Shown here: one piece after another, positions 1 to 64,000 of the stretch
How the letters are laid out: every line of letters starts with the position of its first letter
How positions within the stretch are numbered: the stretch's first letter is position 1
Origin: Sedimentisphaerales bacterium
GTDB taxonomy: Bacteria; Planctomycetota; Phycisphaerae; Sedimentisphaerales; SM23-30
Direction: 5' to 3' (one strand)
Length of the DNA: 64,000 nt
NCBI GenBank assembly: GCA_963666285.1
Contig: OY762711.1
Made by a program: the position numbers and the translations under genes
The notes under the pieces: generated by a model
The model's database searches: none
Told to the model about the DNA's origin: nothing
Seen by the model: the letters and a program-made list of their open reading frames with translations, nothing else

Positions 1-337
1 TACGGATACCAAACGTTTCATCTCTCTCTATGATCTCACACGTTGGGACATTTTTAAACTTGTTATAAATAAACTCACTGGCAAAATGGTTTTTTATTAC
101 TTTATCCTCGGCAATACCCATCTGGGTTTCTTCGGCAGCGGCCTTCGCTAATGGAATTCTCATGGAGTTTGCTGCCATCGCCGCCTCCTTGAATATGGTA
201 TCTACCTGCTGCTGGTTGAACTTGGAATATTCCTTCTGGGCCTTCCGAACCCTGGCGACCAGTTCAGCCAGTTTTTCGGTTACGGTTGGTTCGGCTGCCT
301 TCTCTTTCTTTTTTGTTAATGTCTTTGCTGTTGTCAT
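1..337 (-). CDS. adhE: Bifunctional acetaldehyde-CoA/alcohol dehydrogenase, N-terminal part (runs off the window)
   Basis: Manual translation, not in the ORF track: MTTAKTLTKK...LVARVRKAQKEYSKFNQQQVDTIFKEAAMAANSMRIPLAKAAAEETQMGIAEDKVIKNHFASEFIYNKFK, matching the AdhE N-terminus. RBS AGGAGAG upstream. Confidence 0.9.
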   Translation of the reverse strand, partial: MTTAKTLTKKKEKAAEPTVTEKLAELVARVRKAQKEYSKFNQQQVDTIFKEAAMAANSMRIPLAKAAAEETQMGIAEDKVIKNHFASEFIYNKFKNVPTCEIIERDETFGIR

Positions 338-653
338 AATATACTCTCCTGTTAAAAAAATCTATCTACTCTATGAAACAATCTAATCGTTATTTCTATA
401 TCAATAATAATATACCAACGGCGAACTGTCAATCTATTTGATAAAAAGATATCGATATATTTTTACCGATTAATGAAAGGGTACGTATAATTACTTATAA
501 AAAAACAACTTAAAAAATAGAGAAATTTTTGACAATTTTTTAATTTTCTCGACATATATAACTATGGGCAAATATAAAATCAACCCTAAAGCTTGAAAGA
601 CCGATAATTAAAAATCGTATAAGTAGATAAAAAATAAAGATTTATATAACGAA

Positions 654-1682
654 TTACTTTCTGCTGCCATTAAAGAATTCCGGATATATATCCATATTCT
701 TATTAGCTGCCCCACTTCTATCAAACAGATTACCCCAGCGAGGTGAAGTTGCTTCCCAGATAAAAGTTCCCCAACCATTCTCGTTTGGAAGACCTCTGAC
801 AATTTCATTGACCTCTTTTCTGTAATATTGATATTCAACTACAATTATGGGCTTCTTATAGCGGTCGGCTAAATCGGTCAAATTGCTCTTTAGATCTTCA
901 AGTGTGCCATGGTGTTCCGGGTAATATGACTGGCCAATTACGTCAAATTCTATCCCGTGCTTTTTGATCATATCAAAAAAACTGATAGAACTTTCCTTCT
1001 GGCCTCCCTTGGCAATATGCACCATTATTTTTATACCAGGGTCGGCATCTCGAACACCGGCAATAGCCCGCCGCAGCAGATTACAAAATGTATCCGTTGA
1101 TTTTCCCATTTTCCCCTGTGGCCAGAGCATACCATTATGAATTTCATTTCCGGTCTGCACCATATCCGGCTTCACCCCCTCTGCAATAAACCGCTTAATC
1201 ACATCATTGGTATACTCGTATATTTTTGACTCAAGTTCTGCATCGCTAAGATTCTTCCACCCGGACGGCGTAAACTGCTTGCCCGGATCGGCCCAGGTAT
1301 CGCTGTAGTGAAAATCGAGCAGAAACTTCATCCCGACAGCCTTAACACGTTTGGCCATTACTATGGTATGTTCCAGATCGCAATACCCCTGTTTCGAATA
1401 GCCATTTTCTGCTTTGGGATCAACAAACAAACGCAGCCTAATCCAGTTGAATTTATTATCTGCCAGTATCTGCAGGGCGTCTTTTTTCTCTCCGCCATCC
1501 GAAAAAACCATCCCCCTATCTTCCTGAGATTGAAGCCAGGAAACATCTGCCCCTATAATCGGCCTGGCACATTTCACATTATCACCCTGCTTTTCCTCAC
1601 GGTCAACCTGCCGGGCATAAATAAATGAAACAATAAACACCAGCACCAGAAAACTACGCCATTTATTTCCTGCATTTAGCAT
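654..1682 (-). CDS. GH53 arabinogalactan endo-beta-1,4-galactanase, secreted
   Basis: GADVSW, NWIRLRLFVDP, LLDFHYSDTWADPGKQ, VQTGNEI (acid/base) and IIVVE (nucleophile) motifs; hydrophobic N-terminus. Confidence 0.92.
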   Translation of the reverse strand: MLNAGNKWRSFLVLVFIVSFIYARQVDREEKQGDNVKCARPIIGADVSWLQSQEDRGMVFSDGGEKKDALQILADNKFNWIRLRLFVDPKAENGYSKQGYCDLEHTIVMAKRVKAVGMKFLLDFHYSDTWADPGKQFTPSGWKNLSDAELESKIYEYTNDVIKRFIAEGVKPDMVQTGNEIHNGMLWPQGKMGKSTDTFCNLLRRAIAGVRDADPGIKIMVHIAKGGQKESSISFFDMIKKHGIEFDVIGQSYYPEHHGTLEDLKSNLTDLADRYKKPIIVVEYQYYRKEVNEIVRGLPNENGWGTFIWEATSPRWGNLFDRSGAANKNMDIYPEFFNGSRK

Positions 1683-1786
1683 AATAACATTCCTTTATCA
1701 TACAACTCAAGATATCTCCATATTGATTCTACTCCATTTTGCATGGAAATTCCCTGCTTTGCAACAAATAATAGATCACAATCCAT

Positions 1787-1820
1787 AAAAAAAACCGGAA
1801 CCTCTTTTGAGATTCCGGCT
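1787..1820 (-). terminator. Intrinsic terminator between the LamG gene and GH53
   Basis: ccggaa...ttccgg stem next to an A8 tract (U-tract on the minus strand). Confidence 0.6.
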
Positions 1821-1851
1821 TCACATACAATTATAAAATTTTCAGCTAAAA

Positions 1852-4089
1852 CTACTGAGCCGGATAAAAACCGTCATTCAGCCAGTTAGCTGCAAATGCA
1901 GCAAAGTCCATAATATCAATCCTGCAATAGGAGGAACCAGAATTAACTACATTGAATATATCACCATCGAAACTTCCCATACAGGCAGGATTACCTGTCA
2001 TATCAAAGTATTCCTGGCCGATATCTTCTGGAGTAATCTGATAGTTATAAACTCTCAGGGCATCAATCTTGCCATCAAAATAATTACCTGTTTCAAATGC
2101 GCCGATTATGGTGTCGTTAGTCCATAAGCTGAACTCGTTCGGCGTACAGCTTCCGGAAGCTACCAGGCTACCGTCTACATATGAATAAATCGAACCATTC
2201 ATATCCCAGGTAACTGCCAGCATATGCCACTGGTCATCCCCTGCCATATTAAATTTATCGCCATCATAAGTTGGTCGCCATGACTGCCAGTAAACCAGGC
2301 CTTCCTGATCTCCCCACTCATATGACTGCAAATTAGTATAAGTAGCAGGATCATCAGATTCTATAGCCAGCTGGAACTGGGTAACTGGCCAGCCGGTATT
2401 TGTGTTAGCCAAAATAGCACCTTGAGTTACAGGAGCTGAGTTTAGCTTCACCCAACATGTTACTGAGCCAACATCCAAACCGCCGCCTATGCCGCCAACT
2501 GCGTCAAGACCGGCATTGGGATAACCTCCGCCAACATAAACATCATCTTCTGTACTTTCGTCATCTTCGCCATAAATTGTATAACCTTCTATCTGTACAT
2601 ACTGATCTACACCATTCAGAACGAGAGCGGAAGAACCTTCGATACTGTCACCGGATACTGCTGCTGCTCCATTTACCCCTGTACCGTTATTGCCTTCGCC
2701 ACTACTGTCATTCAGATTACCCTCGAACAGATATTCTGCGACTTTTCGTTCGATAACACAACCGACAATATCAGAATACAAGTCAGGATCGGTTCCGCCA
2801 TCAGATATTGTTGAAGCATTTGAAACTCTACAGTAGAAGTAAGCCTGGTAAGCCTTATGATACAAACCTATAGTAAGCGTATCAGTATTGCCGCCGGAAC
2901 CCGATCCTATTTGAGTATCACCTTCATCAATAACACTATCAAGAGAATAGTACCATTGGTAATGAGGGGTCGAAGCACTTGACACTTCAATTGTAAACGT
3001 TGGATTTGGCCCGCCAATAGGGAATCTTGCACTAACCGGCTGAGTAATAATTTCAGGTGCCAGACTTAATGCGTTAAAGTCCCAGGTTGTACTGCGGATA
3101 TTGCCTTCTGCCAAATCGTCGATTGTGCTGACATTTTCGATTAAAGTCTGCTCGAAACCATCTATCGCTTCTGCTACTATCCACTGGTATTTGGTATTGC
3201 TTGGAATAGTAATCGGGCCAAACTGCGATGCAGGGTCAGTCAACCCGGGATCTTCACCGGTTTTACCAATATAATATATATTTGGATCTTCAAGGTTACC
3301 GCTTGTCAGAAATACATACTGATCAACAATATCAGGGAGAATCGGATATGTACTATCATTCGGGTCATTTCCTGCCATCCAGTGGAAAGTTACATCAACA
3401 TACATTGGATCTGCATTAAACACCTGCTCAACTGATGGATCGTATGCGGCATATTCACTAATAGGCCCTTCTGGATAAATCCAGACATTATCAATATATA
3501 CTGTAGCAGCAGAGCCTTCAACTGTATTAAAACCAAAACCAAAATTAGCACCCCAGCCATCAGCATCAATAGAAGCCTGAAAGGCCTCTTTCATTGCATC
3601 ATGAACCTCAAAATAATACGTGTGAGGTACTCCGTCAGTTATCAAAAACTGCCAAAGCTGATAATCCCAGCTGCTTTCGCCATTACTTGTACTATGAAAC
3701 AAACCTATCTGAGATTCGCCACTTGATCCTGGCACATCTGCATCAAAAGCAGTTACATCTACAGCAATAACAGATTTTTCTGCTACGACAGCCAGGGCAG
3801 TTGCCCATTTTTCTTCCTGGGTAGTTCCTCCATAATCTTTTGTCGCTGTAGCACCACCCCAACCCCAAACGCCTGCTGGAATCGAAATTTTCAATGAATG
3901 GGTACCTCGGGTAACTCCTTTTGTTGTATCATCAACAAAAACAGTATCAGTTCCAAGTTCCCACCAGTTATCATACCTGTTATCATCACCTGTTTTGCCA
4001 TTTTCAAAATCGCCTACCAGTACAGGCTCCAAAGCTGCAAAACTGCAGGAAGCAAAAACGGCAATAATTACCAACAATAATCGTTTCAT
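1852..4089 (-). CDS. Secreted multidomain protein: CBM-like beta-sandwich, Ig-like domain, LamG jelly-roll, C-terminal dockerin-like motif
   Basis: Signal peptide MKRLLLVIIAVFASCSFA (start moved to ATG 4089 with RBS); PEIITQP..YQWY..YCRV (Ig); WHMLAVTWD..YVDG..FDGKIDALRVYN (LamG); IDIMDFAAFAANWL. Confidence 0.8.
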   Translation of the reverse strand: MKRLLLVIIAVFASCSFAALEPVLVGDFENGKTGDDNRYDNWWELGTDTVFVDDTTKGVTRGTHSLKISIPAGVWGWGGATATKDYGGTTQEEKWATALAVVAEKSVIAVDVTAFDADVPGSSGESQIGLFHSTSNGESSWDYQLWQFLITDGVPHTYYFEVHDAMKEAFQASIDADGWGANFGFGFNTVEGSAATVYIDNVWIYPEGPISEYAAYDPSVEQVFNADPMYVDVTFHWMAGNDPNDSTYPILPDIVDQYVFLTSGNLEDPNIYYIGKTGEDPGLTDPASQFGPITIPSNTKYQWIVAEAIDGFEQTLIENVSTIDDLAEGNIRSTTWDFNALSLAPEIITQPVSARFPIGGPNPTFTIEVSSASTPHYQWYYSLDSVIDEGDTQIGSGSGGNTDTLTIGLYHKAYQAYFYCRVSNASTISDGGTDPDLYSDIVGCVIERKVAEYLFEGNLNDSSGEGNNGTGVNGAAAVSGDSIEGSSALVLNGVDQYVQIEGYTIYGEDDESTEDDVYVGGGYPNAGLDAVGGIGGGLDVGSVTCWVKLNSAPVTQGAILANTNTGWPVTQFQLAIESDDPATYTNLQSYEWGDQEGLVYWQSWRPTYDGDKFNMAGDDQWHMLAVTWDMNGSIYSYVDGSLVASGSCTPNEFSLWTNDTIIGAFETGNYFDGKIDALRVYNYQITPEDIGQEYFDMTGNPACMGSFDGDIFNVVNSGSSYCRIDIMDFAAFAANWLNDGFYPAQ

Positions 4090-4192
4090 TTTAATTGCCT
4101 CTCTCAAAGAAAAATTAATAAACACTACGACACAATTCAATAAGACATGCATACAGAAATCTTATAAAAACAAATTTTGGCTGGAAAAATAT

Positions 4193-4225
4193 AGGCAGCC
4201 CGCAATTACAATGCAGACTGCCTTT
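4193..4225 (-). terminator. Stem-loop between the PEP-CTERM and LamG genes
   Basis: aggcag.c.gca / tgc.g.ctgcct inverted repeat. Confidence 0.45.
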
Positions 4226-4236
4226 CATATTTAATT

Positions 4237-4899
4237 TTAACTGCGTTTTCTGATAAGAGCCAGGCCGCCAAGGCTCAACATTACCATTGTTGCCGGTTCT
4301 GGAACTATCTGAACATTGTCAATATAATAGGTTATCTCACCATCAAATACTTTAACGGTACCTGAAATATCATCATAAACTGTTCCTGCTGAATTGCCAA
4401 TAAAACCAACGTTTAGCCAGCTTCCTTCTTCAACTGCTAAAACGTTAGCCATACCGTCTGCAGTAAGATCAAATGTTACTGTTTGTGTCTGGCCAAGTAC
4501 CAGATCCTGCCAGCCATAAGAATTCCATTCTACTCCCGAATTAATCAGAAGACCTAGCTGACACCATTCTGCTGTTTCTTCAGTGGCTATAGGAGTAACA
4601 TCTATTATTACCTGGCCATAGGTGCCTAATGTTGACTGCAAAGCTGTGTCAATATCAAATAGACCTACTTCGGCAATTTCAACCCATCCGCCATTTGCAA
4701 TTACACCTTTCATAGAATAATCGCCTAGAGTAGCATATTCTTCTACTGACGTAGCTGAATCTCCTGCATTCCACGCTGCTCCATACCAGGGAGATATATC
4801 GCCGCCTTCAAAATCGCCAATTACAACATTACCATAACCGGCAGATACCATCAAACCGAGACACATAAGCAAAACAACTTTAAATCCTATTTTACTCAT
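4237..4899 (-). CDS. PEP-CTERM sorting domain protein
   Basis: Signal peptide; C-terminal VPEPATMVMLSLGGLALIRKRS; RBS AGGAGG. Confidence 0.92.
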   Translation of the reverse strand: MSKIGFKVVLLMCLGLMVSAGYGNVVIGDFEGGDISPWYGAAWNAGDSATSVEEYATLGDYSMKGVIANGGWVEIAEVGLFDIDTALQSTLGTYGQVIIDVTPIATEETAEWCQLGLLINSGVEWNSYGWQDLVLGQTQTVTFDLTADGMANVLAVEEGSWLNVGFIGNSAGTVYDDISGTVKVFDGEITYYIDNVQIVPEPATMVMLSLGGLALIRKRS

Positions 4900-5084
4900 C
4901 CTATAAACCTCCTAAAAATAAAGTGTTAAAAAAAATACGCATAGAATTGCAAATAAACATTCATAGATATACCATTATTCTAATGACACCTGACTGCTTT
5001 TAGAACGCCAAATTTGTCATATTTTCCGCCAATTAATACACATATTACTTGAATTAGCCATTATTGATAAGTTATAATAATACA

Positions 5085-6266
5085 ATGAATAAGAGTTATA
5101 AAGTCGCGTTATTACTTGACACTTCCCGTCATTATGGCAGAAAATTAACCGAAGGTATTATCCGGTATTCTCAGTTATATGGACCATGGTCTTTTTACAT
5201 TGACGACCAGTTTTACTTGAACTGGCCTTCTAAAAACAACCTGTCTTACTTAAAAAAATGGGGAGTTAGCGGCATAATAACGCGAGACTTTCAGGAAGCC
5301 AATCATCTGCTGGAACTGGAAGTGCCTATTATTACCGCAAGAAATCACGGATACTTAGAGACACCTGTCCAAATCCGAACCGCTGATTCCAGGATCGGTT
5401 TTATGGCTTTTAATTTTTTCTGGAATAAAGGCTTAAAAGAATTCGCATTTTGCGGATTCTCCAATATGCCGTGGTCTGAAAAAAGACAGAAAGGCTATCT
5501 AAAAGCAGCAAAGGACCTCGTATCAAAACCTGAAATTTTTAACTCACCTTCTTCCAACAGAATGCTGCAAAGAAATAAAGAATATACAAATCTTGCCGAA
5601 TGGTTAAAACAATTGCCGAAACCGATTGGCATCTTCTGCTGCAATGATGACAGGGGATACGATGTAATTGAATGCTGCCGCCAGGCAAACCTGAAAGTGC
5701 CATACGAAATCGCCGTTCTCGGTGCTGACAATGACAGCCTTGTCTGCAACCTGTCAAACCCAAAACTGTCAAGCATACTGATTGATGTTGAGCAGGCAGG
5801 CTATGAAACCGCAACGAATCTTCACAAACTCATGAACGGTGAAAACGTAAGCGACTGTGATATTATTGCAAGACCGATCAATATCTCGGAAAGACACTCT
5901 ACTGATATTATGGCTATCGAAGATATTTCGGTCAAATCTGCCCTGCAGTTTATCCAGGAACAGGGCCAGAAACTCATACAAACCGAAGACGTAGCCTCTT
6001 TTGTCGGAATCTCGCGAAGAAGCCTGGAGTGCAGGTTTCAAAAGGCACTTGGCCATTCTGTGTTTGCCGAGATACGCCGCAACAGAATCGAAAAAATATG
6101 CAAACTGCTGATCGATACCGATCTCGCTATTTCAGAAATTGCTCTTCTGCTTGGCTATAACGACTCAGATCATATCGCACGCTTTTTCAAAAAAGAAAAA
6201 GAAATGACACCAAAACAGTTTAGAAATCTTCACGGCATGAAAAAGCATCTCGATAAAGACATATAA
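5085..6266 (+). CDS. XylR-type transcriptional regulator (periplasmic-binding-protein-like sensor plus AraC HTH)
   Basis: KVALLL..YGRKL.EGI, LPKPIGIFCCNDD.G, VPYEIAVLGADND; C-terminal AraC HTH. Confidence 0.9.
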   Translation: MNKSYKVALLLDTSRHYGRKLTEGIIRYSQLYGPWSFYIDDQFYLNWPSKNNLSYLKKWGVSGIITRDFQEANHLLELEVPIITARNHGYLETPVQIRTADSRIGFMAFNFFWNKGLKEFAFCGFSNMPWSEKRQKGYLKAAKDLVSKPEIFNSPSSNRMLQRNKEYTNLAEWLKQLPKPIGIFCCNDDRGYDVIECCRQANLKVPYEIAVLGADNDSLVCNLSNPKLSSILIDVEQAGYETATNLHKLMNGENVSDCDIIARPINISERHSTDIMAIEDISVKSALQFIQEQGQKLIQTEDVASFVGISRRSLECRFQKALGHSVFAEIRRNRIEKICKLLIDTDLAISEIALLLGYNDSDHIARFFKKEKEMTPKQFRNLHGMKKHLDKDI

Positions 6267-6283
6267 AACGCACTTGGAGCACT

Positions 6284-7216
6284 TTAATATTGCTCGTATA
6301 TCTGCTGTTTACGGTAGTGGTCAGGCGCTATCCCTACAGTCTTTTTGAAAAGCCGGGAAAAATAAAATTCATCACAAAAACCAACTTGGTGAGCGATGCC
6401 GTAAAGTGTTTCATCAGTACCAAGTAACAATTCTTGTGCTTTTTCGATCCGCCGCTTGTTGATAAACTGTAATGGCGGTATCCCCATTAGCTTACGAAAC
6501 AAATTGGAAAAGTAGGTTGGATTCAAATTGGCTAGTTTTGCCAGTTCCGGAATTGTAATTGGTTCTTCCAGGTGATCCTGTATATATTCAAATACTTTAT
6601 CGAAACGCTTCAGGCCGTGCAATGTATTTTGAACCTGTAAAAAACTGTGGTCTGACAAAAATGCAGACAGAAGCATACGGATAATCGCATTTGACTCGAG
6701 CAGATTTCCGGGCGATTTACCCTTGTCAAGATGGGCGGCTCTGTCAAAAACCTGGGTATAGATCGGTTTGTTCGCATCATAATCCACAAGCTCTTTACCT
6801 GGATTTAGCTGCAAAAGCCGTTCAAAAAGATGCTTCCCAATTGAATTGTCGCTTTCGTCTACCTGGTAGCTGCACTGGAATAACGAAAGAATGTCCAGCC
6901 CGGTTTGAAGCCTGGAGGTGAAATGCACGTAAAAATGTGTAAAGTGTTCCGGACAGAATAAGTTCACCGTTGTATAGCATGGTACCAGGTAGATACTGCC
7001 CGGCACAAGCTCAAATTCGCGTTCATGATGGCGAATTACACCATATCCCTCCGTTATATAGTAAATCCTTGAATATGGGTTACTTATCTTTTGATAGTTC
7101 CATTCTTCACCAACTGTATACAGCTCTATGTTCAGAATGGTTATATCAAGAAAATCTATTATATTCTTTAGGCCTATCATAAACTCAACTATAGCATTAA
7201 TCTGTAAAATGTCCAT
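6284..7216 (-). CDS. AraC family transcriptional regulator
   Basis: Cupin-like N-terminus; LAKLANLNPTYFSNLFRK...GFCDEFYFSRLFKKTVGIAP. Confidence 0.9.
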   Translation of the reverse strand: MDILQINAIVEFMIGLKNIIDFLDITILNIELYTVGEEWNYQKISNPYSRIYYITEGYGVIRHHEREFELVPGSIYLVPCYTTVNLFCPEHFTHFYVHFTSRLQTGLDILSLFQCSYQVDESDNSIGKHLFERLLQLNPGKELVDYDANKPIYTQVFDRAAHLDKGKSPGNLLESNAIIRMLLSAFLSDHSFLQVQNTLHGLKRFDKVFEYIQDHLEEPITIPELAKLANLNPTYFSNLFRKLMGIPPLQFINKRRIEKAQELLLGTDETLYGIAHQVGFCDEFYFSRLFKKTVGIAPDHYRKQQIYEQY

Positions 7217-7763
7217 GACATTCTGTAAATCATATATGTTTCTTGTTTGAATCTATTTGTATAATAACTGCTTACTTCTAATGTTATTAACTATGCTCGT
7301 TATCAAAGGTACATGGAAATAAATATCAGTAAACTAATATTTATAAGTCTGAGTTATATTAATAATAGTAATTACTAAACTTTTGTGTTCTGGAGGTCAT
7401 CGTGCGAATTAAAAAATTAACAAATGGTTTCACTCTGATTGAGTTATTGGTGGTTATTTCAATTATTGCTCTTCTGGTTAGTATTCTTATGCCCGCTTTA
7501 AATAAAGCCAAACAGCAGGCATATATCTCTGTCTGCACATCAAATGAGAAGCAAATACTTACTGCATGGATAATGTATGCAGATGCTAATGAAGACAACC
7601 TGGTAAACCCGTTTACAAATGCGATAGTTGCAAATTGGAATCCTACCAACGATAAAGATCATTGGGTAGGTTCACCTATCAATGATAACGGAAATTCTTT
7701 TGATTCTTATAGTGCAAGTACAGAAGAAGAAAAAATTCGAGGAATTAAAGTTGGTGCCCTCTA

Positions 7764-9190
7764 GTAAACTTTCGCATTTTTTATAGTGTATTTAAGCCGC
7801 TGGAGCCAGAGCATCCAGCAGAAACGTATATTTTTTATCATGAACGGCCGAATTACCGAACATATATTTAATTCTTTCACTCCAAAGTTCCCTTCGGAGG
7901 TCAGCGATAGCATCGGCGAAGCTCGGAGTCTCTTTGTGTTGATACCATGGCTGAACAAAGAAGTATTGTTCATTGGGTTTCTTGGTCAGATACCTCAACC
8001 AGACCATCGAGTACAGCCAGAGTCCAAGACCAGCGGCTCTTTCTGGTCCTTTGCCCTTATATGTCTGCAGCTGTTGAACACCGAGCAGCTGTTTAGTGTT
8101 CTTGAACGTATCTTCAATAGCCCAGCGATCGGCATAACAGGTCAAAACTTCCTCAGGCGCCATAGTAATATCTGTCGTAAAGAAAAAGTCATCTTTTTCC
8201 TTACCTTCAGGGTCTCTACATATAACAACAAGGATTGGTTTGCGAGTTACCTTATACCAGAGAGCAATACGAGTATAAACCAGCCTTTCAATAATCGTAC
8301 CTCTCTGACTAAACTCAACTGTTCTCCAATTTCTGATATGGGCAGCCATTTTTTCCAACTTAGCCAGTTTTTGCCCTCTACAGCGAGGTCTGCCACGGGT
8401 TTTCTCTTTAACTTTAGGCGGCAGCTCAAACAGATCGGCATTACGCCTGATTCGAGAGATAATGGTAACATTCTCAAGATTCTTTCCAGCCAGAGTAGCA
8501 TAAAACCCGTCTGCTACAAGCCTTATACGCCTGTTTGGAAGCCATTGGCATATTTCATTAATGATTTGTACCGCCAGTTCAATCAAGGATTCTTCTCCTT
8601 TGCGATGCAACCGCATATTGACCGGCAGTGCCAGAGGTTCGCCACCCCAAGATGGTTGAATTTGCAGACACGTTACTACCAAATTCAAACCCCAGGCATA
8701 TACTATTCTTTTCTTGGTAGAACGAACGGCATCTCTCCAGAATCCGGCTCCATGGACTTTTGGACCGCTTCGATGAAACAGGGTGTCGTCCATGGACAGA
8801 GTGATTGTTCCTTTGGGACAGAATCTTTGAACCATAATCAGGGTGAGCATCTTCCACATCCGGCTCAGAGACCAGCGGCAATCTGGAAAGAAACGATGAT
8901 ATGCATCGTGAGCTCGTTCGCCCAGCGGGTCTGCGTAGGGTATTATGCCTGTTATCGTGCGGCGAGTAGTGCACAATATCCAACCAATTACCACCCGGCA
9001 GAAGATTTGTGCCCCCGGCTCTGTAAAAATTGGAAAAAATTGTTGAATAAATTGCGTCCATGTCGAATAATATTGATAGTACATATCGGCCTCCGTGTCC
9101 TATTGTTATCAATCATTAAAGACATCGGATCGCCGATATTTTTTTGTTTATATTTTCAAATTTTAACCCTCAAAAAGTGCGAAAGTTTAC
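7764..9190 (-). mobile_element. Insertion sequence (IS701/IS4-like DDE), 1427 bp, 5-bp TSD CTCTA
   Basis: TIRs GTAAACTTTCGCATTTTT (7764) and AAAAAGTGCGAAAGTTTAC (ends 9190); CTCTA at 7759-7763 and 9191-9195. Confidence 0.93.
7792..9084 (-). CDS. DDE transposase (IS701-like)
   Basis: MDDT, VADGFY, Y..RWAIEDTFKNTKQ.LG motifs; lies inside the TIRs. Confidence 0.88.
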   Translation of the reverse strand: MYYQYYSTWTQFIQQFFPIFTEPGAQIFCRVVIGWILCTTRRTITGIIPYADPLGERAHDAYHRFFPDCRWSLSRMWKMLTLIMVQRFCPKGTITLSMDDTLFHRSGPKVHGAGFWRDAVRSTKKRIVYAWGLNLVVTCLQIQPSWGGEPLALPVNMRLHRKGEESLIELAVQIINEICQWLPNRRIRLVADGFYATLAGKNLENVTIISRIRRNADLFELPPKVKEKTRGRPRCRGQKLAKLEKMAAHIRNWRTVEFSQRGTIIERLVYTRIALWYKVTRKPILVVICRDPEGKEKDDFFFTTDITMAPEEVLTCYADRWAIEDTFKNTKQLLGVQQLQTYKGKGPERAAGLGLWLYSMVWLRYLTKKPNEQYFFVQPWYQHKETPSFADAIADLRRELWSERIKYMFGNSAVHDKKYTFLLDALAPAA

Positions 9191-9793
9191 CTCTACAAAT
9201 ATTACAAAAATCCTGAGTTGCTTCATTGTCCGGCAGACAGAAGGTCTATGAAGGCTCCAACCAGCTCTAATGTAAACAGCGGTGTCGGGGGATATCGGAC
9301 CTATTCTTTTATTCACCATGTTGGCGGAGCTGTGTATAATAATTCTAACTGGCTGACACATGAAGGTTTATACAAAAAACACGCTCAGATCAGACATCCA
9401 AGTGAAAAGTTCGTAATGGTAGAAGAAAATGACAATCGCTGTATGAACCAGGGATCTTGGGTAATGGGACTTGCTCAAGGGACTTTAGTTGATCCCTTTG
9501 CCGTTTTTCATAATATGCGAAGTGATCTGGGTTTTGCCGATGGGCATATAGAGTCCATTGGATGGAAAGATAAAAGAACTGAAGAGCATTCACAGGCTAT
9601 CACTGACGGTACTGGTAGTTTTGCTGCCGGGCCATTTAATCCGATCAACGAGGATATTAATTGGCTGATACAGCATTATGCAAAACAAAAATAATTCAAA
9701 ATCTTAAAAATATGAAATATATAACTCAAAATGGCCGTTGTTTTTTTGAGGAAAGTGATTGACATCGTAGATAAGTATTTAAGGAAATTCATT

Positions 9794-11506
9794 ATGACAA
9801 AACAAATTAAAGCAACTGTTTTACCCGAAATTAAAAAGGCTACCCCTAAAATCCCTGTTATTGGCGTATTTGCACCATGCGACCCTCGTATAGATCAGGC
9901 CAGTCGCCAGCGGGCACTAAATATTATCGGACTGGTTGCTGATACTATCAGCGGACAGGTTTTACTGCCGGACAAAACTCCTATTCCTGTTGTCTATTCA
10001 TCAACCCTGATTGACAGCGAAGCTCAGGCTGATGTCGTTGCTCAGCAATTCCGTCAGGCCGGTGTCGATATACTTGTCTGTGCCCCGGACACCTGGGCTT
10101 TCCCTCAATTGACTACTATCTCGCTGCTTCAGCAGTTTCCTGACGATACTCCGTTAAACATTACCTGCGGTAACAGCGGGCCAAAACCAGGCGTTGTTTA
10201 CGCACACGCTCTCTCCGGTGCTATCAGCCAGTATGGCAAAATGGTTCACCTCAATGTAGGCAACTGGCCCGACACCGGCTTAAAACCGAAAATGAGCGAT
10301 GCTACTGCAACAGCTCTTATCGACTGGTGCTATGCCGCCGTTACCGCCAAAGCATTAAAAGGCCGCCGTGCTATGGTATTCGGACACGACTCAATGGGCA
10401 TGGAAACTGCACTCGCACATATTATCCCGACCCGTAATACTTTCGGGATCGAAATCACCAGGCTCGACATGAAACTGCTCGCCGATATGCTCAAAAAAGG
10501 GGCATACAACAAAAAAGAATTAAAAGAGCTGCGCAGCTGGATCGACAGCAATATCGGTAAACGGCTCGAAATCAAAACTGAAGCTGACAGCAATCGTTTC
10601 GATATGTCACTCGCTATGTACCTTATCAACCGGGATCTTATCGAAAACCTTAATGCAGTCGGCGGCGGATTTATGAGCCAGCTCGAATGGGGCAGCGATA
10701 GCCGGGGCCTGCCGCTGCCGGTTGCCGATGCCATGGAGTCACTATTTAATAGCTCTTTCGATCACAACGGGCCAAAAGCACCCCTACCGTTCGCTACCGA
10801 AGCTGATGTACAAGGTTTACTGACAATGCTGTTTATGACTTATCTTTCAGGCGGTAACCCTCCGCTATTTATGGACTTCCGAAAAGTATGGGAAGGATGG
10901 GAGGTCAAGGAGCTGGCAAAGAAAAACGGCATAAAAATCAATCCAAAAGCCGATTATATCGTCAAAGGCCTGGTCGACGGTGACAACTCAGGCAGTGCTT
11001 CCTTCGATTGGGCCGGCAAACCGGGCTCAACCATCAAGCAGTTAATGAGCAAAGTTACCATGCCGCTGGCTGACGATGGCTACTTCCCCGGCGGAGGCAA
11101 CAGCGTTACGTTTATGACACCTGCCGGTATCGAAGGGATCGCAGGACGACTGGCATACAGCGCACTTAACAATAAATTCAGTCTGTTCTGGGACGAAGCT
11201 AAAACTGTCTCTGTTCCTGCTAAGCTGGAAAATAAAATGGTCAACCTGACCAACTGGAACTGGCCGCACACTTTTGTTGTTCCTAAATATGCTACCATGG
11301 CCGAGTACAAACAGTATGCTCCTGCTAACCATTTCCATATGACCTGGAACCTGCCGGTTTCAAGGCTTCAATACTGGATGGACCTGACTGGTGTTATTAG
11401 CGCTGCTCCTTGGGCTGCCAGACCTGTCTTCGTAGAAGGTACTGACAGACCTCAGCCGCTTATTCACATCCTTAACGGCGGCGAAAATATGTACAAAAGT
11501 TTGTAA
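9794..11506 (+). CDS. L-fucose/D-arabinose isomerase family protein
   Basis: PGVVY, SMGM, DMKLL, FATEADVQGLL, DFRKVW, WPHTF, ANHFH; next to fucP and fucU; start at ATG 9794 after RBS. Confidence 0.8.
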   Translation: MTKQIKATVLPEIKKATPKIPVIGVFAPCDPRIDQASRQRALNIIGLVADTISGQVLLPDKTPIPVVYSSTLIDSEAQADVVAQQFRQAGVDILVCAPDTWAFPQLTTISLLQQFPDDTPLNITCGNSGPKPGVVYAHALSGAISQYGKMVHLNVGNWPDTGLKPKMSDATATALIDWCYAAVTAKALKGRRAMVFGHDSMGMETALAHIIPTRNTFGIEITRLDMKLLADMLKKGAYNKKELKELRSWIDSNIGKRLEIKTEADSNRFDMSLAMYLINRDLIENLNAVGGGFMSQLEWGSDSRGLPLPVADAMESLFNSSFDHNGPKAPLPFATEADVQGLLTMLFMTYLSGGNPPLFMDFRKVWEGWEVKELAKKNGIKINPKADYIVKGLVDGDNSGSASFDWAGKPGSTIKQLMSKVTMPLADDGYFPGGGNSVTFMTPAGIEGIAGRLAYSALNNKFSLFWDEAKTVSVPAKLENKMVNLTNWNWPHTFVVPKYATMAEYKQYAPANHFHMTWNLPVSRLQYWMDLTGVISAAPWAARPVFVEGTDRPQPLIHILNGGENMYKSL

Positions 11507-11551
11507 TTCAGGCTTTATCTTTCAAAAATTAAATTTCTTAGAGATCAGATA

Positions 11552-13174
11552 ATGAAAAACAAAAGTGATTCTGTACCGGTTATACAGAGAAAAATGCTGT
11601 TATCATTTATACTCGTAACAGCACTTTTCTCACTTTGGGGGTTTGCTAACGATGTTACTAACCCACTAGTAAAAGCATTTAAAGATGTCTTTGTCATCAG
11701 TAATACTCAAAGCAGCTTCGTCCAGATGGCTTTTTACGGTGGTTATGCCACTATGGCTCTACCGGCCGCTATTTTCATCAGGAAATATAGTTACAAAGCC
11801 GGTATCCTGGTAGGACTTTCGCTCTATGCCATCGGTGCCCTTATGTCTATCCCGGCGGCATATATGCTAAGCTTTAACCTGTTCCTGGTAGCTCTGTATA
11901 TCCTTACCTTTGGACTGGCTTTTCTGGAAACAACAGCAAATCCATATATCCTCTCTATGGGTGATGAAAAAACCGCTACCCAGCGACTCAACCTGGCACA
12001 GGCTTTCAATCCAATTGGCTCACTTACCGGTATGACTGTTGCTATTTTTGCCATCCTTGGCAACTTAAACGTTCAGGATTTTCGTAACGATGTTGCACAG
12101 TACAGGTCAGAATTATCTGCACAGACCAATGCTGTTACAGTTGATGAAAGTCAGAAAAATGGCGGTACCGTCGATAATCTTATGAAATTCCTTAATATGG
12201 ACCAGGACGACGACTTGCCGGTCGACGAAAACCTGCTCGCTTACCTTAACACCTGGCAGGAAGGCAGAAATGCTCCGCTTACCAAAGATAAACTGGAAAA
12301 AGTTAAAACTGGAGAACTGACTATCGATCCGGAAACTGCTTCTCTCGCTGATTTATCTTACGACAGCGTACTGACCCAGGCATTGGCAGACTATAAAGAT
12401 GGAAAAATTGAAAGCTTCCGGGGCTTATCTCATTCGCAGCTCCAGTCAGAAGACTTGAAAATTGTCCGAGCTCCGTATGTTGCCATTGGTATTGTCGTAC
12501 TGGCATTCCTGTTTCTATTTATTATTTCAAAAATGCCTGATACAAGTAATCATGAAAAAAATCTGCACATTATGGAAACTTTCAAATACCTGTTCCATAA
12601 TAAAAGGTATCTTGAAGGTGTTATTGCTCAAACTTTTTATGTTGGCGCTCAAATTATGTGCTGGACTTTCATTATTCATTACGCAACTGACTTACTGGGT
12701 TTCAGCCTGGCAAAAGCACAGGCATATAATGTCATTGCCATGATCATTTTCTGCTCCAGCCGATTCATATGCACCTTTATGCTTAAATACATCAGCCCGG
12801 GTCGCCTGCTCATGACTTTGGCAATTGGAGCAATGACTTTAACCCTTGGCACAATTTTTCTTCAGGGTATGCCTGGTCTCTATTGCCTGGTGGGCATCTC
12901 GGCTTGTATGTCGCTTATGTTCCCAACCATTTACGGTATAGCTCTTGACGGCATGGGCGAAGAAGCAAAAATTGCGTCTGCAGGACTAATCTTTGCTATT
13001 GTTGGCGGATGCCTTATGCCGCCGCTGCAAGGACGAATTATTGATATGGGAAATATTGGCAGCCTGGAAGGTGTAAGGATATCATTTATCCTGCCGTTTA
13101 TTTGTTTTGTTGTCATCGCTATTTACGGTTTCAGAACATTTGCTGTCCACCATCCGCGTTCTGAAGATATCTAA
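11552..13174 (+). CDS. fucP: L-fucose:H+ symporter family MFS permease with a large hydrophilic insertion
   Basis: LFSLWGFAND, FLETTANPYI, RLNLAQAFNPIG, YVGAQIMCWTF, SLMFPTIY. Confidence 0.85.
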   Translation: MKNKSDSVPVIQRKMLLSFILVTALFSLWGFANDVTNPLVKAFKDVFVISNTQSSFVQMAFYGGYATMALPAAIFIRKYSYKAGILVGLSLYAIGALMSIPAAYMLSFNLFLVALYILTFGLAFLETTANPYILSMGDEKTATQRLNLAQAFNPIGSLTGMTVAIFAILGNLNVQDFRNDVAQYRSELSAQTNAVTVDESQKNGGTVDNLMKFLNMDQDDDLPVDENLLAYLNTWQEGRNAPLTKDKLEKVKTGELTIDPETASLADLSYDSVLTQALADYKDGKIESFRGLSHSQLQSEDLKIVRAPYVAIGIVVLAFLFLFIISKMPDTSNHEKNLHIMETFKYLFHNKRYLEGVIAQTFYVGAQIMCWTFIIHYATDLLGFSLAKAQAYNVIAMIIFCSSRFICTFMLKYISPGRLLMTLAIGAMTLTLGTIFLQGMPGLYCLVGISACMSLMFPTIYGIALDGMGEEAKIASAGLIFAIVGGCLMPPLQGRIIDMGNIGSLEGVRISFILPFICFVVIAIYGFRTFAVHHPRSEDI

Positions 13175-13185
13175 GGAAAATTTAT

Positions 13186-13623
13186 ATGCTAAAAAATATA
13201 CCATCAATACTCAGCCCGGAGCTGTTAAAAATTCTAATGGAGATGGGCCACGGCGATGAAATTGTCATCGCAGACGGCAACTTCCCCGGCGCCTCGATCG
13301 CTCAAAGACTCATACGTGCCGACGGCCATGGCGTACCGGCAATACTGGAAGCTGTATTAAAACTGTACCCGCTCGATATATACGTCGGCAAACCATGCGC
13401 ACTTATGGAAGTAGTACCCGGCGATAAGGTTGAAACACCTATCTGGGACCAATACGACAAAATCATACAAGCAAGCGGCGAAAAATTTGAAAACGGTTTC
13501 GATATGGTAGAACGTTTCGCATTCTACGAAAGGGCTAAAAATGCCTATGCCGTTATTATGACCGGCGAAACCGCGTTATACGCTAATATCATCCTCAAAA
13601 AAGGAGTTGTTGTAGAAAAATAG
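13186..13623 (+). CDS. fucU: L-fucose mutarotase (RbsD/FucU family)
   Basis: MLKNI..LSPELLKILMEMGHGDEIVIADGNFP...RFAFYERAK..TGE.ALYANIILKKGV. Confidence 0.92.
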   Translation: MLKNIPSILSPELLKILMEMGHGDEIVIADGNFPGASIAQRLIRADGHGVPAILEAVLKLYPLDIYVGKPCALMEVVPGDKVETPIWDQYDKIIQASGEKFENGFDMVERFAFYERAKNAYAVIMTGETALYANIILKKGVVVEK

Positions 13624-13689
13624 TTTGCCCCACTGCAGCAAACCTTCCCCGATATCTATATTACAACCAGATCATCCCTCTTATTACTT

Positions 13690-13728
13690 ATATACTGTCG
13701 TGTTTCCATGCATGACAGTATATTTTTT
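13690..13728 (+). terminator. Intrinsic terminator after the fucose genes
   Basis: atatactgtc...gacagtatat stem followed by a T-run. Confidence 0.65.
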
Positions 13729-13827
13729 ATCTTTCTATCAGTTAACTTTCGTTGTTTTGAAGTAGCACATATCGCCTAAAAGGCCATTCCTGCAACATTT
13801 TGAATTTAAACAAAATGTGAGACGATA

Positions 13828-13865
13828 GCGAATTATTCCTGATGTCAACGTACATCGGGACACCT
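13828..13865. repeat. Short palindromic repeat, second copy at 40907-40944
   Basis: gcgaattattcctgatgtcaacgtacatcrggacacct in both places. Confidence 0.85.
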
Positions 13866-13944
13866 TAAATTTTCACTATTCACTATTCATTTTTAACTTA
13901 ATTGGCCCTGTTCCGACCTTTGCGTATAGTGTTGAACAGTTAAA

Positions 13945-14030
13945 ATTGCCAGTTCGAGCGTGGTATAAGTGACTACATTACCATCACTTACCTTGAGAGC
14001 GATCAGACAAAATCATACACTGTGTGTATA
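13945..14030. repeat. 86-bp dispersed repeat, copy 1
   Basis: 73/86 identical to 23235-23320 by manual alignment. Confidence 0.85.
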
Positions 14031-14065
14031 GAATTTCAAATCAACACCGCAAGACAGCAATACAA

Positions 14066-14956
14066 CTACCTTATTCTTCTACGTATTATACCCACTATAC
14101 TAGTACCAAAACCTGCCAACAAAACTGCTCCTGGAGTAGGCACTGTTGTAACTGTAGAGATAGCAACGACACGTAAACCGATATATTTGGATTCATCATT
14201 CAGGAGTCCGATTGTATGAGTATTCGATGATCTGATCCTATTTTCATCGCCTAAGTAGCTCCCGCCAAAAATTAAGCGACATGATAGCATTTCCGTCTCG
14301 CTCCATTCCCAAAGATTACCCATAATATCAAATGTTCCATTCTGCTCTTCAACACCAGAACCAACTATCCAAGGCCGGCCCACACTTCCCGCATAGTTTG
14401 AATCTACGCCAGGAACTGGTGCGGTATTTGTTCTATTGGCATATAAAGAGTATCCGTTGCCATCCGGAGTATAAAATGCCGCTTTGTACCATTCATCAGC
14501 TGTAGGAAGTACATAGGCGATTTCGTAAGCTAAAATGGCTGATTCTCGATTAGTACCCGTAAAATTACCACTTGTATCAAATTTATAAGCACCGGAATAC
14601 TTATCACCACTTGTAAGATAATTACAAAATTGAGCAGCCTCGTACCAGCTTACAAAACCGACAGGATGATGATTTGGACGAGCCCCCAAAAAAACTTCAT
14701 CATAACCATCACCCGGATTACCAGTTGGTGCTCCTGCGGCTGAAACAAAAGCATCCCACTGACCATTAGTAACCTCATACTTGCCAATCTGATACTCATA
14801 ACCAACCGCACCATAACCATTTACATTAGCAGCATTTCCAGCATTTCCTATAGTTACAAAATCAAAATCAATACCCTGCACACTTACCGTTGTGCCTGCT
14901 GATGCAATACCGGAAAACACACAAACACTTAAAACCAAAACCAATAGCTTTCTCAT
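14066..14956 (-). CDS. FGE-sulfatase (SUMF1-like) domain protein with a PEP-CTERM-like tail
   Basis: IGKYEVTN.QW, LPTADEWYKAA, DIMGNLWEW, GGSY, IGLRV; tail VPTPGAVLLAGFG..RRRIR. Confidence 0.85.
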   Translation of the reverse strand: MRKLLVLVLSVCVFSGIASAGTTVSVQGIDFDFVTIGNAGNAANVNGYGAVGYEYQIGKYEVTNGQWDAFVSAAGAPTGNPGDGYDEVFLGARPNHHPVGFVSWYEAAQFCNYLTSGDKYSGAYKFDTSGNFTGTNRESAILAYEIAYVLPTADEWYKAAFYTPDGNGYSLYANRTNTAPVPGVDSNYAGSVGRPWIVGSGVEEQNGTFDIMGNLWEWSETEMLSCRLIFGGSYLGDENRIRSSNTHTIGLLNDESKYIGLRVVAISTVTTVPTPGAVLLAGFGTSIVGIIRRRIR

Positions 14957-15324
14957 TTCCCATTCCTTTCAAACATAATATACAAATATGTTAATCTCTA
15001 TAAAAGGGATCAAGTAATTATCCCGATGATATATGGATTATACTAATTTTCACTTATATATCATAACAAAAACATGTCAAATTCAGTTTAGTGATTTATT
15101 TTACCTAAATTAACTTTCTGTAATTTCTATATCACTTTACATGAGAATTTAACGAATGACTAAATGCATACCATTTTCCCTTGCCCAAAACGCCGTATTC
15201 GCTTATCATATTCCCTTTAAACAAGACAGATACCATTGAAAATAAAAGACTTAAGACAGCTCTAAAATTTACTTTCAATCGAGAACGACATTTTTTAGAA
15301 ATTGCTTATGGAGGAGCGACAACT

Positions 15325-17607
15325 TTGCAGGATATTCTCAAAAATCTTACCGAACCGCAACGGCAAGCTGTAACACATATAGAAGGACCGGTTCTGGTTC
15401 TCGCCGGACCCGGCTCCGGCAAAACACGCGTTATTGTCAACCGCGTCGCATATATGGTCCGCCACTGCAATATCGCACCCTGGAATATCCTCGCTATCAC
15501 ATTCACCAACAAAGCGGCCAACGAAATGAAACATCGTCTCGAAGCGATGGGCATCAACCGCGGCGCTACCGTTTGCACGTTCCACTCGCTCGCCGTCAGA
15601 CTGCTGCGTGAGTTCAGCTCGCTCGCAGAGCTGCCGCCGCAGTTCAGTATCTACGACGATTCCGACCAGCAGGCAGCTGTCAAGGAAGCCATGAAACAGC
15701 TTGAGGTCGACCCCAAGCAATATCCGCCCAGGTCATTACTCGCGCGTATCAGCAATTGCAAAAACGATCTGAAAATGCCGGACGATGTCGCACTCACAAA
15801 CGACTTCGACCTGCGTACCAAGGTATTCAAACGAGTATATGCCCTCTACCAGGAGATCCTGCAAAAAAACGGGGCCGTCGACTTTGACGACCTGCTCGTT
15901 AAACTCGCTTTCATGCTGCGCGACAACCCGGAAACACTGCTCACGTTAAACGAACGATATAAATACATACTCGTCGATGAATATCAGGACACCAACTCAT
16001 GCCAGTATCAGATTGCCCGCGGGCTCAGCCTCCATCATGGCAACCTGTTCGTATCTGGCGACCCGGACCAGTCTATCTACGCCTGGCGCGGTGCCGATAT
16101 CCAGAACATCCTTGCTTTCGAACAGGATTACCCCGAGGCAACTGTTATTCGACTGGAGGAAAACTTCCGCTCCGCACCTGAGGTACTCACTCTCGCAGAT
16201 GAGGTCATCAGCAAAAACAAAAAGCGGAAAGCAAAAAAACTCTTCACTACCAACCCATCCGGACCGATGCCGGCCCTGTACGACTACTATAACGAGTACG
16301 AAGAAGCCGACGGGCTCGCTGACTGGATTAAGCAAGTTGTAGAAGAAGGTAAACAGTACAAAGATATCGCGGTTTTCTACCGGATAAACTCTATGAGCCG
16401 TGTTCTCGAACAATCGCTCCGCAAAGCCCAAATACCATACCAGATCGTCCGCGGAGTAGAGTTCTTCAAACGCAAAGAGATCAAAGACATACTCTCATAC
16501 CTCCAATTACTGGTCAACCCCGCCGACCAGGTCGCTCTCCAGCGCATTATCAACCGCCCCACCCGCGGCATTGGCAATACCTCGGTTGACAGGCTCATCC
16601 AGCACTCAATCGAACAAGGCATGGACCTATGGAGCGTCATACAGAACGTCGAACAGGTCGAAACCATCAACGCCGGTGCCAAGGCCAAGGTCAAGCGTTT
16701 TGCCGACCTGATTATCAACCTGCAAAAAGAACTCGAAACGATGAATATCGAAGATATCATCCGCACCACATACAAGGCTACCGGACTGGAAGCTCAGCAC
16801 GAAACTGATGAAGATGAAAATGCTATCGAGAACGTTACCGAACTGGTAAACTCAGCGACCCAGTTCACCTCTGAAGCTGAAGATGAAAATTACGGACTGA
16901 ACGACTTCCTCCAGCAGATATCACTGGTCGGCGATGCCGACGCCTACGATGAAGAGGCCGGCGTCGTCTCGCTTATGAGCCTGCATGCCGCCAAAGGACT
17001 GGAGTTCCCCGCCGTTCGTATTGTCGGTATCGAGGAAAACATTCTGCCTCACAGCCGCTGCATCGACGATCCCGACGGCATGGAAGAGGAACGAAGACTG
17101 CTTTTTGTCGGCATAACTCGCGCCGAACAAATGCTAACTCTCAGTATGGCTCATAACCGCACCCAGAACGGCATGTCTAATGCTACTATCCAGTCCCGGT
17201 TCCTGCGAGACCTAGAAAACATCGAACGAAGCTCGTCCATGAGCGACGAAACCAAAAACATGTGGCAGCAGCAAGTAGGCTACAGCAAACAGTCCTTTGG
17301 CTCCAGATCAACCGGTAAATCCGCCGGCTCGGGCGGCGGCTGGAAAAAAGCTGCTCCTGCCCAGTCCGGCTATTCCAGACCGGCCGCAAAACCTGAGCCA
17401 ACCCCAAGCTACGCTGACAGCGACGGCATAACTTACGAATATGAGGAAAGCTACCTCCGCGAAGGTCAAAACGTTCGACACGGCTCGTTCGGCATCGGCA
17501 AGATCGAAAAACTCATACCAGGCGGCAGCCCCAAGGTCGTTGTCAACTTCCAACGCGTCGGAAGAAAAACTCTTGTGCTAGAATACGCCAAACTTCAGGC
17601 TTTGTAA
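15325..17607 (+). CDS. pcrA: ATP-dependent DNA helicase PcrA/UvrD
   Basis: AGPGSGKT, ITFTNKAA, VDEYQDTN, GDPDQSIYAWRGA, HAAKGLEF, EERRLLFVGITRA, C-terminal tudor-like domain; TTG 15325 follows GGAGGA. Confidence 0.93.
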   Translation: MQDILKNLTEPQRQAVTHIEGPVLVLAGPGSGKTRVIVNRVAYMVRHCNIAPWNILAITFTNKAANEMKHRLEAMGINRGATVCTFHSLAVRLLREFSSLAELPPQFSIYDDSDQQAAVKEAMKQLEVDPKQYPPRSLLARISNCKNDLKMPDDVALTNDFDLRTKVFKRVYALYQEILQKNGAVDFDDLLVKLAFMLRDNPETLLTLNERYKYILVDEYQDTNSCQYQIARGLSLHHGNLFVSGDPDQSIYAWRGADIQNILAFEQDYPEATVIRLEENFRSAPEVLTLADEVISKNKKRKAKKLFTTNPSGPMPALYDYYNEYEEADGLADWIKQVVEEGKQYKDIAVFYRINSMSRVLEQSLRKAQIPYQIVRGVEFFKRKEIKDILSYLQLLVNPADQVALQRIINRPTRGIGNTSVDRLIQHSIEQGMDLWSVIQNVEQVETINAGAKAKVKRFADLIINLQKELETMNIEDIIRTTYKATGLEAQHETDEDENAIENVTELVNSATQFTSEAEDENYGLNDFLQQISLVGDADAYDEEAGVVSLMSLHAAKGLEFPAVRIVGIEENILPHSRCIDDPDGMEEERRLLFVGITRAEQMLTLSMAHNRTQNGMSNATIQSRFLRDLENIERSSSMSDETKNMWQQQVGYSKQSFGSRSTGKSAGSGGGWKKAAPAQSGYSRPAAKPEPTPSYADSDGITYEYEESYLREGQNVRHGSFGIGKIEKLIPGGSPKVVVNFQRVGRKTLVLEYAKLQAL

Positions 17608-17681
17608 TACGTTGAACACAAGCCTGCCAGTTAAGAATACAGAATTTTATTCCTTAACGAGAAATATGTTTATGAAAACTA

Positions 17682-17963
17682 TTGATCTCTATTTTTTTTG
17701 AGAGCATAATGATGAAATATGCAATTATTTCTGTAACATCCAATAGCCTTTGCGGTGGAATTAGTTTCCTCATAATAGCATGTTTGTCATATTTTTTTTC
17801 TTCTCGACGTGATTTATTTATAAGGATTTTTGTAAGGGACAAATCTGAACTTGCTCATTATAATAAAAACTTGCCAAATGAAACCGATTTCAAGAGAGTA
17901 CTTCGTTTGTTTGCAATAGTAGAAATTATCATTGCTGCAATTATTGTTATTATAGGAAAATAG
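17682..17963 (+). CDS. Small hypothetical membrane protein
   Basis: Two hydrophobic segments; AT-rich. Confidence 0.45.
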   Translation: MISIFFESIMMKYAIISVTSNSLCGGISFLIIACLSYFFSSRRDLFIRIFVRDKSELAHYNKNLPNETDFKRVLRLFAIVEIIIAAIIVIIGK

Positions 17964-18108
17964 ATCTTCCTGCTGGAAACGACGAGCCACAGCTTGGCAC
18001 ATTTAAACTAGAATTGCGAAGCAAAACCTTCCCTAATACCTGGTACCTAATACCTAATACCTTTCACAAGCTAACTTCCCCAACCCGGGCATCCATTAAT
18101 CAAAAATA

Positions 18109-19467
18109 TCAACAAAGCTTTTCCACTTTACTAACATAAGCTTCCACATCAAACTTTCTTTTCAGCCCCGCCGCATTCATATAGCGCACCTTGCCGAATA
18201 TCTCCCGCTCAGACCACGCCCGATCATGCTTGCCAAAGCACCACGCCACCCCCGCATAGCCGTTCGGATCACGACCATCCAGCTCATATTTATTATTCAG
18301 GTACAATGCCGCCTCATATGCCTGCCTGGGGCTCTTGCTCCATTCCAATATCTTCTTACCCCAATACATCCGCATATAGCCGTGCATCTTACCGGTCAGC
18401 ACCATCTCCATCTGCGCCGCATTCCAATACACATCATGCGTCAACCCTTTCTCCAGCTGCTCCAGCGAATAAACATACTCACGCTTATCACTACCATGAA
18501 ACCGCAGCGTATTCCTCGCCCACGGCGGCAGACACTCATACTTATCATAATCCCTGTTATAATAGACAAAGTTAAAACTCAGCTCCCGCCTCACTATCAG
18601 CTCTTCCAGAAACGAATCCTTCCCCACACTGTCAGTCTCCGCGGCCTTCAGAGCAACATACAGCGGTGATATCTGGCCAAAATGCAGGTACGGGCTAAGC
18701 CCCGAACAATAATCCAGGCTCGGGTCATTTCTCTTATCAGCAAAATTATCAATCTTATTCTTTAGAAAATCCGCCAGCCGCTTTTTCGCCTCAATCGTCC
18801 CGCCTTTATACTGTTCAACCGCCCCCACACTCCTGTCAATATCCAGCTTCGCCAGCGCCTTATCAATATCTGAAATATCAAAACACTTGATACCCTTAAA
18901 CTTCATCCCCAGACTATCATATTTAACCTTGCCATGCTTAACCGGCACCATATACTCTGTCAGCTGCTTATTAATCCTCGGCCGCAATGTGCCCGCCGAA
19001 TAATTCTCCTTATCAGAAACCTCCCGTATCGGCACTATCAGGTTTGTCTCAACCTCTACCATTCCGCAACCCGCCTCTTTCGCCGCGTCCCTTCGCCACT
19101 GCCGCTGAATCCTGGTATGACCGGCATCAACCACCACCATAGCGGCATCCTTCGCCATCTCCACTACCGCCTTCTCCGGCGACTTATGCAAAACCACCAG
19201 CTGAATCCCGCGCTTGGCCAAAGCCTGCCGGACATCTGCCAGCCCCTCAAACATAAAGGTATAATGCCGCAGATTCGCCTCAGGATAACCATCTGTAACC
19301 CCAAACATCGCCGCTACCGGCAGCTTCAGCTTATTAGCAGCCGTTATCGCATACTCCAGCGCATGATTATACTCCGACCTCTGGGCCGCCTGCATCCAGT
19401 ACAAAACATACCTGCCCTGCAGCACATCTGCATTATTCAAATATCTTATCCGCGTTTCCTCGATCAT
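18109..19467 (-). CDS. phrB: Class II CPD photolyase
   Basis: YVLYWMQ..QR, SGLSPYLHFGQIS, FLEELIVRREL, MHGYMRMYWGKKILEW, LDGRDPNGY. Confidence 0.93.
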   Translation of the reverse strand: MIEETRIRYLNNADVLQGRYVLYWMQAAQRSEYNHALEYAITAANKLKLPVAAMFGVTDGYPEANLRHYTFMFEGLADVRQALAKRGIQLVVLHKSPEKAVVEMAKDAAMVVVDAGHTRIQRQWRRDAAKEAGCGMVEVETNLIVPIREVSDKENYSAGTLRPRINKQLTEYMVPVKHGKVKYDSLGMKFKGIKCFDISDIDKALAKLDIDRSVGAVEQYKGGTIEAKKRLADFLKNKIDNFADKRNDPSLDYCSGLSPYLHFGQISPLYVALKAAETDSVGKDSFLEELIVRRELSFNFVYYNRDYDKYECLPPWARNTLRFHGSDKREYVYSLEQLEKGLTHDVYWNAAQMEMVLTGKMHGYMRMYWGKKILEWSKSPRQAYEAALYLNNKYELDGRDPNGYAGVAWCFGKHDRAWSEREIFGKVRYMNAAGLKRKFDVEAYVSKVEKLC

Positions 19468-19640
19468 ACCTGCTTTTCCTGCTCTTCAGTATTTACCGCC
19501 AACACTTCAAAACTTCCTACTCCTCGCTTCCATCTTCTAAACCAAAAGATATCTTTTTACAATTTGATATTGAAAATTAAAATAGTTTGCCGCTTTGCGG
19601 CATTCCTTGCCTAATACCAAATACCTGACAACTAATACCT

Positions 19641-19667
19641 CTCAAGCTGACCATCAGTCAGTTTGAG
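19641..19667. repeat. 27-bp REP-like palindrome, copy 1, preceded by a CTAATAC-type heptamer tract
   Basis: ctcaagctgaccatcagtcagtttgag; related copies at 23360-23386 and 30067-30093. Confidence 0.8.
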
Positions 19668-19697
19668 TTCTGACTTATTTGATTACTGGAAAGGCAA

Positions 19698-20732
19698 TCA
19701 AATATAATGCAATTCAATATCTCCAGCTCGCAACATCCCAAAAACATCTTCCAGGCTCTGCCAGAATCTTTCCACCTCAAGCTCTGACCAGAACTCCTTA
19801 AACCGGATAAACTTGATCTCCCTGTTATGCTTAACTTCTTCCAGCAAAAATTCCTGACCCGGCATAAGCTTAGCAACCAGAAATGCATACCGATGATCCA
19901 CGCCTACTCTTACATCGCTCTGCAGCAGGCTATCGCTCAATATCACTTCCCAAACATCATAGTCATGAATCTCGCCCAGCATAGCCTGTATCGCTTTCAC
20001 CTTCTGAACAAAACAATCCAATATGCCGCCCATTACCACATCAGACAGCTCAAGCGTATATCGCAGCTGCTTGGACTTAATACGCATATTATGATGTGCC
20101 TTCTTTTCTTCCGGGCTCGCCAGGCAATATTCACACTCTCTTAGCTTTTTTACCTTCTCACCAATTCTCATATGAAGCAGCTCGATACCTGACTCTGTGA
20201 CCCCGCCAGGAAAACTTGATTCATTATCTTTAAGAGTTTTTTTCAGCTCCTTGCGAATATCTTTTAATAATCCTTCTTTCCTCACCGATTCTATCGTTTC
20301 AATCAATCCCGGCTGACATTCCTGCCGTCTCTCCTGACGCTTTATCAAAATATCTTTCAAACCCGGTCGATATCTGCTTTCATTATCGCCCAGCTGAGAC
20401 AAGATATTTTCAAGGTATAATATCTGCACATCCAGATCACGTACATCACCCATCGCCCTCAGAAGATTAGCGACTTTCTTATGCCACTGTTTATAATGCT
20501 TTCTGTCAAAAAAATCCCGGAAAAATTCCAACCCGGCCAATAACCGCCGACATGATGTCCGACTCTGATGCACATCTTCTATATCATCAGAATCACATAC
20601 ACTTACCAGCTTTTTTTCCAGCCGCTTCGTATACTGATTGATATAATCATATCCCGGCAAAAACAAACTCATGTCACCAGAATATTTCATAATACCGCCT
20701 GTCGAAAACGAGAATGCCGTAACTACAGCCAT
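19698..20732 (-). CDS. CHAD domain protein
   Basis: EDVHQSRTSCRRL, GDVRDLDV, HNMRIKSKQLRY.LE, LGEIHDYDV. Confidence 0.88.
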   Translation of the reverse strand: MAVVTAFSFSTGGIMKYSGDMSLFLPGYDYINQYTKRLEKKLVSVCDSDDIEDVHQSRTSCRRLLAGLEFFRDFFDRKHYKQWHKKVANLLRAMGDVRDLDVQILYLENILSQLGDNESRYRPGLKDILIKRQERRQECQPGLIETIESVRKEGLLKDIRKELKKTLKDNESSFPGGVTESGIELLHMRIGEKVKKLRECEYCLASPEEKKAHHNMRIKSKQLRYTLELSDVVMGGILDCFVQKVKAIQAMLGEIHDYDVWEVILSDSLLQSDVRVGVDHRYAFLVAKLMPGQEFLLEEVKHNREIKFIRFKEFWSELEVERFWQSLEDVFGMLRAGDIELHYI

Positions 20733-20815
20733 CCCCTATATTTACACCAAAATACAAGCCCTGTAATTACTTATATCGTAATTCTGCATATTATTTGTTA
20801 ATCTTTGGTGATATT

Positions 20816-23215
20816 TTACTCTCTATTATCTGTTGATGCAATCTCTTCCGCTCGCTTCTGCAATTCCTGGTCCATTCTAGGATAGTATACCTCACGATGT
20901 GGAAACAGCTTCGGCTGAAGCTCCATACAGCCGCGTTCTATTTCCAGCGCGTTCTCCGCCAGGTTTCGGGCCTGACCTATATCGCCAAACTCAAACTTAA
21001 TATCCGCCAGCATCGTAAGAACATCCGAATTCCCCGGGTATTTCTCCAGGTAATCTGAAAAATAACCGGCCGCCTTATCATAATTCTTCTTCCGCTCTTC
21101 ACTGCCAACTTTATATTGACCACCTCTTTTCATATATAGCTCGCCCAGCAATTTGTCATACTTAAAATGTGCCGGATCTCGCTCGATAGCTTTTAGCAGA
21201 GAATCAACCGCTGTATCAAAATATTTATTCTTTTTTAATTCACTATTATACCACAACTGGTTACATAACCTGCCGGCATAGAGCAAAGATCGCGAATCAT
21301 TCTGACAGGAATCTGCATTCTCCAGGCAAATATCAACAGCCATTTCCGCATAGCTCAATTGACGCGTTCGACCGGCCATAATTACATATTTTTCCGCCTG
21401 GCTCATCGCCTTATCTGTTCGATAAACTCCACCACCCAGACCCGGCAGCACTGCCGTCAACAAAATCACAACCACACCGGCTGCACACGCATACAGGTAT
21501 ATCGGCTTACGCCTGATAATTACTATTTCACCTTCCTTTGACGAAACTGCCAAAGCCGCCAGCATAAAAAACAACATGCCCACTACCGGCTGAAAAAATG
21601 CAAAATCTATCGTATTATGCAACGCAAATGCCGCCAAACCTGCCAGCAGCGGTATCAAAACACGACGACCGCTTACTTCCAAACTGATTTCTTCCCGGCA
21701 TAAAAACAGGTATCCAAATAATAAAAATATCAATCCAAACGTTATCGCCGGCCCCAGCGTCAGGTACATTTTCGCTACTGTCGGCATCTCACCTAAACTA
21801 TCTTCAACCGATAGCATACGTATTACAAATATTGATATCGACATAATCACTGCAGTTAAACAAACTTCAAATATCGGATATTTATTGTCAGCCGACTCTT
21901 CTAACTCCAAATCATCTAACTGCGATTGCCTGCCAGGCATTACCAGCTTCCACAAAACTGCCAAGGTCGCCCATACCATTGCCGCTATTCCCAATAAACC
22001 CCACTGGCTGAAGATTGCCAGCGGTACACAATGCGGATCTTTCACTACCTCTGGACTTGATGAATTCATATACAGACTGTAATAATGATCGAAATTGAAC
22101 GGCCCGACTCCTGTCAGCCAATGGTCGGTAATCATTCCCGCGGTCGCCTGCCAGTATTGCCAGCGAATCCACAAATTTGAGGTCGGCAGCCTGTCATAAA
22201 GATTACCATAAACTGCAACTGCTGCGGTTCCACCGGCAATTATCAGTATAAATAAACCAAACATTACCCTGCGATATCTGTTTTTTCTCAAAATCGCCAT
22301 ACCGGCAATAGCGGCAAACATAGCAGCCAGGGATAATTTTCCTCCCGTACTATCTGTTAAATTAATGCCCAGCATCAAAATCAGCATCAATACCGCACAT
22401 ATTATTAGCGATATCGGCACCTGCCCCTTCTTCCACCCCCCGGCTCCGAGCACCGCAATCGCTCCGGCAACCGTCAGCAATAAAAAAGAGGCGGCCGTAT
22501 TACTTATCGCAAAATATCCGCCTGTATCACGGCTCCTTACACGCTCTTCCATCTGACGAGCCTGCCAGGAACTTGGCTCCAGCCCCTGCTTGTGCATAAA
22601 ACCGTTATAATCTGACTCCATCTGACTAACGGTGTCCTCATGTTCGCCCTGCTGTTCATAACATCGCAATACCTCACACACTCCCATTGCCAATACTACC
22701 GCTAATAGTATTTTACGCTTTGTATCAGAACCCAGCAGCTGCACCATTACCAGACCCGCGGCCATCATCGATAATAGATTAAGCCCTGAAACCAGCCCCA
22801 CACTTTTATCTGATGCCGAAATATAAGACAGCACCGTAGCTATAACCAGCAAAACAAAAGGACATGCCATACCAGTCTTTCGCCACAACAAATCACCAAA
22901 CTTAAGCTTTAATATCAGCCAGATACCACAGCCCAGAAGAAGCACAATATCAAAACTCAGCATAAAACTCAAACCGCCAAAGCCGACTATCCCGCCGCCT
23001 GCATTTTCACCTACAAGCGGCTCTGACGATGGAAATACTTCATTAACAAACAACCGGCATACTAATACTGCTGTAAACACAACAAATACAATATTATCAA
23101 CCACTGTATTTGCGTTTTTCAATTTGTACTTATCAATATTCACAGAATCAAAACCCTTAATTACTATAAGCAACCGGTCTAACATAATTATTACATATAC
23201 CCATAGCCGTTGCAC
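20816..23215 (-). CDS. O-antigen ligase (Wzy_C) family membrane protein with C-terminal TPR-like region
   Basis: Many TM helices; RWQYW, GVGPFNF, DPHC..L..WGLLG, LHNTIDF; helical C-terminus. Start uncertain. Confidence 0.8.
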   Translation of the reverse strand: MQRLWVYVIIMLDRLLIVIKGFDSVNIDKYKLKNANTVVDNIVFVVFTAVLVCRLFVNEVFPSSEPLVGENAGGGIVGFGGLSFMLSFDIVLLLGCGIWLILKLKFGDLLWRKTGMACPFVLLVIATVLSYISASDKSVGLVSGLNLLSMMAAGLVMVQLLGSDTKRKILLAVVLAMGVCEVLRCYEQQGEHEDTVSQMESDYNGFMHKQGLEPSSWQARQMEERVRSRDTGGYFAISNTAASFLLLTVAGAIAVLGAGGWKKGQVPISLIICAVLMLILMLGINLTDSTGGKLSLAAMFAAIAGMAILRKNRYRRVMFGLFILIIAGGTAAVAVYGNLYDRLPTSNLWIRWQYWQATAGMITDHWLTGVGPFNFDHYYSLYMNSSSPEVVKDPHCVPLAIFSQWGLLGIAAMVWATLAVLWKLVMPGRQSQLDDLELEESADNKYPIFEVCLTAVIMSISIFVIRMLSVEDSLGEMPTVAKMYLTLGPAITFGLIFLLFGYLFLCREEISLEVSGRRVLIPLLAGLAAFALHNTIDFAFFQPVVGMLFFMLAALAVSSKEGEIVIIRRKPIYLYACAAGVVVILLTAVLPGLGGGVYRTDKAMSQAEKYVIMAGRTRQLSYAEMAVDICLENADSCQNDSRSLLYAGRLCNQLWYNSELKKNKYFDTAVDSLLKAIERDPAHFKYDKLLGELYMKRGGQYKVGSEERKKNYDKAAGYFSDYLEKYPGNSDVLTMLADIKFEFGDIGQARNLAENALEIERGCMELQPKLFPHREVYYPRMDQELQKRAEEIASTDNRE

Positions 23216-23234
23216 GATGTGATGCGAAGCATAT

Positions 23235-23320
23235 ATTGCCCGTTCGAGCTTGATACAAATAATTACATTATCATTACTTACCTTCCGAGCGATCAGACAA
23301 AATCATACACTATTTGTATA
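23235..23320. repeat. 86-bp dispersed repeat, copy 2
   Basis: Matches 13945-14030. Confidence 0.85.
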
Positions 23321-23359
23321 CTACGTATTGTAAAACATTCCCCTTCTTCCTTAACTCTT

Positions 23360-23386
23360 CTCAAACTGACCATCGGCCAGTTTGAG
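23360..23386. repeat. 27-bp REP-like palindrome, copy 2
   Basis: ctcaaactgaccatcggccagtttgag. Confidence 0.8.
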
Positions 23387-23692
23387 TAAGTTATCACAAT
23401 ATATTACTAAATTCCAGATAAAAAGAATTACCCCGACCACATAGCCCACATATGAAACCTTAATTCCAAAATATCCCTAAAATACGCGTTATTTTTACCC
23501 TTATCACCAAAAAATGCCCAAAACTGACTAATATCCTGCGCGAAATGCTCTATAATAGGGCGGTTTTTGTGGTATAATAATCCGTACATGGATTATTAAG
23601 TTCAGAATAGAACCCCTTATCTGGTTATATGGACTTTTATATTTTTTTAGTAAGAACTTTGATTTGTTAATGAATAAAGAAGAGGAAATCAA

Positions 23693-24943
23693 ATGAAAAT
23701 CGAGAAATACTCATTTGGAATAGGAGACCGTTTTGCCCATCAGGGCAAAGCTCAGCTCCAGGCCATGATCAACGCAGCTGAACTTGGCATAAACATTGTT
23801 CCGGTATGGAACAAGTCTTTCCGCGAACACAAAACTATTGGTACCAAACCTCAAAGTGTACGCGCTGAAGCTAACGAAGCTGTTGCTGATCTGGGCTGGG
23901 AAAAGCCTTTCTACTGTGATGCCGACCATATTAACCTGTCAAATGTCGACCTGTTCCTGGAAAGCTGCGACTTTTTCACGCTTGATGTTGCAGACTATAT
24001 CGGCCAGAAAGCAAGTGATGAAGACATCGCGGCTTTCGTCGAAAAGCATTCTCAGCTGACCGGCTCTCTAGATATCCCCGGCATAGAAGAACCTATCGAA
24101 GTTACAAAAGAGGATATCAAAGCTATCGCTGAAAAAACGCTGCTCGCTGTCCAGGAAGCCGGTAAAATTTACCGTTATATCGCCGAAAACAAAGGCGAAG
24201 GAAATTTCATTACCGAAGTCTCCATGGACGAAACCGACCTGCCGCAAACGCCAAAGGAAATGCTCTTTATTCTGGCCGCTATCTCAGACGAGCAGATACC
24301 GGCCCAGACCATCGCCCCAAAGTTCACCGGACGTTTCAATAAAGGTGTTAACTATGTCGGTGATATCGATACTTTCGCCAAAGAATTCGAGCAGGATGTA
24401 GCCGTTATCGACTTCGCCGTTAAAACTTTCTGTCTGCCTGAAACTCTCAAACTCAGCGTCCACTCCGGCAGCGATAAATTCAGTATATACGCTCCTATCA
24501 ACAAGACTCTCAAGAAATTCAACGCCGGAATCCATGTCAAAACCGCTGGCACAACCTGGCTCGAAGAAGTTGCCGGACTCGCACTCGCTGGCGGTGAAGG
24601 ACTCGAAATCGCCAAGCAGGTATACACCGATGCTCTCGCAAGATTTGACGAACTCTGCGGACCGTATGCTACCGTTATCGATATCGACAAGGACAAACTG
24701 CCATCTGTCAAGGAAGTCAACGAATGGGACGAACAGACTTTCGCCGCTAAACTTCGACACGATCCGGAAAACCCGCTATACGACCTCAACGTCAGACAGC
24801 TTATCCATGTCGGATACAAGGTCGCTGCGGAAATGGGCGATAAATTCATCTTCGCCCTCAAACGATACGAAACCGTCATCGCCAAAGGCGTTACCGAAAA
24901 TATCTTTGAAAAACACATCCTGAAAATATTCAAAGATATGTAA
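23693..24943 (+). CDS. uxaE: Tagaturonate/fructuronate epimerase family protein
   Basis: SFGIGDRF, DADH, EVSMDET, KLSVHSGSDKFSIY, HVKTAGTTWLEE, RQLIHVGY. Confidence 0.88.
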   Translation: MKIEKYSFGIGDRFAHQGKAQLQAMINAAELGINIVPVWNKSFREHKTIGTKPQSVRAEANEAVADLGWEKPFYCDADHINLSNVDLFLESCDFFTLDVADYIGQKASDEDIAAFVEKHSQLTGSLDIPGIEEPIEVTKEDIKAIAEKTLLAVQEAGKIYRYIAENKGEGNFITEVSMDETDLPQTPKEMLFILAAISDEQIPAQTIAPKFTGRFNKGVNYVGDIDTFAKEFEQDVAVIDFAVKTFCLPETLKLSVHSGSDKFSIYAPINKTLKKFNAGIHVKTAGTTWLEEVAGLALAGGEGLEIAKQVYTDALARFDELCGPYATVIDIDKDKLPSVKEVNEWDEQTFAAKLRHDPENPLYDLNVRQLIHVGYKVAAEMGDKFIFALKRYETVIAKGVTENIFEKHILKIFKDM

Positions 24944-24962
24944 AATACAAACTACAATATTC

Positions 24963-25000
24963 AAGGGCACTCTGGACTATATCCTTTGTGCCCTTTTTTT
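24963..25000 (+). terminator. Intrinsic terminator after uxaE
   Basis: aagggcac...gtgccctt followed by a T-run. Confidence 0.6.
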
Positions 25001-25346
25001 ATTTATGCCATTTCCCACTGCCAACCTCAGCGATTATCAAGCCGCGAGTAAAACTTTCGGTAAAGTCGAAAATCCGCCTCAGGCGACCGTTTCAACAGTC
25101 TAACCTGAGCGACACCTTCCCTGCTAACTGCTAAGTAACATCTATTTTCTACACTTTCCACTCTGCTGCATTGTTCCTTCCCCAAAAAACAATTACCCGT
25201 ATTATTTTGTTTTTTATATTTTTTCAAAACATTTGCGCAAGATAGCAAATTTAGATGCTTATATAGTACAGTAATAAGCATTTTTCCCGGAAAAATATTG
25301 AATTTTAACAAAAACAAGAACTAAAAAACAAGAAAAGGAAAATACC

Positions 25347-25688
25347 ATGACTACAGCAGCAATTAACACAAATCGTCCTAAATCCATAACAGCAGTCTGC
25401 ACTATAGGCATATTGGGTTTATTCGGAGTAATGGCAATATTATTCTCAGCAATTTCAAATCAGGTCAATCCGCTTTTAATTTCGCACCTGCTGATTTCTT
25501 CCGCTATCGGTGCAGCATGCTTTTTCGGCATGTGGAAGATGAAAAAATGGTCTGTTTACGTATATACAGGGCTTTTTGTAATTAACCAGGTACTTGCTTT
25601 TGCAACTGGCGGATGGAGTCTAATGACAATTCTGGTACCGGCAATCATAATTTATGTCGGTTGGAAAAATATCACAAAGATGTCCTAG
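25347..25688 (+). CDS. Small 4-TM hypothetical membrane protein
   Basis: Four hydrophobic segments, G.WKMKKW motif, RBS AAGGA. Confidence 0.75.
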   Translation: MTTAAINTNRPKSITAVCTIGILGLFGVMAILFSAISNQVNPLLISHLLISSAIGAACFFGMWKMKKWSVYVYTGLFVINQVLAFATGGWSLMTILVPAIIIYVGWKNITKMS

Positions 25689-25746
25689 ATGCTCATCAAA
25701 GTTTTGCTGACAATAACAATTTGATAATCAGGAAAAGGAAAATATC

Positions 25747-26406
25747 ATGAATACAGCAGCAACTAACATTAATCATCCAAAAAACATTTCTGCATTCCGC
25801 ACTATTGTTTCTTTAAGTTTAATTGGAATATTTTCATTACTATTCTTACCTGGTTGCAAAGATAATAGTTCAACCAAAAACAATACCGTAAATGAAAAAT
25901 CTACGGGTGAAAATGATTGCTCATTGAACATTGTACCTGCCGATAAAAACGGATTAAAATTATTATTCACTGAACTGCAGGAAGCTATTTGGTCTGATGA
26001 TACTGAAACTGCACTGGTAATAACAAAGTCTTTGTTCCCGGATGAAACAAGCCTTCGTAAAGTCGTCAAAGACCCAGAAGCCATCAAAAATGTCAAAGAA
26101 ATGCACAGTAAGTTTTGTAACGAACCCGACCAGAAACTCGCTGGATTATTTAGAGCTGATCCCGAGAATACCGAAATTCTTGTTTTCCCGGCAACCACCG
26201 AGGAAATTGCCGGCGAAATTGGCAGGGGCAGTAAATTCCCTGGTGGCGCGGTCAACCTGGCCAAAACAGTTCTACAACCGAATGTAACTTTTTACGAGGT
26301 CAAACTGGTTAAACCTGGCGAAACACTTGGCATGGCATACCACTTGTTTTATCATGATGGTAAAAACTGGAAAATGCTTGGACCGGCCTGGCGTGTCCTG
26401 CATTAA
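25747..26406 (+). CDS. Hypothetical lipoprotein
   Basis: Lipobox-like LPGC after a hydrophobic stretch; RBS AAGGA. Confidence 0.75.
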   Translation: MNTAATNINHPKNISAFRTIVSLSLIGIFSLLFLPGCKDNSSTKNNTVNEKSTGENDCSLNIVPADKNGLKLLFTELQEAIWSDDTETALVITKSLFPDETSLRKVVKDPEAIKNVKEMHSKFCNEPDQKLAGLFRADPENTEILVFPATTEEIAGEIGRGSKFPGGAVNLAKTVLQPNVTFYEVKLVKPGETLGMAYHLFYHDGKNWKMLGPAWRVLH

Positions 26407-26455
26407 GATAACCGCCTCACCGCAGGATATATAATAGAAATTCCCTACACTACAC

Positions 26456-26487
26456 AAAAAGCACAAGTCACTGACCTGTGCTTTTTT
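26456..26487. terminator. Bidirectional intrinsic terminator
   Basis: aaaaagcaca...tgtgcttttt. Confidence 0.7.
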
Positions 26488-26616
26488 ATTGTTCCGAACG
26501 ACTATCATTAAAACGCTTCTTTCTTTCCTATTCCGTTCTAGAGCACTTTAATATTTTCTGTTCCGATTTATGCCTCTGTGAGGACGAGGCTGACAAAGAA
26601 GAAAACACAGTAATAT

Positions 26617-26781
26617 TCATATATTACGAGCACTTCTGATGAAGCCACCCGACCAGCGACCTTCGACCACCGGGTACTTCTTCAAAACTTCTTCCGCTCC
26701 CGCAGTAGCTAGTGAACTTACCATTCCATCTAGCGATATCATTATTGCCATTATCAACATTAACTTTTTCTTGATCATCAT
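26617..26781 (-). pseudogene. Probable truncated secreted-protein gene (54 aa)
   Basis: MMIKKKLMLIMAIMISLDGMVSSLATAGAEEVLKKYPVVEGRWS..., with RBS, directly downstream of the sulfatase. Confidence 0.4.
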
Positions 26782-26851
26782 AACACCTTTCCTGTCTATA
26801 TAATGCCTAATTATTTTTCATCCTTCAGACCTCATACTTCTCAAAATTAAG

Positions 26852-28258
26852 TTATTCATTTTGAGCTTGTTTCCACTCCCTGAACTCATCATTACCACTC
26901 AGCATATGCTCAAAAGCCGCCATCTCTGTTCCCATACCGCTATCACCCTGCGATGCCATCCATTTATCCAGCTGCCTCTTCAACTTGGCCTGAACCTCTG
27001 AATATTTTACCTGACCGGCTAAATTAGTCATATTATAGGGATCATTCACAACATCATAAAGCTCAAACTCTGGCCTGGTAAAAAAACGCTCTAACATAGC
27101 CTTGGCATGTACGTCACCTTTATCCGCTTTCCTCTCCCAGCTCTTAAACCAGTCTGTATTCACAGCAGTATTCCGGAATTTTGCTTCCGGGTCGATATTC
27201 CATATCAGCTTATACTCATCTGACCTAACCGAACGTATCGGGTAATCACGCGGCCCGTTATATATCCCGCGAGTAGTCTGCAATCCAAAAACATATTCTT
27301 TATGCTTGTCTGTCTTGCCGGCAAATACATCCAGCATACTCCTGCCATCCAGTATATCAGCTGGCGTCCCGCCCGCAGCTTCGACAAAAGTTGGTACTAT
27401 ATCAACATACTCTACCATAGCGTCAGATTCCGCACCCTTGGCCGCCTTACCCGGCCAGCGCACAACCATAATCGACTGCAGCCCGGAATCATAACACGAC
27501 CACTTGGCAAATGGAAACGAGTTGCCCTGCTCCGACACCACCATCACCAGCGTATTATCTGCCAGTTTATGTTTATCCAGCATCGCCAGTATCTCGCCAA
27601 CCTGGTTATCAAAGTATGTTATCTCTGCCAGGTAATTAATATATCTTTCCCGTGTCTTTGGCGTATCTACCATATACGGGCGAAGCTTCAATTCCTCCGA
27701 TTTATATAGCTTGCGATACTCCTTACCTTTATTCCATGGAGTATGCGGCTCATTCGAACACGCCATCAGGCAAAACGGGGTATCACTGCCGGCACATTCG
27801 CCAAAAAGCTTATCAATTTCTTCCATTGACGGATTAGCACCGTCTCCTTTTGCATTGCTGTATTCAAATGGAAATACTTCTATCGGGCCAATATGCCTCT
27901 TACCTGACAATGCCACCCGGTAACCCAGCGGCTTGAGATATTGTACTATACTCTTTGTTCCTTCCTTGGCAAAGGTATGGTTAGGATACGCTCCGCTTTT
28001 TACCGGGTATAAACCGGTATATATACAATGCCTGGTCGGCGAACACATCGGCGCAGCCTGGAAGCATCTCTTCATCCGGATACCTTCGGTCGCCAGTTTA
28101 TCGACATTAGGCGTATGAGCCTGGCCGCCGTAACATCCGATATCACGAAAAGTGCAATCGTCAGCTATAATGAATAAGAAATTCGGCTTATCCGCCGCCA
28201 GCGAAAAACTACATAACAGAAATAAAACAACAACTGGTAAACAATACTTTTTCTTCAT
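26852..28258 (-). CDS. Sulfatase (S1 family), secreted
   Basis: KPNFLFIIADD, CSPTR (CxPxR), GKRH, ELYD..NDPY.M.NLA; signal peptide. Confidence 0.93.
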   Translation of the reverse strand: MKKKYCLPVVVLFLLCSFSLAADKPNFLFIIADDCTFRDIGCYGGQAHTPNVDKLATEGIRMKRCFQAAPMCSPTRHCIYTGLYPVKSGAYPNHTFAKEGTKSIVQYLKPLGYRVALSGKRHIGPIEVFPFEYSNAKGDGANPSMEEIDKLFGECAGSDTPFCLMACSNEPHTPWNKGKEYRKLYKSEELKLRPYMVDTPKTRERYINYLAEITYFDNQVGEILAMLDKHKLADNTLVMVVSEQGNSFPFAKWSCYDSGLQSIMVVRWPGKAAKGAESDAMVEYVDIVPTFVEAAGGTPADILDGRSMLDVFAGKTDKHKEYVFGLQTTRGIYNGPRDYPIRSVRSDEYKLIWNIDPEAKFRNTAVNTDWFKSWERKADKGDVHAKAMLERFFTRPEFELYDVVNDPYNMTNLAGQVKYSEVQAKLKRQLDKWMASQGDSGMGTEMAAFEHMLSGNDEFREWKQAQNE

Positions 28259-28412
28259 TTACGTTCCTTTTTGCAATTTAACTTACTCAAAGTGACCGAT
28301 TTTACACTTTTTATTGCTATAACACAATTTAATGCAAATTGTTACATTAATGATTTAATTAGCTTGCCGCTTTGCGGCAAACCTTCCCTAATACCAAATA
28401 CCTAATACCTAA

Positions 28413-30057
28413 CCCGGACAAGCCGGAACCAAACAGGTTTTTATAATTATATTTACGCTGCATAAGAATTCCACGATAATGTATCAGAATTATTATGCAG
28501 AACTTTATTGAACGACATTTTAACAAAATTAAGGGAGTTACCTCCTGTTTTGACCGTGTCATATTTACTGGTACAATACCGGGAATATGTTTTGCCGATG
28601 GAATGACTGTGCATTTGCGTAAACACAACATTCGAATATTTGATTTCACTAAATGGGCTGAACCTTTGCGTGACCTCATTAATGAAAACGCCAAAGTTGT
28701 TGCATCTGACAATGGTCTTGAGATAGAATTTATTCGTAAAAAGAATTTCCGCAAAGAGAAAGTTATTAAACAGATAATTGACCAAAGAGGTAATCACCCT
28801 GGGCTGGTACATATTTTCTCGGCTATGGAAACCTGCAGCAGCTATGAACCATGGCATAACAAACAAACCGGAAAAACTTATATTAGAGGTTCTCAGGGAA
28901 GGTGTTTGCATTATTATTTCTATTTTATTGATAAAGCATTGGGGCTCTGCTATTTGAGAGTACCAACCTGGGCTCCGTTCCGATTGCAATTGTACTTTAA
29001 CGGTCATAATCAACTGGCTGCTAAATTGAAAAGTAAAAATATCGATTACACCATGCTTGACAATGTTTTTATTGATATCGAAGATTTCGACAAGGCCCAA
29101 AAGCTCAGTGACAGCCTTAGCGTCAACCAGCTTCATCGCATTATTGAAAAATATGCTACTACTTATTGTCCTGTAATTACAGAGCTTAAGGAAAATTTCC
29201 ACTGGAGTATAATGCAGGCGGAATATGCTACAGACATTGTTTTCAAAAAACAATCTGACCTGACCTGTATATATGAGGAATTGACCAGAACAGCTATTCA
29301 TTCGGTTAAGGCTGATAATATCGCCACCTTCCTGGGAAGAAAGTTGTATACCAGCTATGAAGGTGAAATGGGCAATGACTTTAGCACCAGAATTGAAGGC
29401 ACACGGATAAAACATCACATGGGGCCGGCTTCTGTCAAAATGTACGATAAGCATAAGCTTGTTCTGCGAATTGAGACAACAGTTAATGATGTCAGCTTTT
29501 TCAAACACTACCGCAAGGTGGAACATCGCGACGGCACAACGAGCATGAAGCAGGCTCCGTTGCGTAAAAGTATTTATTCCTTTCCGGTTCTCACCGACCT
29601 GCTTGCCGCTTCTAATAGAAGATATATTGACTTTATCTCGGCTATTGATGACCCTACCTCTGCTAATAAGGATATTGATAAAATCTCCAGAGCTAAAAAG
29701 AAAAACGGTCGCAGTTTCAAAGGGTTTAATCTGTTCAACAAAGATGACCTTAAACTGATGCAAACTGTGTTGAGAGGAGAATTTAATATCAATGGCTTTA
29801 CCAGCAAACTTTTGAGAAAACACATGGGTAATAAAACCCCTAATCAGGTCTCCAGGATGCTCAAAAGACTCCGAATACATGGCCTGATTAAGAAAATCGG
29901 AAAAACGTACAAATACTATCTGACCAAAATGGGAAGAAGAGTTATTACCGCTGCTTTGAAAGCAAAGGAAATGCTCCTTATCCCTTTGCTCAGAGGTAAT
30001 TTGAACTAATTGTAATAATTTCTTTGCCATTTTGCGCAAAATTTTATTGGTAAGATA
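28413..30057 (+). mobile_element. Putative insertion element without long TIRs, flanked by CTAA direct repeats, inserted in a heptamer tract
   Basis: Flanks rejoin into the repeat seen uninterrupted at 19588-19667; CTAA at 28409-28412 and 30058-30061; left-end hairpin ccgg-acaag-ccgg. Confidence 0.75.
28495..30009 (+). CDS. Putative transposase with Rep_trans-like motifs and a C-terminal winged helix
   Basis: QAEYATD and KMYDK..VLRIETT resemble Rep_trans/phage gpII motifs; C-terminal SRMLKRLRIHGLIKK..Y.LT..GR; fills the element. Confidence 0.65.
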   Translation: MQNFIERHFNKIKGVTSCFDRVIFTGTIPGICFADGMTVHLRKHNIRIFDFTKWAEPLRDLINENAKVVASDNGLEIEFIRKKNFRKEKVIKQIIDQRGNHPGLVHIFSAMETCSSYEPWHNKQTGKTYIRGSQGRCLHYYFYFIDKALGLCYLRVPTWAPFRLQLYFNGHNQLAAKLKSKNIDYTMLDNVFIDIEDFDKAQKLSDSLSVNQLHRIIEKYATTYCPVITELKENFHWSIMQAEYATDIVFKKQSDLTCIYEELTRTAIHSVKADNIATFLGRKLYTSYEGEMGNDFSTRIEGTRIKHHMGPASVKMYDKHKLVLRIETTVNDVSFFKHYRKVEHRDGTTSMKQAPLRKSIYSFPVLTDLLAASNRRYIDFISAIDDPTSANKDIDKISRAKKKNGRSFKGFNLFNKDDLKLMQTVLRGEFNINGFTSKLLRKHMGNKTPNQVSRMLKRLRIHGLIKKIGKTYKYYLTKMGRRVITAALKAKEMLLIPLLRGNLN

Positions 30058-30066
30058 CTAATACCT

Positions 30067-30093
30067 CTCAAACTGGCCATCGGTCAGTTTGAG
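30067..30093. repeat. 27-bp REP-like palindrome, copy 3
   Basis: ctcaaactggccatcggtcagtttgag. Confidence 0.8.
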
Positions 30094-30310
30094 TAACTTA
30101 AATTAGGCCTTGTATCGACCTGCACAGATTACATTGAACAGTCAATAGTACGCCTTGAATAAAATACGCCGCATAAAGCGTACCAATTATATTGCACAAT
30201 CGAAAGGTTTCAGGGACACAAATAGACCATAATTATAATTACCACAAAATTTATACACAACCAGAAATAAACCACTCAACAAGCATAATGAGTTCTATTT
30301 CAGACCAGGC

Positions 30311-31630
30311 TCAATTCTCGCACAAGGCTTTATCCATCATTATCTTCAGGATAGTCCTATCAGTCTCGATCATGCCCTCATTACTAAGCTCACCCATATT
30401 ATCAATTGTTTTCTCCGGGCTCAGGTCAATTATTCCGTCGCTTTCCTTTACATTTATGCCATGCAGACTCAACAGCGCAGACTGCACCGCCGTACCAGCC
30501 GCTGTCGAAAGCTTTAACGCACATCCGGACTTCGCCCCATCACAGATCACACCCGCCAAATCGCTTATCAGATTCTTTATCGCTCCGGCAATATGTCCCA
30601 GCGACCCGCCCAGCAGATAAGTCACACCCGCCGTCGCTCCGGCACCTGCCGCTACCGAACACCCGCATACCGCCGACAACCTGCCGGTATGTGCCTTAAT
30701 ATAACCCGTCACCAAATGACTGAGTGCTATAGCTTTTAATACTTCCCTGTCATCGTCTATCTCGATATAATCCTTGACCGCCCACACCGGTAGCACTGCT
30801 GTCAGGCCGTGGTTTCCGCTTCCTGCACTGCTCATAGCCGGCAGCTTCACACCTGACATCCTGGCATCACACGCTGCCGAGGTTAATATTCGAGACTGCA
30901 ATATCATATCCTTATTAATCAGCTTCATACGCACCATCTGCTCAAGAGTTCTGCCGATCCCCAGGCCGCTGCCATAGGTCAATCCCTGCTGTGCCAGTTT
31001 AAGATTATAATCCACTCCGCGCTGGATAAACGTGTAATCATCTTCATCCATCTCATTGATCATTTCCAGCAGACTGGCCAGCGTCTGTTCTTTCAAAAAC
31101 GCTTCCAATTCATCGTGCGACTGCTGCTCCTCCTGTATACCTGACAGTAACGGGTGTCCCGTCTGCATTTCACCATTCAACTTCAGCGAGACTATTCTGT
31201 CATGCGAATCCTCGATCTCTGCCTCACTAACATCCGACCCGCATACAATCTTTGCTCGTATATATATGCCGGACTTCTCCTTCAGCAAATTGATCTTTAC
31301 TTCATTTTTATCCAAAAATGCCATAGCCTTTTTTATCGCTTTTTCATCTGCCGGCTCCAATACTTCCAGCCGCAAATCAGGATCTCCGGCTATCGCTCCC
31401 AGTACCGCCGCCAGGTCAATACCAACCGCTCCCTCTGTTCCCGGTATCGCAACCGCAAAGGCATTCTTATATATATTGGGGCTCAGCCATAGCTCTATAG
31501 AGTCAAATTCGCCATTTCCAAGTACGGTTTGTGCCGCCGATGTACATAACGCTACCGCAGCCGGTTCTGTACAACCTAGTGCCGGCGATACTTCAAACTG
31601 TAATATCTCTTTTATTGAATACATAATCAA
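30311..31630 (-). CDS. UPF0597/YhaM-like L-cysteine desulfidase (serine dehydratase alpha family)
   Basis: PALGCTEP, DARM.G...P.MS..GSGNHG, GRLSAVCGC, G.ICDGAK.GCALK. Confidence 0.88.
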   Translation of the reverse strand: MIMYSIKEILQFEVSPALGCTEPAAVALCTSAAQTVLGNGEFDSIELWLSPNIYKNAFAVAIPGTEGAVGIDLAAVLGAIAGDPDLRLEVLEPADEKAIKKAMAFLDKNEVKINLLKEKSGIYIRAKIVCGSDVSEAEIEDSHDRIVSLKLNGEMQTGHPLLSGIQEEQQSHDELEAFLKEQTLASLLEMINEMDEDDYTFIQRGVDYNLKLAQQGLTYGSGLGIGRTLEQMVRMKLINKDMILQSRILTSAACDARMSGVKLPAMSSAGSGNHGLTAVLPVWAVKDYIEIDDDREVLKAIALSHLVTGYIKAHTGRLSAVCGCSVAAGAGATAGVTYLLGGSLGHIAGAIKNLISDLAGVICDGAKSGCALKLSTAAGTAVQSALLSLHGINVKESDGIIDLSPEKTIDNMGELSNEGMIETDRTILKIMMDKALCEN

Positions 31631-31849
31631 TCTAATATAACTGTCTAAATAAGAATCAATATTAAAATTATATAAATTCCTACATTTTCAATACTTAGCA
31701 ACAACGCCAAGTTTCCAAACTTACAAAATCGTCGCTCAAAAGCCCGCCAGACTGTCACAATAGTACATGTCAGACTTGACTTTTCAAGCCACACCTTCAA
31801 TAGTATGTAATGATACCCTACCAATCAAAATATAAAAAGGAGATTTTAT

Positions 31850-33697
31850 ATGATTTGCTGCAAAACATTTCTACGTATAGCTATATGTTTAATTTCGTTG
31901 ACAGCTTTTACTCTCGCCGCTAATGGCATTCTCCCCGGCTCCGGCACCGAACTCAATCCCTATCTTATCGAGGACATCAATGACCTGGAAGCTTTTATTG
32001 ATTCCGACAATTCCGCAGCATATTGGGCCTCTGGCATATATACAAGGCTCACAAATGATATCAGCCTTGCCGGGCATCATTTCAACTCAGCACCTATCGC
32101 TCCCGACACTTCATCAAACGATGATTATCAGGGCTTCTCCTACAAAGGAACCTTTGACGGCAACGGACACACCATCAGCAACCTGGAAATACTTAATTCA
32201 ACCAATGACTATATCGGCCTTTTCGGCATGATCGACACTACTGCAACCGTCAAAAACCTTGGACTGGAATACCTCAATATTTCCACTGACAACATTGCTA
32301 TTCATATCGGCGGACTCGCGGCATACAACTCCGGTACAATCTCGCACTGCTGCACCAAAGGCTCCATCACTGCCGATAACAACGCCGGCGGACTTTGCGG
32401 CACTAACCATTCTGGCTCTATCACAAACTGCTATTCCACAGTAGAGCTGTCAACTGTATCTTCTGCCGATACGCTCGGCGGATTCTGCGGCTATAACAGC
32501 AACAACAGTCTTATCGATAAATGTTATTTCGCCGGCACAATCACTGCTAATGACGGATTTCACATTAGCGTTAACTGCTTCTGCGGACATAATAGCGCAT
32601 ACAGCACTATCAGCAATTGCTTTTGGGACTCCGATATTAGTATCTGGCTAAACGATGAAGGATATGCAACTCCGGCTGCAACTATCGAAATGCAAACCCA
32701 ATCAACCTTTACCGATGCCGGTTGGGACTTCTCTTTCTCCGACGGCAATTATGCAGACTGGGTAATTTACCCCAACAGCTACCCGCAGCTCTTCTGGGAA
32801 AACTCAATAGCATATTCCGGAGAAACTACCTTGTACAAGCCAATCGGCTCTACAGACATAAATTTCTCCATCGATATTTTTGCTACCACTCAGCAATTAG
32901 TAACCTGGACTATCACCTGCCCCAGCGAAAGTTATCTCATCGAAGCTGTCGATCCGAAAACAACTGCTTCCACTGGCCCGGATGATATTACCTCAGTTAC
33001 TATATTCTGCCGGGATATAAACTATCCGGAAGGAACTTACACAGAAACTCTAACACTATCATCAGATATCGGCGACAGCATTGAGATACCTATCGAACTC
33101 AATATTTACAGCCCTGTCAACATAACAGATTTTGCCATCTTCGCTCAATACTGGCTCCAGACCGGTTGTGACCTGCCCGATGCTCCCTGTGCCGATGCCG
33201 ATTTTTGCATCGATGGTACAATTGACATATCTGATCTAAACCTGCTTGCCGCCAACTGGCTGGTCATAGAAATTCCATCTATCAAACCAAATCCGTTCGA
33301 CGGATTCGAAACCGGTGATTTCTCGGCTCTGCCATGGGTTATCGACTCAAATGCTCCTTGGACCGTTGTTACAGACTCTTCAAACAGCGGTTCATATTCT
33401 GCCAGGTCCGGCCCTATTCCCGGCGGCGTTTACAGCTCGTTACTTCAACTGGAAATAGACTCAGACCTTACCAATATTAGCTTTGCTGTTAAAACCCAAT
33501 GCCCAAGCTATTTCACACACTTCTATTTCTATATCGATGATGAGTCTGTAGAAAAATTCAGCGGTATAAACGATTGGCAAACAAAATCATATTCCATCGA
33601 ACCAGGCGAACATAAATTCCAATGGTTTTATATGAACCTTACCCCAGACAGCGACCCGGAAAAATGCGCCTGGATCGACGATATTGAGCTGTACTAA
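31850..33697 (+). CDS. Secreted GLUG-repeat protein with a dockerin-like motif and a C-terminal beta-sandwich
   Basis: GSGT..NPYLI, F.GTFDGNGHTISNL, repeated GGL.G.N..G.I.NCY, DFAIFAQYWL...DL..LAANWL. Confidence 0.8.
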   Translation: MICCKTFLRIAICLISLTAFTLAANGILPGSGTELNPYLIEDINDLEAFIDSDNSAAYWASGIYTRLTNDISLAGHHFNSAPIAPDTSSNDDYQGFSYKGTFDGNGHTISNLEILNSTNDYIGLFGMIDTTATVKNLGLEYLNISTDNIAIHIGGLAAYNSGTISHCCTKGSITADNNAGGLCGTNHSGSITNCYSTVELSTVSSADTLGGFCGYNSNNSLIDKCYFAGTITANDGFHISVNCFCGHNSAYSTISNCFWDSDISIWLNDEGYATPAATIEMQTQSTFTDAGWDFSFSDGNYADWVIYPNSYPQLFWENSIAYSGETTLYKPIGSTDINFSIDIFATTQQLVTWTITCPSESYLIEAVDPKTTASTGPDDITSVTIFCRDINYPEGTYTETLTLSSDIGDSIEIPIELNIYSPVNITDFAIFAQYWLQTGCDLPDAPCADADFCIDGTIDISDLNLLAANWLVIEIPSIKPNPFDGFETGDFSALPWVIDSNAPWTVVTDSSNSGSYSARSGPIPGGVYSSLLQLEIDSDLTNISFAVKTQCPSYFTHFYFYIDDESVEKFSGINDWQTKSYSIEPGEHKFQWFYMNLTPDSDPEKCAWIDDIELY

Positions 33698-33883
33698 ACT
33701 CCAAAAATACACTTTTTTATTCAAAAACTGACTGATAATGACGGTTTCTTCTATTTTTTTGCCTTTTTAACCGCTTTTATGACGCCAGTATTGCATTGAT
33801 TAGTACAAAAAAGGTATAATATATCATTATCTAAATCTAGTTTATATATGAATTGTGAATTGTGTTGAATAATGGAGGATAAT

Positions 33884-35785
33884 ATGAAATCACTGTATGC
33901 TTTATGTATAATTCTTACACTGTTGTTTGTTGACGCCCAGACTTCAAAAGCAGAAACACCACCAACTAATCTTGCCTTATCACAACCGCTTACCCGTGCA
34001 GTTTTTCAGCGAAACGATCAAAATTGGGCACAAGTTCCTATCCAGGGAACATATAGTGGCACTGCCACCAGAATTGAAGCACGCGCTATTATAATGGACG
34101 GTTTTACAGGCACTGCCACCAACTGGTTAACAATTGAAAACAATCCATCCGATGGCAGTTTTTCCTCTACCCTGAAAATATCGGCCGGAGGATGGTATCA
34201 ACTAGAAGTACAGGCATACAACGGCGACACCCCTTCATCTATCACCAGAGTTTATAGAATTGGCGTCGGTGAAGTTTTCATCACTGCCGGACAGTCCAAT
34301 TCTGCTAACTGCGGTTCTCCGGCTTATACTCCTGCTCATAGCACCGTTTCTGCATGGACCGGCACTAACTGGCGACATGCCTACGATCCCCAGCCAATCG
34401 CAAGCTGCACTGGAGGATCACCATGGTCAAGGCTCGCCGACCTGCTCATCGACGAATTAAACGTTCCGATTGGCTTTGTTTCCGTAGGTGTAGCCGGTAC
34501 CAGAGTTGACCGATGGGTTCCTTCAGCTAACGACTTGTATCCTCTATTGCATGATGCTATCATGGATATTGGGCCTACCGGCATGCGGGCGATCCTCTGG
34601 CATCAAGGAGAAAGCGACGCTGTCAGACCTCCGACAACTGATACAGAAACTTATGCCGCAAGGTTAAAACAGGTTATCCAGCAATCCAGGATAGACGCCG
34701 GATTCCCGGTGCCATGGGGTATTGCACTGGTTTCATGGATGCCTGAATCATATAACCAGCAGGAAGAATGGCGGCAAGGTGTACGAAATGGTCAGATTAA
34801 AGTTATCCAGTCAGACCCTTTCAACTTCCTTGGCCCGGATACTGACATATGGCCGGGTTCTGAATTTCGACATGACACTATACACTTCAACGCTTTAGGA
34901 CTCCAGCTTCACGCCGAAGCCTGGATGCCTACTATCAGGCAAATTATGCATCCATGGGACTTAAATCAGGATACCCAGGTTAACTTGCTTGACCTTTCTG
35001 ATTTTTCCTCTTATTGGCTTGATGATAGATACTGGTTCGATAATAACAGTAATATGGCAATTCATCTAAAACTCGACGATGCTACCAACTCAATAGCTTC
35101 CGACTCTTCCGGGAATAACCGCAATGGTACTTTATTCAATAATCCAACATGGGCCGGTGGAATATATAATGGTGCTATTAGTTTCGACGGCATCGACGAC
35201 TATATTCAGATCGAAGGATACACAGGAATCTCAGGCTACAATCCAAGAACTATTACCTCATGGATCAAACTAAATGAAGACCTGGAAAATAATGACAAAA
35301 ACTTATATGTGATAATGTCATGGGGAAAATCTGACACCACTGATCTATATAAAAAATGGATGGTCTTGATTAATGAAACCAGCGGACAACTGGCATTAGC
35401 TATTTATGGTGCAAGAATCGTCGGCGGACCAGATCTGGAAGATGGTAAATGGCACCATATCGCAATTGTATTACCTGACGGTGCCAATAATATCAACCAA
35501 ATTAAAATGTTTGTTGACGGTATTGAAGTAGCCACTAATGCTGATAGCCTGAACGCTGTTATTGATACTACCGCTTCTGAAGATGTTCTTATTGGCACTA
35601 TAGACACTGACCCGGCAAATGGAATCCAACATCCAAATTATTTCTTCAAAGGGCTTATCGACGATATCAGAATATATGATGTAGCGATGACTGCCGACGA
35701 TTTCGTCCCTTCATGCGACCTCGATAGAAACGGAACCATTAATCTGGCTGACTTCTCCGTAATCGCCTCACACTGGCTCGAATAA
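33884..35785 (+). CDS. Secreted SGNH sialate O-acetylesterase-like (SASA) protein with LamG and dockerin-like motifs
   Basis: GEVFITAGQSNS, LWHQGESD, DTIHF; LamG WHHIAIV..FKGLIDDIRIYD; two DLxxxxxxNLxD..WL motifs. Confidence 0.85.
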   Translation: MKSLYALCIILTLLFVDAQTSKAETPPTNLALSQPLTRAVFQRNDQNWAQVPIQGTYSGTATRIEARAIIMDGFTGTATNWLTIENNPSDGSFSSTLKISAGGWYQLEVQAYNGDTPSSITRVYRIGVGEVFITAGQSNSANCGSPAYTPAHSTVSAWTGTNWRHAYDPQPIASCTGGSPWSRLADLLIDELNVPIGFVSVGVAGTRVDRWVPSANDLYPLLHDAIMDIGPTGMRAILWHQGESDAVRPPTTDTETYAARLKQVIQQSRIDAGFPVPWGIALVSWMPESYNQQEEWRQGVRNGQIKVIQSDPFNFLGPDTDIWPGSEFRHDTIHFNALGLQLHAEAWMPTIRQIMHPWDLNQDTQVNLLDLSDFSSYWLDDRYWFDNNSNMAIHLKLDDATNSIASDSSGNNRNGTLFNNPTWAGGIYNGAISFDGIDDYIQIEGYTGISGYNPRTITSWIKLNEDLENNDKNLYVIMSWGKSDTTDLYKKWMVLINETSGQLALAIYGARIVGGPDLEDGKWHHIAIVLPDGANNINQIKMFVDGIEVATNADSLNAVIDTTASEDVLIGTIDTDPANGIQHPNYFFKGLIDDIRIYDVAMTADDFVPSCDLDRNGTINLADFSVIASHWLE

Positions 35786-35795
35786 AACCACAATT

Positions 35796-35828
35796 CTGGG
35801 ATACAGGGCTCTGAACCTGTATTCCCGG
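35796..35828. terminator. Stem-loop between convergent genes
   Basis: gggatacagg...cctgtattcc. Confidence 0.5.
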
Positions 35829-35886
35829 ATATCAGTTAGTCGTAAGGCAATTTTTCCCATATGCCTTATGCCTGTTTATCTTCTCA

Positions 35887-36693
35887 CTATTCTATCCATA
35901 TCCCGTCATTCATATACGCCGCCGCATACGCATAGCTCATCTTATATCCGCTCCCTTTGGTATTACTATTACGGATCATAAACACACCGCCCCCAGGCAT
36001 ATCAGGATCATCCTCATAGCCGACCAGCAGGATACTATGCCCGTCAAACACACCATCAGGCCCCGGCATATTCAAAACTTTTTCCTTCCACTTAACTTTT
36101 TTCGGCCACCGGCACCCACCGCACACCGGCCGCCCACGGCTCAACACCTTCTTGACCTCCGCCAGCTCTTCATCGGTCAGTCCCGTTTTCGGGTCCCATT
36201 GTTTTATCCAGTGTATCCGCAGCTCATTCTCTTCAGATAACTGCCGCGCCTGCTCTTTCGCCGCTTCATCCGGCACCAGCTCAGGGTCAAACTTCTTCTG
36301 ATACTCCATCGCCTGCTCACCGCAAATACCGTACGCCTCGTAACCCTTCCACAGATCCGAAAAGAAACCGCCATCCTGCTTTTTGCCAACCACCTCGTTA
36401 GACGCCCAGTTCAGATACTCAACACTCAACCGTAAACCCTTATCCTGTTGGCATGCCACGGCATATTCCATCGCACCGACAACTGCAAATACCGAACATG
36501 TACCACGCCCGCCCTGCTGACGCTCCGACAGCCCCCACTTCTTAAACGCCGGCCTCAGGTCAACCCGCCCCGGCATATCATCCGAACCCGGTTGCACTGC
36601 TCCTTCGTCCGCACCCCGGCTCAAATTGCTAACACCGGCTATAACCAATGGTATAACTATCAACAATATTATTCTTCTTTTCCAGATATTCAT
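35887..36693 (-). CDS. C1 (papain-like) cysteine peptidase, secreted
   Basis: VDLR, QGGRGTCSVFA (Cys), GHSILLVGY (His), IRNS (Asn); start moved to MNIWKRR. Confidence 0.85.
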   Translation of the reverse strand: MNIWKRRIILLIVIPLVIAGVSNLSRGADEGAVQPGSDDMPGRVDLRPAFKKWGLSERQQGGRGTCSVFAVVGAMEYAVACQQDKGLRLSVEYLNWASNEVVGKKQDGGFFSDLWKGYEAYGICGEQAMEYQKKFDPELVPDEAAKEQARQLSEENELRIHWIKQWDPKTGLTDEELAEVKKVLSRGRPVCGGCRWPKKVKWKEKVLNMPGPDGVFDGHSILLVGYEDDPDMPGGGVFMIRNSNTKGSGYKMSYAYAAAYMNDGIWIE

Positions 36694-36745
36694 CTCTCTG
36701 ATCATCTGATAGCCATTTATCAAAAAATCTTCAGTATAATTTTCA

Positions 36746-37414
36746 TCAATATTCCGGCACTTCAATCTCAACCCGCCTGAGTTCAAATGACAGATCCACT
36801 TCCTGTCCCGTCTCCGGCACATATTTGCCAATTATTTCGGTGGTATATGTCCAGATATCATTTGCGATCAAGGCCCTTTCCCTCATCGGCTGAAATTCAC
36901 AATTTTCTGCCATTTTCAATAACTTACCAGCTTCGTCGTTTTCAACCAGCCAGAATACATCTTCGCCAACACAATAAGATTTACGCACCAGGCACATACA
37001 TGCATTAACAGGATCTCCAAGGATATTCATCTGGCCAAAACCATAGTCTGGCGGACCAAATTCCTCTATATATTTATATTGACCATTCACATTATCCAGA
37101 AATGCCAGCTCTGTTCGAAGTTCGGCCATTTTCCCCTTTGATATATGACCCTGGTAATATGGCGGGCCCGCTTCAATTTTATTACCCGACCAGATAAATG
37201 TACCGTCATGCCTGATCAGGTACATAACTTTTACCGTCACGGTATGGCCTCCATTACCAAATACCAGGATGAACGGCTTTTCAAATGTCTCACCGTCAGA
37301 TGTTACCGTATAACTCCACAACTTTTTCGCTGGCTCTGTCTGACACTTATCCGTTTCAGACCTCTGACAGCCGCTGATGATCAAACAAATTATTACACAA
37401 CTTAAATATCTCAT
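36746..37414 (-). CDS. Hypothetical lipoprotein
   Basis: MRYLSCVIICLIISGC lipobox. Confidence 0.65.
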   Translation of the reverse strand: MRYLSCVIICLIISGCQRSETDKCQTEPAKKLWSYTVTSDGETFEKPFILVFGNGGHTVTVKVMYLIRHDGTFIWSGNKIEAGPPYYQGHISKGKMAELRTELAFLDNVNGQYKYIEEFGPPDYGFGQMNILGDPVNACMCLVRKSYCVGEDVFWLVENDEAGKLLKMAENCEFQPMRERALIANDIWTYTTEIIGKYVPETGQEVDLSFELRRVEIEVPEY

Positions 37415-37700
37415 AACTGTCCACCGCACATCTTTCATTCTAATAACTCTATGTGACAAAATTAGTACTATTAATATAGGTGACCTCTGGAAATTGCTTT
37501 TGATGCGATAGTTTAAGATTTTGGTTGCTGACAAGGAACATAAGATCGTGCATATTGGGCTATATTCACTGTTATATGTGACGCATGTCAGCAGGCAAAA
37601 GAAAAACTAGTCGCTCAAAATGAATTTTCAGAGTTGCCTATATATCTAGCCATTGAAATCAAACCCGCCTCTGGCAAACACCTCCCCTACAGCACGCTCA

Positions 37701-38045
37701 CTACTGCCTGACCTCTTGTATAACTACCGCTGTCCCTTTACCATGAGCCATAATCAGAGATTTGTTCTTTGAACCGATATTATCAAAGTCCAGGCTAAAA
37801 CCAATTACCGCATTGGCACCCATATGGGCCGCATTAAATTGTATCTCAGTCAAAACTTCTGTTTCCATCTCACTCATTACCTCCTGATAACTTTCAGATC
37901 GACCTCCAAAGAAATCTCGAAACGCGGTAAAGAAATCTCGAATCACATTTACCGCCCGCACATTTCGTGAAGTAACCAAACCTTTATACTCAATAATTGT
38001 AGCGTTTTCAATTATCGGCGTTGTCAAAATTGGTATCTGTTTCAT
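37701..38045 (-). CDS. YbjQ/UPF0145 family protein
   Basis: I.EYKGLV, RDFFGGRS.SY, GANAVIG...D, GTAV. Confidence 0.9.
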   Translation of the reverse strand: MKQIPILTTPIIENATIIEYKGLVTSRNVRAVNVIRDFFTAFRDFFGGRSESYQEVMSEMETEVLTEIQFNAAHMGANAVIGFSLDFDNIGSKNKSLIMAHGKGTAVVIQEVRQ

Positions 38046-38081
38046 TACATTTTCCTTTCTTCTTCTAAAATTATATAAAGC

Positions 38082-38384
38082 TCTTCTATTATTTTATCAC
38101 AAACGAAACGAGTCACCTTATAATTATTGGTACTTATCGCAGCCTTGTATTTTTCAGTTCTTCTTAATTCTCAATTCTTATTTTTAATTTAAAGCATTCC
38201 CTTCATGGCCAGGTAATATTCTTTGCGAGCTCTGCGGCCTCTGCGAGCAACAGTATTTTTTTCGTATTGTTTTTTAATAACGTCCATAAAATATTACAAT
38301 ATATAATTGCAACAATTATAAAAGAGCCAACATATGCGTCAGCTTTTAAAATAAGGTCCAGTACCGTACGGTGCAGAACACCTC
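38082..38384 (-). repeat. Partial third copy (AT-rich outer tail only) of the large repeat element
   Basis: ttatcacaaacgaaacgagtcaccttataattattgg..., cccttcatggccaggtaatattctttgcga.ctctgcggcctctgcgagcaacagta shared with 40628-40810 and, inverted, with 46585-46711 and 48124-48175. Confidence 0.9.
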
Positions 38385-38453
38385 AACTCTCCCATTTTCC
38401 CTCTTACCTTTTACCTCTCCATCCTCTCTTCTAACTTCTAACTCTTCAATCTC

Positions 38454-39476
38454 TTACTTCATAATTTCTTCCCAGCTCATCCCGCATGTATCTTCATAAT
38501 AGCAGCGAAAGGCTTCTTCGTCCCAACCATCAGAACACTTCAACACAATTTGCCGAGCCACATCCAACATCATTTCCCGATCTTTTTCTATATTGAAAAA
38601 CTGACAAGACAAAAATTTGACATTTAATGCATAAAAGTTATCCGGATCGCCCTCAGGTATTGTGTCAAATATCACCCCGGCTGCAGCAATCTGCCCATCT
38701 ACACACAACGTTTCTCCCATCATTTCCAGCACGTCAACATCGTCAGGCTTTACCTTCAGCAATATACCGCATATTTTTAACGCCTCTTCTTCTTCATCGA
38801 TATCATAATAAAGTACCTCAGCTTTTTGTTTCAGCAAATCATAATTATCAGGATTGCCTTCAAGTTGCTCATCTAAACGACGAATAATTGCTACAGGGTC
38901 ATAAGTTATATTCTCCTTCTCTTGCCGGGCACATTCATTTCCCGACTCTATCGCCAAAACCTTATCAAAACATTCAAGAGCTCCCTCCTTATCATCCAGC
39001 ATGTTCAACAGCTTCGCTTTTGCATTTAGGGCACTAACACTTTCAGGCTTATTTTTCAAGATCCGGTCATAACATTCCAGGGCGTTCCCATGTCGTTCCA
39101 TATCTTGAAAAAAATCACCTTTACAGAACAAGGCATTATAATTGTTCGGATCTTTTATAAGAGCATTATCATAATACCCAATAGCTGTATCCTCTTGATG
39201 ATTTAACCTGAAATATTCTCCTATTCGCCACAGGATATAATCATCACAGGTCTCAATCCCCAGTAGCATCTCTTCGTATTTATCATACTCTCTATCACGA
39301 AAATATAACAGCTCAGCTTCAAAAAACTGCAAATAGTCACTATTGCCGTTAGCCTCAGCTAATTTAACACCTAGCTCCAACAGCTTTATACCATCAGCAT
39401 TACCATTACAGTCATTCACCAGGTAGCTGATATAATTATATGTTTCCTTAAGTTTTCCTGTTGTTTTATCACTCAT
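38454..39476 (-). CDS. TPR repeat protein
   Basis: Repeated A...YD.AL...P....AL..K motifs. Confidence 0.85.
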   Translation of the reverse strand: MSDKTTGKLKETYNYISYLVNDCNGNADGIKLLELGVKLAEANGNSDYLQFFEAELLYFRDREYDKYEEMLLGIETCDDYILWRIGEYFRLNHQEDTAIGYYDNALIKDPNNYNALFCKGDFFQDMERHGNALECYDRILKNKPESVSALNAKAKLLNMLDDKEGALECFDKVLAIESGNECARQEKENITYDPVAIIRRLDEQLEGNPDNYDLLKQKAEVLYYDIDEEEEALKICGILLKVKPDDVDVLEMMGETLCVDGQIAAAGVIFDTIPEGDPDNFYALNVKFLSCQFFNIEKDREMMLDVARQIVLKCSDGWDEEAFRCYYEDTCGMSWEEIMK

Positions 39477-39997
39477 TATTCAATCCAGATCTTGATGATA
39501 TAAAATTAAATGGTACCGCTCTTAATATACTATTTCATTTTTACTCGTACTGCTACCCTTTATATTCTTATTGCCATATCATTTTAGTCATCATAAATAT
39601 ATATCAAATTAAAACTTTTTCAAAAGAATAAACTTTTGCCTCAGCTGAAATAATCAGTATCCTGAAGAACATCGGGAGACATCGACACGCCTTCACTGAT
39701 ATGCCTTTTCAGTAGGCCCGGCACATTTTCCAGTCATCTATACTGTTTGCTCTTCTTCATTGTATCGATCATTATAATAGTATGTTTTTAACACTTCATT
39801 ATAGGCATAAATCAGCTCGTGCCGATTAACACTAAATTGTAAAAATAATCTATATATGTCCGCCCTTTCCACAAAAAAACAGCTGAGAAAACCTCACTAT
39901 TTACTTAATAACGCACTTTTTCCCTCTTCTAACTTGCAACTGCTATTTCCTAATTTATAACCCTGGTTTGAAACAGGACACCATCCAAAATCATGAT

Positions 39998-40552
39998 TCA
40001 ATCACTATAAACGAAAACATATCCAAATATACCATTATCTTCAACAAATTCTGAAAGATCACCAAAGACAATTAACTCTTGATCGTTATCATTTTGTAAA
40101 ACATAAAAAGTATAATCACGTTTTTTATATGGCAATTCTATTTGCAAAGAAATAGTTCCATCCTTTTTTGTTGCTTGATAAATCAAATTAAAAGACTTCT
40201 TGTGTAATGTAATATCCCATTGGTCAGTCACAACTTCTTCAGTACCAGGAAACTCAGGTTCGGATGGAACATGATAAAACACTTCTTTTCTAAACTGTGA
40301 ACTTGCCCATGACTTTTCAAAATTCCAAATATCAAAATATCCACAATTAGAAATTGGTTGTATCATCCCTCGAAACTTTCCATATGGAATCTCATAGGCT
40401 TTTATTGTTGCTGTTGTATGCTCTGTTAAAGCTTTAACGTTAACTTCAGGATATGAATTAGGCTTATATTGACATTTTTGATTAAACACCAGAGTACAAA
40501 CTATTACTATAATGCAAACTATCGCTAAAATACTAACTATTTTGGTATGCAT
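39998..40552 (-). CDS. Hypothetical membrane-anchored protein, low GC
   Basis: N-terminal TM helix; RBS AAAGG. Confidence 0.7.
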   Translation of the reverse strand: MHTKIVSILAIVCIIVIVCTLVFNQKCQYKPNSYPEVNVKALTEHTTATIKAYEIPYGKFRGMIQPISNCGYFDIWNFEKSWASSQFRKEVFYHVPSEPEFPGTEEVVTDQWDITLHKKSFNLIYQATKKDGTISLQIELPYKKRDYTFYVLQNDNDQELIVFGDLSEFVEDNGIFGYVFVYSD

Positions 40553-40627
40553 TAGTGACTTACCTTTCTATCTTTTAAACAAATAAATGATTAATAATTC
40601 ATATTTCTTCTCATCCACGTAATCAGT

Positions 40628-41381
40628 TCTTCTATTATTTTATCACAAACGAAACGAGTCACCTTATAATTATTGGCACTTATCCGTAGCCGTGGTTTTT
40701 AATGTCAATTATTTTTTTAATTTTTAATTTTGAATTCTTAATTTAATGCTTTCCCTTCATGGCCAGGTAATATTCTTTGCGACCTCTGCGGCCTCTGCGA
40801 GCAACAGTATTTTTTCGTGTTCTTTCGTGAATTTTCGTGGTTGACAATCTTTTTCAGAATTCTGAATTTAAATATGCGACAGCTTTAAAATAAGTTGTGA
40901 GCGACAGCGAATTATTCCTGATGTCAACGTACATCAGGACACCTCCTTTACAATTTTTATTTTACCCTTTACACTTTGATGCCGCTTCGCGGTATCTGGT
41001 CTGCCCAGCAGCTAAAAACAGGTCGAAAGCCTCAATGTAAATTTCCGCCGTTATAGCTCCGCGGCCCGTAGCGCACCCGCCGTTGGCCTGCCGCACTACC
41101 GCCGCATACTCTCCGTTTGTATTCCGTGATACCACAAGAGCTCTTCTCACCGCCGCGCCAATCCACAGCTCCTCCGCAAGCCGCCGTGGCCCGCGGCCCG
41201 GTCTCCGTCACTCGCCGCTGGCCGACTCAGCCGGTTTCAGCTCTTCTTCCCGCCGCGCTAGCGCCGCGGCCCGCCGTTTATACTCCGTTATCCGCCCGCG
41301 AATATTCCGCAGGTCGTCGCGGTTCCTCCGTTTCGATCTATGGCCGTTCGTACAAAAAAATACAATTATAAACCACACTCC
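40628..41381 (-). repeat. Large non-coding element, left copy: phased RCGG array (about 41000-41353) plus AT-rich tail
   Basis: Reverse complement aligns almost throughout with 44492-45014, 46585-46711 and 48124-48175. Confidence 0.93.
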
Positions 41382-41444
41382 AAAAGCTTTGATCGCCACA
41401 TCCGCTTTTGGTAGCACCAAAATCTAATCCGTTACTCATTTCAA

Positions 41445-43508
41445 CTATTCGGCAGGAACAAATATCCTCGGATTTGCCAGCAAAGTTTCAGCGGCAAAAG
41501 CCATCATCGCCAGTATCAGCAAAGGCACAAAAAGGTCAAATCTTGCAGTACGCAAAAATGCCAGTTTGCTATAGTCGGTGTACTGGTCAATAGTAGCTAT
41601 ACTATGAGCTATCCCGCCAAAAAGTTCGATACTGGTAGTACCATCAGGCATATAATCAAATCGCCCTTCATCGCTATCAGAACTAAATGCCACGGCATAA
41701 CGTCCTTTATCACAATCAATTAGCAATACCGCAGGCCTAACCGGCGAGACAAAACCCAGATAGTCGCCTGTATAGTCAACAGTATCACCGGCGATAGATA
41801 ACGCATGGATATTACCGGCAAAGATATTCACCGGCAGTTCCTGACCGGCCGCCAGGTGGATCACATGTTTGTCCAACGCATCTAAGTTACTGCTGTCATC
41901 AGGTTTAACAACAACCATATTCTGTGCCATAACCACACTCAGCGGCTGCTTGGGCAGGCTGCTCCAGCGGGTGTCAAAAGCCATCCCCAGCACATAAACA
42001 TTGCCTTTGCCGACCTTCCGGCGTGACATGACAATATCCTTATATCCTGCTCCTAAAAGGGTTTCTGTTCCGCTGGTAAGCTTGAGCTTATAGCCCTGCC
42101 AGATGGTCATATCCTCAACGTTTATCTGCCTGGAACCAAAGACTTTATACCAGAACTCACTCTTACGGTCCATCACTTCCAGCCGCCTGCCCTGGCTCTC
42201 GGCAAACCGCTGCTGAACTTCTGCACCCATAAAATCAGGCAGTACTACTTCACTGCCACGCTCGCTGACTGCCGGAACTGCAACCAGGTTGCCGCCATCG
42301 TTTACATAGCTTTCAAGCCAGCCGGGGTTAGTCTTGTCCAATGCTGTAACCGACTGCCAGGTAAGTACTAACATCTCAGGCTTTGACTCATTTACATACT
42401 CATAAACCCTGCCGACCGCACGGAAGGTTGTACCAATTCCGGTAAAAGATGCATCACCAAGCGGCGAAACTGCCAGTGGTAATAAACCATACTCATTCGG
42501 CGAACCGGCAAAAACTACGTTCGCCGGTGACCCGCAGCTTACTACTGCCATGCCGTAACCATCGGCATTAAAGCTGTCACCCTCAATGTGGGCCGACCAT
42601 GACCGAAACCCGCTTTCACCCGGCGGCAGCTGCATCGTTACCATCCGGCTCGACCCCTGCTGCATATCGACATCCCGACTCTCAACTGAGCCGGTACCAT
42701 CATCTAATACCAGGGTAACATTTCCGTCATAATCGCTTGTATTTTCCAGGTTTATGTTCACTGTCGCCGGGTGGCCGGGCAGTATCATCTCCGGCGGATA
42801 GCTAATTGACCGGATAGCAACATTTGCCCCGTTCTGGTCCTGCGGCATGATCTTGTGCACCTGTATCGATACATCTTTGGCACCACCGATAGTCCCGGCA
42901 TATTCAAACTGATGACGCTGCAGGTCGGTAAAAATATGAATTGTACCGCCGGTCTCCAGTAGATCAATAGATTCCCTAACTGCTTTTAACAAATCACCTT
43001 GTGAATATGTTGGCAATACCTGGTCTATAGCTTCCAGGATAAGATTGCGGTCTGTCACTATGGTATCGGGCAGCTTAGAAATTGATGGATCAACAACAAC
43101 AGTCCGCAGCCCAAAGCTCCCTTTGTCTATTGTTCCCAGCAGTTTACCGGCAGCATCCTTAGCCATATCCAGGCAGGTGATATGCCCACCCTGCTCAATT
43201 CGCAGCATAGAGGCAGAGTTATCAATAACCACGACCATCGAAGTAACACCACTTTTGGAAGTACCGCCAAGATTGAATGACGGTCGGCTGAGAGCAAGCA
43301 GCAGAAAGGCCAATACCAACATACGCATAAGTAAGACCAGTAACTGTCGTAACTTATGACGTGCGGTCATCTTGGGATCGGTCTTGTGAAAGAACATAAG
43401 AGTCGGAAACTGGACGTACCTTTTCTTTTGCTTGAGCAAAAAATGGAATACAATCGGCAGCCCGGCCAGCGGCAGCAGCATAAGAAAGAAACCCGATGAA
43501 AATATCAT
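41445..43508 (-). CDS. BatA N-terminal domain plus vWA domain membrane protein
   Basis: LPIVFHFL.......FPTL.F, LLMR.L....L.LAL.RP, VVIDNSASM (MIDAS), IFTDLQ; C-terminal TM. Confidence 0.88.
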   Translation of the reverse strand: MIFSSGFFLMLLPLAGLPIVFHFLLKQKKRYVQFPTLMFFHKTDPKMTARHKLRQLLVLLMRMLVLAFLLLALSRPSFNLGGTSKSGVTSMVVVIDNSASMLRIEQGGHITCLDMAKDAAGKLLGTIDKGSFGLRTVVVDPSISKLPDTIVTDRNLILEAIDQVLPTYSQGDLLKAVRESIDLLETGGTIHIFTDLQRHQFEYAGTIGGAKDVSIQVHKIMPQDQNGANVAIRSISYPPEMILPGHPATVNINLENTSDYDGNVTLVLDDGTGSVESRDVDMQQGSSRMVTMQLPPGESGFRSWSAHIEGDSFNADGYGMAVVSCGSPANVVFAGSPNEYGLLPLAVSPLGDASFTGIGTTFRAVGRVYEYVNESKPEMLVLTWQSVTALDKTNPGWLESYVNDGGNLVAVPAVSERGSEVVLPDFMGAEVQQRFAESQGRRLEVMDRKSEFWYKVFGSRQINVEDMTIWQGYKLKLTSGTETLLGAGYKDIVMSRRKVGKGNVYVLGMAFDTRWSSLPKQPLSVVMAQNMVVVKPDDSSNLDALDKHVIHLAAGQELPVNIFAGNIHALSIAGDTVDYTGDYLGFVSPVRPAVLLIDCDKGRYAVAFSSDSDEGRFDYMPDGTTSIELFGGIAHSIATIDQYTDYSKLAFLRTARFDLFVPLLILAMMAFAAETLLANPRIFVPAE

Positions 43509-44419
43509 ACTGCCCTGCTCCTTTCGAGCAGCACATCATATATCTCACGACTGGTTTCAGCCAGAACATACTGGCCGCGAATATTCATAACCCCTTGCCG
43601 AAGCTCGTTTAAGTAGCTGTGCACCTGGTCCTGATAGCTTTCCTTGATCTGGTCGAGATCTACCAGTACCTTACCACCTGTCTCCATACATTCGATATCG
43701 GCCATGGATACGCCATCAGAAAACGCATCGGAAGGCAGCCGCAGTTCGGCCGGGTCGAGTACATGATAGATACTAAGCTCTTTGCCCTCATGGTAGAGGT
43801 GTCTCATGCCGGTGAGGATACTGTTCGGCTCTTCGAGCAGGTCGGAGATAACAACTATAAGTGCTTTACCTTTAACCAGTTCCGCGGTTTTATGCAGTAC
43901 CGATTCCAGGTCACTTTTGCCGCCGGGCTGAACGGCATCGAGATTCTGTAGAATCGGTTTAAGCCCCATATAGTTTGATGCCGGGCCGACATGATCGATA
44001 ATCTTGTTATCAAAAGTAATAAGTGAAACGGAATCGCCCTGCCGAGTCATGGCATATGCCATGCCGGCGGCGAGATAGCAGCTGTACTCAAGTTTGGTAA
44101 GCCCGCCTATGCCGCTGTTATGGTAGGCCATACTATTGGAAGTATCGAGCAGGATATGACATCTGATACTAACATCCTCGTGATACTGGCGGATAACGTA
44201 CCGGTCGCTTCGAGCGTAAACCGGCCAGTCAATACGACTTACGGGATCACCGGGAATGTATTCGCGATACTCGGCAAACTCAACCGACGAGCCGAAAGCG
44301 TTGGAATGGTGCAGACCCTGATAGTGGCCGTCCATCGGCCGCCTTACGGTATACTCCAGGGCATGAAGCCGTTCGGCCATAGTCGCGGGCAGATATTTGT
44401 AGCTGTTTTCTGATGCCAT
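43505..44419 (-). CDS. DUF58 domain protein (MoxR-associated vWA-like)
   Basis: G.H.S..FG.SVEFAEYREY.PGD...IDW.VYAR, LLD.S.SM, VISDL; start at ATG 44419; overlaps the next start (ATGA). Confidence 0.92.
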   Translation of the reverse strand: MASENSYKYLPATMAERLHALEYTVRRPMDGHYQGLHHSNAFGSSVEFAEYREYIPGDPVSRIDWPVYARSDRYVIRQYHEDVSIRCHILLDTSNSMAYHNSGIGGLTKLEYSCYLAAGMAYAMTRQGDSVSLITFDNKIIDHVGPASNYMGLKPILQNLDAVQPGGKSDLESVLHKTAELVKGKALIVVISDLLEEPNSILTGMRHLYHEGKELSIYHVLDPAELRLPSDAFSDGVSMADIECMETGGKVLVDLDQIKESYQDQVHSYLNELRQGVMNIRGQYVLAETSREIYDVLLERSRAV

Positions 44420-44429
44420 ATAGTTTCCT

Positions 44430-44458
44430 ATTTTAGCTTTACGATTGCCAAGTATCAA
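44430..44458 (-). promoter_or_regulatory. Predicted sigma70 promoter for DUF58-BatA
   Basis: TTGATA-17 nt-TAAAAT, 10 nt upstream of ATG 44419. Confidence 0.45.
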
Positions 44459-45137
44459 TGACTAATAAAGTGAATCGAAGGTGTGATGTTCGGTATGTTG
44501 GTTTGTAATATGTTTTATCGGTACGAACGGTCACAGATCGAAACGGAGTAGCCGCGACGGCCTGCGGAATATTCGCGGGCGGATAACGGAGCATAAACGG
44601 CGGGCCGCGGCGCTAGCGCGGCGGGAAGAAGAGCTGAAACCGGCTGAGTCGGCCAGTGGCGTTTAACGGAGACCGGGCGGCGGGCCACGGCGGCTTACGG
44701 CGGGCCAGCGGATTGGCGCGGCGGTGAGAAGAGCTCTTGTGGTATCACGGAATACAAACGGAGAGTATGCGGCGGTAGTGCGGCAGGCCAACGGCGGTAG
44801 TGCGGCGGGCTGCGGAGCTATAACGGCGGAAATTTACATTGAGGCTTTCGGCCTGTTTTTGGGTGTTGGGCAGACCAGATGCCGCGAAGCGGCTTTTAAA
44901 GTGTAAAGGGTAAAATAAAAAGTGTAAAGGAGGTGTTCGCCTGGCGGCTCACAACTTATTTTAAAGCTTTCGCATATTTAAATTCAGAATTATGAAAAAG
45001 ATTGTCAACCACGAAAATACAATGAAAGCCAGAATATTCCTGTAGCATGGCTTGTGTTATAATACACAATAATTTTAGCACGAGCTGTCACAGGGACGCT
45101 CAAATATTTAACCAATTTTATACGGAGTATTCTGGCT

Positions 45138-46184
45138 ATGAAGACTATTATGTCAATTGATTTAGGAAAATTCAAGAGTGTAGTTTGTTTTTATGAGGTA
45201 AAAAGCTGTAAGGCTATATATAAGTCGTTTAAGACTAACCCTCAAGAGCTTCATGACCTGGCAGTATCTCACCCTGCTGATCTTATTGTATTTGAGGCTT
45301 GTGATATCATAGGCTGGATTTGTGACCTTTTTGACACCCTGGAATTAAAATATGAAGTGGCAAATACTAATACCGGCGAATGGTCTGGCAGAAAATTGAA
45401 GAAGAAAACAGATAAAAAGGATGCATTTTGGCTGGCCAAGCGTGCTGCTTTAGGAGATTTATCAACTGTCTATGTTCCTAAAAAGGAAATTCGAGAGAAA
45501 CGATCTTTAATTAATTATCGCCAGAGCCTTACAGAACGGATAACTCAGGTAAAAAATACTATTCGTTCTTTATTAAATGCCCAGGCGTATTCGTTGCCGT
45601 CAGGCAGAAAGTGCTGGTCTAAGCAGAATCTGGAACAGTTAAGAAGTATGGCTATGCCAATGGATAAAGTTAAACCAGATGAGCTCTGGAAAGGCAATCT
45701 ATGGAGCGAGCTTATATTACTGGAACAATTAACAGACGCTTTGCAAGTAGTTGAAGATAAACTGGAAGAGTTAAATAGTACTGATGAAAAGGTAAAACTA
45801 TTACAGACTGTTCCCGGAGTTGGCCCACGTCTGGCAGAGGCAGTTGCAGCTTATATTGATGATCCACATAGATTTAAGAATTGCAAACAAGTTGGCAGCT
45901 ATATTGGTATGACACCGCGTCAGTACCAATCAGGTAATACAGACCGTCATGGGCGGATAAGTAAATATGGCAATAGGTTATTGCGAGCATTACTTGTTGA
46001 GGTTTGCTGGCTGGGTTTGCGTTGGAATCCATGGATAAAAGAAACATACGAAAGAATAAAGAGGGGAAGTAAAACTCGTGCAAAAATAGCGATAGTAGCT
46101 ACAGCCCGACGGTTGTTCGTACGATTGTGGGCGATGATGCGAGATGGGACAAGTTGGCAGATGCCTGAATTGCAAAGTGTTTGA
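45138..46184 (+). CDS. IS110 family DEDD recombinase/transposase
   Basis: IDLGK, FEAC, KTDKKDA, TVPGVG, GMTPRQYQSG, GRISK.GN..LR. Confidence 0.95.
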   Translation: MKTIMSIDLGKFKSVVCFYEVKSCKAIYKSFKTNPQELHDLAVSHPADLIVFEACDIIGWICDLFDTLELKYEVANTNTGEWSGRKLKKKTDKKDAFWLAKRAALGDLSTVYVPKKEIREKRSLINYRQSLTERITQVKNTIRSLLNAQAYSLPSGRKCWSKQNLEQLRSMAMPMDKVKPDELWKGNLWSELILLEQLTDALQVVEDKLEELNSTDEKVKLLQTVPGVGPRLAEAVAAYIDDPHRFKNCKQVGSYIGMTPRQYQSGNTDRHGRISKYGNRLLRALLVEVCWLGLRWNPWIKETYERIKRGSKTRAKIAIVATARRLFVRLWAMMRDGTSWQMPELQSV

Positions 46185-46199
46185 TACCAATATAAGTAA

Positions 46200-46560
46200 A
46201 ATATAAATATTACCTATGATTTTGCCCGATTGAAATCGATACGGAACCTTGGTCGTGCATTTGGGTTTTGAACCTGACACGAAAATTAAGCCGTATCGCA
46301 ATATATATAATGGAACCATGGCGTAAAATACAGCCTCGGACACTCCGGATAGAAAGATGAAACAATCAGGTAAATAATGATTCGCTACGCGAAAATTGTT
46401 TTAAATAGGTTTATCGCATAAGGTCAAAAAGCAAAAAACGAGGCGGTGTAAAACCGCCCCGGCTTCTTGACAACTTGCAACGCTCGGGTTGCTCCTCAGC
46501 AGAGCCCTATCCTTTGCAAGATAAAGGAATTATAGCAAAAATGAATAAAATTAGAAAATT
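46200..46560 (+). ncRNA. Predicted bridge/seek RNA region of the IS1111 element (ends unknown)
   Basis: Stem cgatacgg/ccgtatcg (46237-46298) encloses two guide-like segments matching the insertion site, separated by a small hairpin. Confidence 0.7.
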
Positions 46561-46777
46561 AATGTTGCATTCTGGCTTCATAGAAAATTCACGAAAGAAC
46601 ACGAAAAAAACACTGTTGCTCGCAGAGGCCGCAGAGCTCGCAAAGAATATTATTTGGCCATGAATGGAAAACTTTAAATTAAGAATTCAAAATTAAGAAT
46701 TAAGAAGAACTTGTCTGGTCCTGTGATAAGTTGTCACATTATAGATTTAATGTTTTAACAAATAACAGGAGACAACA

Positions 46778-47197
46778 ATGTTGGTAAGTAAACGAACTTA
46801 TAATCGCTACAGCGAAGCCTTTAAATTACAGGTGGTAAATGATCTTGAATCTGGTAAGCTAAGCAGTATTTATGAGGCTAATTCCCGCTATGGGATTTCT
46901 GGTACAACAACAGTAAAGAGTTGGCTAAGAAAATATGGCCGTAACCATTTGATACCAAAGGTGATACGCGTGGAAAAACTAGATGAACAAGATCATGTAA
47001 AGAAGTTAGAATCAGAGATTAAGCAGCTTAAAGAAGCGTTAGCAGACAGCCATATAGAGAATATTGTAAGTGAAGCCAGGTTTCAGGTTATTTGTAAAGA
47101 ATACGGGCTGGATCCCGAGGAGTATAAAAAAAAAGTCGATACCAAACGGTTCAACAAGCGTCCGAGGCAACCGTTGAAAAGAAAGAGGAAAAAATAG
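46778..47197 (+). CDS. IS3 OrfA (HTH)
   Basis: RYSEAFKLQVV...YGI...TV..W.RKYG; A9G slippery run at 47126-47135. Confidence 0.9.
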   Translation: MLVSKRTYNRYSEAFKLQVVNDLESGKLSSIYEANSRYGISGTTTVKSWLRKYGRNHLIPKVIRVEKLDEQDHVKKLESEIKQLKEALADSHIENIVSEARFQVICKEYGLDPEEYKKKVDTKRFNKRPRQPLKRKRKK

Positions 47198-47226
47198 CGA
47201 TAACTTCCTTATGCAAAGCTGTTGGC

Positions 47227-48012
47227 ATGAGTCGTCAGAATTATTATAAATCACATAAAGTTCGGCGCAGGCGGCACTATGAAAAAGACCTGATAATATC
47301 TTTGGCCAGGCTGGAAAGATCATTGCAGCCTGAGATGGGTTGCAGAAAGGTTTTGAAGCGTATAAAGCCCAAACTGGCAAAAGCCGGTATTAGTATAGGG
47401 CGAGATAGATTTTATGAAACGATGTCAGAAGCAGATATGTTGATAGAGCGTAAAAAGCGAAGTGTGACAACGACAGACAGTCGTCATAACTTTAAGACTT
47501 ATAAGAATATACTGAAAGATGAAGAGCTTACAGGAGCCAATCAGGCCCTGGTAAGTGATATAACGTACATATATACAGATGAAGGATTTATGTATCTGTC
47601 GTTGATAATGGATGCATTTAGTCGCAAGATAGTTGGCTATGACTGTAGTGATAGTTTGGAAGCAGAAGGTTGTTTGCGTGCATTAACAAAGGCGATAAAG
47701 CAATTGCCCAAAGGTAGTAATACGATACATCATTCAGATCGTGGCAGTCAGTATTGCTGCCATAGATATATAGATAAGCTTAAAAGAAATGGGCTGCGAG
47801 TTAGTATGACCGAAGATAATCATTGTTATGAGAATGCCCAGGCCGAGAGGTTAAACGGTATATTGAAGCACGAGTATGGATTGAAGAATACGTTTAAGAA
47901 AAAAGCTCATGTTCATGCTGCGGTTAAACAGGCGATAGAACTGTATAATACCTGTCGTCCACATTTTGCTTTGGGATATCGTGTGCCTGAGGAAGTGCAT
48001 ATGGCGGCGTGA
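47227..48012 (+). CDS. IS3 OrfB (DDE integrase core), probably expressed as OrfAB by -1 frameshift
   Basis: SDITYI, HHSDRGSQY, ENAQAERLNGILK.EY; the -1 frame is open from the A9G run. Confidence 0.92.
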   Translation: MSRQNYYKSHKVRRRRHYEKDLIISLARLERSLQPEMGCRKVLKRIKPKLAKAGISIGRDRFYETMSEADMLIERKKRSVTTTDSRHNFKTYKNILKDEELTGANQALVSDITYIYTDEGFMYLSLIMDAFSRKIVGYDCSDSLEAEGCLRALTKAIKQLPKGSNTIHHSDRGSQYCCHRYIDKLKRNGLRVSMTEDNHCYENAQAERLNGILKHEYGLKNTFKKKAHVHAAVKQAIELYNTCRPHFALGYRVPEEVHMAA

Positions 48013-48350
48013 TATATTCCTCCGTTCCGGTCGCCCTTCGGGCTCCCTGCACTACGGAATATATCATCAAAAAACAATAGTAAATAGAAACGGAAAGTGA
48101 CAACTTTAAATCAGGACTTGACACTGAAAAATACAAGACTGCGATAAGTGCCAATAATTATAAGGTGGCTCGTTTCAGCCTTCGCTAAAGCTATGGTTCA
48201 ACAAGACCGCACGTGATTAATAATTTTGAACCACTGATGCACGCGGATGGACACCGATAAGAAAATGTTTAGAGATAACTAACAAATTAAATGCAGTTGA
48301 ACTTCAAACATAGAACAAAAATAATAGTAGTATTAGAGAATGCTGCTTTT

Positions 48351-49912
48351 GGGAGTGTTCATTTGACTGTGTAAATGGTACTATTGGTATAGGCAGAATA
48401 CACTTCTGTCTTGAAATTTACACATTTCTATATTAACTTGTATATTATCGTTCTGAAGGATAGGGCTCTGCTGAAGAGCAACCTGAGCGTCAGAATGATG
48501 CCGAGACAAAAGGCTCTGGAAGAACAAACATTTTCCACGAGCCTTTTATTTTGTTTTGGCTGATAAGCGAAAAACTTATAAAAACAGCTCCGCCAAAGGC
48601 GGCACCTCTTTTATCTTTCAGGCATTCGATCGCCGAACTTGATAGCGAACTGGTTTATCGCCTGATTCCAGCATCTAATTGGCATTGTCCACTTTTTAGA
48701 TATGTTTTCAAGAGCCAAATAGAATATCTTTAAGATCGATGCTTCGCTAGGGAATGCACCTTTAGTTTTGATAACTTTTCTCAGAGAACGATTCAGAGAT
48801 TCAATTGCATTGGTGGTATAAATCGCTTTACGGATTTCTGGCGGATAATCAAAAAACGGTATGATGTTTTGCCAGTTATTACGCCAGCTTTGGCTAACCA
48901 TAGGGTACTTATCATCCCATTTTTGAGCAAATTCGTCCAGAGCCATTTCAGCTTCCTGCTCAGTGGCTGCGGTATAGATTAGCTTTAAATCAGCACATAG
49001 CTGTTTGCGATCTTTCCAGTTAACAAACCGCACTGAATTACGAACCATATGTACAATACATAACTGTACCTGGGTTTTAGGGAAAACGGCTTCTATAGCT
49101 TCTGGAAAGCCTTTTAAGCCATCTATGCAAGTGATGAATATATCTTTAACACCTCGATTTTGAAGCTCTGTAATGATATTAAGCCAGAATTTTGCTCCTT
49201 CAGTTTTAGCTATCCAGATACCCAATAATTCCTTCATGCCATCCATATTTACACCGAGAGCAAGATAAACTGACAAATTGGATACTTTGCCGTCCTGGCG
49301 ACATTTAACAACAATACAGTCAAGGAATACTATTGGATAAACTTCATCCAAAACTCGATTTTGCCAGGATTTAACTTCCTGCATTATACTCTCGGTTGCC
49401 TGGCTGATAAGACCTTCAGAGACATCAACGTGATACATATCCAGAAGACATGCCTGAATATCACGGACACTCATACCACGACCATACATGGCTATGATCT
49501 TATCATTAAAACCTTCAAAATACTTCTCGCCCTTGGGGATAAGCTTAGGTTCAAAGGTGCTGTTGCGGTCACGGGGAGGATTAAGTTCAACTTCGTCAGA
49601 ATCGATTACAACAGACTTTTTACCATTGCCATTACGACTATTGCCACTGTTATTGCCCTTAGGGTCATGCTTGCTGTAGCCCAGATGGTCGCTCATCTCT
49701 GCTTCTAAAGCTCGTTCAACTATTCGTTTTTTGAGCTCAGAAAATAAACCTGATTCTCCCCAAAACTCCTCCGGAGTATTGTAACCTCCTAGAAGCTCAT
49801 CAATTAACTCATCTTTACGTTTGTCTTGTGCCGATCGTTTAGCCATAGTTCTTTACCTCACATTATAGGTTAACAAATCTATGACCATTTACACAGTTTA
49901 ATTTACACCCTC
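48351..49912 (-). mobile_element. IS256 family element, 8-bp TSD CTGCTTTT
   Basis: TIRs GGGAGTGTTCATTTGACTGTGTAAATGGT and ACCATTTACACAGTTTAATTTACACCCTC; TSD at 48343-48350 and 49913-49920. Confidence 0.95.
48611..49846 (-). CDS. IS256 (mutator-type) transposase
   Basis: PRDR..TFEP, VFLDC, IDGLKGF, CIVH, YTTNAIESLN. Confidence 0.95.
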   Translation of the reverse strand: MAKRSAQDKRKDELIDELLGGYNTPEEFWGESGLFSELKKRIVERALEAEMSDHLGYSKHDPKGNNSGNSRNGNGKKSVVIDSDEVELNPPRDRNSTFEPKLIPKGEKYFEGFNDKIIAMYGRGMSVRDIQACLLDMYHVDVSEGLISQATESIMQEVKSWQNRVLDEVYPIVFLDCIVVKCRQDGKVSNLSVYLALGVNMDGMKELLGIWIAKTEGAKFWLNIITELQNRGVKDIFITCIDGLKGFPEAIEAVFPKTQVQLCIVHMVRNSVRFVNWKDRKQLCADLKLIYTAATEQEAEMALDEFAQKWDDKYPMVSQSWRNNWQNIIPFFDYPPEIRKAIYTTNAIESLNRSLRKVIKTKGAFPSEASILKIFYLALENISKKWTMPIRCWNQAINQFAIKFGDRMPER

Positions 49913-50317
49913 CTGCTTTTCACTTATAAATATCTTCATTATCCTAAAATCCCTTAATAATAGATTTCCATTTTAAAATACATAGTTGTTCCAGATTCAG
50001 TTTAGTCAGAATTTACAAAATATCTCCCTGAAATTCATTCCAAGATCTATTAACCAGACAATCAGACAACCAGACAACCTGTCAATAACATTTTCCCAGC
50101 CTTAACTGCCAAATATCTCCTTTTCAAATCTATTCATTAAATTACTCCCCAACATTTTCACATATCCACTATTCATCCAATTCATCATACCACACCTCCA
50201 GCAATACCTGTAGCATATCCAACACCTCAATCAGCTTCTCATCTATAATCCAAATCAGGCATACAGCCCCAAAAATGGAAGGCAAGATATAACATGAATA
50301 ATAAGCCTTCAAAAACC

Positions 50318-50755
50318 TTACCACCACGGACGATAGTGGCTTGAGAGTCTTTTTACCGAATAGTAATCATTTTCACAAGTAAAAACAAAAACATCAATAT
50401 CACTTGGTAGATCTGAAACACAATAGACTTTAATCAATATTTTATTATTTCTTGTAAGTTCTTCAAACACGTTATCATATTTTGATAAATCTAACTCAAT
50501 ATTTGTGCATTTTTGAGGGTAAATGTTTTCGTTTAATTTATCTTTTACTTTTAGAAGTATTTCATCTTCTGAATAAAGACTTATGTTATGAATAAAAACA
50601 AAAGCCAAACCAACTGTTTTAAATTTGATTACTGGTTGTTTTTTATTAACAATATATGCTTCTACTCCATGGTAAGGAATTATTACAAGATAAATAATAG
50701 TCAAAGAAACAATAAAAACAACAAGAAGCGGTATAATTATTTTTTTTACTTTCAT
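50318..50755 (-). CDS. Hypothetical membrane-anchored protein, very AT-rich (possible orphan immunity protein)
   Basis: N-terminal TM helix; lies downstream of the Rhs remnant. Confidence 0.55.
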   Translation of the reverse strand: MKVKKIIIPLLVVFIVSLTIIYLVIIPYHGVEAYIVNKKQPVIKFKTVGLAFVFIHNISLYSEDEILLKVKDKLNENIYPQKCTNIELDLSKYDNVFEELTRNNKILIKVYCVSDLPSDIDVFVFTCENDYYSVKRLSSHYRPWW

Positions 50756-50957
50756 TATTTATCCAAATTGGTCTATGTTGACTGGACTGTTCCTTGAAAT
50801 TTAGCTCAGAATATATTAAACAGGTTACCTGGGTATCTTGTCAATCACATTTTTTTGAGTCTGATACGATAAATATCAGGCTGAATAGTCTAACATTGCT
50901 CCTCTATGCCCCTAACTCGCCACCCCCTGAAGTGGCAGAATAATGCAACATTAACAG

Positions 50958-50994
50958 AATATTGACATCCCGCACAGTACTGGATGTCAATATT
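50958..50994. terminator. 13-bp perfect inverted repeat
   Basis: aatattgacatcc...ggatgtcaatatt. Confidence 0.5.
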
Positions 50995-51137
50995 TTGCAA
51001 AAGCCTTATTACTTTTCTAGTCTTTATCGCCGGTTTTTAGATTTCTTTAGCCAGAAGCTATAACGCATAGGACTTATCATCTTGGGACTCCAAGAGCCAA
51101 ATATGGTTGGTTGGGGGAGAAGTTATAACTTATTTCA

Positions 51138-51701
51138 TCAATCACATTTTCCTAATTTATCTAAACGAGAGATTAAAGTGGCAAAGTTACTATAACACAT
51201 AAGGTATATAAAAGATAAATAGTAATCTTTATTATTTGTAGAAATACGATAACCTAACCTTTCTTTAGTTATTTTTTTTATATTGCTGTAATCAATAACT
51301 ATTTCCTTACCACGAAGTAAAATTAGAGAAGTAGACTTAAATATTATTGAATGTCTATGAGAAGCCTTGTTTATTACATAAAATACAAAATAAGGTAACC
51401 AAAATAATATTACATAAAATGAACCGATAAATACCCTGACCATATAACTATCATTATGGCTTGGTAACTTAATTGGAAATAATAAGGCTAATATAAAAAC
51501 AACGATGGAAGAAAGAACCATATATACCAATCCTTTAAATGAAAACATCCATATTTTATGTTTTCGTTGAAACTCATCACAATAGTCAATTTCAAAATTA
51601 CTAATAGCAATTCGTTTTTGTATTTTAAAAAATATAAAATACAAAATAAAGTAAAGTAAAAAAGTTATCAACCAATGTATCCAAAATAATACGTATATCA
51701 T
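51138..51701 (-). CDS. Hypothetical 3-TM membrane protein, candidate immunity protein
   Basis: Very AT-rich, RBS GAGG, directly downstream of the Rhs C-terminal fragment. Confidence 0.6.
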   Translation of the reverse strand: MIYVLFWIHWLITFLLYFILYFIFFKIQKRIAISNFEIDYCDEFQRKHKIWMFSFKGLVYMVLSSIVVFILALLFPIKLPSHNDSYMVRVFIGSFYVILFWLPYFVFYVINKASHRHSIIFKSTSLILLRGKEIVIDYSNIKKITKERLGYRISTNNKDYYLSFIYLMCYSNFATLISRLDKLGKCD

Positions 51702-51719
51702 AAAATACCTCTATGTGAA

Positions 51720-52181
51720 TTAATACCACCACGGTTTGTTTATTTGCCTATTTTTTTCTTTTTTATCCTCTTCAAAACCAGGAAAGATATACCCAAATAA
51801 ATCTCCTAAGGCACCACCCAAATAATTACCGCCTACGGGTGCAAGTGTACAAGCTGCGGTTCCAGCCCCACGTGCTAACATCGCATTTTGAGTATCAGAT
51901 TCCATCCATGACATTGCAGCTCCATTTAAGAAAGTCGCACCTATTGCACCAATAATTGATATCAAAGGATCTTTTGCAATTCCAGATACAAATCCACTAA
52001 CAAAACCAACAGCAAATGCAAGGACCCGATTGTTTTCATTTTTAACACTTCCGGCATTTAAAATACCATTTACAATACCTCCAACTAACCCTCTAATGAA
52101 AATTATTGCGGCTTGAGTTAAACGACCATCCATGTCAATATTATTAACCGGGTCATTGAGGCAGTAGAGGTACCGGTGAAA
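51720..52181 (-). pseudogene. Orphan Rhs C-terminal (toxin) fragment
   Basis: In-frame HRYLYCLNDPVNNIDMDGR (Rhs core end motif) upstream of the tracked ORF, preceded by TGA; then a Gly/Ala-rich hydrophobic domain. Confidence 0.75.
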
Positions 52182-52285
52182 TCAGGGATAACTTTACTTG
52201 TGAAAGAACCATAAAGCAGGTTGTAATTATAGTTCCCTGATGTTAAAATGCCAGAAGAAATTAATATTTTAGGCCAGTTGTAGAA

Positions 52286-54235
52286 ATGCAAAAAGTGAGA
52301 AGTAAAATGAAAATGAAATTACGAATAATGATATTGACTTTGGCTGGAATGGCGGCGGCGGTTTGGGCGACAGGTGCGGCTGACCCGTACCGGGTGCCGG
52401 GCGAGGTTGTGACATTTGATGTCTGGAAGTATTTTGACGATGCCGGGATAGAGGGTACAGAGCAGCGGGCAGATATGCTGTATTTTTTAACGAGCCTGCA
52501 GGGGATAGTCAACCGCGAGCAGCCGAGACTGTACCTGTTTGTATCGCTGGCATTGTTTGATATCGAGATCGGTCATCACGATGACCCGGACTATAAGAGT
52601 AAGCCGGTAACGGAAATAGACAGATACTGGTTCGAGCATTTTCGCCAGGAAGGATATTTTGATGACTGTTCGGTGCAGGAGGCGGCCGGGCTGAAAGAGC
52701 TGGTTGAATATTTCAGGTCGGATATAAGCGGGCTGGTATTGTGGGATACGAAAGTACCGGCTTCTGTTAACGTGGCAATGATGGCGGCGGGCTGTGAGGG
52801 ATTGCTGCCGGTTAGTAAGGATTTGGGCGGCGGTAAGCTGTGGAAGAGGCTGGAGGGAGAATGCCCGGAACTGAAAGTTAAGCTGGACCTGGCAGGAAAG
52901 TTTGACGGGAAGAAGGATGTGGAGATAGATGGGAAGAAGTTTCCTACGACCGGCAGTGCCAAGAATGATGCGTACCTGTATGCGATCGAAAAATATTTAC
53001 GGCCGGGGCTGAGCAACCCATATAAGATGTGGTTTAACTGCGATGCGAGTATGCTGGGTAAGTTCAGGAGTTTTTATAACAGGAACTGCTATGGTTTTCT
53101 GGGTGATAAAAATGAGCTGCAGCAGAACGGGATGTATAATGCCGACTACTGGGTGAGTCAGAAGGCGTTTATCTTTGATCTGCTGCCGTGGGCTGACCAT
53201 ACGCCGGCAGACGACCCGGACCAGCCGCTGGGTACAGATAATAAGACATGGCACGATATACTGGAGATATCATACAATCAGCGGGAAGGCAAGTTCGGCG
53301 TTGCGGGCGGCTTTGTGCCGTGGTGGATAAAGTATACATCACATACAGGTGAAAAACACCCTGATGTGGCGACGGAATGGGAGTTTGTGGCATTGCTGAC
53401 ATCGTATAACATGGGTAATGATGCGGATGCCGCGTTTGGAATTGCTAACAGTTCGTTCTTTCAGTATATGCCAAAGGTCAGCAAAGAGGAAGCAAAGTTC
53501 AGAGACAGCGAGCCAATGGCATATGACGAGGAAAAGACATATGTTGCGGTACTGATGCTGGACTATGACGGCTCGGCGTGGCTGAACCAGATGGTGCCAA
53601 CAATCTATAATGACCCGATGAGGGGGAAGATGGTACTGAACTGGTGCCTGAACCCGATCCTGAACGAGCGAATTCCACATGTTTTCAGATATATTTATAA
53701 GAACAGGACGGCGAATGATTGCCTGGGCCTTTCGGGTGATGGAGCAGCGTATATTCAGCCGGACAGTTTAGTTAACCGTAAAGGCCGGATATCAGAAAGC
53801 GGAGTTCCCTATTATGAAAGCTTTGCCAAGGAGTTGAACGAGCGATACGGGGTAGAATATAATGTGTTTTATATCGATGATAAATTCGGCCTGGAATGGG
53901 CGGAGATGGCAGCGAGGATAACACCTAAAGGATTTGGCTTTAACTGCCCTATCGAAAGTCAGCTGGTGAATGGTACGCCGGTGAATTTTGTCGAGATGTT
54001 TCATATCTCGCAGGTAAAAGGGCTTGGAAGAAGGCTGGAGGATCTGTATAAAAATTCGGTTGAAGGAAAGTATTCGGAAGCTCAGCTGCATTCGTTGCGA
54101 TGTATACTGATACCGCCGCATAAGATATATTCCATCGTGGAAAGGCTGGATAAGAAATACCCGGCAGCGAAGGTAGAGTTTGTCGATATACCGAATTATT
54201 ACAGGCTGCTGAAATATAAGCTTGAAAATAAATAA
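52286..54235 (+). CDS. GxGYxYP family putative glycoside hydrolase, secreted
   Basis: SLQGIVNR..PRLY, GLVLWD, FIFDL, GFVPW, DYDG.AW, W..NP, GAAYI.P; signal peptide (true start probably slightly downstream). Confidence 0.7.
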   Translation: MQKVRSKMKMKLRIMILTLAGMAAAVWATGAADPYRVPGEVVTFDVWKYFDDAGIEGTEQRADMLYFLTSLQGIVNREQPRLYLFVSLALFDIEIGHHDDPDYKSKPVTEIDRYWFEHFRQEGYFDDCSVQEAAGLKELVEYFRSDISGLVLWDTKVPASVNVAMMAAGCEGLLPVSKDLGGGKLWKRLEGECPELKVKLDLAGKFDGKKDVEIDGKKFPTTGSAKNDAYLYAIEKYLRPGLSNPYKMWFNCDASMLGKFRSFYNRNCYGFLGDKNELQQNGMYNADYWVSQKAFIFDLLPWADHTPADDPDQPLGTDNKTWHDILEISYNQREGKFGVAGGFVPWWIKYTSHTGEKHPDVATEWEFVALLTSYNMGNDADAAFGIANSSFFQYMPKVSKEEAKFRDSEPMAYDEEKTYVAVLMLDYDGSAWLNQMVPTIYNDPMRGKMVLNWCLNPILNERIPHVFRYIYKNRTANDCLGLSGDGAAYIQPDSLVNRKGRISESGVPYYESFAKELNERYGVEYNVFYIDDKFGLEWAEMAARITPKGFGFNCPIESQLVNGTPVNFVEMFHISQVKGLGRRLEDLYKNSVEGKYSEAQLHSLRCILIPPHKIYSIVERLDKKYPAAKVEFVDIPNYYRLLKYKLENK

Positions 54236-54257
54236 ACACAAACAGTGTAATATGCAC

Positions 54258-54292
54258 AAAAAAACGCCCGGCAGGAATATACCGGGCGTTTT
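54258..54292. terminator. Bidirectional intrinsic terminator
   Basis: aaaacgcccgg...ccgggcgtttt between convergent genes. Confidence 0.8.
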
Positions 54293-54317
54293 GTAAATTT
54301 TGATTTATTGGCGGGCT

Positions 54318-55634
54318 CTATGCCTTGACGACTTTTTGCCTGCCGACTTTAACATCAGCACAGGCGTTGCGGGTATCGACCACGAGCCTGGCATTTTTGA
54401 CGATCATATTCATATCGTATTCGCTGTGGGCGGTGGCGATAAGGACGCAATCGTATTTTTTGATATTGGCCGGGGTGAGCTGGATTGATTTCATTTTGAG
54501 ATTATATTCGCGAGTCTTTTTGGTCTGCGGGATATACGGGTCGTTATAATCGACTTTGGCACCCTTTTCGAGCAGCAGTTCGATAAGCTCGAGGGATGGC
54601 GATTCGCGGATATCGTCGATGTCTTTTTTATAGGCAAGACCGAGAACGAGTACTTTTGATCCTTTGAGACTCTTTTTTTGGTCGTTCAGAGCTTCCATGG
54701 TACGATGAACAACATAGTGAGGCATATTAGTATTGATCTCACCGGCGAGCTCGATAAAACGGGTTGGCATGCCATACTGGCGGGCCTTCCAGGTGAGGTA
54801 GAACGGGTCGATCGGGATGCAGTGGCCGCCAAGACCGGGGCCGGGGTAGAACGGCTGGTAGCCGAATGGTTTAGAGCTTGCGCCGCGGACGACTTCCCAG
54901 ACATCGATGCCCATGCGGTCGAAGAGCTGCTTGAGTTCGTTAACCATCGCGATATTGACGCAGCGATAGACGTTTTCGACGATTTTGATAGCTTCGGCCG
55001 TTTCGCAGCTGTCTACTGGGATCATGGTGTCGATGGCGCAGCTGTATATGTTGAGGGCGAAGTCCATGGATGGCTTGTCGATGGCACCGATGACCTTCGG
55101 GATTGTTCGGGTGTTGAAATGTGCGTTGCCGGGATCTTCGCGTTCAGGCGAATATGCCATGTGGAAGTCCTTGCCGGCTTTGAGACCGGATGCTTCGAGG
55201 ATCGGCTTCATAACTTCGTTGGTTGTGCCGGGATAGGTTGTGCTTTCGAGGACGACGAGCTGGCCTTTACGGAGATATTTAGCAACAGTACGGCAGGACT
55301 CTTCGACGTAGTACATATCCGGCTCGCGGTTTTCGGTGAGCGGGGTAGGCACGCAGAGGATAAGAGCGTCCGGCTTTTTCATGAGTTTCATGTCGCCGGT
55401 GGCCTTGAAGCGTTTGGACTTGACCATCTCGGTAATATGCTCGTGCGGGATGTGTTTGAGCGGGCTTTTGCCGGAGTTAATTCGTTTGACGGCGGCATCG
55501 CTGATATCGAAGCCAATAACAGATGCTCCGCCGCGGACGAATTCTATGGCAAGCGGCAGGCCAACATAACCGAGACCGATGATGCCGACAGTGGGGGATT
55601 TTTTCACATTCTTTTTAGAAGTTGTTTTTGTCAT
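54318..55634 (-). CDS. UDP-N-acetylhexosamine 6-dehydrogenase (WbpA/WecC-like)
   Basis: GLGYVGLP, CVPTP, ESTTYPGTT, SPEREDPGN, PGPGLGGHCIPIDP, D.RESP. Confidence 0.93.
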   Translation of the reverse strand: MTKTTSKKNVKKSPTVGIIGLGYVGLPLAIEFVRGGASVIGFDISDAAVKRINSGKSPLKHIPHEHITEMVKSKRFKATGDMKLMKKPDALILCVPTPLTENREPDMYYVEESCRTVAKYLRKGQLVVLESTTYPGTTNEVMKPILEASGLKAGKDFHMAYSPEREDPGNAHFNTRTIPKVIGAIDKPSMDFALNIYSCAIDTMIPVDSCETAEAIKIVENVYRCVNIAMVNELKQLFDRMGIDVWEVVRGASSKPFGYQPFYPGPGLGGHCIPIDPFYLTWKARQYGMPTRFIELAGEINTNMPHYVVHRTMEALNDQKKSLKGSKVLVLGLAYKKDIDDIRESPSLELIELLLEKGAKVDYNDPYIPQTKKTREYNLKMKSIQLTPANIKKYDCVLIATAHSEYDMNMIVKNARLVVDTRNACADVKVGRQKVVKA

Positions 55635-55661
55635 AAATATACCTCATATTATATTGATATT

Positions 55662-56747
55662 TCAATATTTCCTATCAGCAATAACCTTGCCGATTGATTT
55701 AGCGTTTCTGTTTGGGAATTTAAAAAATACCGTCAGTACACCTTTTAGACTACCTAAACCGTAGGCGACATGCATAACAATAAATGTCCAAAAAATCAAA
55801 ATAACATTGCCACGTTTTTCTTTTGCAGCTTTCCTGGCGAAATGTAAAGCACAACCTAAATATAATGCCAAGTCAGCAAATAGCAATATTAGAACGTAAG
55901 GCAGAAATATTGAGATAACCGACAAAAGTAATAAGCTAAAGACAAAAAACATAGGAACAAAATGCCTTAGGCATAAACCTCCGCCGACAAGCCAGATGGT
56001 ATAAGGATTCCAAAGGCCATTATTGAAGGACTGCTGCCAGATACCTGAATATGATGCCCTGTTAAAATATTTAAGTTTGATTTCAGGAGAAATAATAATT
56101 TTACCGCCATTAGCCCTGATCCTGGAATTTAGTTCAATATCCTGATTTCTGACAAGGCGTTCATCATACATACCGTATTTTTTAAAGTGATCTTTGCGAT
56201 ATGTGCCAAAAGGTACGGTATCAACCTCTTTTTCGACCATCTCGCCAATTCTGAAACTGGCATTACCAACACCAAAGCTGCAAGAAGTTGCATGAGCGAT
56301 AGCCATGGCAACCGCAGAATCACTACCAGGGCAGGTTACCCCATATCCGCCTACATTGTCAGCTCCTGTTTTTTGTGAGACTTCGATACATTTGCGAATA
56401 TAATCCGAGGCAAACCAACTGTGACAATCAATTCTAACAATATACTCACCTTGTGCCCGCTCAATACCAATATTCATTGCGGTCGGTACAATTTTATCGG
56501 GATTATCTACCAGTTTAATATTAGGATATTTTTCTATATACTGCTGAACAATTTCCCTGGTGCCATCATTACTCATACCATCAAGAATAAGAAGCTCTAT
56601 TCTGTCCGAAGGGTAATCAGAATTTATTATAGATTCTATTGTGTTAGCAATAAAGAATTTTTCATTTCGACAAGGGGCTAAAACAGAAACAAAAGGTAAC
56701 TTTTCATCATTTATGAGCATTATTATCTCCAACATAATGAATATCAT
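55662..56747 (-). CDS. GT2 glycosyltransferase (ExoA-like)
   Basis: SV..PCRNE, DGMS.DGT, RIDCH, DTVPFG, RNQD.ELN.RI; C-terminal TMs. Confidence 0.9.
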   Translation of the reverse strand: MIFIMLEIIMLINDEKLPFVSVLAPCRNEKFFIANTIESIINSDYPSDRIELLILDGMSNDGTREIVQQYIEKYPNIKLVDNPDKIVPTAMNIGIERAQGEYIVRIDCHSWFASDYIRKCIEVSQKTGADNVGGYGVTCPGSDSAVAMAIAHATSCSFGVGNASFRIGEMVEKEVDTVPFGTYRKDHFKKYGMYDERLVRNQDIELNSRIRANGGKIIISPEIKLKYFNRASYSGIWQQSFNNGLWNPYTIWLVGGGLCLRHFVPMFFVFSLLLLSVISIFLPYVLILLFADLALYLGCALHFARKAAKEKRGNVILIFWTFIVMHVAYGLGSLKGVLTVFFKFPNRNAKSIGKVIADRKY

Positions 56748-56809
56748 TTGAAAACATTGTCCTCAAAGCAAATACTTCTCCAGCTTGAATGTATTACATA
56801 ATACAAATA

Positions 56810-57658
56810 TCATATATGCACTTTTTCATTTTTCCTACTTATATCATAAACAGATAGTAAACTCTTTAAATTTCTGGCAATCTTATTGGGCAGCAATACG
56901 AAAATAACAGATCTTGAAATACTAAACAAAACGAGTAAAAACCTAAACCACCAACAGGTATACAAGCTCAAATTTGAATATGCTTTTCTCCAACCTAGTC
57001 GAATTCTAAATTCTTCTATGTTTGTCTCATGATTCAGAGTCCGATTTGCACCAACAAGACTTTTCAGGCCTAATTCATTCAAATAATAATCAGCCGCGGT
57101 AAAATACATGCCACACATTGGATAAAGAGTAGAATGATCTGGAGAAAACTTGGCAATGAGTAATATTTTATGGTCATCACCATCGAGGAAAATAGAGTAT
57201 GCTATTATTTCCTCATTATATTTTACAATCCATCCCTCATATCCGCCAACCTCACAAAAATAATTCATTTTATCGTAAAAAGCAGACTCAGATACAGTAT
57301 CAAAATTGCTATATCTTTCAGCTGCTTTTACATACAGTTGGTAACAATGGTCCCGTATGAAAGAAACATCAACTCGCTCAACACAACATTCTCGCAGGCA
57401 TTTTCTAATATGCTGTCTATCCTTCTTTCGCTCAATATTTTCAATTCTGTATGGTTTACAATCACAAATATACCTATACCACTCACCCTGTTCAAATAAA
57501 TCAAAATCAGTAGTCCAATACCCAAACCATGCTTTATTTTTTTTCAAATATTTCCTGACATCAGAATCTCGCTCTCTTGATATCGGTATGCCTACATGAG
57601 TCCATAGCTTCCCCCTCAATTTAAATTCCCATACCTGCTGACTATATATATTATCCAT
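56810..57658 (-). CDS. Hypothetical protein, possibly GNAT/FemAB-like polysaccharide-modifying
   Basis: RQHIRKCLR, GWIVK...IIAY, F..RLGW pattern; inside the polysaccharide cluster. Confidence 0.5.
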   Translation of the reverse strand: MDNIYSQQVWEFKLRGKLWTHVGIPISRERDSDVRKYLKKNKAWFGYWTTDFDLFEQGEWYRYICDCKPYRIENIERKKDRQHIRKCLRECCVERVDVSFIRDHCYQLYVKAAERYSNFDTVSESAFYDKMNYFCEVGGYEGWIVKYNEEIIAYSIFLDGDDHKILLIAKFSPDHSTLYPMCGMYFTAADYYLNELGLKSLVGANRTLNHETNIEEFRIRLGWRKAYSNLSLYTCWWFRFLLVLFSISRSVIFVLLPNKIARNLKSLLSVYDISRKNEKVHI

Positions 57659-57764
57659 TAAATAGTATCCTCTTAAGCCTCATATTGAATTTCCAATGAT
57701 TCACTAGAAAGTAATACCTGATAAATAATATTTCCAGCCGTATTATTTTCAAACTATTAACCAA

Positions 57765-58964
57765 CTATAAACCTAACTCTTCTAATATTTTTTTTGCCAG
57801 GTAACCATCAGTCATTTTAGAAGCTGTTTGCAATCCAGAACCTGAAATTTCAATAACCTTTTGACTGTCTAATTCTGCCAGATTATCTAACAGCTCAGAC
57901 AACTCATTAACATTTCCAGCTTCCACTAAAAAGCCATTTTCCCCATCAATAATAATTCCATCTACACCTTCATTTTTGGACGCTACAACAACACACCCTT
58001 GTGAAAGAGCTTCAATATAAACCATCCCAAAAGTTTCACCACGGCTAGACATTATAAAACAATCTGCATCATTCATACTTTCAAATACTTTTTCACGATC
58101 TAATCTTCCATGAAATACTACATGATCCTGTAAACCAAGTTCTTTAGCTAAGTTTTCAAGATCATTTCTACAAGGCCCATCACCAATAATATCTAAAGTA
58201 AATAGCTCTTTGCGACCAGCATTCGCTATAGCTTTTAAAAGGACATCAACATTTTTTCTTTTTATTAATAACCCAACATACAGAAGTTTCCTGATTCTAT
58301 TTCTTGGCATACCAAATTTAATATTATCAGGAACGCCTGTTAAAATATAATTAATCTTAGAATTGTCAAATTTGAATTCATTTATGTGCTTTTCCTGGGA
58401 AAATGACCTCAATAATACCCCAGAAGCTTTATTGACCATATTACAAAATCTAGGATGCTTTCTCAAATAAGCAAAATCCGTATCGTGAAATATTTGATAA
58501 AACTTAGTGTTATATTTCTGACTAATAAGAACCGAAATATCTATAGAAGGTGTAATAAAGTCTGAAAAAACAACATCAGGAATAAATTCTGATTCCTGCA
58601 AACGTCTCAAAATTTTCTTTTTATGAACAAATAAATCACAAAACAGATAATCTCTATGGGGAATTAGTTTTCTAATAGGTGTACGAATAATTTTTATACC
58701 TTCATACTCGTATATGGAAGATTTCACTGAGTCCCAATTTTGCCTGTATCTTGATAGATGATACTTACTAAAACCCAAATAATTTTCGACAAATTCAACT
58801 GCTGGTGAAAAAAACCTGGGATATCGAGGAGAACTGTGAAGTACCAATACATTATGACCTTGCTTTAACCATTCAGATGCATAATAATAAACAAACTTAG
58901 TTTGCGCAGCGTCATATTCTACATCAAAAGAAGGAAATAAACATGTAACAAACAAAATATTCAC
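57765..58964 (-). CDS. GT4 glycosyltransferase
   Basis: VGLLIKRKN, IIGDGP, ETFGMVYIEAL, I.DGENGFLV. Confidence 0.9.
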   Translation of the reverse strand: MNILFVTCLFPSFDVEYDAAQTKFVYYYASEWLKQGHNVLVLHSSPRYPRFFSPAVEFVENYLGFSKYHLSRYRQNWDSVKSSIYEYEGIKIIRTPIRKLIPHRDYLFCDLFVHKKKILRRLQESEFIPDVVFSDFITPSIDISVLISQKYNTKFYQIFHDTDFAYLRKHPRFCNMVNKASGVLLRSFSQEKHINEFKFDNSKINYILTGVPDNIKFGMPRNRIRKLLYVGLLIKRKNVDVLLKAIANAGRKELFTLDIIGDGPCRNDLENLAKELGLQDHVVFHGRLDREKVFESMNDADCFIMSSRGETFGMVYIEALSQGCVVVASKNEGVDGIIIDGENGFLVEAGNVNELSELLDNLAELDSQKVIEISGSGLQTASKMTDGYLAKKILEELGL

Positions 58965-59014
58965 GATAATGTTAACTTTCTAATTCTACACACACACTTG
59001 ACGATTAGCCAAAG

Positions 59015-60268
59015 TTATTCATTTGTGCTACCAGTTATGCAATTTACGTAACTATCATACACAATACTTCTATCATAAGTATTTGTACACTGCAATAATG
59101 CACGAGATTTCATATCATTTAATATGGAATCATCATTAATCAGTTTTAATATTTCACCACAACAACTTTTTATATCCCCAGCCGGGTAATCCAGTCCGCA
59201 ATTGGCATCTGCGACAATTTGGCTGCATTGGCCGGGAATGGTATTGAGAACGGCACAACCGGCGGCGAAATAATAGAATATTTTATTAGGCAGATAGATC
59301 ATCGCTTCTGGGAAGCTGGCATTAAACCCTACATCGCACTGACTGAGCAGGTATGCCCACTGGGGGAAATCCAGAAACCCTGTACGAATAATACTGTTTG
59401 ACCCGGAGTCGGAAATTATGCTGTCAAGCTCATTGTCAAGTTGACCGCGACCGGTAATGAACAGTTTGATTTTTTTATCAGTCTTTTTTTCTGCTTCAAT
59501 AAATGCTTTTGTCAGAGTCAGGCAGTCATAACTGACATTGAGACTGCCGGTATAGGCAAACCATATTTCATCTTCAGGCTTAGTAAATTTATCACATACC
59601 CCATCGCGAGATGCCTGTTGGAACTGGCCGAGGTCAACGCCAAGCGGAATGGTAATATGTTTTTGCGGGTTGGCTCCCATTTCAAGAGCATGATTGACAT
59701 ACTGATCAGCGACACCGACGATGACGTCCGCATTGCAATATGCCGACTTTGAGGCTAATTTCCAAGGCATTAGTACAAGTTTTAAGATAGACCGGGCCAG
59801 ACCTGATGTGAGCCGGTAAAATGTCTCGGGCCAGAGATCCTGGATATCAATTATAGATTTAGCACCATTGTTTTTGGCATAATGAACGGCAGCTTTAGCC
59901 AGAAACGGCGGCGGTGCACTGACGAGAACAACATCAGGGTGATCATTACGGGCATTGGCTGTCCTGATAAATGATTTTGCCAGCTGATAATGATTCAAGA
60001 GTCTATTTATACTGACATTTTTCTGGTAGGCCCTGCCTTCCAGAAAAACAACTTCCATGCCAAGAGTGGAGCAGGTTTCGCTTAGTTTCTGTTTTGCGAC
60101 AGGCTTTTTGAACCTGTGACTGAAACTGCTGGTCCACCAGACGAGCTCATGGCCCTTTTCATGCAGCATTCTCGCCAGAGTGGCATAGCGTCCTTCCTGT
60201 TCAGGGTCACCCGGCAGCGGGTCAAATGGATTTATCAGCCAGATACGCATATTTCTTAACTTAGACAA
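59015..60268 (-). CDS. GT4 glycosyltransferase (WbuB-like)
   Basis: DIQDLWPE, YTGSL, PNKIFYY.AAG. Confidence 0.85.
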   Translation of the reverse strand: MSKLRNMRIWLINPFDPLPGDPEQEGRYATLARMLHEKGHELVWWTSSFSHRFKKPVAKQKLSETCSTLGMEVVFLEGRAYQKNVSINRLLNHYQLAKSFIRTANARNDHPDVVLVSAPPPFLAKAAVHYAKNNGAKSIIDIQDLWPETFYRLTSGLARSILKLVLMPWKLASKSAYCNADVIVGVADQYVNHALEMGANPQKHITIPLGVDLGQFQQASRDGVCDKFTKPEDEIWFAYTGSLNVSYDCLTLTKAFIEAEKKTDKKIKLFITGRGQLDNELDSIISDSGSNSIIRTGFLDFPQWAYLLSQCDVGFNASFPEAMIYLPNKIFYYFAAGCAVLNTIPGQCSQIVADANCGLDYPAGDIKSCCGEILKLINDDSILNDMKSRALLQCTNTYDRSIVYDSYVNCITGSTNE

Positions 60269-61380
60269 TGCTCATAAAGATTTTTCATTTTGGAAAATTC
60301 GCTATCCCAGTTATATTTTTCGGTGATGGCATTTCTGCCGGCCTGAGCCATATTTTTCAAGCTCTGCCTGTCGTCAAGCATTTCGCAGCATGTAGAGAAT
60401 ACCTGTTCGATATTTTTGGGGTCAACCATTCTGCCGGAACCGGTATCTTTGACATATAATCTCCAATTATCAAAATCAGAGGCCAATACCGGTGTGCCTG
60501 CCATCATATATTCAAGAATTTTGGTGGCCAGACAAGAGGTATAATTAGGTTCCGGAAGAAGAACGCATAATCCGATCGAACTTTCAGAAACAATTTTCAT
60601 TGCTTCCTGCCAGTTCATTCGTCCGGTAAGTTCGACACATTCATCCAGATGGTTTGCCTTGATATATTCCTGCATTTGCCTGCCTAAGGCTTGACTGTAC
60701 TGACCGATTATAGTAAGTTTAAACCGACGTCCGGACTGCTTAAGCCTATTTGCGAGTTCCAAGTATATTTGTGCTCCTCTACCTGCTTCAACTGCTCCAA
60801 AATAAACCAGAGTTGATTTGTCGCCAGCGAATTTATCATCAAGCCGACCTTCAAATTCATTACCAATATCTTCGGGATAGTTCTGAACCAGAACAGCCCT
60901 GCCTGGATAATTCATTATACAGTTCTGATTGGCAACTATTATATTCTGGCCGCAGAGCAGAGTTTTTTCTATAAGTTTGTAGAATAAAGAAATAATACCC
61001 CTGAATGGTTTGGGCAGGTATTCTTTACTTTTTAGATGACCAGGAATATCTTCATGGACATCAAATATAACTTTTTTACCGAATAACCACCTGAGCATAA
61101 AGCCAACCGGAAGCAGCTCCGGATCGTGATAATGGTATAACCCAGCTTTTGTCGACAATGCCTTTTTCATAGCGGCAAAAGGCCGGCAAAGCATTCTTTG
61201 CAGGCGGCTGGAAGCAGGCTTTAAGGCATGAATATTAACCCCATCAACTACTACATCGGCATCGGCGGTTATGACAAGATGAACATTATATCCATTTTTT
61301 GCCAAATAACCGCATTCTCTATAAAGTATCCTGGTGTCATTCCATGGATGAACAGTTGAAATGTGGCAGATAGTCTTGAT
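60256..61380 (-). CDS. GT4 glycosyltransferase; conserved N-terminus begins at a non-canonical ATC
   Basis: HYHDPEL, FDVHED, TKILEYMMAGTPV; frame continues upstream of the tracked TTG (61305) as IKTICHISTVHPWNDTRILYREC. Confidence 0.8.
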   Translation of the reverse strand: MKTICHISTVHPWNDTRILYRECGYLAKNGYNVHLVITADADVVVDGVNIHALKPASSRLQRMLCRPFAAMKKALSTKAGLYHYHDPELLPVGFMLRWLFGKKVIFDVHEDIPGHLKSKEYLPKPFRGIISLFYKLIEKTLLCGQNIIVANQNCIMNYPGRAVLVQNYPEDIGNEFEGRLDDKFAGDKSTLVYFGAVEAGRGAQIYLELANRLKQSGRRFKLTIIGQYSQALGRQMQEYIKANHLDECVELTGRMNWQEAMKIVSESSIGLCVLLPEPNYTSCLATKILEYMMAGTPVLASDFDNWRLYVKDTGSGRMVDPKNIEQVFSTCCEMLDDRQSLKNMAQAGRNAITEKYNWDSEFSKMKNLYEHCLS

Positions 61381-61395
61381 AACAAAAAAACCGTA

Positions 61396-62529
61396 TTACT
61401 GCAAATCGTTTTGTTTGATGCCGTTCCACATATTACTCAAATGGGCGGTACCAATAATAAGTTTCACGACGCGATGAGAGGTATTATCGATTTTATAATC
61501 ATCGGGTACTTCAACATCTCGTGACATAATACTATCGGAAGTCTGGAGTTTTACAGCGTTTAGAATAACATCCGGATCAAGGCCGGTTACTACGATAGAA
61601 CCGGTGTCCATAGCTTCCGGGCGTTCGATAGCGTTGCGGCATGTTATCGCTGGGAAATTCAGAATACTGGACTCTTCGCAGATAGTACCGCTATCGGAAA
61701 TAACGCATTTTGCATTCATTTGAAGGAAGACATAATCCAGGAAACCAAAAGGCTTCATAAATTGAATTTTATCAGACACTTTGCGTCCGAGAGTTTCAAG
61801 TCTTTTACGGGTTCTAGGGTGAGTGGAGACAATTACCGGATAGTTGTATTCATCGGCAAGCTTTTCCAGGGCATCGAGCAAACTGGAAAGACTTTCCTTT
61901 CTGTCAACGTTTTCCTCACGATGGGCACTAACAAGGAAGAATTTATCTTTTTCCACACCAAGTTCCTGCAAGGCATTGGATGACTTGATCTTGTCAAGGT
62001 TCTGCAGCAGAACTTCTTTCATCGGTGAACCGGTCACATAAATCCTGCGATGTGGAATGCCCTCAGATAAGAGATGTCGCCGGGCATGTTCGGTATAGAC
62101 CAGATTGAAATCACTAACATGGTCAACGATTCTGCGATTAGTTTCTTCCGGTACATTAAAATCGAAACAGCGATTACCAGCCTCCATATGGTATACCGGG
62201 ATTTTCATTCTTTTGGCAATAATAGCCGCAATTGCACTATTGGTGTCGCCTAGAATCAGGACGGCATCGGGTTTTTCTTCGCGGAAGATTTCTTCAGCTT
62301 TTATCAGGATATTTCCATAAACCTTGCCAAGCGTACTGGTATCAACATTCATAAAATAATCCGGCTTACGCACGCCCAGGTCTTCAAAGAAGACTTCATT
62401 AAGTTCATAATCATAATTCTGGCCGGTATGCACTATTTTATGATCAACATGCTTATCCAGCATTTTCATAACAGCCGAGAGCCGTATTATTTCAGGACGA
62501 GTGCCTAATACAGTTACTACTTTCATCAT
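61396..62529 (-). CDS. Non-hydrolysing UDP-sugar 2-epimerase (FnlC/WbjD/CapG type)
   Basis: GTRPEIIRL, HTGQNYD, LGDTNS, HMEAGNR, DSGT..EE, ERPE. Confidence 0.92.
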   Translation of the reverse strand: MMKVVTVLGTRPEIIRLSAVMKMLDKHVDHKIVHTGQNYDYELNEVFFEDLGVRKPDYFMNVDTSTLGKVYGNILIKAEEIFREEKPDAVLILGDTNSAIAAIIAKRMKIPVYHMEAGNRCFDFNVPEETNRRIVDHVSDFNLVYTEHARRHLLSEGIPHRRIYVTGSPMKEVLLQNLDKIKSSNALQELGVEKDKFFLVSAHREENVDRKESLSSLLDALEKLADEYNYPVIVSTHPRTRKRLETLGRKVSDKIQFMKPFGFLDYVFLQMNAKCVISDSGTICEESSILNFPAITCRNAIERPEAMDTGSIVVTGLDPDVILNAVKLQTSDSIMSRDVEVPDDYKIDNTSHRVVKLIIGTAHLSNMWNGIKQNDLQ

Positions 62530-62551
62530 TAGTCCTTGTCATATCAATATA

Positions 62552-63697
62552 TTATTGTTTATCGATTTCAACCGATTCAAAGAATGTATCCGGATCGTCC
62601 GGATTAAAATGTTCGTTGATCCAGAATAAAGTTACCAGTTCGGTACTGCCAATATTTGTGATATTATGGGTATAATAGATTGGCATCTCTACCCATGCCG
62701 GTTTGTCGCCGGAGACTTTGTATTCAATAACCTTATCAGTACCAATACGTCGCAATTTGATGCTTGCATCACCACTTATAACGCAGAATTTTTCATTTTT
62801 CCTGACATGATAGTGATTACCGCGGGTAATGCCGGGCTTTGTGGTAGAAAAAGATACCTGGCCGCCCTTTTCAAGTTTGAATACTTCTATAAATGAACCA
62901 CGATCATCAGTATTGAGTTTGAGGTTTCGCTGCCAGCTGGTTTCATCCATATATGTGATAAAGCAATTATACAGATCACGTTCAAAATCACTGTTTACTG
63001 CCGGAACCATGCCGCATTCAGTGTATCCGGCCTGGAATTTCTTTAATAAAGCGAGCAGTTCGGAAACTTTAACTTCGGCACGAGGTTTGATATATTCAAC
63101 AGAATATCCCTGTCGTTTTTCCTGTATAAGTCTATAAATATCATCCACCAGGTCATTTATATAGATCATATTCATTGTGCCGTCATTCTGAATCGAAGGT
63201 TCTTCGCCATGAGTAACCTGATAGCAGAAAGTAGCAACCACTGAATTATAGAAAGGCCTGCCATTGTCGCCAAACACATTTGGAACTACCATTGATATGC
63301 CGGAGCTGTTGTTTTTAGTGCAAAACTCTTCGAGCAGCTCCATTCCCCTTTTCTTGGCACGACCATATTCATTATCCCGCTCGATCTGGGTTGATGCTGA
63401 AAACAAGATACATGGATAATTGCCGGATTTAGCACAATATTCTAGCAGCTTTTCCATTAGTTCTATATTCTTGCTATAGATAACCTCCGGTTCATCCCGA
63501 TTTACGCCGGCAAGATGTACGATGAAATCAGCCTGGGCGGCAAATTCTATGAATTTATCTGGATGATCATAGTAATTTTTTTCGAACGGCAGGATTTCGA
63601 CATTATCTTCACTTGATAATCTATCCCGCAGATGAGAGCCGACAAAACCGGCCATACCGGTTATTCCAACTTTGATATTAGACATAGTTCGCTCCAA
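62552..63697 (-). CDS. FnlB/WbjC/CapF-type reductase (SDR plus cupin)
   Basis: ITG..GFVG, HLAGVNR, YG..K, PNVFG...RPFYNSVVATFC, D.RGSF.E, PGITRGNHYH. Confidence 0.92.
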   Translation of the reverse strand: MERTMSNIKVGITGMAGFVGSHLRDRLSSEDNVEILPFEKNYYDHPDKFIEFAAQADFIVHLAGVNRDEPEVIYSKNIELMEKLLEYCAKSGNYPCILFSASTQIERDNEYGRAKKRGMELLEEFCTKNNSSGISMVVPNVFGDNGRPFYNSVVATFCYQVTHGEEPSIQNDGTMNMIYINDLVDDIYRLIQEKRQGYSVEYIKPRAEVKVSELLALLKKFQAGYTECGMVPAVNSDFERDLYNCFITYMDETSWQRNLKLNTDDRGSFIEVFKLEKGGQVSFSTTKPGITRGNHYHVRKNEKFCVISGDASIKLRRIGTDKVIEYKVSGDKPAWVEMPIYYTHNITNIGSTELVTLFWINEHFNPDDPDTFFESVEIDKQ

Positions 63698-63700
63698 TCC

Positions 63701-64000
63701 CTATTTTTTCCAATCTTTTAGCTCGGCCTGAACTTCCGGTAATGATAGAAGGAGTTCTTCCATCTGTTTAACATCCATCTGGTCGGTATTGTGAGAATGG
63801 TAGTCCTGAAGTTTAGTTTCCTCTTTGTCACCTTCGGTAAAATAAATAGTATAGTTTAGATCGCGGTCATCCAGATGGACCCGGAAATATTCTCCCATAT
63901 CTTCAGCACGGCTAACTTCTTCCACGGTAAGAAGAGTTTCATAGAGTTTTTCGCCATGGCGAATACCAATAACCTTGATATTCTGCGCCACTCCAAATAC
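63701..64000 (-). CDS. FnlA/WbjB/CapE-type UDP-GlcNAc 4,6-dehydratase, C-terminal part
   Basis: IGIRHGEKLYETLL, D.RDLNY..YF..G, Y.SHNT. Confidence 0.9.
   Translation of the reverse strand, partial: VFGVAQNIKVIGIRHGEKLYETLLTVEEVSRAEDMGEYFRVHLDDRDLNYTIYFTEGDKEETKLQDYHSHNTDQMDVKQMEELLLSLPEVQAELKDWKK

Follow-up and report, generated by a model that had tools for sequence, protein, structure and literature searches.

An inverted pair of non-coding copies in the window (the whole stretch of 64,000 nucleotides of DNA analysed here) was found to belong to a repeat family of about 70 copies on one planctomycete-type chromosome. The core of these repeats, missed in the preliminary description of the locus, consists of an RCGG array followed by three phased A/T tracts and an 11-bp dyad box, TGG(T/G)-N3-ACCA. 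The explanation that we favour, with middling confidence, is a non-autonomous mobile repeat with a core serving as a box-nucleated site for head-to-tail protein assembly. The pair is real, but it is neither unique, being a member of this family, nor an origin.

The inverted pair in the window

The inverted copies first described were borne out, with arms at 40954-41375 and 44499-44920 that are 422 nt long and 88% complementary. The copies extend outward to 40628 and, beyond two IS elements, to 48176, the repeat arms resuming at 46583 past the IS110-family element. The locus comprises the following parts.

38079..38272, minus strand: third copy, tail only, oriented as the left copy (direct repeats D2, D9; inverted repeats I3, I5)
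40628..40996, minus strand: left tail, a mosaic of purine-rich heptamer runs and small palindromes (repeat comparison)
40997..41007, minus strand: left outer dyad box, TGGG variant, the family anchor
41008..41047, minus strand: left 40-bp spacer without RCGG, bearing phased A/T tracts
41048..41347, minus strand: left RCGG array, three phased blocks
41409..41419, no strand assigned: perfect TGGT-N3-ACCA box, inward of the left array
41445..43508, minus strand: enclosed gene, BatA N-terminal and VWA protein of 687 aa (Pfam PF07584, PF13519; orthologues in congeners G001 and G003)
43505..44458, minus strand: enclosed gene, DUF58 protein, ATG at 44419 (Pfam PF01882; orthologues found)
44527..44826, plus strand: right RCGG array, three phased blocks
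44729-44738: 10-bp palindrome between blocks 2 and 3 of the right array
44827..44866, plus strand: right 40-bp spacer, phased A/T tracts
44867..44877, plus strand: right outer dyad box, TGGG variant
44878..45021, plus strand: right tail, first part
45022..46582, plus strand: IS110-family element in the tail, ends approximate, transposase 45138-46184 (PF02371, PF01548)
46583..46711, plus strand: right tail, middle part (inverted repeats I2, I3, I9, I10)
46712..48122, plus strand: IS3-type element in the tail, ends approximate, ORFs 46778-47197 and 47227-48012 (PF01527, PF00665)
48123..48176, plus strand: right tail, end (inverted repeats I5, I7)

Contigs of X1 and X2, possibly the source sample, span 41284-44590, and four joints fall in repeats, where an inversion would not show.

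All 20 CGG positions listed earlier are present with an A or G before each, the alignment is gap-free across the array as had been claimed, and the 10-11-bp spacing of RCGG is real and far beyond chance, as judged by lag-10/11 pair counts against shuffles and random placements. In the right copy, 20 motif pairs at lag 10/11 were counted among 34 motifs, compared to a mean of 1.2 (maximum 8) in 5000 dinucleotide shuffles and a mean of 6.7 (maximum 16) when 34 motifs were placed at random 20000 times, while the left copy has 14 such pairs among 30 motifs (shuffles, mean 1.0, maximum 6; placements, mean 5.2, maximum 13). The blocks of the right array have periods of 10.77, 10.37, and 10.86, but the whole-array spectrum lacks the sharp peak at 10.7 bp that had been anticipated. 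The proposal of about 20 sites on one face of the helix holds within blocks only; since the gaps between blocks measure 48 bp (44619-44667, 4.5 turns) and 29 bp (44719-44748, 2.7 turns), the three blocks do not lie on one helical face.

Differences between the copies were said to lie mostly between the motifs. In the window pair alone this is not the case, since motifs are not depleted of mismatches (6 of 78 core versus 12 of 186 other positions), but it does emerge when four pairs are pooled (12/271 versus 83/792, p=0.002), a comparison in which aligners favour matching motifs. At least one stop occurs in each of the 12 frames checked, in agreement with the initial account, and a 114-aa TTG frame overlapping the left copy is without a Pfam match. 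The AT-rich segment thought to be shared on the inner side instead borders the arrays on their outer side, as a mosaic of its own.

A dispersed family with a box in register

Across the whole chromosome, 45 chains of at least five RCGG at lag 10/11 were found, whereas the highest number for any of the 127 other motif classes was 3 and lags 12-20 gave none. Within the family, 278 lags of 11 and 192 of 10 correspond to a mean period of 10.59 bp, about one third of the cores read RCGGA, and in coding DNA no RCGG periodicity was seen genome-wide. A looser phase scan returned 53 loci, yet 12-37 matches at three control periods. In block 3, compared over eight copies (one per pair), the CGG columns match at 0.89-0.91 versus 0.46-0.73 elsewhere.

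The copies are spread along the chromosome with a median gap of 65 kb, most of them solo, and 31 near-identical copies form subfamily A. In five pairs the copies point away from each other, with ordinary genes between them; neighbours less than 10 kb apart are divergent in six of seven cases, indicating non-random pairing, and twins are each other's closest relatives (85-92% identical, versus 55-81% to other copies). Copies differ by unit-sized indels, 1-bp indels also being present. Copy orientation was unrelated to replication and without bias relative to flanking genes (31/29 and 32/28), and no flanking gene recurs beside the copies besides transposases. With most copies solo, the locus off the skew minimum, and orientation unrelated to replication or flanking genes, the suggestion of an arrangement for bidirectional action reads too much into a single pair. 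Heptamer leaders make up the mosaic of the outer AT-rich tail, in which IS elements and introns accumulate, and tail-like modules also stand upstream of four-helix-bundle genes in the same genome, where the heptamer leaders have the polarity of the G-rich strand of the array.

In 30 of 35 arrays (17 sequence clusters), the box follows the final RCGG at a distance of 43-44 bp (21 arrays) or 53-55 bp (9 arrays). Among 20 representatives, the peaks of A/T tracts lie at -10, -20, and -29 and those of RCGG at -43/44, -54/55, and -64/65, with a phase coherence of 0.54 versus 0.15 that was matched in 0 of 5000 shifted controls, a register inflated by common ancestry in that the representatives were hand-picked and are partly related. 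Both the register and the A/T phasing are kept where spacer and box sequence have widely diverged; antiphase between A/T tracts and RCGG sites was not seen, and several arrays are flanked by a box at both ends. The perfect box occurs at 66 intergenic sites, compared to 5-22 at other spacings, and lies at most 250 bp upstream of 11 of 62 arrays where 0.9 would be expected. It is also found free of arrays, both in this genome and in congeners (enriched in G003, 20 versus 4, and weakly in G001, 14 versus 11); the genes adjoining boxes are of mixed kinds, and no A/T phasing of that kind was seen at boxes without arrays. A 3-nt spacing marks the FadR subfamily of GntR, and candidate regulators in the genome comprise 11 GntR and 13 HTH_17 matches. 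The anchor resembles a transposon end and a sigma-54 promoter, but both identities were dropped, diverged copies retaining the dyad instead.

Of the genomes searched, this one alone was found by sequence comparison to carry the family. A DNA search of 40 relatives gave a single 29-bp match (E 8e-4). Exact patterns, which other core words would escape, gave 16 loci in GTDB, all put down to simple repeats or chance similarity in GC-rich DNA; exact-pattern scans of JGI gave none and one locus, the single one being GC-rich and matched by chance, and those of plasmids and phages no match. A viral scan yielded 61 loci, with mostly perfect 11-bp repeats and no noteworthy common flanking protein among the matches listed. 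Viral contigs often carry perfect tandem repeats of 11-bp ACGG units, and 11-bp ACGG repeats lie within several phage genes that, as read from their sequences, resemble replication initiators. The literature covered, with few subscription papers, contained no account of such arrays.

Proposed mobility and assembly, with competing explanations

Arrays were also found in frame in two conserved genes (93 bp in a PanE-like and about 108 bp in a ferredoxin-like gene), and both are absent in three of three congeners; these absences, together with the identity of twins and the 31-copy subfamily, we counted in favour of mobility. All five in-gene chains of the chromosome-wide scan are on the sense strand, and in-gene and solitary arrays have 15-20-nt words in common with element copies. 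An array-like stretch in a GGDEF gene was rejected as an insertion, not being a net insertion. Against low background synteny, the enclosed DUF58-BatA genes lie 148 kb away from a third gene that follows them in both of two congeners, and a second cargo is separated by 158 kb from a neighbour that is conserved. The G003 gene order is retained in one pair, and duplicative inversion is thus not the general route. Inspection by eye of 31 subfamily-A left ends and of tail ends, which are not sharply defined, revealed neither terminal inverted repeats nor target-site duplications, and none of the five PF01797 (Y1, RAYT transposase) matches in the genome is at a listed copy. Arms of a GxxExxY nuclease cassette were rejected as an identity, since PF13366 has no match in this genome, and the enclosed genes are ordinary host genes; a reverse transcriptase was likewise rejected as autonomous partner, the matches being of group II intron type.

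We propose a young, lineage-specific dispersed repeat with a conserved core that is a putative nucleoprotein assembly site on double-stranded DNA. A dimeric host protein would bind the box, probably an older operator-like site of the genus, the A/T tracts would bend the DNA, and a winged-helix protein, either the same one or a partner, would polymerise as head-to-tail monomers on the RCGG sites, like Xis or BldC. The unit may spread without an enzyme of its own, through duplication favouring nearby sites in opposite orientation, or the likeness of twins may stem from later homogenisation of neighbours; either would lead to outward-pointing twins around whichever genes intervene, with the tail afterwards gathering heptamer leaders, IS elements, and introns. 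The protein platform on double-stranded DNA envisaged at the outset remains plausible at the level of sequence, where the period, core conservation, box register, and lack of an RNA fold signal all fit it, while a role essential to the host fits badly with congeners that lack the arrays. More tentatively, this could be a new kind of bacterial mobile DNA consisting of a captured host operator and an adjacent phased landing strip, on which a filament would drive copying of the unit while twins relocate host genes and free arrays grow in frame into genes, adding disordered protein segments.

To our knowledge, nearly all bacterial dispersed repeats are palindromes or perfect tandem repeats. If our reading is true, the conserved information is instead helical geometry, with one site per 10.6 bp at a fixed distance to an operator-like box, and a protein-coated DNA platform has arisen and spread within one species of a phylum known for unusual nucleoids, where it reshapes gene order and inserts peptide segments into enzymes. 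With about 70 natural variants of a single site, its binding rules could be tested directly.

A functionless selfish or mutational repeat, expanding by slippage of 10- or 11-bp units, undergoing gene conversion at the common RCGG core and retaining a box register inherited from a founder, we consider rather unlikely. It would agree with the unit-sized indels, the viral ACGG repeats, the words common to in-gene, solitary, and element arrays, and the confinement to one genome among those searched, but less well with a register and A/T phasing that survive wide divergence, with cores conserved over spacers, or with boxes at both ends of several arrays. Sites for chromosome organisation or topoisomerases, where phased G/C and A/T would provide bendable DNA to be wrapped by gyrase or a nucleoid protein and twins would close small loops, are an improbable reading. 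The copies are indeed spread over the chromosome, BIME-2 and Mu SGS are described as strong gyrase sites, and the period of 10.4-10.9 is near that of the periodic gyrase motif (PMC6379681); only the period resembles it, however. The signal here is carried by one strand as a specific four-letter word and not as a degenerate GC wave, and both the missing antiphase of the A/T tracts and the congeners without arrays argue against such a function.

We find it still more doubtful that the element acts as RNA, with the G-rich strand transcribed, either from a promoter formed by box and A/T tracts or with the array serving as a leader, and the repeated words of that strand binding an RNA-binding protein or forming G-quadruplexes. 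The polarity shared with the heptamer leaders, the sense-strand chains, the RCGGA cores, and the proposal of heptamer repeats as translational control sites (PMC4679880) point in this direction, whereas a fold no better than shuffles (z -0.19 and +1.31), the lack of an Rfam match at 40628-48176, unbiased orientation to flanking genes, a mean period of 10.6, which is a duplex-DNA property, and G runs mostly two long speak against it. Two chance-level Rfam matches lie outside the element. A replication origin or a decayed repeat-protein gene is highly improbable and largely refuted: local GC skew flips sign near 43-44 kb and the initiator-like phage genes carry ACGG repeats, but the chromosomal skew minimum is at 5.74 Mb, about 1.1 Mb from the locus at 4.65 Mb, and about 70 copies exist with no initiator gene recurring beside them, while stops in 12 of 12 frames, 1-bp indels among copies, and the missing Pfam match contradict a decayed gene.

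Comparison with known systems

The BIME/REP elements of E. coli resemble the present family in being dispersed, intergenic, modular, present in tens of copies, a target of IS elements, and a plausible protein platform. In contrast to their stem-loop REP units, direct repeats arrayed on one strand, in helical phase with a dyad box, form the core here, small palindromes are found only in the tail, and no Y1 transposase gene lies beside any listed copy. Rickettsia palindromic elements insert in frame in conserved genes and are likewise a lineage-specific repeat; the insertions described here are, however, non-palindromic phased arrays of differing sequence.

The tail is of the kind of the intergenic heptamer repeats (PMC4679880) and of the paired G-rich heptamers of Xanthomonas, which likewise form close inverted pairs (PMC4692102). 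Such heptamers are near-perfect 7-bp units in convergent and adjacent pairs, whereas the units here are degenerate, 10.6 bp long, and divergent, lying 4-5 kb apart around genes. With GntR-family operators the box shares an intergenic-enriched palindrome with GT...AC arms, and for this family extra half-sites 7-12 nt away and binding of direct repeats by NanR and NagQ are reported (PMC4494728), but the array here begins at a distance of 43 bp from the box and extends over at least 20 sites. The arrays also have the direct repeats at one helical turn of the head-to-tail winged-helix filaments of BldC, Xis, and RdfS, which are similarly degenerate, directional, and variable in number (PMC5859096, PMC11963761). 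Those sites are few and linked to promoters or att sites, whereas here a presumably mobile family carries a GC-rich word for a putative protein.

Phased arrays in the window and on the chromosome

The window lies on chromosome C1 of its own genome, G000:
G000:C1:4608001-4672000, whole window

The twin stretches of the window mirror each other as inverted copies, with 88% agreement over 422 nt and extra arms that reach 40628 and 48176, and they enclose two genes, one for a DUF58 and one for a BatA/VWA protein. All 20 CGG positions of the preliminary description were correct, the arrays align gap-free and each frame contains a stop, as it had claimed. The 10-11-bp spacing likewise exceeded chance, since 20 motif pairs fell at lag 10/11 compared to a maximum of 8 in 5000 dinucleotide shuffles and of 16 in 20000 random placements with equal motif number. 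However, the three blocks are separated by 4.5 and 2.7 turns and therefore do not lie on one helical face as proposed, and mismatches, said to cluster between motifs, were equally frequent in cores (6/78) and elsewhere (12/186) in the window pair alone. One run from a second study gave a 228-bp contig spanning 44437-44664 with seven differences, all of them outside the six phased cores of block 1, which is weak evidence because of its depth of 3.6. Elsewhere in the window, two ORFs on opposite strands overlap completely (528 aa, 28453-30039, minus; 504 aa, 28495-30009, plus) and had no Pfam matches, and another small dispersed repeat, a 27-bp palindrome, occupies three intergenic spots (19641-19667, 23360-23386 and 30067-30093).

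A chromosome scan identified phased RCGG chains at 52 loci, 44 of them outside long ORFs. The mean array period is 10.59 bp. RCGG is the sole word on the chromosome showing phased chaining: at lag 10/11 it forms 45 five-motif chains, compared to no more than 3 in any of the other 127 motif classes, and none at lags 12-20. A looser phase scan was less clean, giving 53 loci, with three of the five control periods also yielding 12-37 hits. A conserved 14-mer downstream of the array had 159 relaxed matches, 62 of them within repeated DNA, and after two inside genes were left out as chance, 60 copies were used; with some 10 more diverged copies, the family thus numbers about 70. Its subfamilies are unequal in length, comprising 12 long arrays resembling those of the window, 31 copies whose left part measures 950 bp, and short ones.

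Box, spacer and tail

The family anchor is a variant of TGGT-N3-ACCA, an 11-bp dyad with 66 intergenic sites compared to 5-22 with other spacings. A perfect box lies within 250 bp upstream in 11 of 62 arrays (expected 0.9), a perfect dyad occupies the anchor's position in diverged solitary arrays, and some arrays carry a box at both ends. In 30/35 arrays the last RCGG precedes the box by 43-44 or 53-55 bp, the others lying at 67 and 97. Across 20 representatives, picked by hand and partly kin to one another, spacer A/T tracts fall at -10, -20 and -29, the RCGG motifs peak at -43/44, -54/55 and -64/65, and phase coherence is 0.54 vs 0.15; array-less boxes have no such A/T phasing. Since box enrichment is present in the congener G003 and weak in G001, and none of 20 inspected congener boxes carried an array, the box predates the arrays. 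A box upstream of apparently the same glycosyltransferase gene in G003 (L173) and at G000:C1:5933496 points to an ancestral regulator site. At L142 (G000:C1:5619263-5620588), a GGDEF gene contains RCGG-rich DNA and an anchor-like word within a region whose length is normal but whose similarity to congeners is low, reflecting either chance or patch replacement.

Beyond the box, the tail consists of heptamer runs and small palindromes, and tail-like modules of the same polarity lie upstream of at least 5 of 9 four-helix-bundle genes inspected. At G000:C1:45310-46043, two such genes in tandem, as well as the beginning of a third, follow copies of the same heptamer leader. Genes adjoining 51 loci are IS3-type at 9 and IS110-type at 7 (raw counts), and two intron RT genes sit in tails. 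The IS110 element at window 45022-46582 occupies the same tail module at several chromosomal copies, which suggests that it targets this repeat family.

Pairs, cargo and distribution

Six of seven neighbours less than 10 kb apart are divergent and none convergent, and five divergent pairs enclose ordinary genes. Twins are each other's nearest relatives (85-92% vs 55-81% to other copies). Transitions between twins in the five pairs (L109-L112 and the window) are lopsided (69 vs 39), and the direction of the bias is shared by both replichores. A third gene, which follows DUF58-BatA in 2/2 congeners, lies 148 kb away in G000, the second cargo and its conserved neighbour are 158 kb apart, the neighbours of the third cargo are scattered, the fourth keeps the G003 order and the fifth is uninformative; synteny is low overall. 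Cargo displacement is suggested by these gene orders, and inversion is not needed to account for them. In G000, two genes resembling an AbiE-type pair lie ahead of this third operon gene at L113 (G000:C1:4499592-4503361). In-frame arrays occur in a PanE-like gene (93 bp) and a ferredoxin-like gene (~108 bp) and are absent from 3/3 congeners.

Among the genomes searched, the family is limited to one. The five-motif pattern had 42 matches in G000 (control 1) and at most one in each of 150 other genomes of the order; in the phylum 69/400 genomes matched (top 22, control 18), and the matches listed were simple repeats or GC-rich chance. Array-plus-box gave 20 matches in G000 (control 0), 250 genomes of the class gave at most 2, and scans of public collections found no homologue. 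In G210, an 11-bp ACGG-core array (L104:2960-3040) lies within a small ORF immediately before its C-terminus, which we take to be winged-helix-like. Viral contigs L048, L067, L085, L094 and L101 carry iteron-like 11-bp ACGG-core repeats in ORFs resembling those of phage replication initiators.

Possible functions and known systems

Geometry, conservation, spread and in-frame insertion are evident from the sequence. An even chance is given to a box-nucleated filament site within a unit that would be copied in trans, with a bias towards inverted placement close by: a box-bound dimer would nucleate assembly, and a head-to-tail filament would extend over the RCGG sites across the bent spacer. No partner protein or mobilising enzyme was found among the genes flanking copies or candidate families in G000.

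A functionless repeat made by slippage and conversion is the strongest rival, though a fairly unlikely one; conservation was higher in CGG columns than spacers among 8 copies, and in CGG cores than spacers with four pairs pooled (p=0.002). Gyrase or nucleoid wrapping sites, as with the comparison gyrase sites BIME-2 and Mu SGS (PMC6379681), are less likely still, and an RNA-level element is slightly less likely than these. Copy orientation is unrelated to replication (33/60) and to flanking genes. An origin or decayed gene is very unlikely. The chromosomal skew minimum at 5.74 Mb is away from the window, whose pair is therefore not oriC, and the repeat failed the tests for the MITE, origin and GxxExxY-arm classes.

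Within the literature searched, comparable phased arrays were not found. We file the repeat as a so far undescribed variant of dispersed mosaic repeats; that it is a new class of mobile DNA is doubtful. The family is unusual, well supported by the statistics and amenable to testing, but within the genomes searched it is restricted to one. For the proposed filament, PMC5859096 describes BldC as binding head-to-tail on direct repeats of variable number and resembling Xis, and PMC4494728 describes frequent extra half-sites at GntR-family palindromes and direct repeats bound by some members. Although it failed the REP tests, the dispersed repeat would work like a BIME-type dispersed protein platform.

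What the first reader, a model, noticed from the sequence alone, without database searches (positions are those of the whole stretch)
41354..44520. GC skew appears to flip between the two arrays: candidate non-canonical origin or loading site
Seen in 60-nt spot counts on the plus strand: 16501 (plus gene) 10G/27C; 42601 (minus gene) 14G/26C; 44041 (minus gene) 19G/14C; 54781 (minus gene) 26G/15C. The change appears independent of coding strand and seems to fall near 43 kb, close to the midpoint of the arrays (about 42940) rather than at either repeat. Known: a C-rich to G-rich switch is the signature of a replication origin. No dnaA gene or DnaA-box cluster is visible. Inference: the arrays may define a bipartite origin or another bidirectional helicase/translocase entry point. 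This rests on few hand-picked samples.
Basis: partly seen in the sequence, partly recalled or inferred. Interest (0 to 1): 0.8.

Follow-up and report, generated by a model that had tools for sequence, protein, structure and literature searches.

The report
Polar DNA arrays imprint one-sided skew
The site is not this bacterium's replication origin; it is a back-to-back pair out of about seventy oriented DNA elements, each of which has left one strand purine-rich for some 30 kb on one side only, which points to an unknown one-way DNA process working all over the chromosome.

Summary
The flip is real but is not oriC. The cumulative G-C minimum lies at window 43,729, between the arrays; at fourfold-degenerate sites G/C goes from -0.46 to +0.25 on both gene strands. 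A canonical origin (global minimum, DnaA boxes, two parS, dnaN, parB) lies 1.09 Mb away. The two arrays belong to about 70 intergenic elements: CCGY words phased at about 10.5 bp on one strand plus an oriented 14-bp box. Each marks a one-sided domain: ahead of the RCGG strand that strand gains G and A and loses C and T, fading over 25-30 kb (61 of 63 arrays; 26 of 28 that face the fork). T/A moves opposite to the replication signature. Dispersed repeats orient with these domains (90:1). Two same-genus genomes show neither arrays nor domains in the stretches read. Best reading: polar entry sites of a one-way DNA-tracking process that replaces one strand; a back-to-back pair mimics an origin. 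No trans-acting protein was identified, the link to arrays rests on one genome, and selection or DNA transfer remain rivals. I found no description in ten literature searches.

The parts
41045..41347 (+). Left phased CCGY array; its skewed domain lies to the left
   Evidence: CCGY positions; 30 CCGY against 4 on the other strand per 300 bp; spacings peak at 10/11, 21, 31/32
40994..41007 (+). Oriented 14-bp box (family consensus CATCTGGTCYGCCCA) on the skew side of the left array
   Evidence: Exact match C1:4648994-4649007; box within 1.5 kb of 57 of 73 arrays, 57 of 58 near boxes co-oriented
40978..40996 (+). Small GC-rich hairpin of a dispersed repeat cassette, overlapping the box
   Evidence: Read from the sequence; this region has over 100 partial matches in the chromosome
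41409..41419 (+). Palindromic TGG-N5-CCA box on the far side of the left array, seen at part of the other arrays
41445..43508 (-). BatA/vWA gene between the arrays; polarity follows the left array (G72/C101)
   Evidence: Pfam PF07584, PF13519; counts
43505..44458 (-). DUF58 gene between the arrays; polarity follows the right array (G52/C36); holds the local minimum at 43,729
   Evidence: Pfam PF01882
44527..44829 (-). Right phased CCGY array (RCGG on the plus strand); its skewed domain lies to the right
   Evidence: RCGG positions; 34 against 2 per 300 bp
44867..44880 (-). Oriented 14-bp box on the skew side of the right array
   Evidence: Exact match C1:4652867-4652880
13600..40600 (.). Left domain: plus strand C-rich at fourfold sites (G378/C1090; GAG 135, CTC 438) in genes of both strands; here the array effect adds to the replichore effect
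45000..64000 (.). Right domain: plus strand G- and A-rich at fourfold sites, against the replichore (52286-56747: G286/C66, T96/A160; 56810-64000: G225/C142, T193/A324)
45138..46184 (+). IS110-family transposase inserted just beyond the right box; IS3 (46778-48012) and IS256 (48611-49846) follow
   Evidence: Pfam; 8 of 9 copies of this IS110 element lie in array domains in matching orientation
13823..48490 (.). Dispersed short repeat cassettes: copies left of the pair are direct repeats of each other, copies right of it are inverted relative to them
   Evidence: Families D2, D4, D5, D7, D12, D18 and I2, I3, I5, I8; genome-wide test

Best explanation
Each element (phased CCGY array plus oriented box) is a polar entry site. 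Shown: position, orientation, one-sided domain, base spectrum, orientation of inserted repeats. Inferred: a protein binds the array along one face of the helix and loads a machine that moves away from it in the 5'-3' direction of the RCGG strand for a variable distance (mean about 25-30 kb). Inferred with less confidence (about 0.3): starting from a nick at or near the box, the RCGG strand is displaced or degraded and made again on a transiently single-stranded CCGY strand, and purines are put in opposite damaged or lost template purines or by an error-prone polymerase, so that over long times all four pyrimidine-to-purine transversions accumulate on the RCGG strand, and single-strand-targeting repeats and IS insert in one orientation. 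Two elements back to back, as here, give a C-rich to G-rich switch that looks like an origin but is added on top of ordinary oriC replication.
For: Of 113 CCGY-rich 300-bp windows, 63 were intergenic, 47 coding, 3 mixed and dropped. For the 63: fourfold G/C skew on the RCGG strand +0.25 to +0.31 at 0.2-10 kb ahead, 0.21, 0.16, 0.11, 0.09 out to 60 kb, about 0 beyond 5 kb behind; ahead >0 in 61 of 63, 26 of 28 facing the fork; ahead minus behind 0.217 against -0.003 +/- 0.026 in 2000 shifts (maximum 0.083); the same in sense and antisense genes; the 47 coding controls show no step (27 of 47). All 16 further windows found by phasing alone were positive ahead. After correction for replichore and gene strand: G>C in 71 of 73, A>T in 67 of 73 ahead; 36 and 39 of 73 behind (three of the 73 were found by looking at steps). 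Array field explains 33% of the variance of 5-kb GAG/CTC polarity, replichore 18%, both 48-51%. 33 of the 50 largest up-steps but 3 of the 50 largest down-steps lie within 7.5 kb of an array, background 16%. Repeat cassettes more than 3 kb from arrays follow array polarity 90:1, 36:1 and 41:21 in strong, medium and weak field. Convergent neighbours are never closer than 30 kb (median 96 kb against 43 kb for divergent; permutation p 0.0004). Orthologues in G003 and G001 are unskewed at the same sites while G000 favours T>G, T>A, C>G, C>A on the RCGG strand. Several non-homologous array families share the same grammar. dAMP insertion opposite abasic sites in E. coli: PMC4167244 (abstract); A-to-C changes from oxidised dGTP: PMC5542668 (passages); site-anchored mutation gradients reaching about 60 kb exist: PMC3607216 (abstract).
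Against: No trans-acting factor found: DinB occurs in G000, G017, G020 and not in G001-G003, but also in G031 and G045, which show no domains; the same holds for a HerA-like ATPase (G031). An A-rule should give more A than G, yet G gains most (about +0.06 to +0.09 against +0.01 to +0.05). The effect is weaker in intergenic DNA than at fourfold sites (0.15 against 0.37 for G/C) while the replichore effect is not (0.11 against 0.06). No raised divergence in the domains (fourfold identity 0.36 and 0.36; 0.39 and 0.36; near saturation). Strength does not follow CCGY count (rho 0.01). 13 of the 50 largest up-steps have no array. One of four pairs (248 kb) lacks the raw T/A reversal and one (1250 kb) is weak. 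G017 and G020 have polarity domains without phased CCGY arrays, and G020 has T>A with G>C. Pattern hits in other genomes show no flank asymmetry (38 of 71 high-GC, 3 of 5 mid-GC loci with flanks). Gene calls came from my own hexamer model.
Confidence: 0.54

Rival explanations
1. Auxiliary unidirectional replication origins (run-off or stress replication) that use another polymerase set; the pair would be a true secondary bidirectional origin.
For: Geometry as for an origin: the G-rich strand runs 5'-3' away from the site; iteron-like phasing, a box and AT-rich DNA beyond it; G>C with A>T is known from PolC-bearing genomes (PMC5291525, passages); multiple bacterial origins were proposed from skew (PMC3269012, passages).
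Against: T/A sign is opposite to this cell's own forks (field -0.25, replichore +0.13); one PF07733 match only; genes are not co-oriented with the domains (sense fraction about 0.5); leading/lagging differences persist inside domains; contig depth is 14 between the arrays against 25-32 about 10 kb to the left (one sample, depth is not a copy number).
Confidence: 0.15
2. Selection, not mutation: the domains are runways of purine-rich words (GAG, purine runs) needed by a translocase, by Rho-resistant long transcription or by stable RNA-DNA hybrids launched from the array.
For: GAG/CTC is the most polar triplet (16,385:7,279); cassettes with balanced G and C are oriented too (D5: 17 of 17 in strong and medium field); coding effect exceeds intergenic; spacing is non-random.
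Against: G rises in all contexts tested; after codon-level shuffling little word-specific excess remains (GAG 0.18 log2; best 5-mer GAGCG 0.81); amino acids shift as under mutation pressure (E -0.17, K -0.16, R -0.11 log2 where the CCGY strand codes).
Confidence: 0.15
3. Polar start or stop sites for chromosomal DNA transfer or recombination (oriT-, clt-, pac- or Chi-like), with strand-biased mismatch correction in the incoming strand.
For: G+C at fourfold sites is raised ahead of arrays (0.43-0.44 against 0.37 behind); the sites tile the chromosome (72 sites); AddA and AddB are present; chromosomal clt-like sites and multiple transfer origins are known (PMC3218068, PMC5365140, passages).
Against: No PF02534 coupling protein in 5 of 5 genomes searched; the three 65-kb contigs carry no phased array and 0, 0 and 1 box; RCGG words are neither over-represented nor leading-strand-biased away from arrays (AGCGG 767:716, O/E 0.96). 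Relaxase families were not searched.
Confidence: 0.12
4. Relics of inversions, islands or IS boundaries; the arrays are only recombination breakpoints.
For: IS110, IS3 and IS256 follow the right array; the DUF58-BatA pair has no upstream MoxR gene; no syntenic pair spans an array (0 of 65 and 0 of 94, low power).
Against: Only up-steps coincide with arrays (33 of 50 against 3 of 50); domains decay instead of being flat; signature differs from the replichore one; gene orientation is unchanged; leading-strand octamers keep their polarity across window 40-80 kb.
Confidence: 0.03
5. The pair is the bipartite chromosomal origin.
For: Local minimum between the arrays.
Against: Global minimum at C1:5,742,437 and maximum at 2,697,613 give arms of 3.11 and 3.04 Mb; four one-mismatch DnaA boxes in 500 bp at 5,740,156 and the only two perfect parS-type palindromes at 5,741,897 and 5,742,070, between gyrB-dciA-dnaN and parB.
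Confidence: 0.01

Closest known systems
Bacterial oriC
   Same: C-rich to G-rich switch at the back-to-back pair; G-rich strand runs away from the site.
   Different: About 70 sites, most single and one-sided; decay within 60 kb; A>T instead of T>A; no DnaA boxes; true oriC elsewhere.
Break-anchored mutation hotspots of E. coli (RecBCD resection, DinB; PMC3607216, abstract read)
   Same: Site-anchored gradient, highest near the site, reaching about 60 kb, independent of replication direction.
   Different: There both sides of an induced break; here one side, fixed by the orientation of a native element; DinB presence does not predict domains.
Chi (RecBCD/AddAB) and KOPS/SRS (FtsK/SpoIIIE) polar words (properties recalled)
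   Same: Orientation-dependent, one-sided action; AddAB and FtsK are encoded.
   Different: Those are dispersed single words polarised by replichore; these are phased arrays with a box, 39 of 72 with the fork, and the words are not over-represented.
oriT, Streptomyces clt-like chromosomal sites, Thermus transjugation origins (PMC3218068, PMC5365140, passages read)
   Same: Repeats bound by a protein, many chromosomal sites, polar processing.
   Different: No coupling protein found, no conserved neighbouring gene, no strand-skew footprint reported in the passages read.
Run-off replication of Bartonella (PMC2697382, passages read)
   Same: Local DNA synthesis outside oriC.
   Different: One phage-derived, bidirectional origin beside phage genes; the word 'skew' does not occur in that paper.
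Plasmid iterons and centromere-like arrays (recalled)
   Same: Short words in helical phase over 100-300 bp.
   Different: Chromosomal, many copies, several unrelated families, no cognate gene alongside.

Membership tests
oriC | Global cumulative GC-skew minimum | tested here: not met
   Global minimum 1.09 Mb away; local prominence 495 against 14,913
oriC | DnaA-box cluster and origin-linked genes or parS | tested here: not met
   None in the window; present at 5.74 Mb. Box and parS consensus were recalled.
oriC | Same base signature as the cell's replichores (G>C with T>A) | tested here: not met
   oriC +/-300 kb: G/C -0.12 to +0.08, T/A -0.13 to +0.07; this pair: T/A +0.05 to -0.24. Within +/-30 kb of oriC T/A does not change (0.11, 0.08), where an array also lies.
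oriC or auxiliary origin | Marker-frequency peak in growing cells | not testable with these tools
   Only contig depths of public runs
Chi | Word over-represented and biased to the leading strand | tested here: not met
   RCGG 5-mers: leading fraction 0.44-0.59, O/E 0.76-1.27
Chi | RecBCD or AddAB encoded | tested here: met
   ADDB_N with PDDEXK_1, and UvrD with PDDEXK_1
KOPS/SRS | Oriented from origin to terminus | tested here: not met
   39 of 72 with the fork
Conjugative oriT | Coupling protein in the genome | tested here: not met
   PF02534: 0 of 5 genomes, G000 97% complete; other coupling families not searched
Conjugative oriT | Relaxase and a mapped nick | not tested
   Only Y1_Tnp (PF01797) was searched: 5 matches in G000, also in all 4 relatives
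Phage pac-like sites | Same element in the resident phage genomes | tested here: not met
   No phased array in C2-C4
Composite transposon or invertible segment | Common cargo or recombinase between the inverted arms | tested here: not met
   Inner genes of the four pairs are unrelated: BatA/DUF58; NusG/VTT; ferredoxin oxidoreductase/3'-5' exonuclease/ExbD; B12-binding/RidA-like
Composite transposon or invertible segment | Both orientations present in reads | tested here: inconclusive
   An opposite-strand joint 41120/44823 with 35-38 letters on the short side fits the shared repeat as well
Structured non-coding RNA | Rfam match or fold better than shuffles | tested here: not met
   0 matches at E<=1 in 40000-46000; z -0.95 for the G-rich strand of the right array
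Iteron or centromere-like array | Helically phased short repeats | tested here: met
   Spacing peaks at 10/11, 21, 31/32, 52, 62
Iteron or centromere-like array | Cognate initiator or adaptor gene alongside | tested here: not met
   None at this pair or the three other pairs; neighbours of single arrays were not annotated

The most novel reading that the evidence does not exclude
This chromosome is tiled by about 70 polar sites from which an undescribed machine regularly remakes or exports one DNA strand over tens of kilobases, outside normal replication, strongly enough to outweigh the replication skew, shift amino-acid usage and decide the orientation of mobile repeats; relatives G017 and G020 run the same process from sites with another code.
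Probability: 0.45. Interest if true: 0.9.

Novelty: categorically new. Interest (0 to 1): 0.78.

Why it matters
Strand skew in bacteria is read as the mark of replication and transcription. Here a third, site-anchored and stronger asymmetry is tied to a defined cis element, with position, direction, range and base spectrum all predicted from sequence. That makes a hidden DNA transaction directly testable, gives a concrete alternative to 'multiple bacterial origins' inferred from skew plots, and warns that skew switches in such genomes are not evidence of misassembly or of extra origins.

Tried and rejected
Origin at this site: rejected. Inversion relics: rejected on step asymmetry and T/A sign. 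Transcription of the genes themselves: same effect in sense and antisense genes. Box alone as the cause: 12 intergenic boxes without an array give ahead>behind in 6 of 12, and 2 of 6 outside known fields. DinB and a HerA-like ATPase as cause: present in G031 without domains. FtsK, ParB, Y1 transposase, UmuC, DnaE: no difference that separates genomes with and without domains. Terminase PF03237: one match each in G000 and G003. IS copies as a mutation record: too alike. Element DNA in relatives: 0 of 60; phased pattern 43 matches in G000 (control 2), 0 in 3 same-genus genomes, 0-8 elsewhere, mostly near control; exact box 41 in G000, 0-2 in 60 relatives. A family-B 21-mer in metagenomes: 0. G056/G060 and G017:C30 show long one-signed skew that I cannot separate from replichore skew. 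No RNA holder listed. Contig depth across the pair falls from 31 to 14 in X1 and X2 (one sample); the tool warns that this is no copy number, and snap-back of the inverted repeat could cause it. Promoter and terminator scans near chance (12 against 6.9 +/- 2.7; 4 against 5.0). The surroundings of the one or two boxes in relatives were not examined.
Full report
Observation. At all positions the switch is small and not sustained (28th of 43 local minima). At fourfold-degenerate sites, using my own gene calls (4,038 genes, 84% coding), it is large: -0.46 over 30 kb left, +0.25 over 30 kb right, in genes of both strands, while T/A moves the opposite way, +0.05 to -0.24 (the Fisher p values there treat sites as independent and overstate).

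The origin is elsewhere. The window is C1:4,608,001-4,672,000 of a 6.15-Mb contig. The global minimum is at 5,742,437 and the maximum at 2,697,613, giving arms of 3.11 and 3.04 Mb. At the minimum lie four one-mismatch DnaA boxes in 500 bp (joint best of the chromosome) and the only two perfect parS-type palindromes (both motifs recalled), between gyrB-dciA-dnaN and parB. Two dnaA genes lie at 6.147 and 1.186 Mb. Earlier AI notes call the host a planctomycete; a PEP-CTERM hit fits; I built no tree.

What the arrays are. They are arms of an 88% inverted repeat and members of a 12-copy family: four back-to-back pairs 3.5-4.7 kb apart and four singles. Their shared grammar is CCGY on one strand at spacings of 10/11, 21 and 31/32 bp. 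A scan for at least 12 CCGY per 300 bp gave 113 windows: 63 intergenic, 47 coding, 3 mixed and dropped. By eye these fall into at least four unrelated families plus singletons (output cut in the middle). A phasing score recovered 59 of the 63 and gave 16 more windows, of which I kept 7 by eye; three weaker arrays came from looking at unexplained steps, so counts out of 73 are slightly circular and counts out of 63 are not. An oriented box, consensus CATCTGGTCYGCCCA, lies on one fixed side of 57 of 73 arrays. The arrays match no Rfam family and the one folded is no more stable than shuffles. The four pairs enclose unrelated genes.

The footprint. Read along the RCGG strand, fourfold G/C skew is +0.25 to +0.31 for 10 kb ahead of an array, falls to 0.09 at 40-60 kb, extends 2-5 kb behind it and is about zero further back; 61 of 63 arrays are positive ahead, including 26 of 28 that face the fork; the step is 0.217 against -0.003 +/- 0.026 in 2000 shifts; CCGY-rich coding windows show skew on both sides but no step (27 of 47). 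T/A goes negative ahead: regression gives field +0.33 for G/C and -0.25 for T/A, replichore +0.07 and +0.13. So the mark is purine against pyrimidine, not keto against amino. G rises in every context, and C and T fall most after a pyrimidine; GAG against CTC is the most polar triplet; E, K and R fall where the CCGY strand codes. Best fit: decay 25-30 kb ahead, 2 kb behind, half of the variance explained together with replichore. 33 of the 50 largest up-steps and 3 of the 50 largest down-steps lie near an array (background 16%); 4 more up-steps have an array further off or weaker, in the predicted orientation, and 13 have none. Dispersed repeat cassettes more than 3 kb from any array follow array polarity 90:1 and 36:1 in strong and medium field, 41:21 in weak field. 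Arrays are indifferent to the fork (39 of 72) but avoid close convergence.

Relatives. G003 (400 kb read of 4.6 Mb) and G001 (320 kb of 4.3 Mb), both of the same genus, show GAG/CTC overdispersion of 2.5 and 2.7, against 6.0-14.4 in 13 of 13 blocks of G000, and have no phased-pattern match genome-wide. Their orthologues of domain genes are unskewed, and relative to them G000 favours all four pyrimidine-to-purine transversions on the RCGG strand; the sites are near saturation, so this shows composition more than rates, and divergence is not raised. G031, G037 and G045 (200 kb each) show no domains; G017 and G020 do (11.0 and 17.8), with repeats oriented by local polarity (290:32 and 119:40 pairs, not independent), but without phased CCGY arrays at their steps, and in G020 T/A goes with G/C. 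The array-domain link therefore rests on one genome. Searches of GTDB and metagenomes returned mostly simple tandem repeats without flank asymmetry.

Mechanism. Orientation dependence, a sharp rear edge and a long front decay are what a machine loaded at a polar site and released at random would leave; phasing suggests binding to double-stranded DNA on one face; oriented insertion of repeats and IS110 copies (8 of 9) suggests a physical difference between the strands. The spectrum fits remaking of the RCGG strand with purine misinsertion (A opposite abasic sites, PMC4167244 abstract; oxidised dGTP opposite A, PMC5542668 passages), on a length scale like break-anchored hotspots (PMC3607216 abstract). 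Against this: G gains more than A, the intergenic effect is under half the coding one, strength does not follow motif count, and no candidate protein separates genomes with and without domains (DinB; HerA-like; no PF02534). I put the polar-entry, strand-replacement reading at 0.54, auxiliary origins and selection at 0.15 each, transfer or recombination sites at 0.12, inversion relics at 0.03 and a bipartite oriC at 0.01.

What is known. The element fails the tests for oriC, Chi, KOPS, pac-like sites, composite transposons and structured RNA that could be run, and meets only the phasing of iteron-like arrays. Multiple bacterial origins have been proposed from skew, with the caveat that other causes exist (PMC3269012 passages); purine asymmetry is linked to PolC (PMC5291525 passages); run-off replication, clt-like sites and transjugation origins were read in passages. 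Searches aimed at this phenomenon (listings only) gave no paper describing it; five further searches were for analogues. The library lacks most subscription papers, and no supplements were read. An earlier unchecked AI note reports a similar one-sided gradient beside repeats in another genome (e1-6746407).

Verdict. Not an origin. A real, chromosome-wide system of polar elements with a one-sided purine footprint, of unknown machinery. Interest 0.78.

Noticed in passing
window 41445-44458 and upstream: The DUF58-BatA/vWA pair has no MoxR gene upstream; the right array and IS110 stand there. Six strong PF07726 matches lie elsewhere in the chromosome.
   Followed up: partly
G000:C1:5,739,570-5,742,250 (L005): oriC lies between dnaN and parB with two parS-type palindromes and no adjacent dnaA; the two dnaA genes are 0.4 and 1.6 Mb away. 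A phased array lies 3.4 kb from the skew minimum (5,745,878).
   Followed up: partly
window 44790-46698 and 8 other places: IS110 copies and two other repeated elements sit on the skew side of arrays, mostly in matching orientation.
   Followed up: partly
G020:C12 100-540 kb (L066-L085, L026, L027); G017:C28, C30: Saw-tooth polarity domains about every 50 kb in G020, with G>C and T>A together; a shared 160-bp intergenic element lies at two or three of the steps.
   Followed up: partly
L132:3076-6882 (G000:C1:2,956-2,960 kb) and C1:3,379 kb: HerA-like ATPase next to an N4/N6 methyltransferase on an island, second copy 64% identical; patchy in relatives (12 of 61 genomes including G000).
   Followed up: partly
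G000 contigs C2-C4: Three contigs of 65-67 kb, similar to each other and to chromosomal stretches at about 66-74% identity; phages according to earlier notes.
   Followed up: partly
L138-L368: Simple 10-11-bp tandem repeats built on CCGCCGY occur in many unrelated bacteria and metagenome contigs.
   Followed up: partly
window 26600-44600: Contig depth falls step by step towards the array pair (31, 26, 23, 14 in X1; 25-31, 19, 15, 14.5 in X2; one sample).
   Followed up: no
window 15181-19467: UvrD/PcrA helicase and a DNA photolyase gene lie in the left domain.
   Followed up: no
L108:8447-9973: Second ParB-like protein (best match PRTRC-system ParB, below its cut-off) on an island with ArdC and a type I restriction system.
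   Followed up: no
G000:C1 near 2,890, 5,090, 1,005, 1,285, 3,095 and 4,810 kb: Strong polarity up-steps with no phased array within 10 kb.
   Followed up: partly
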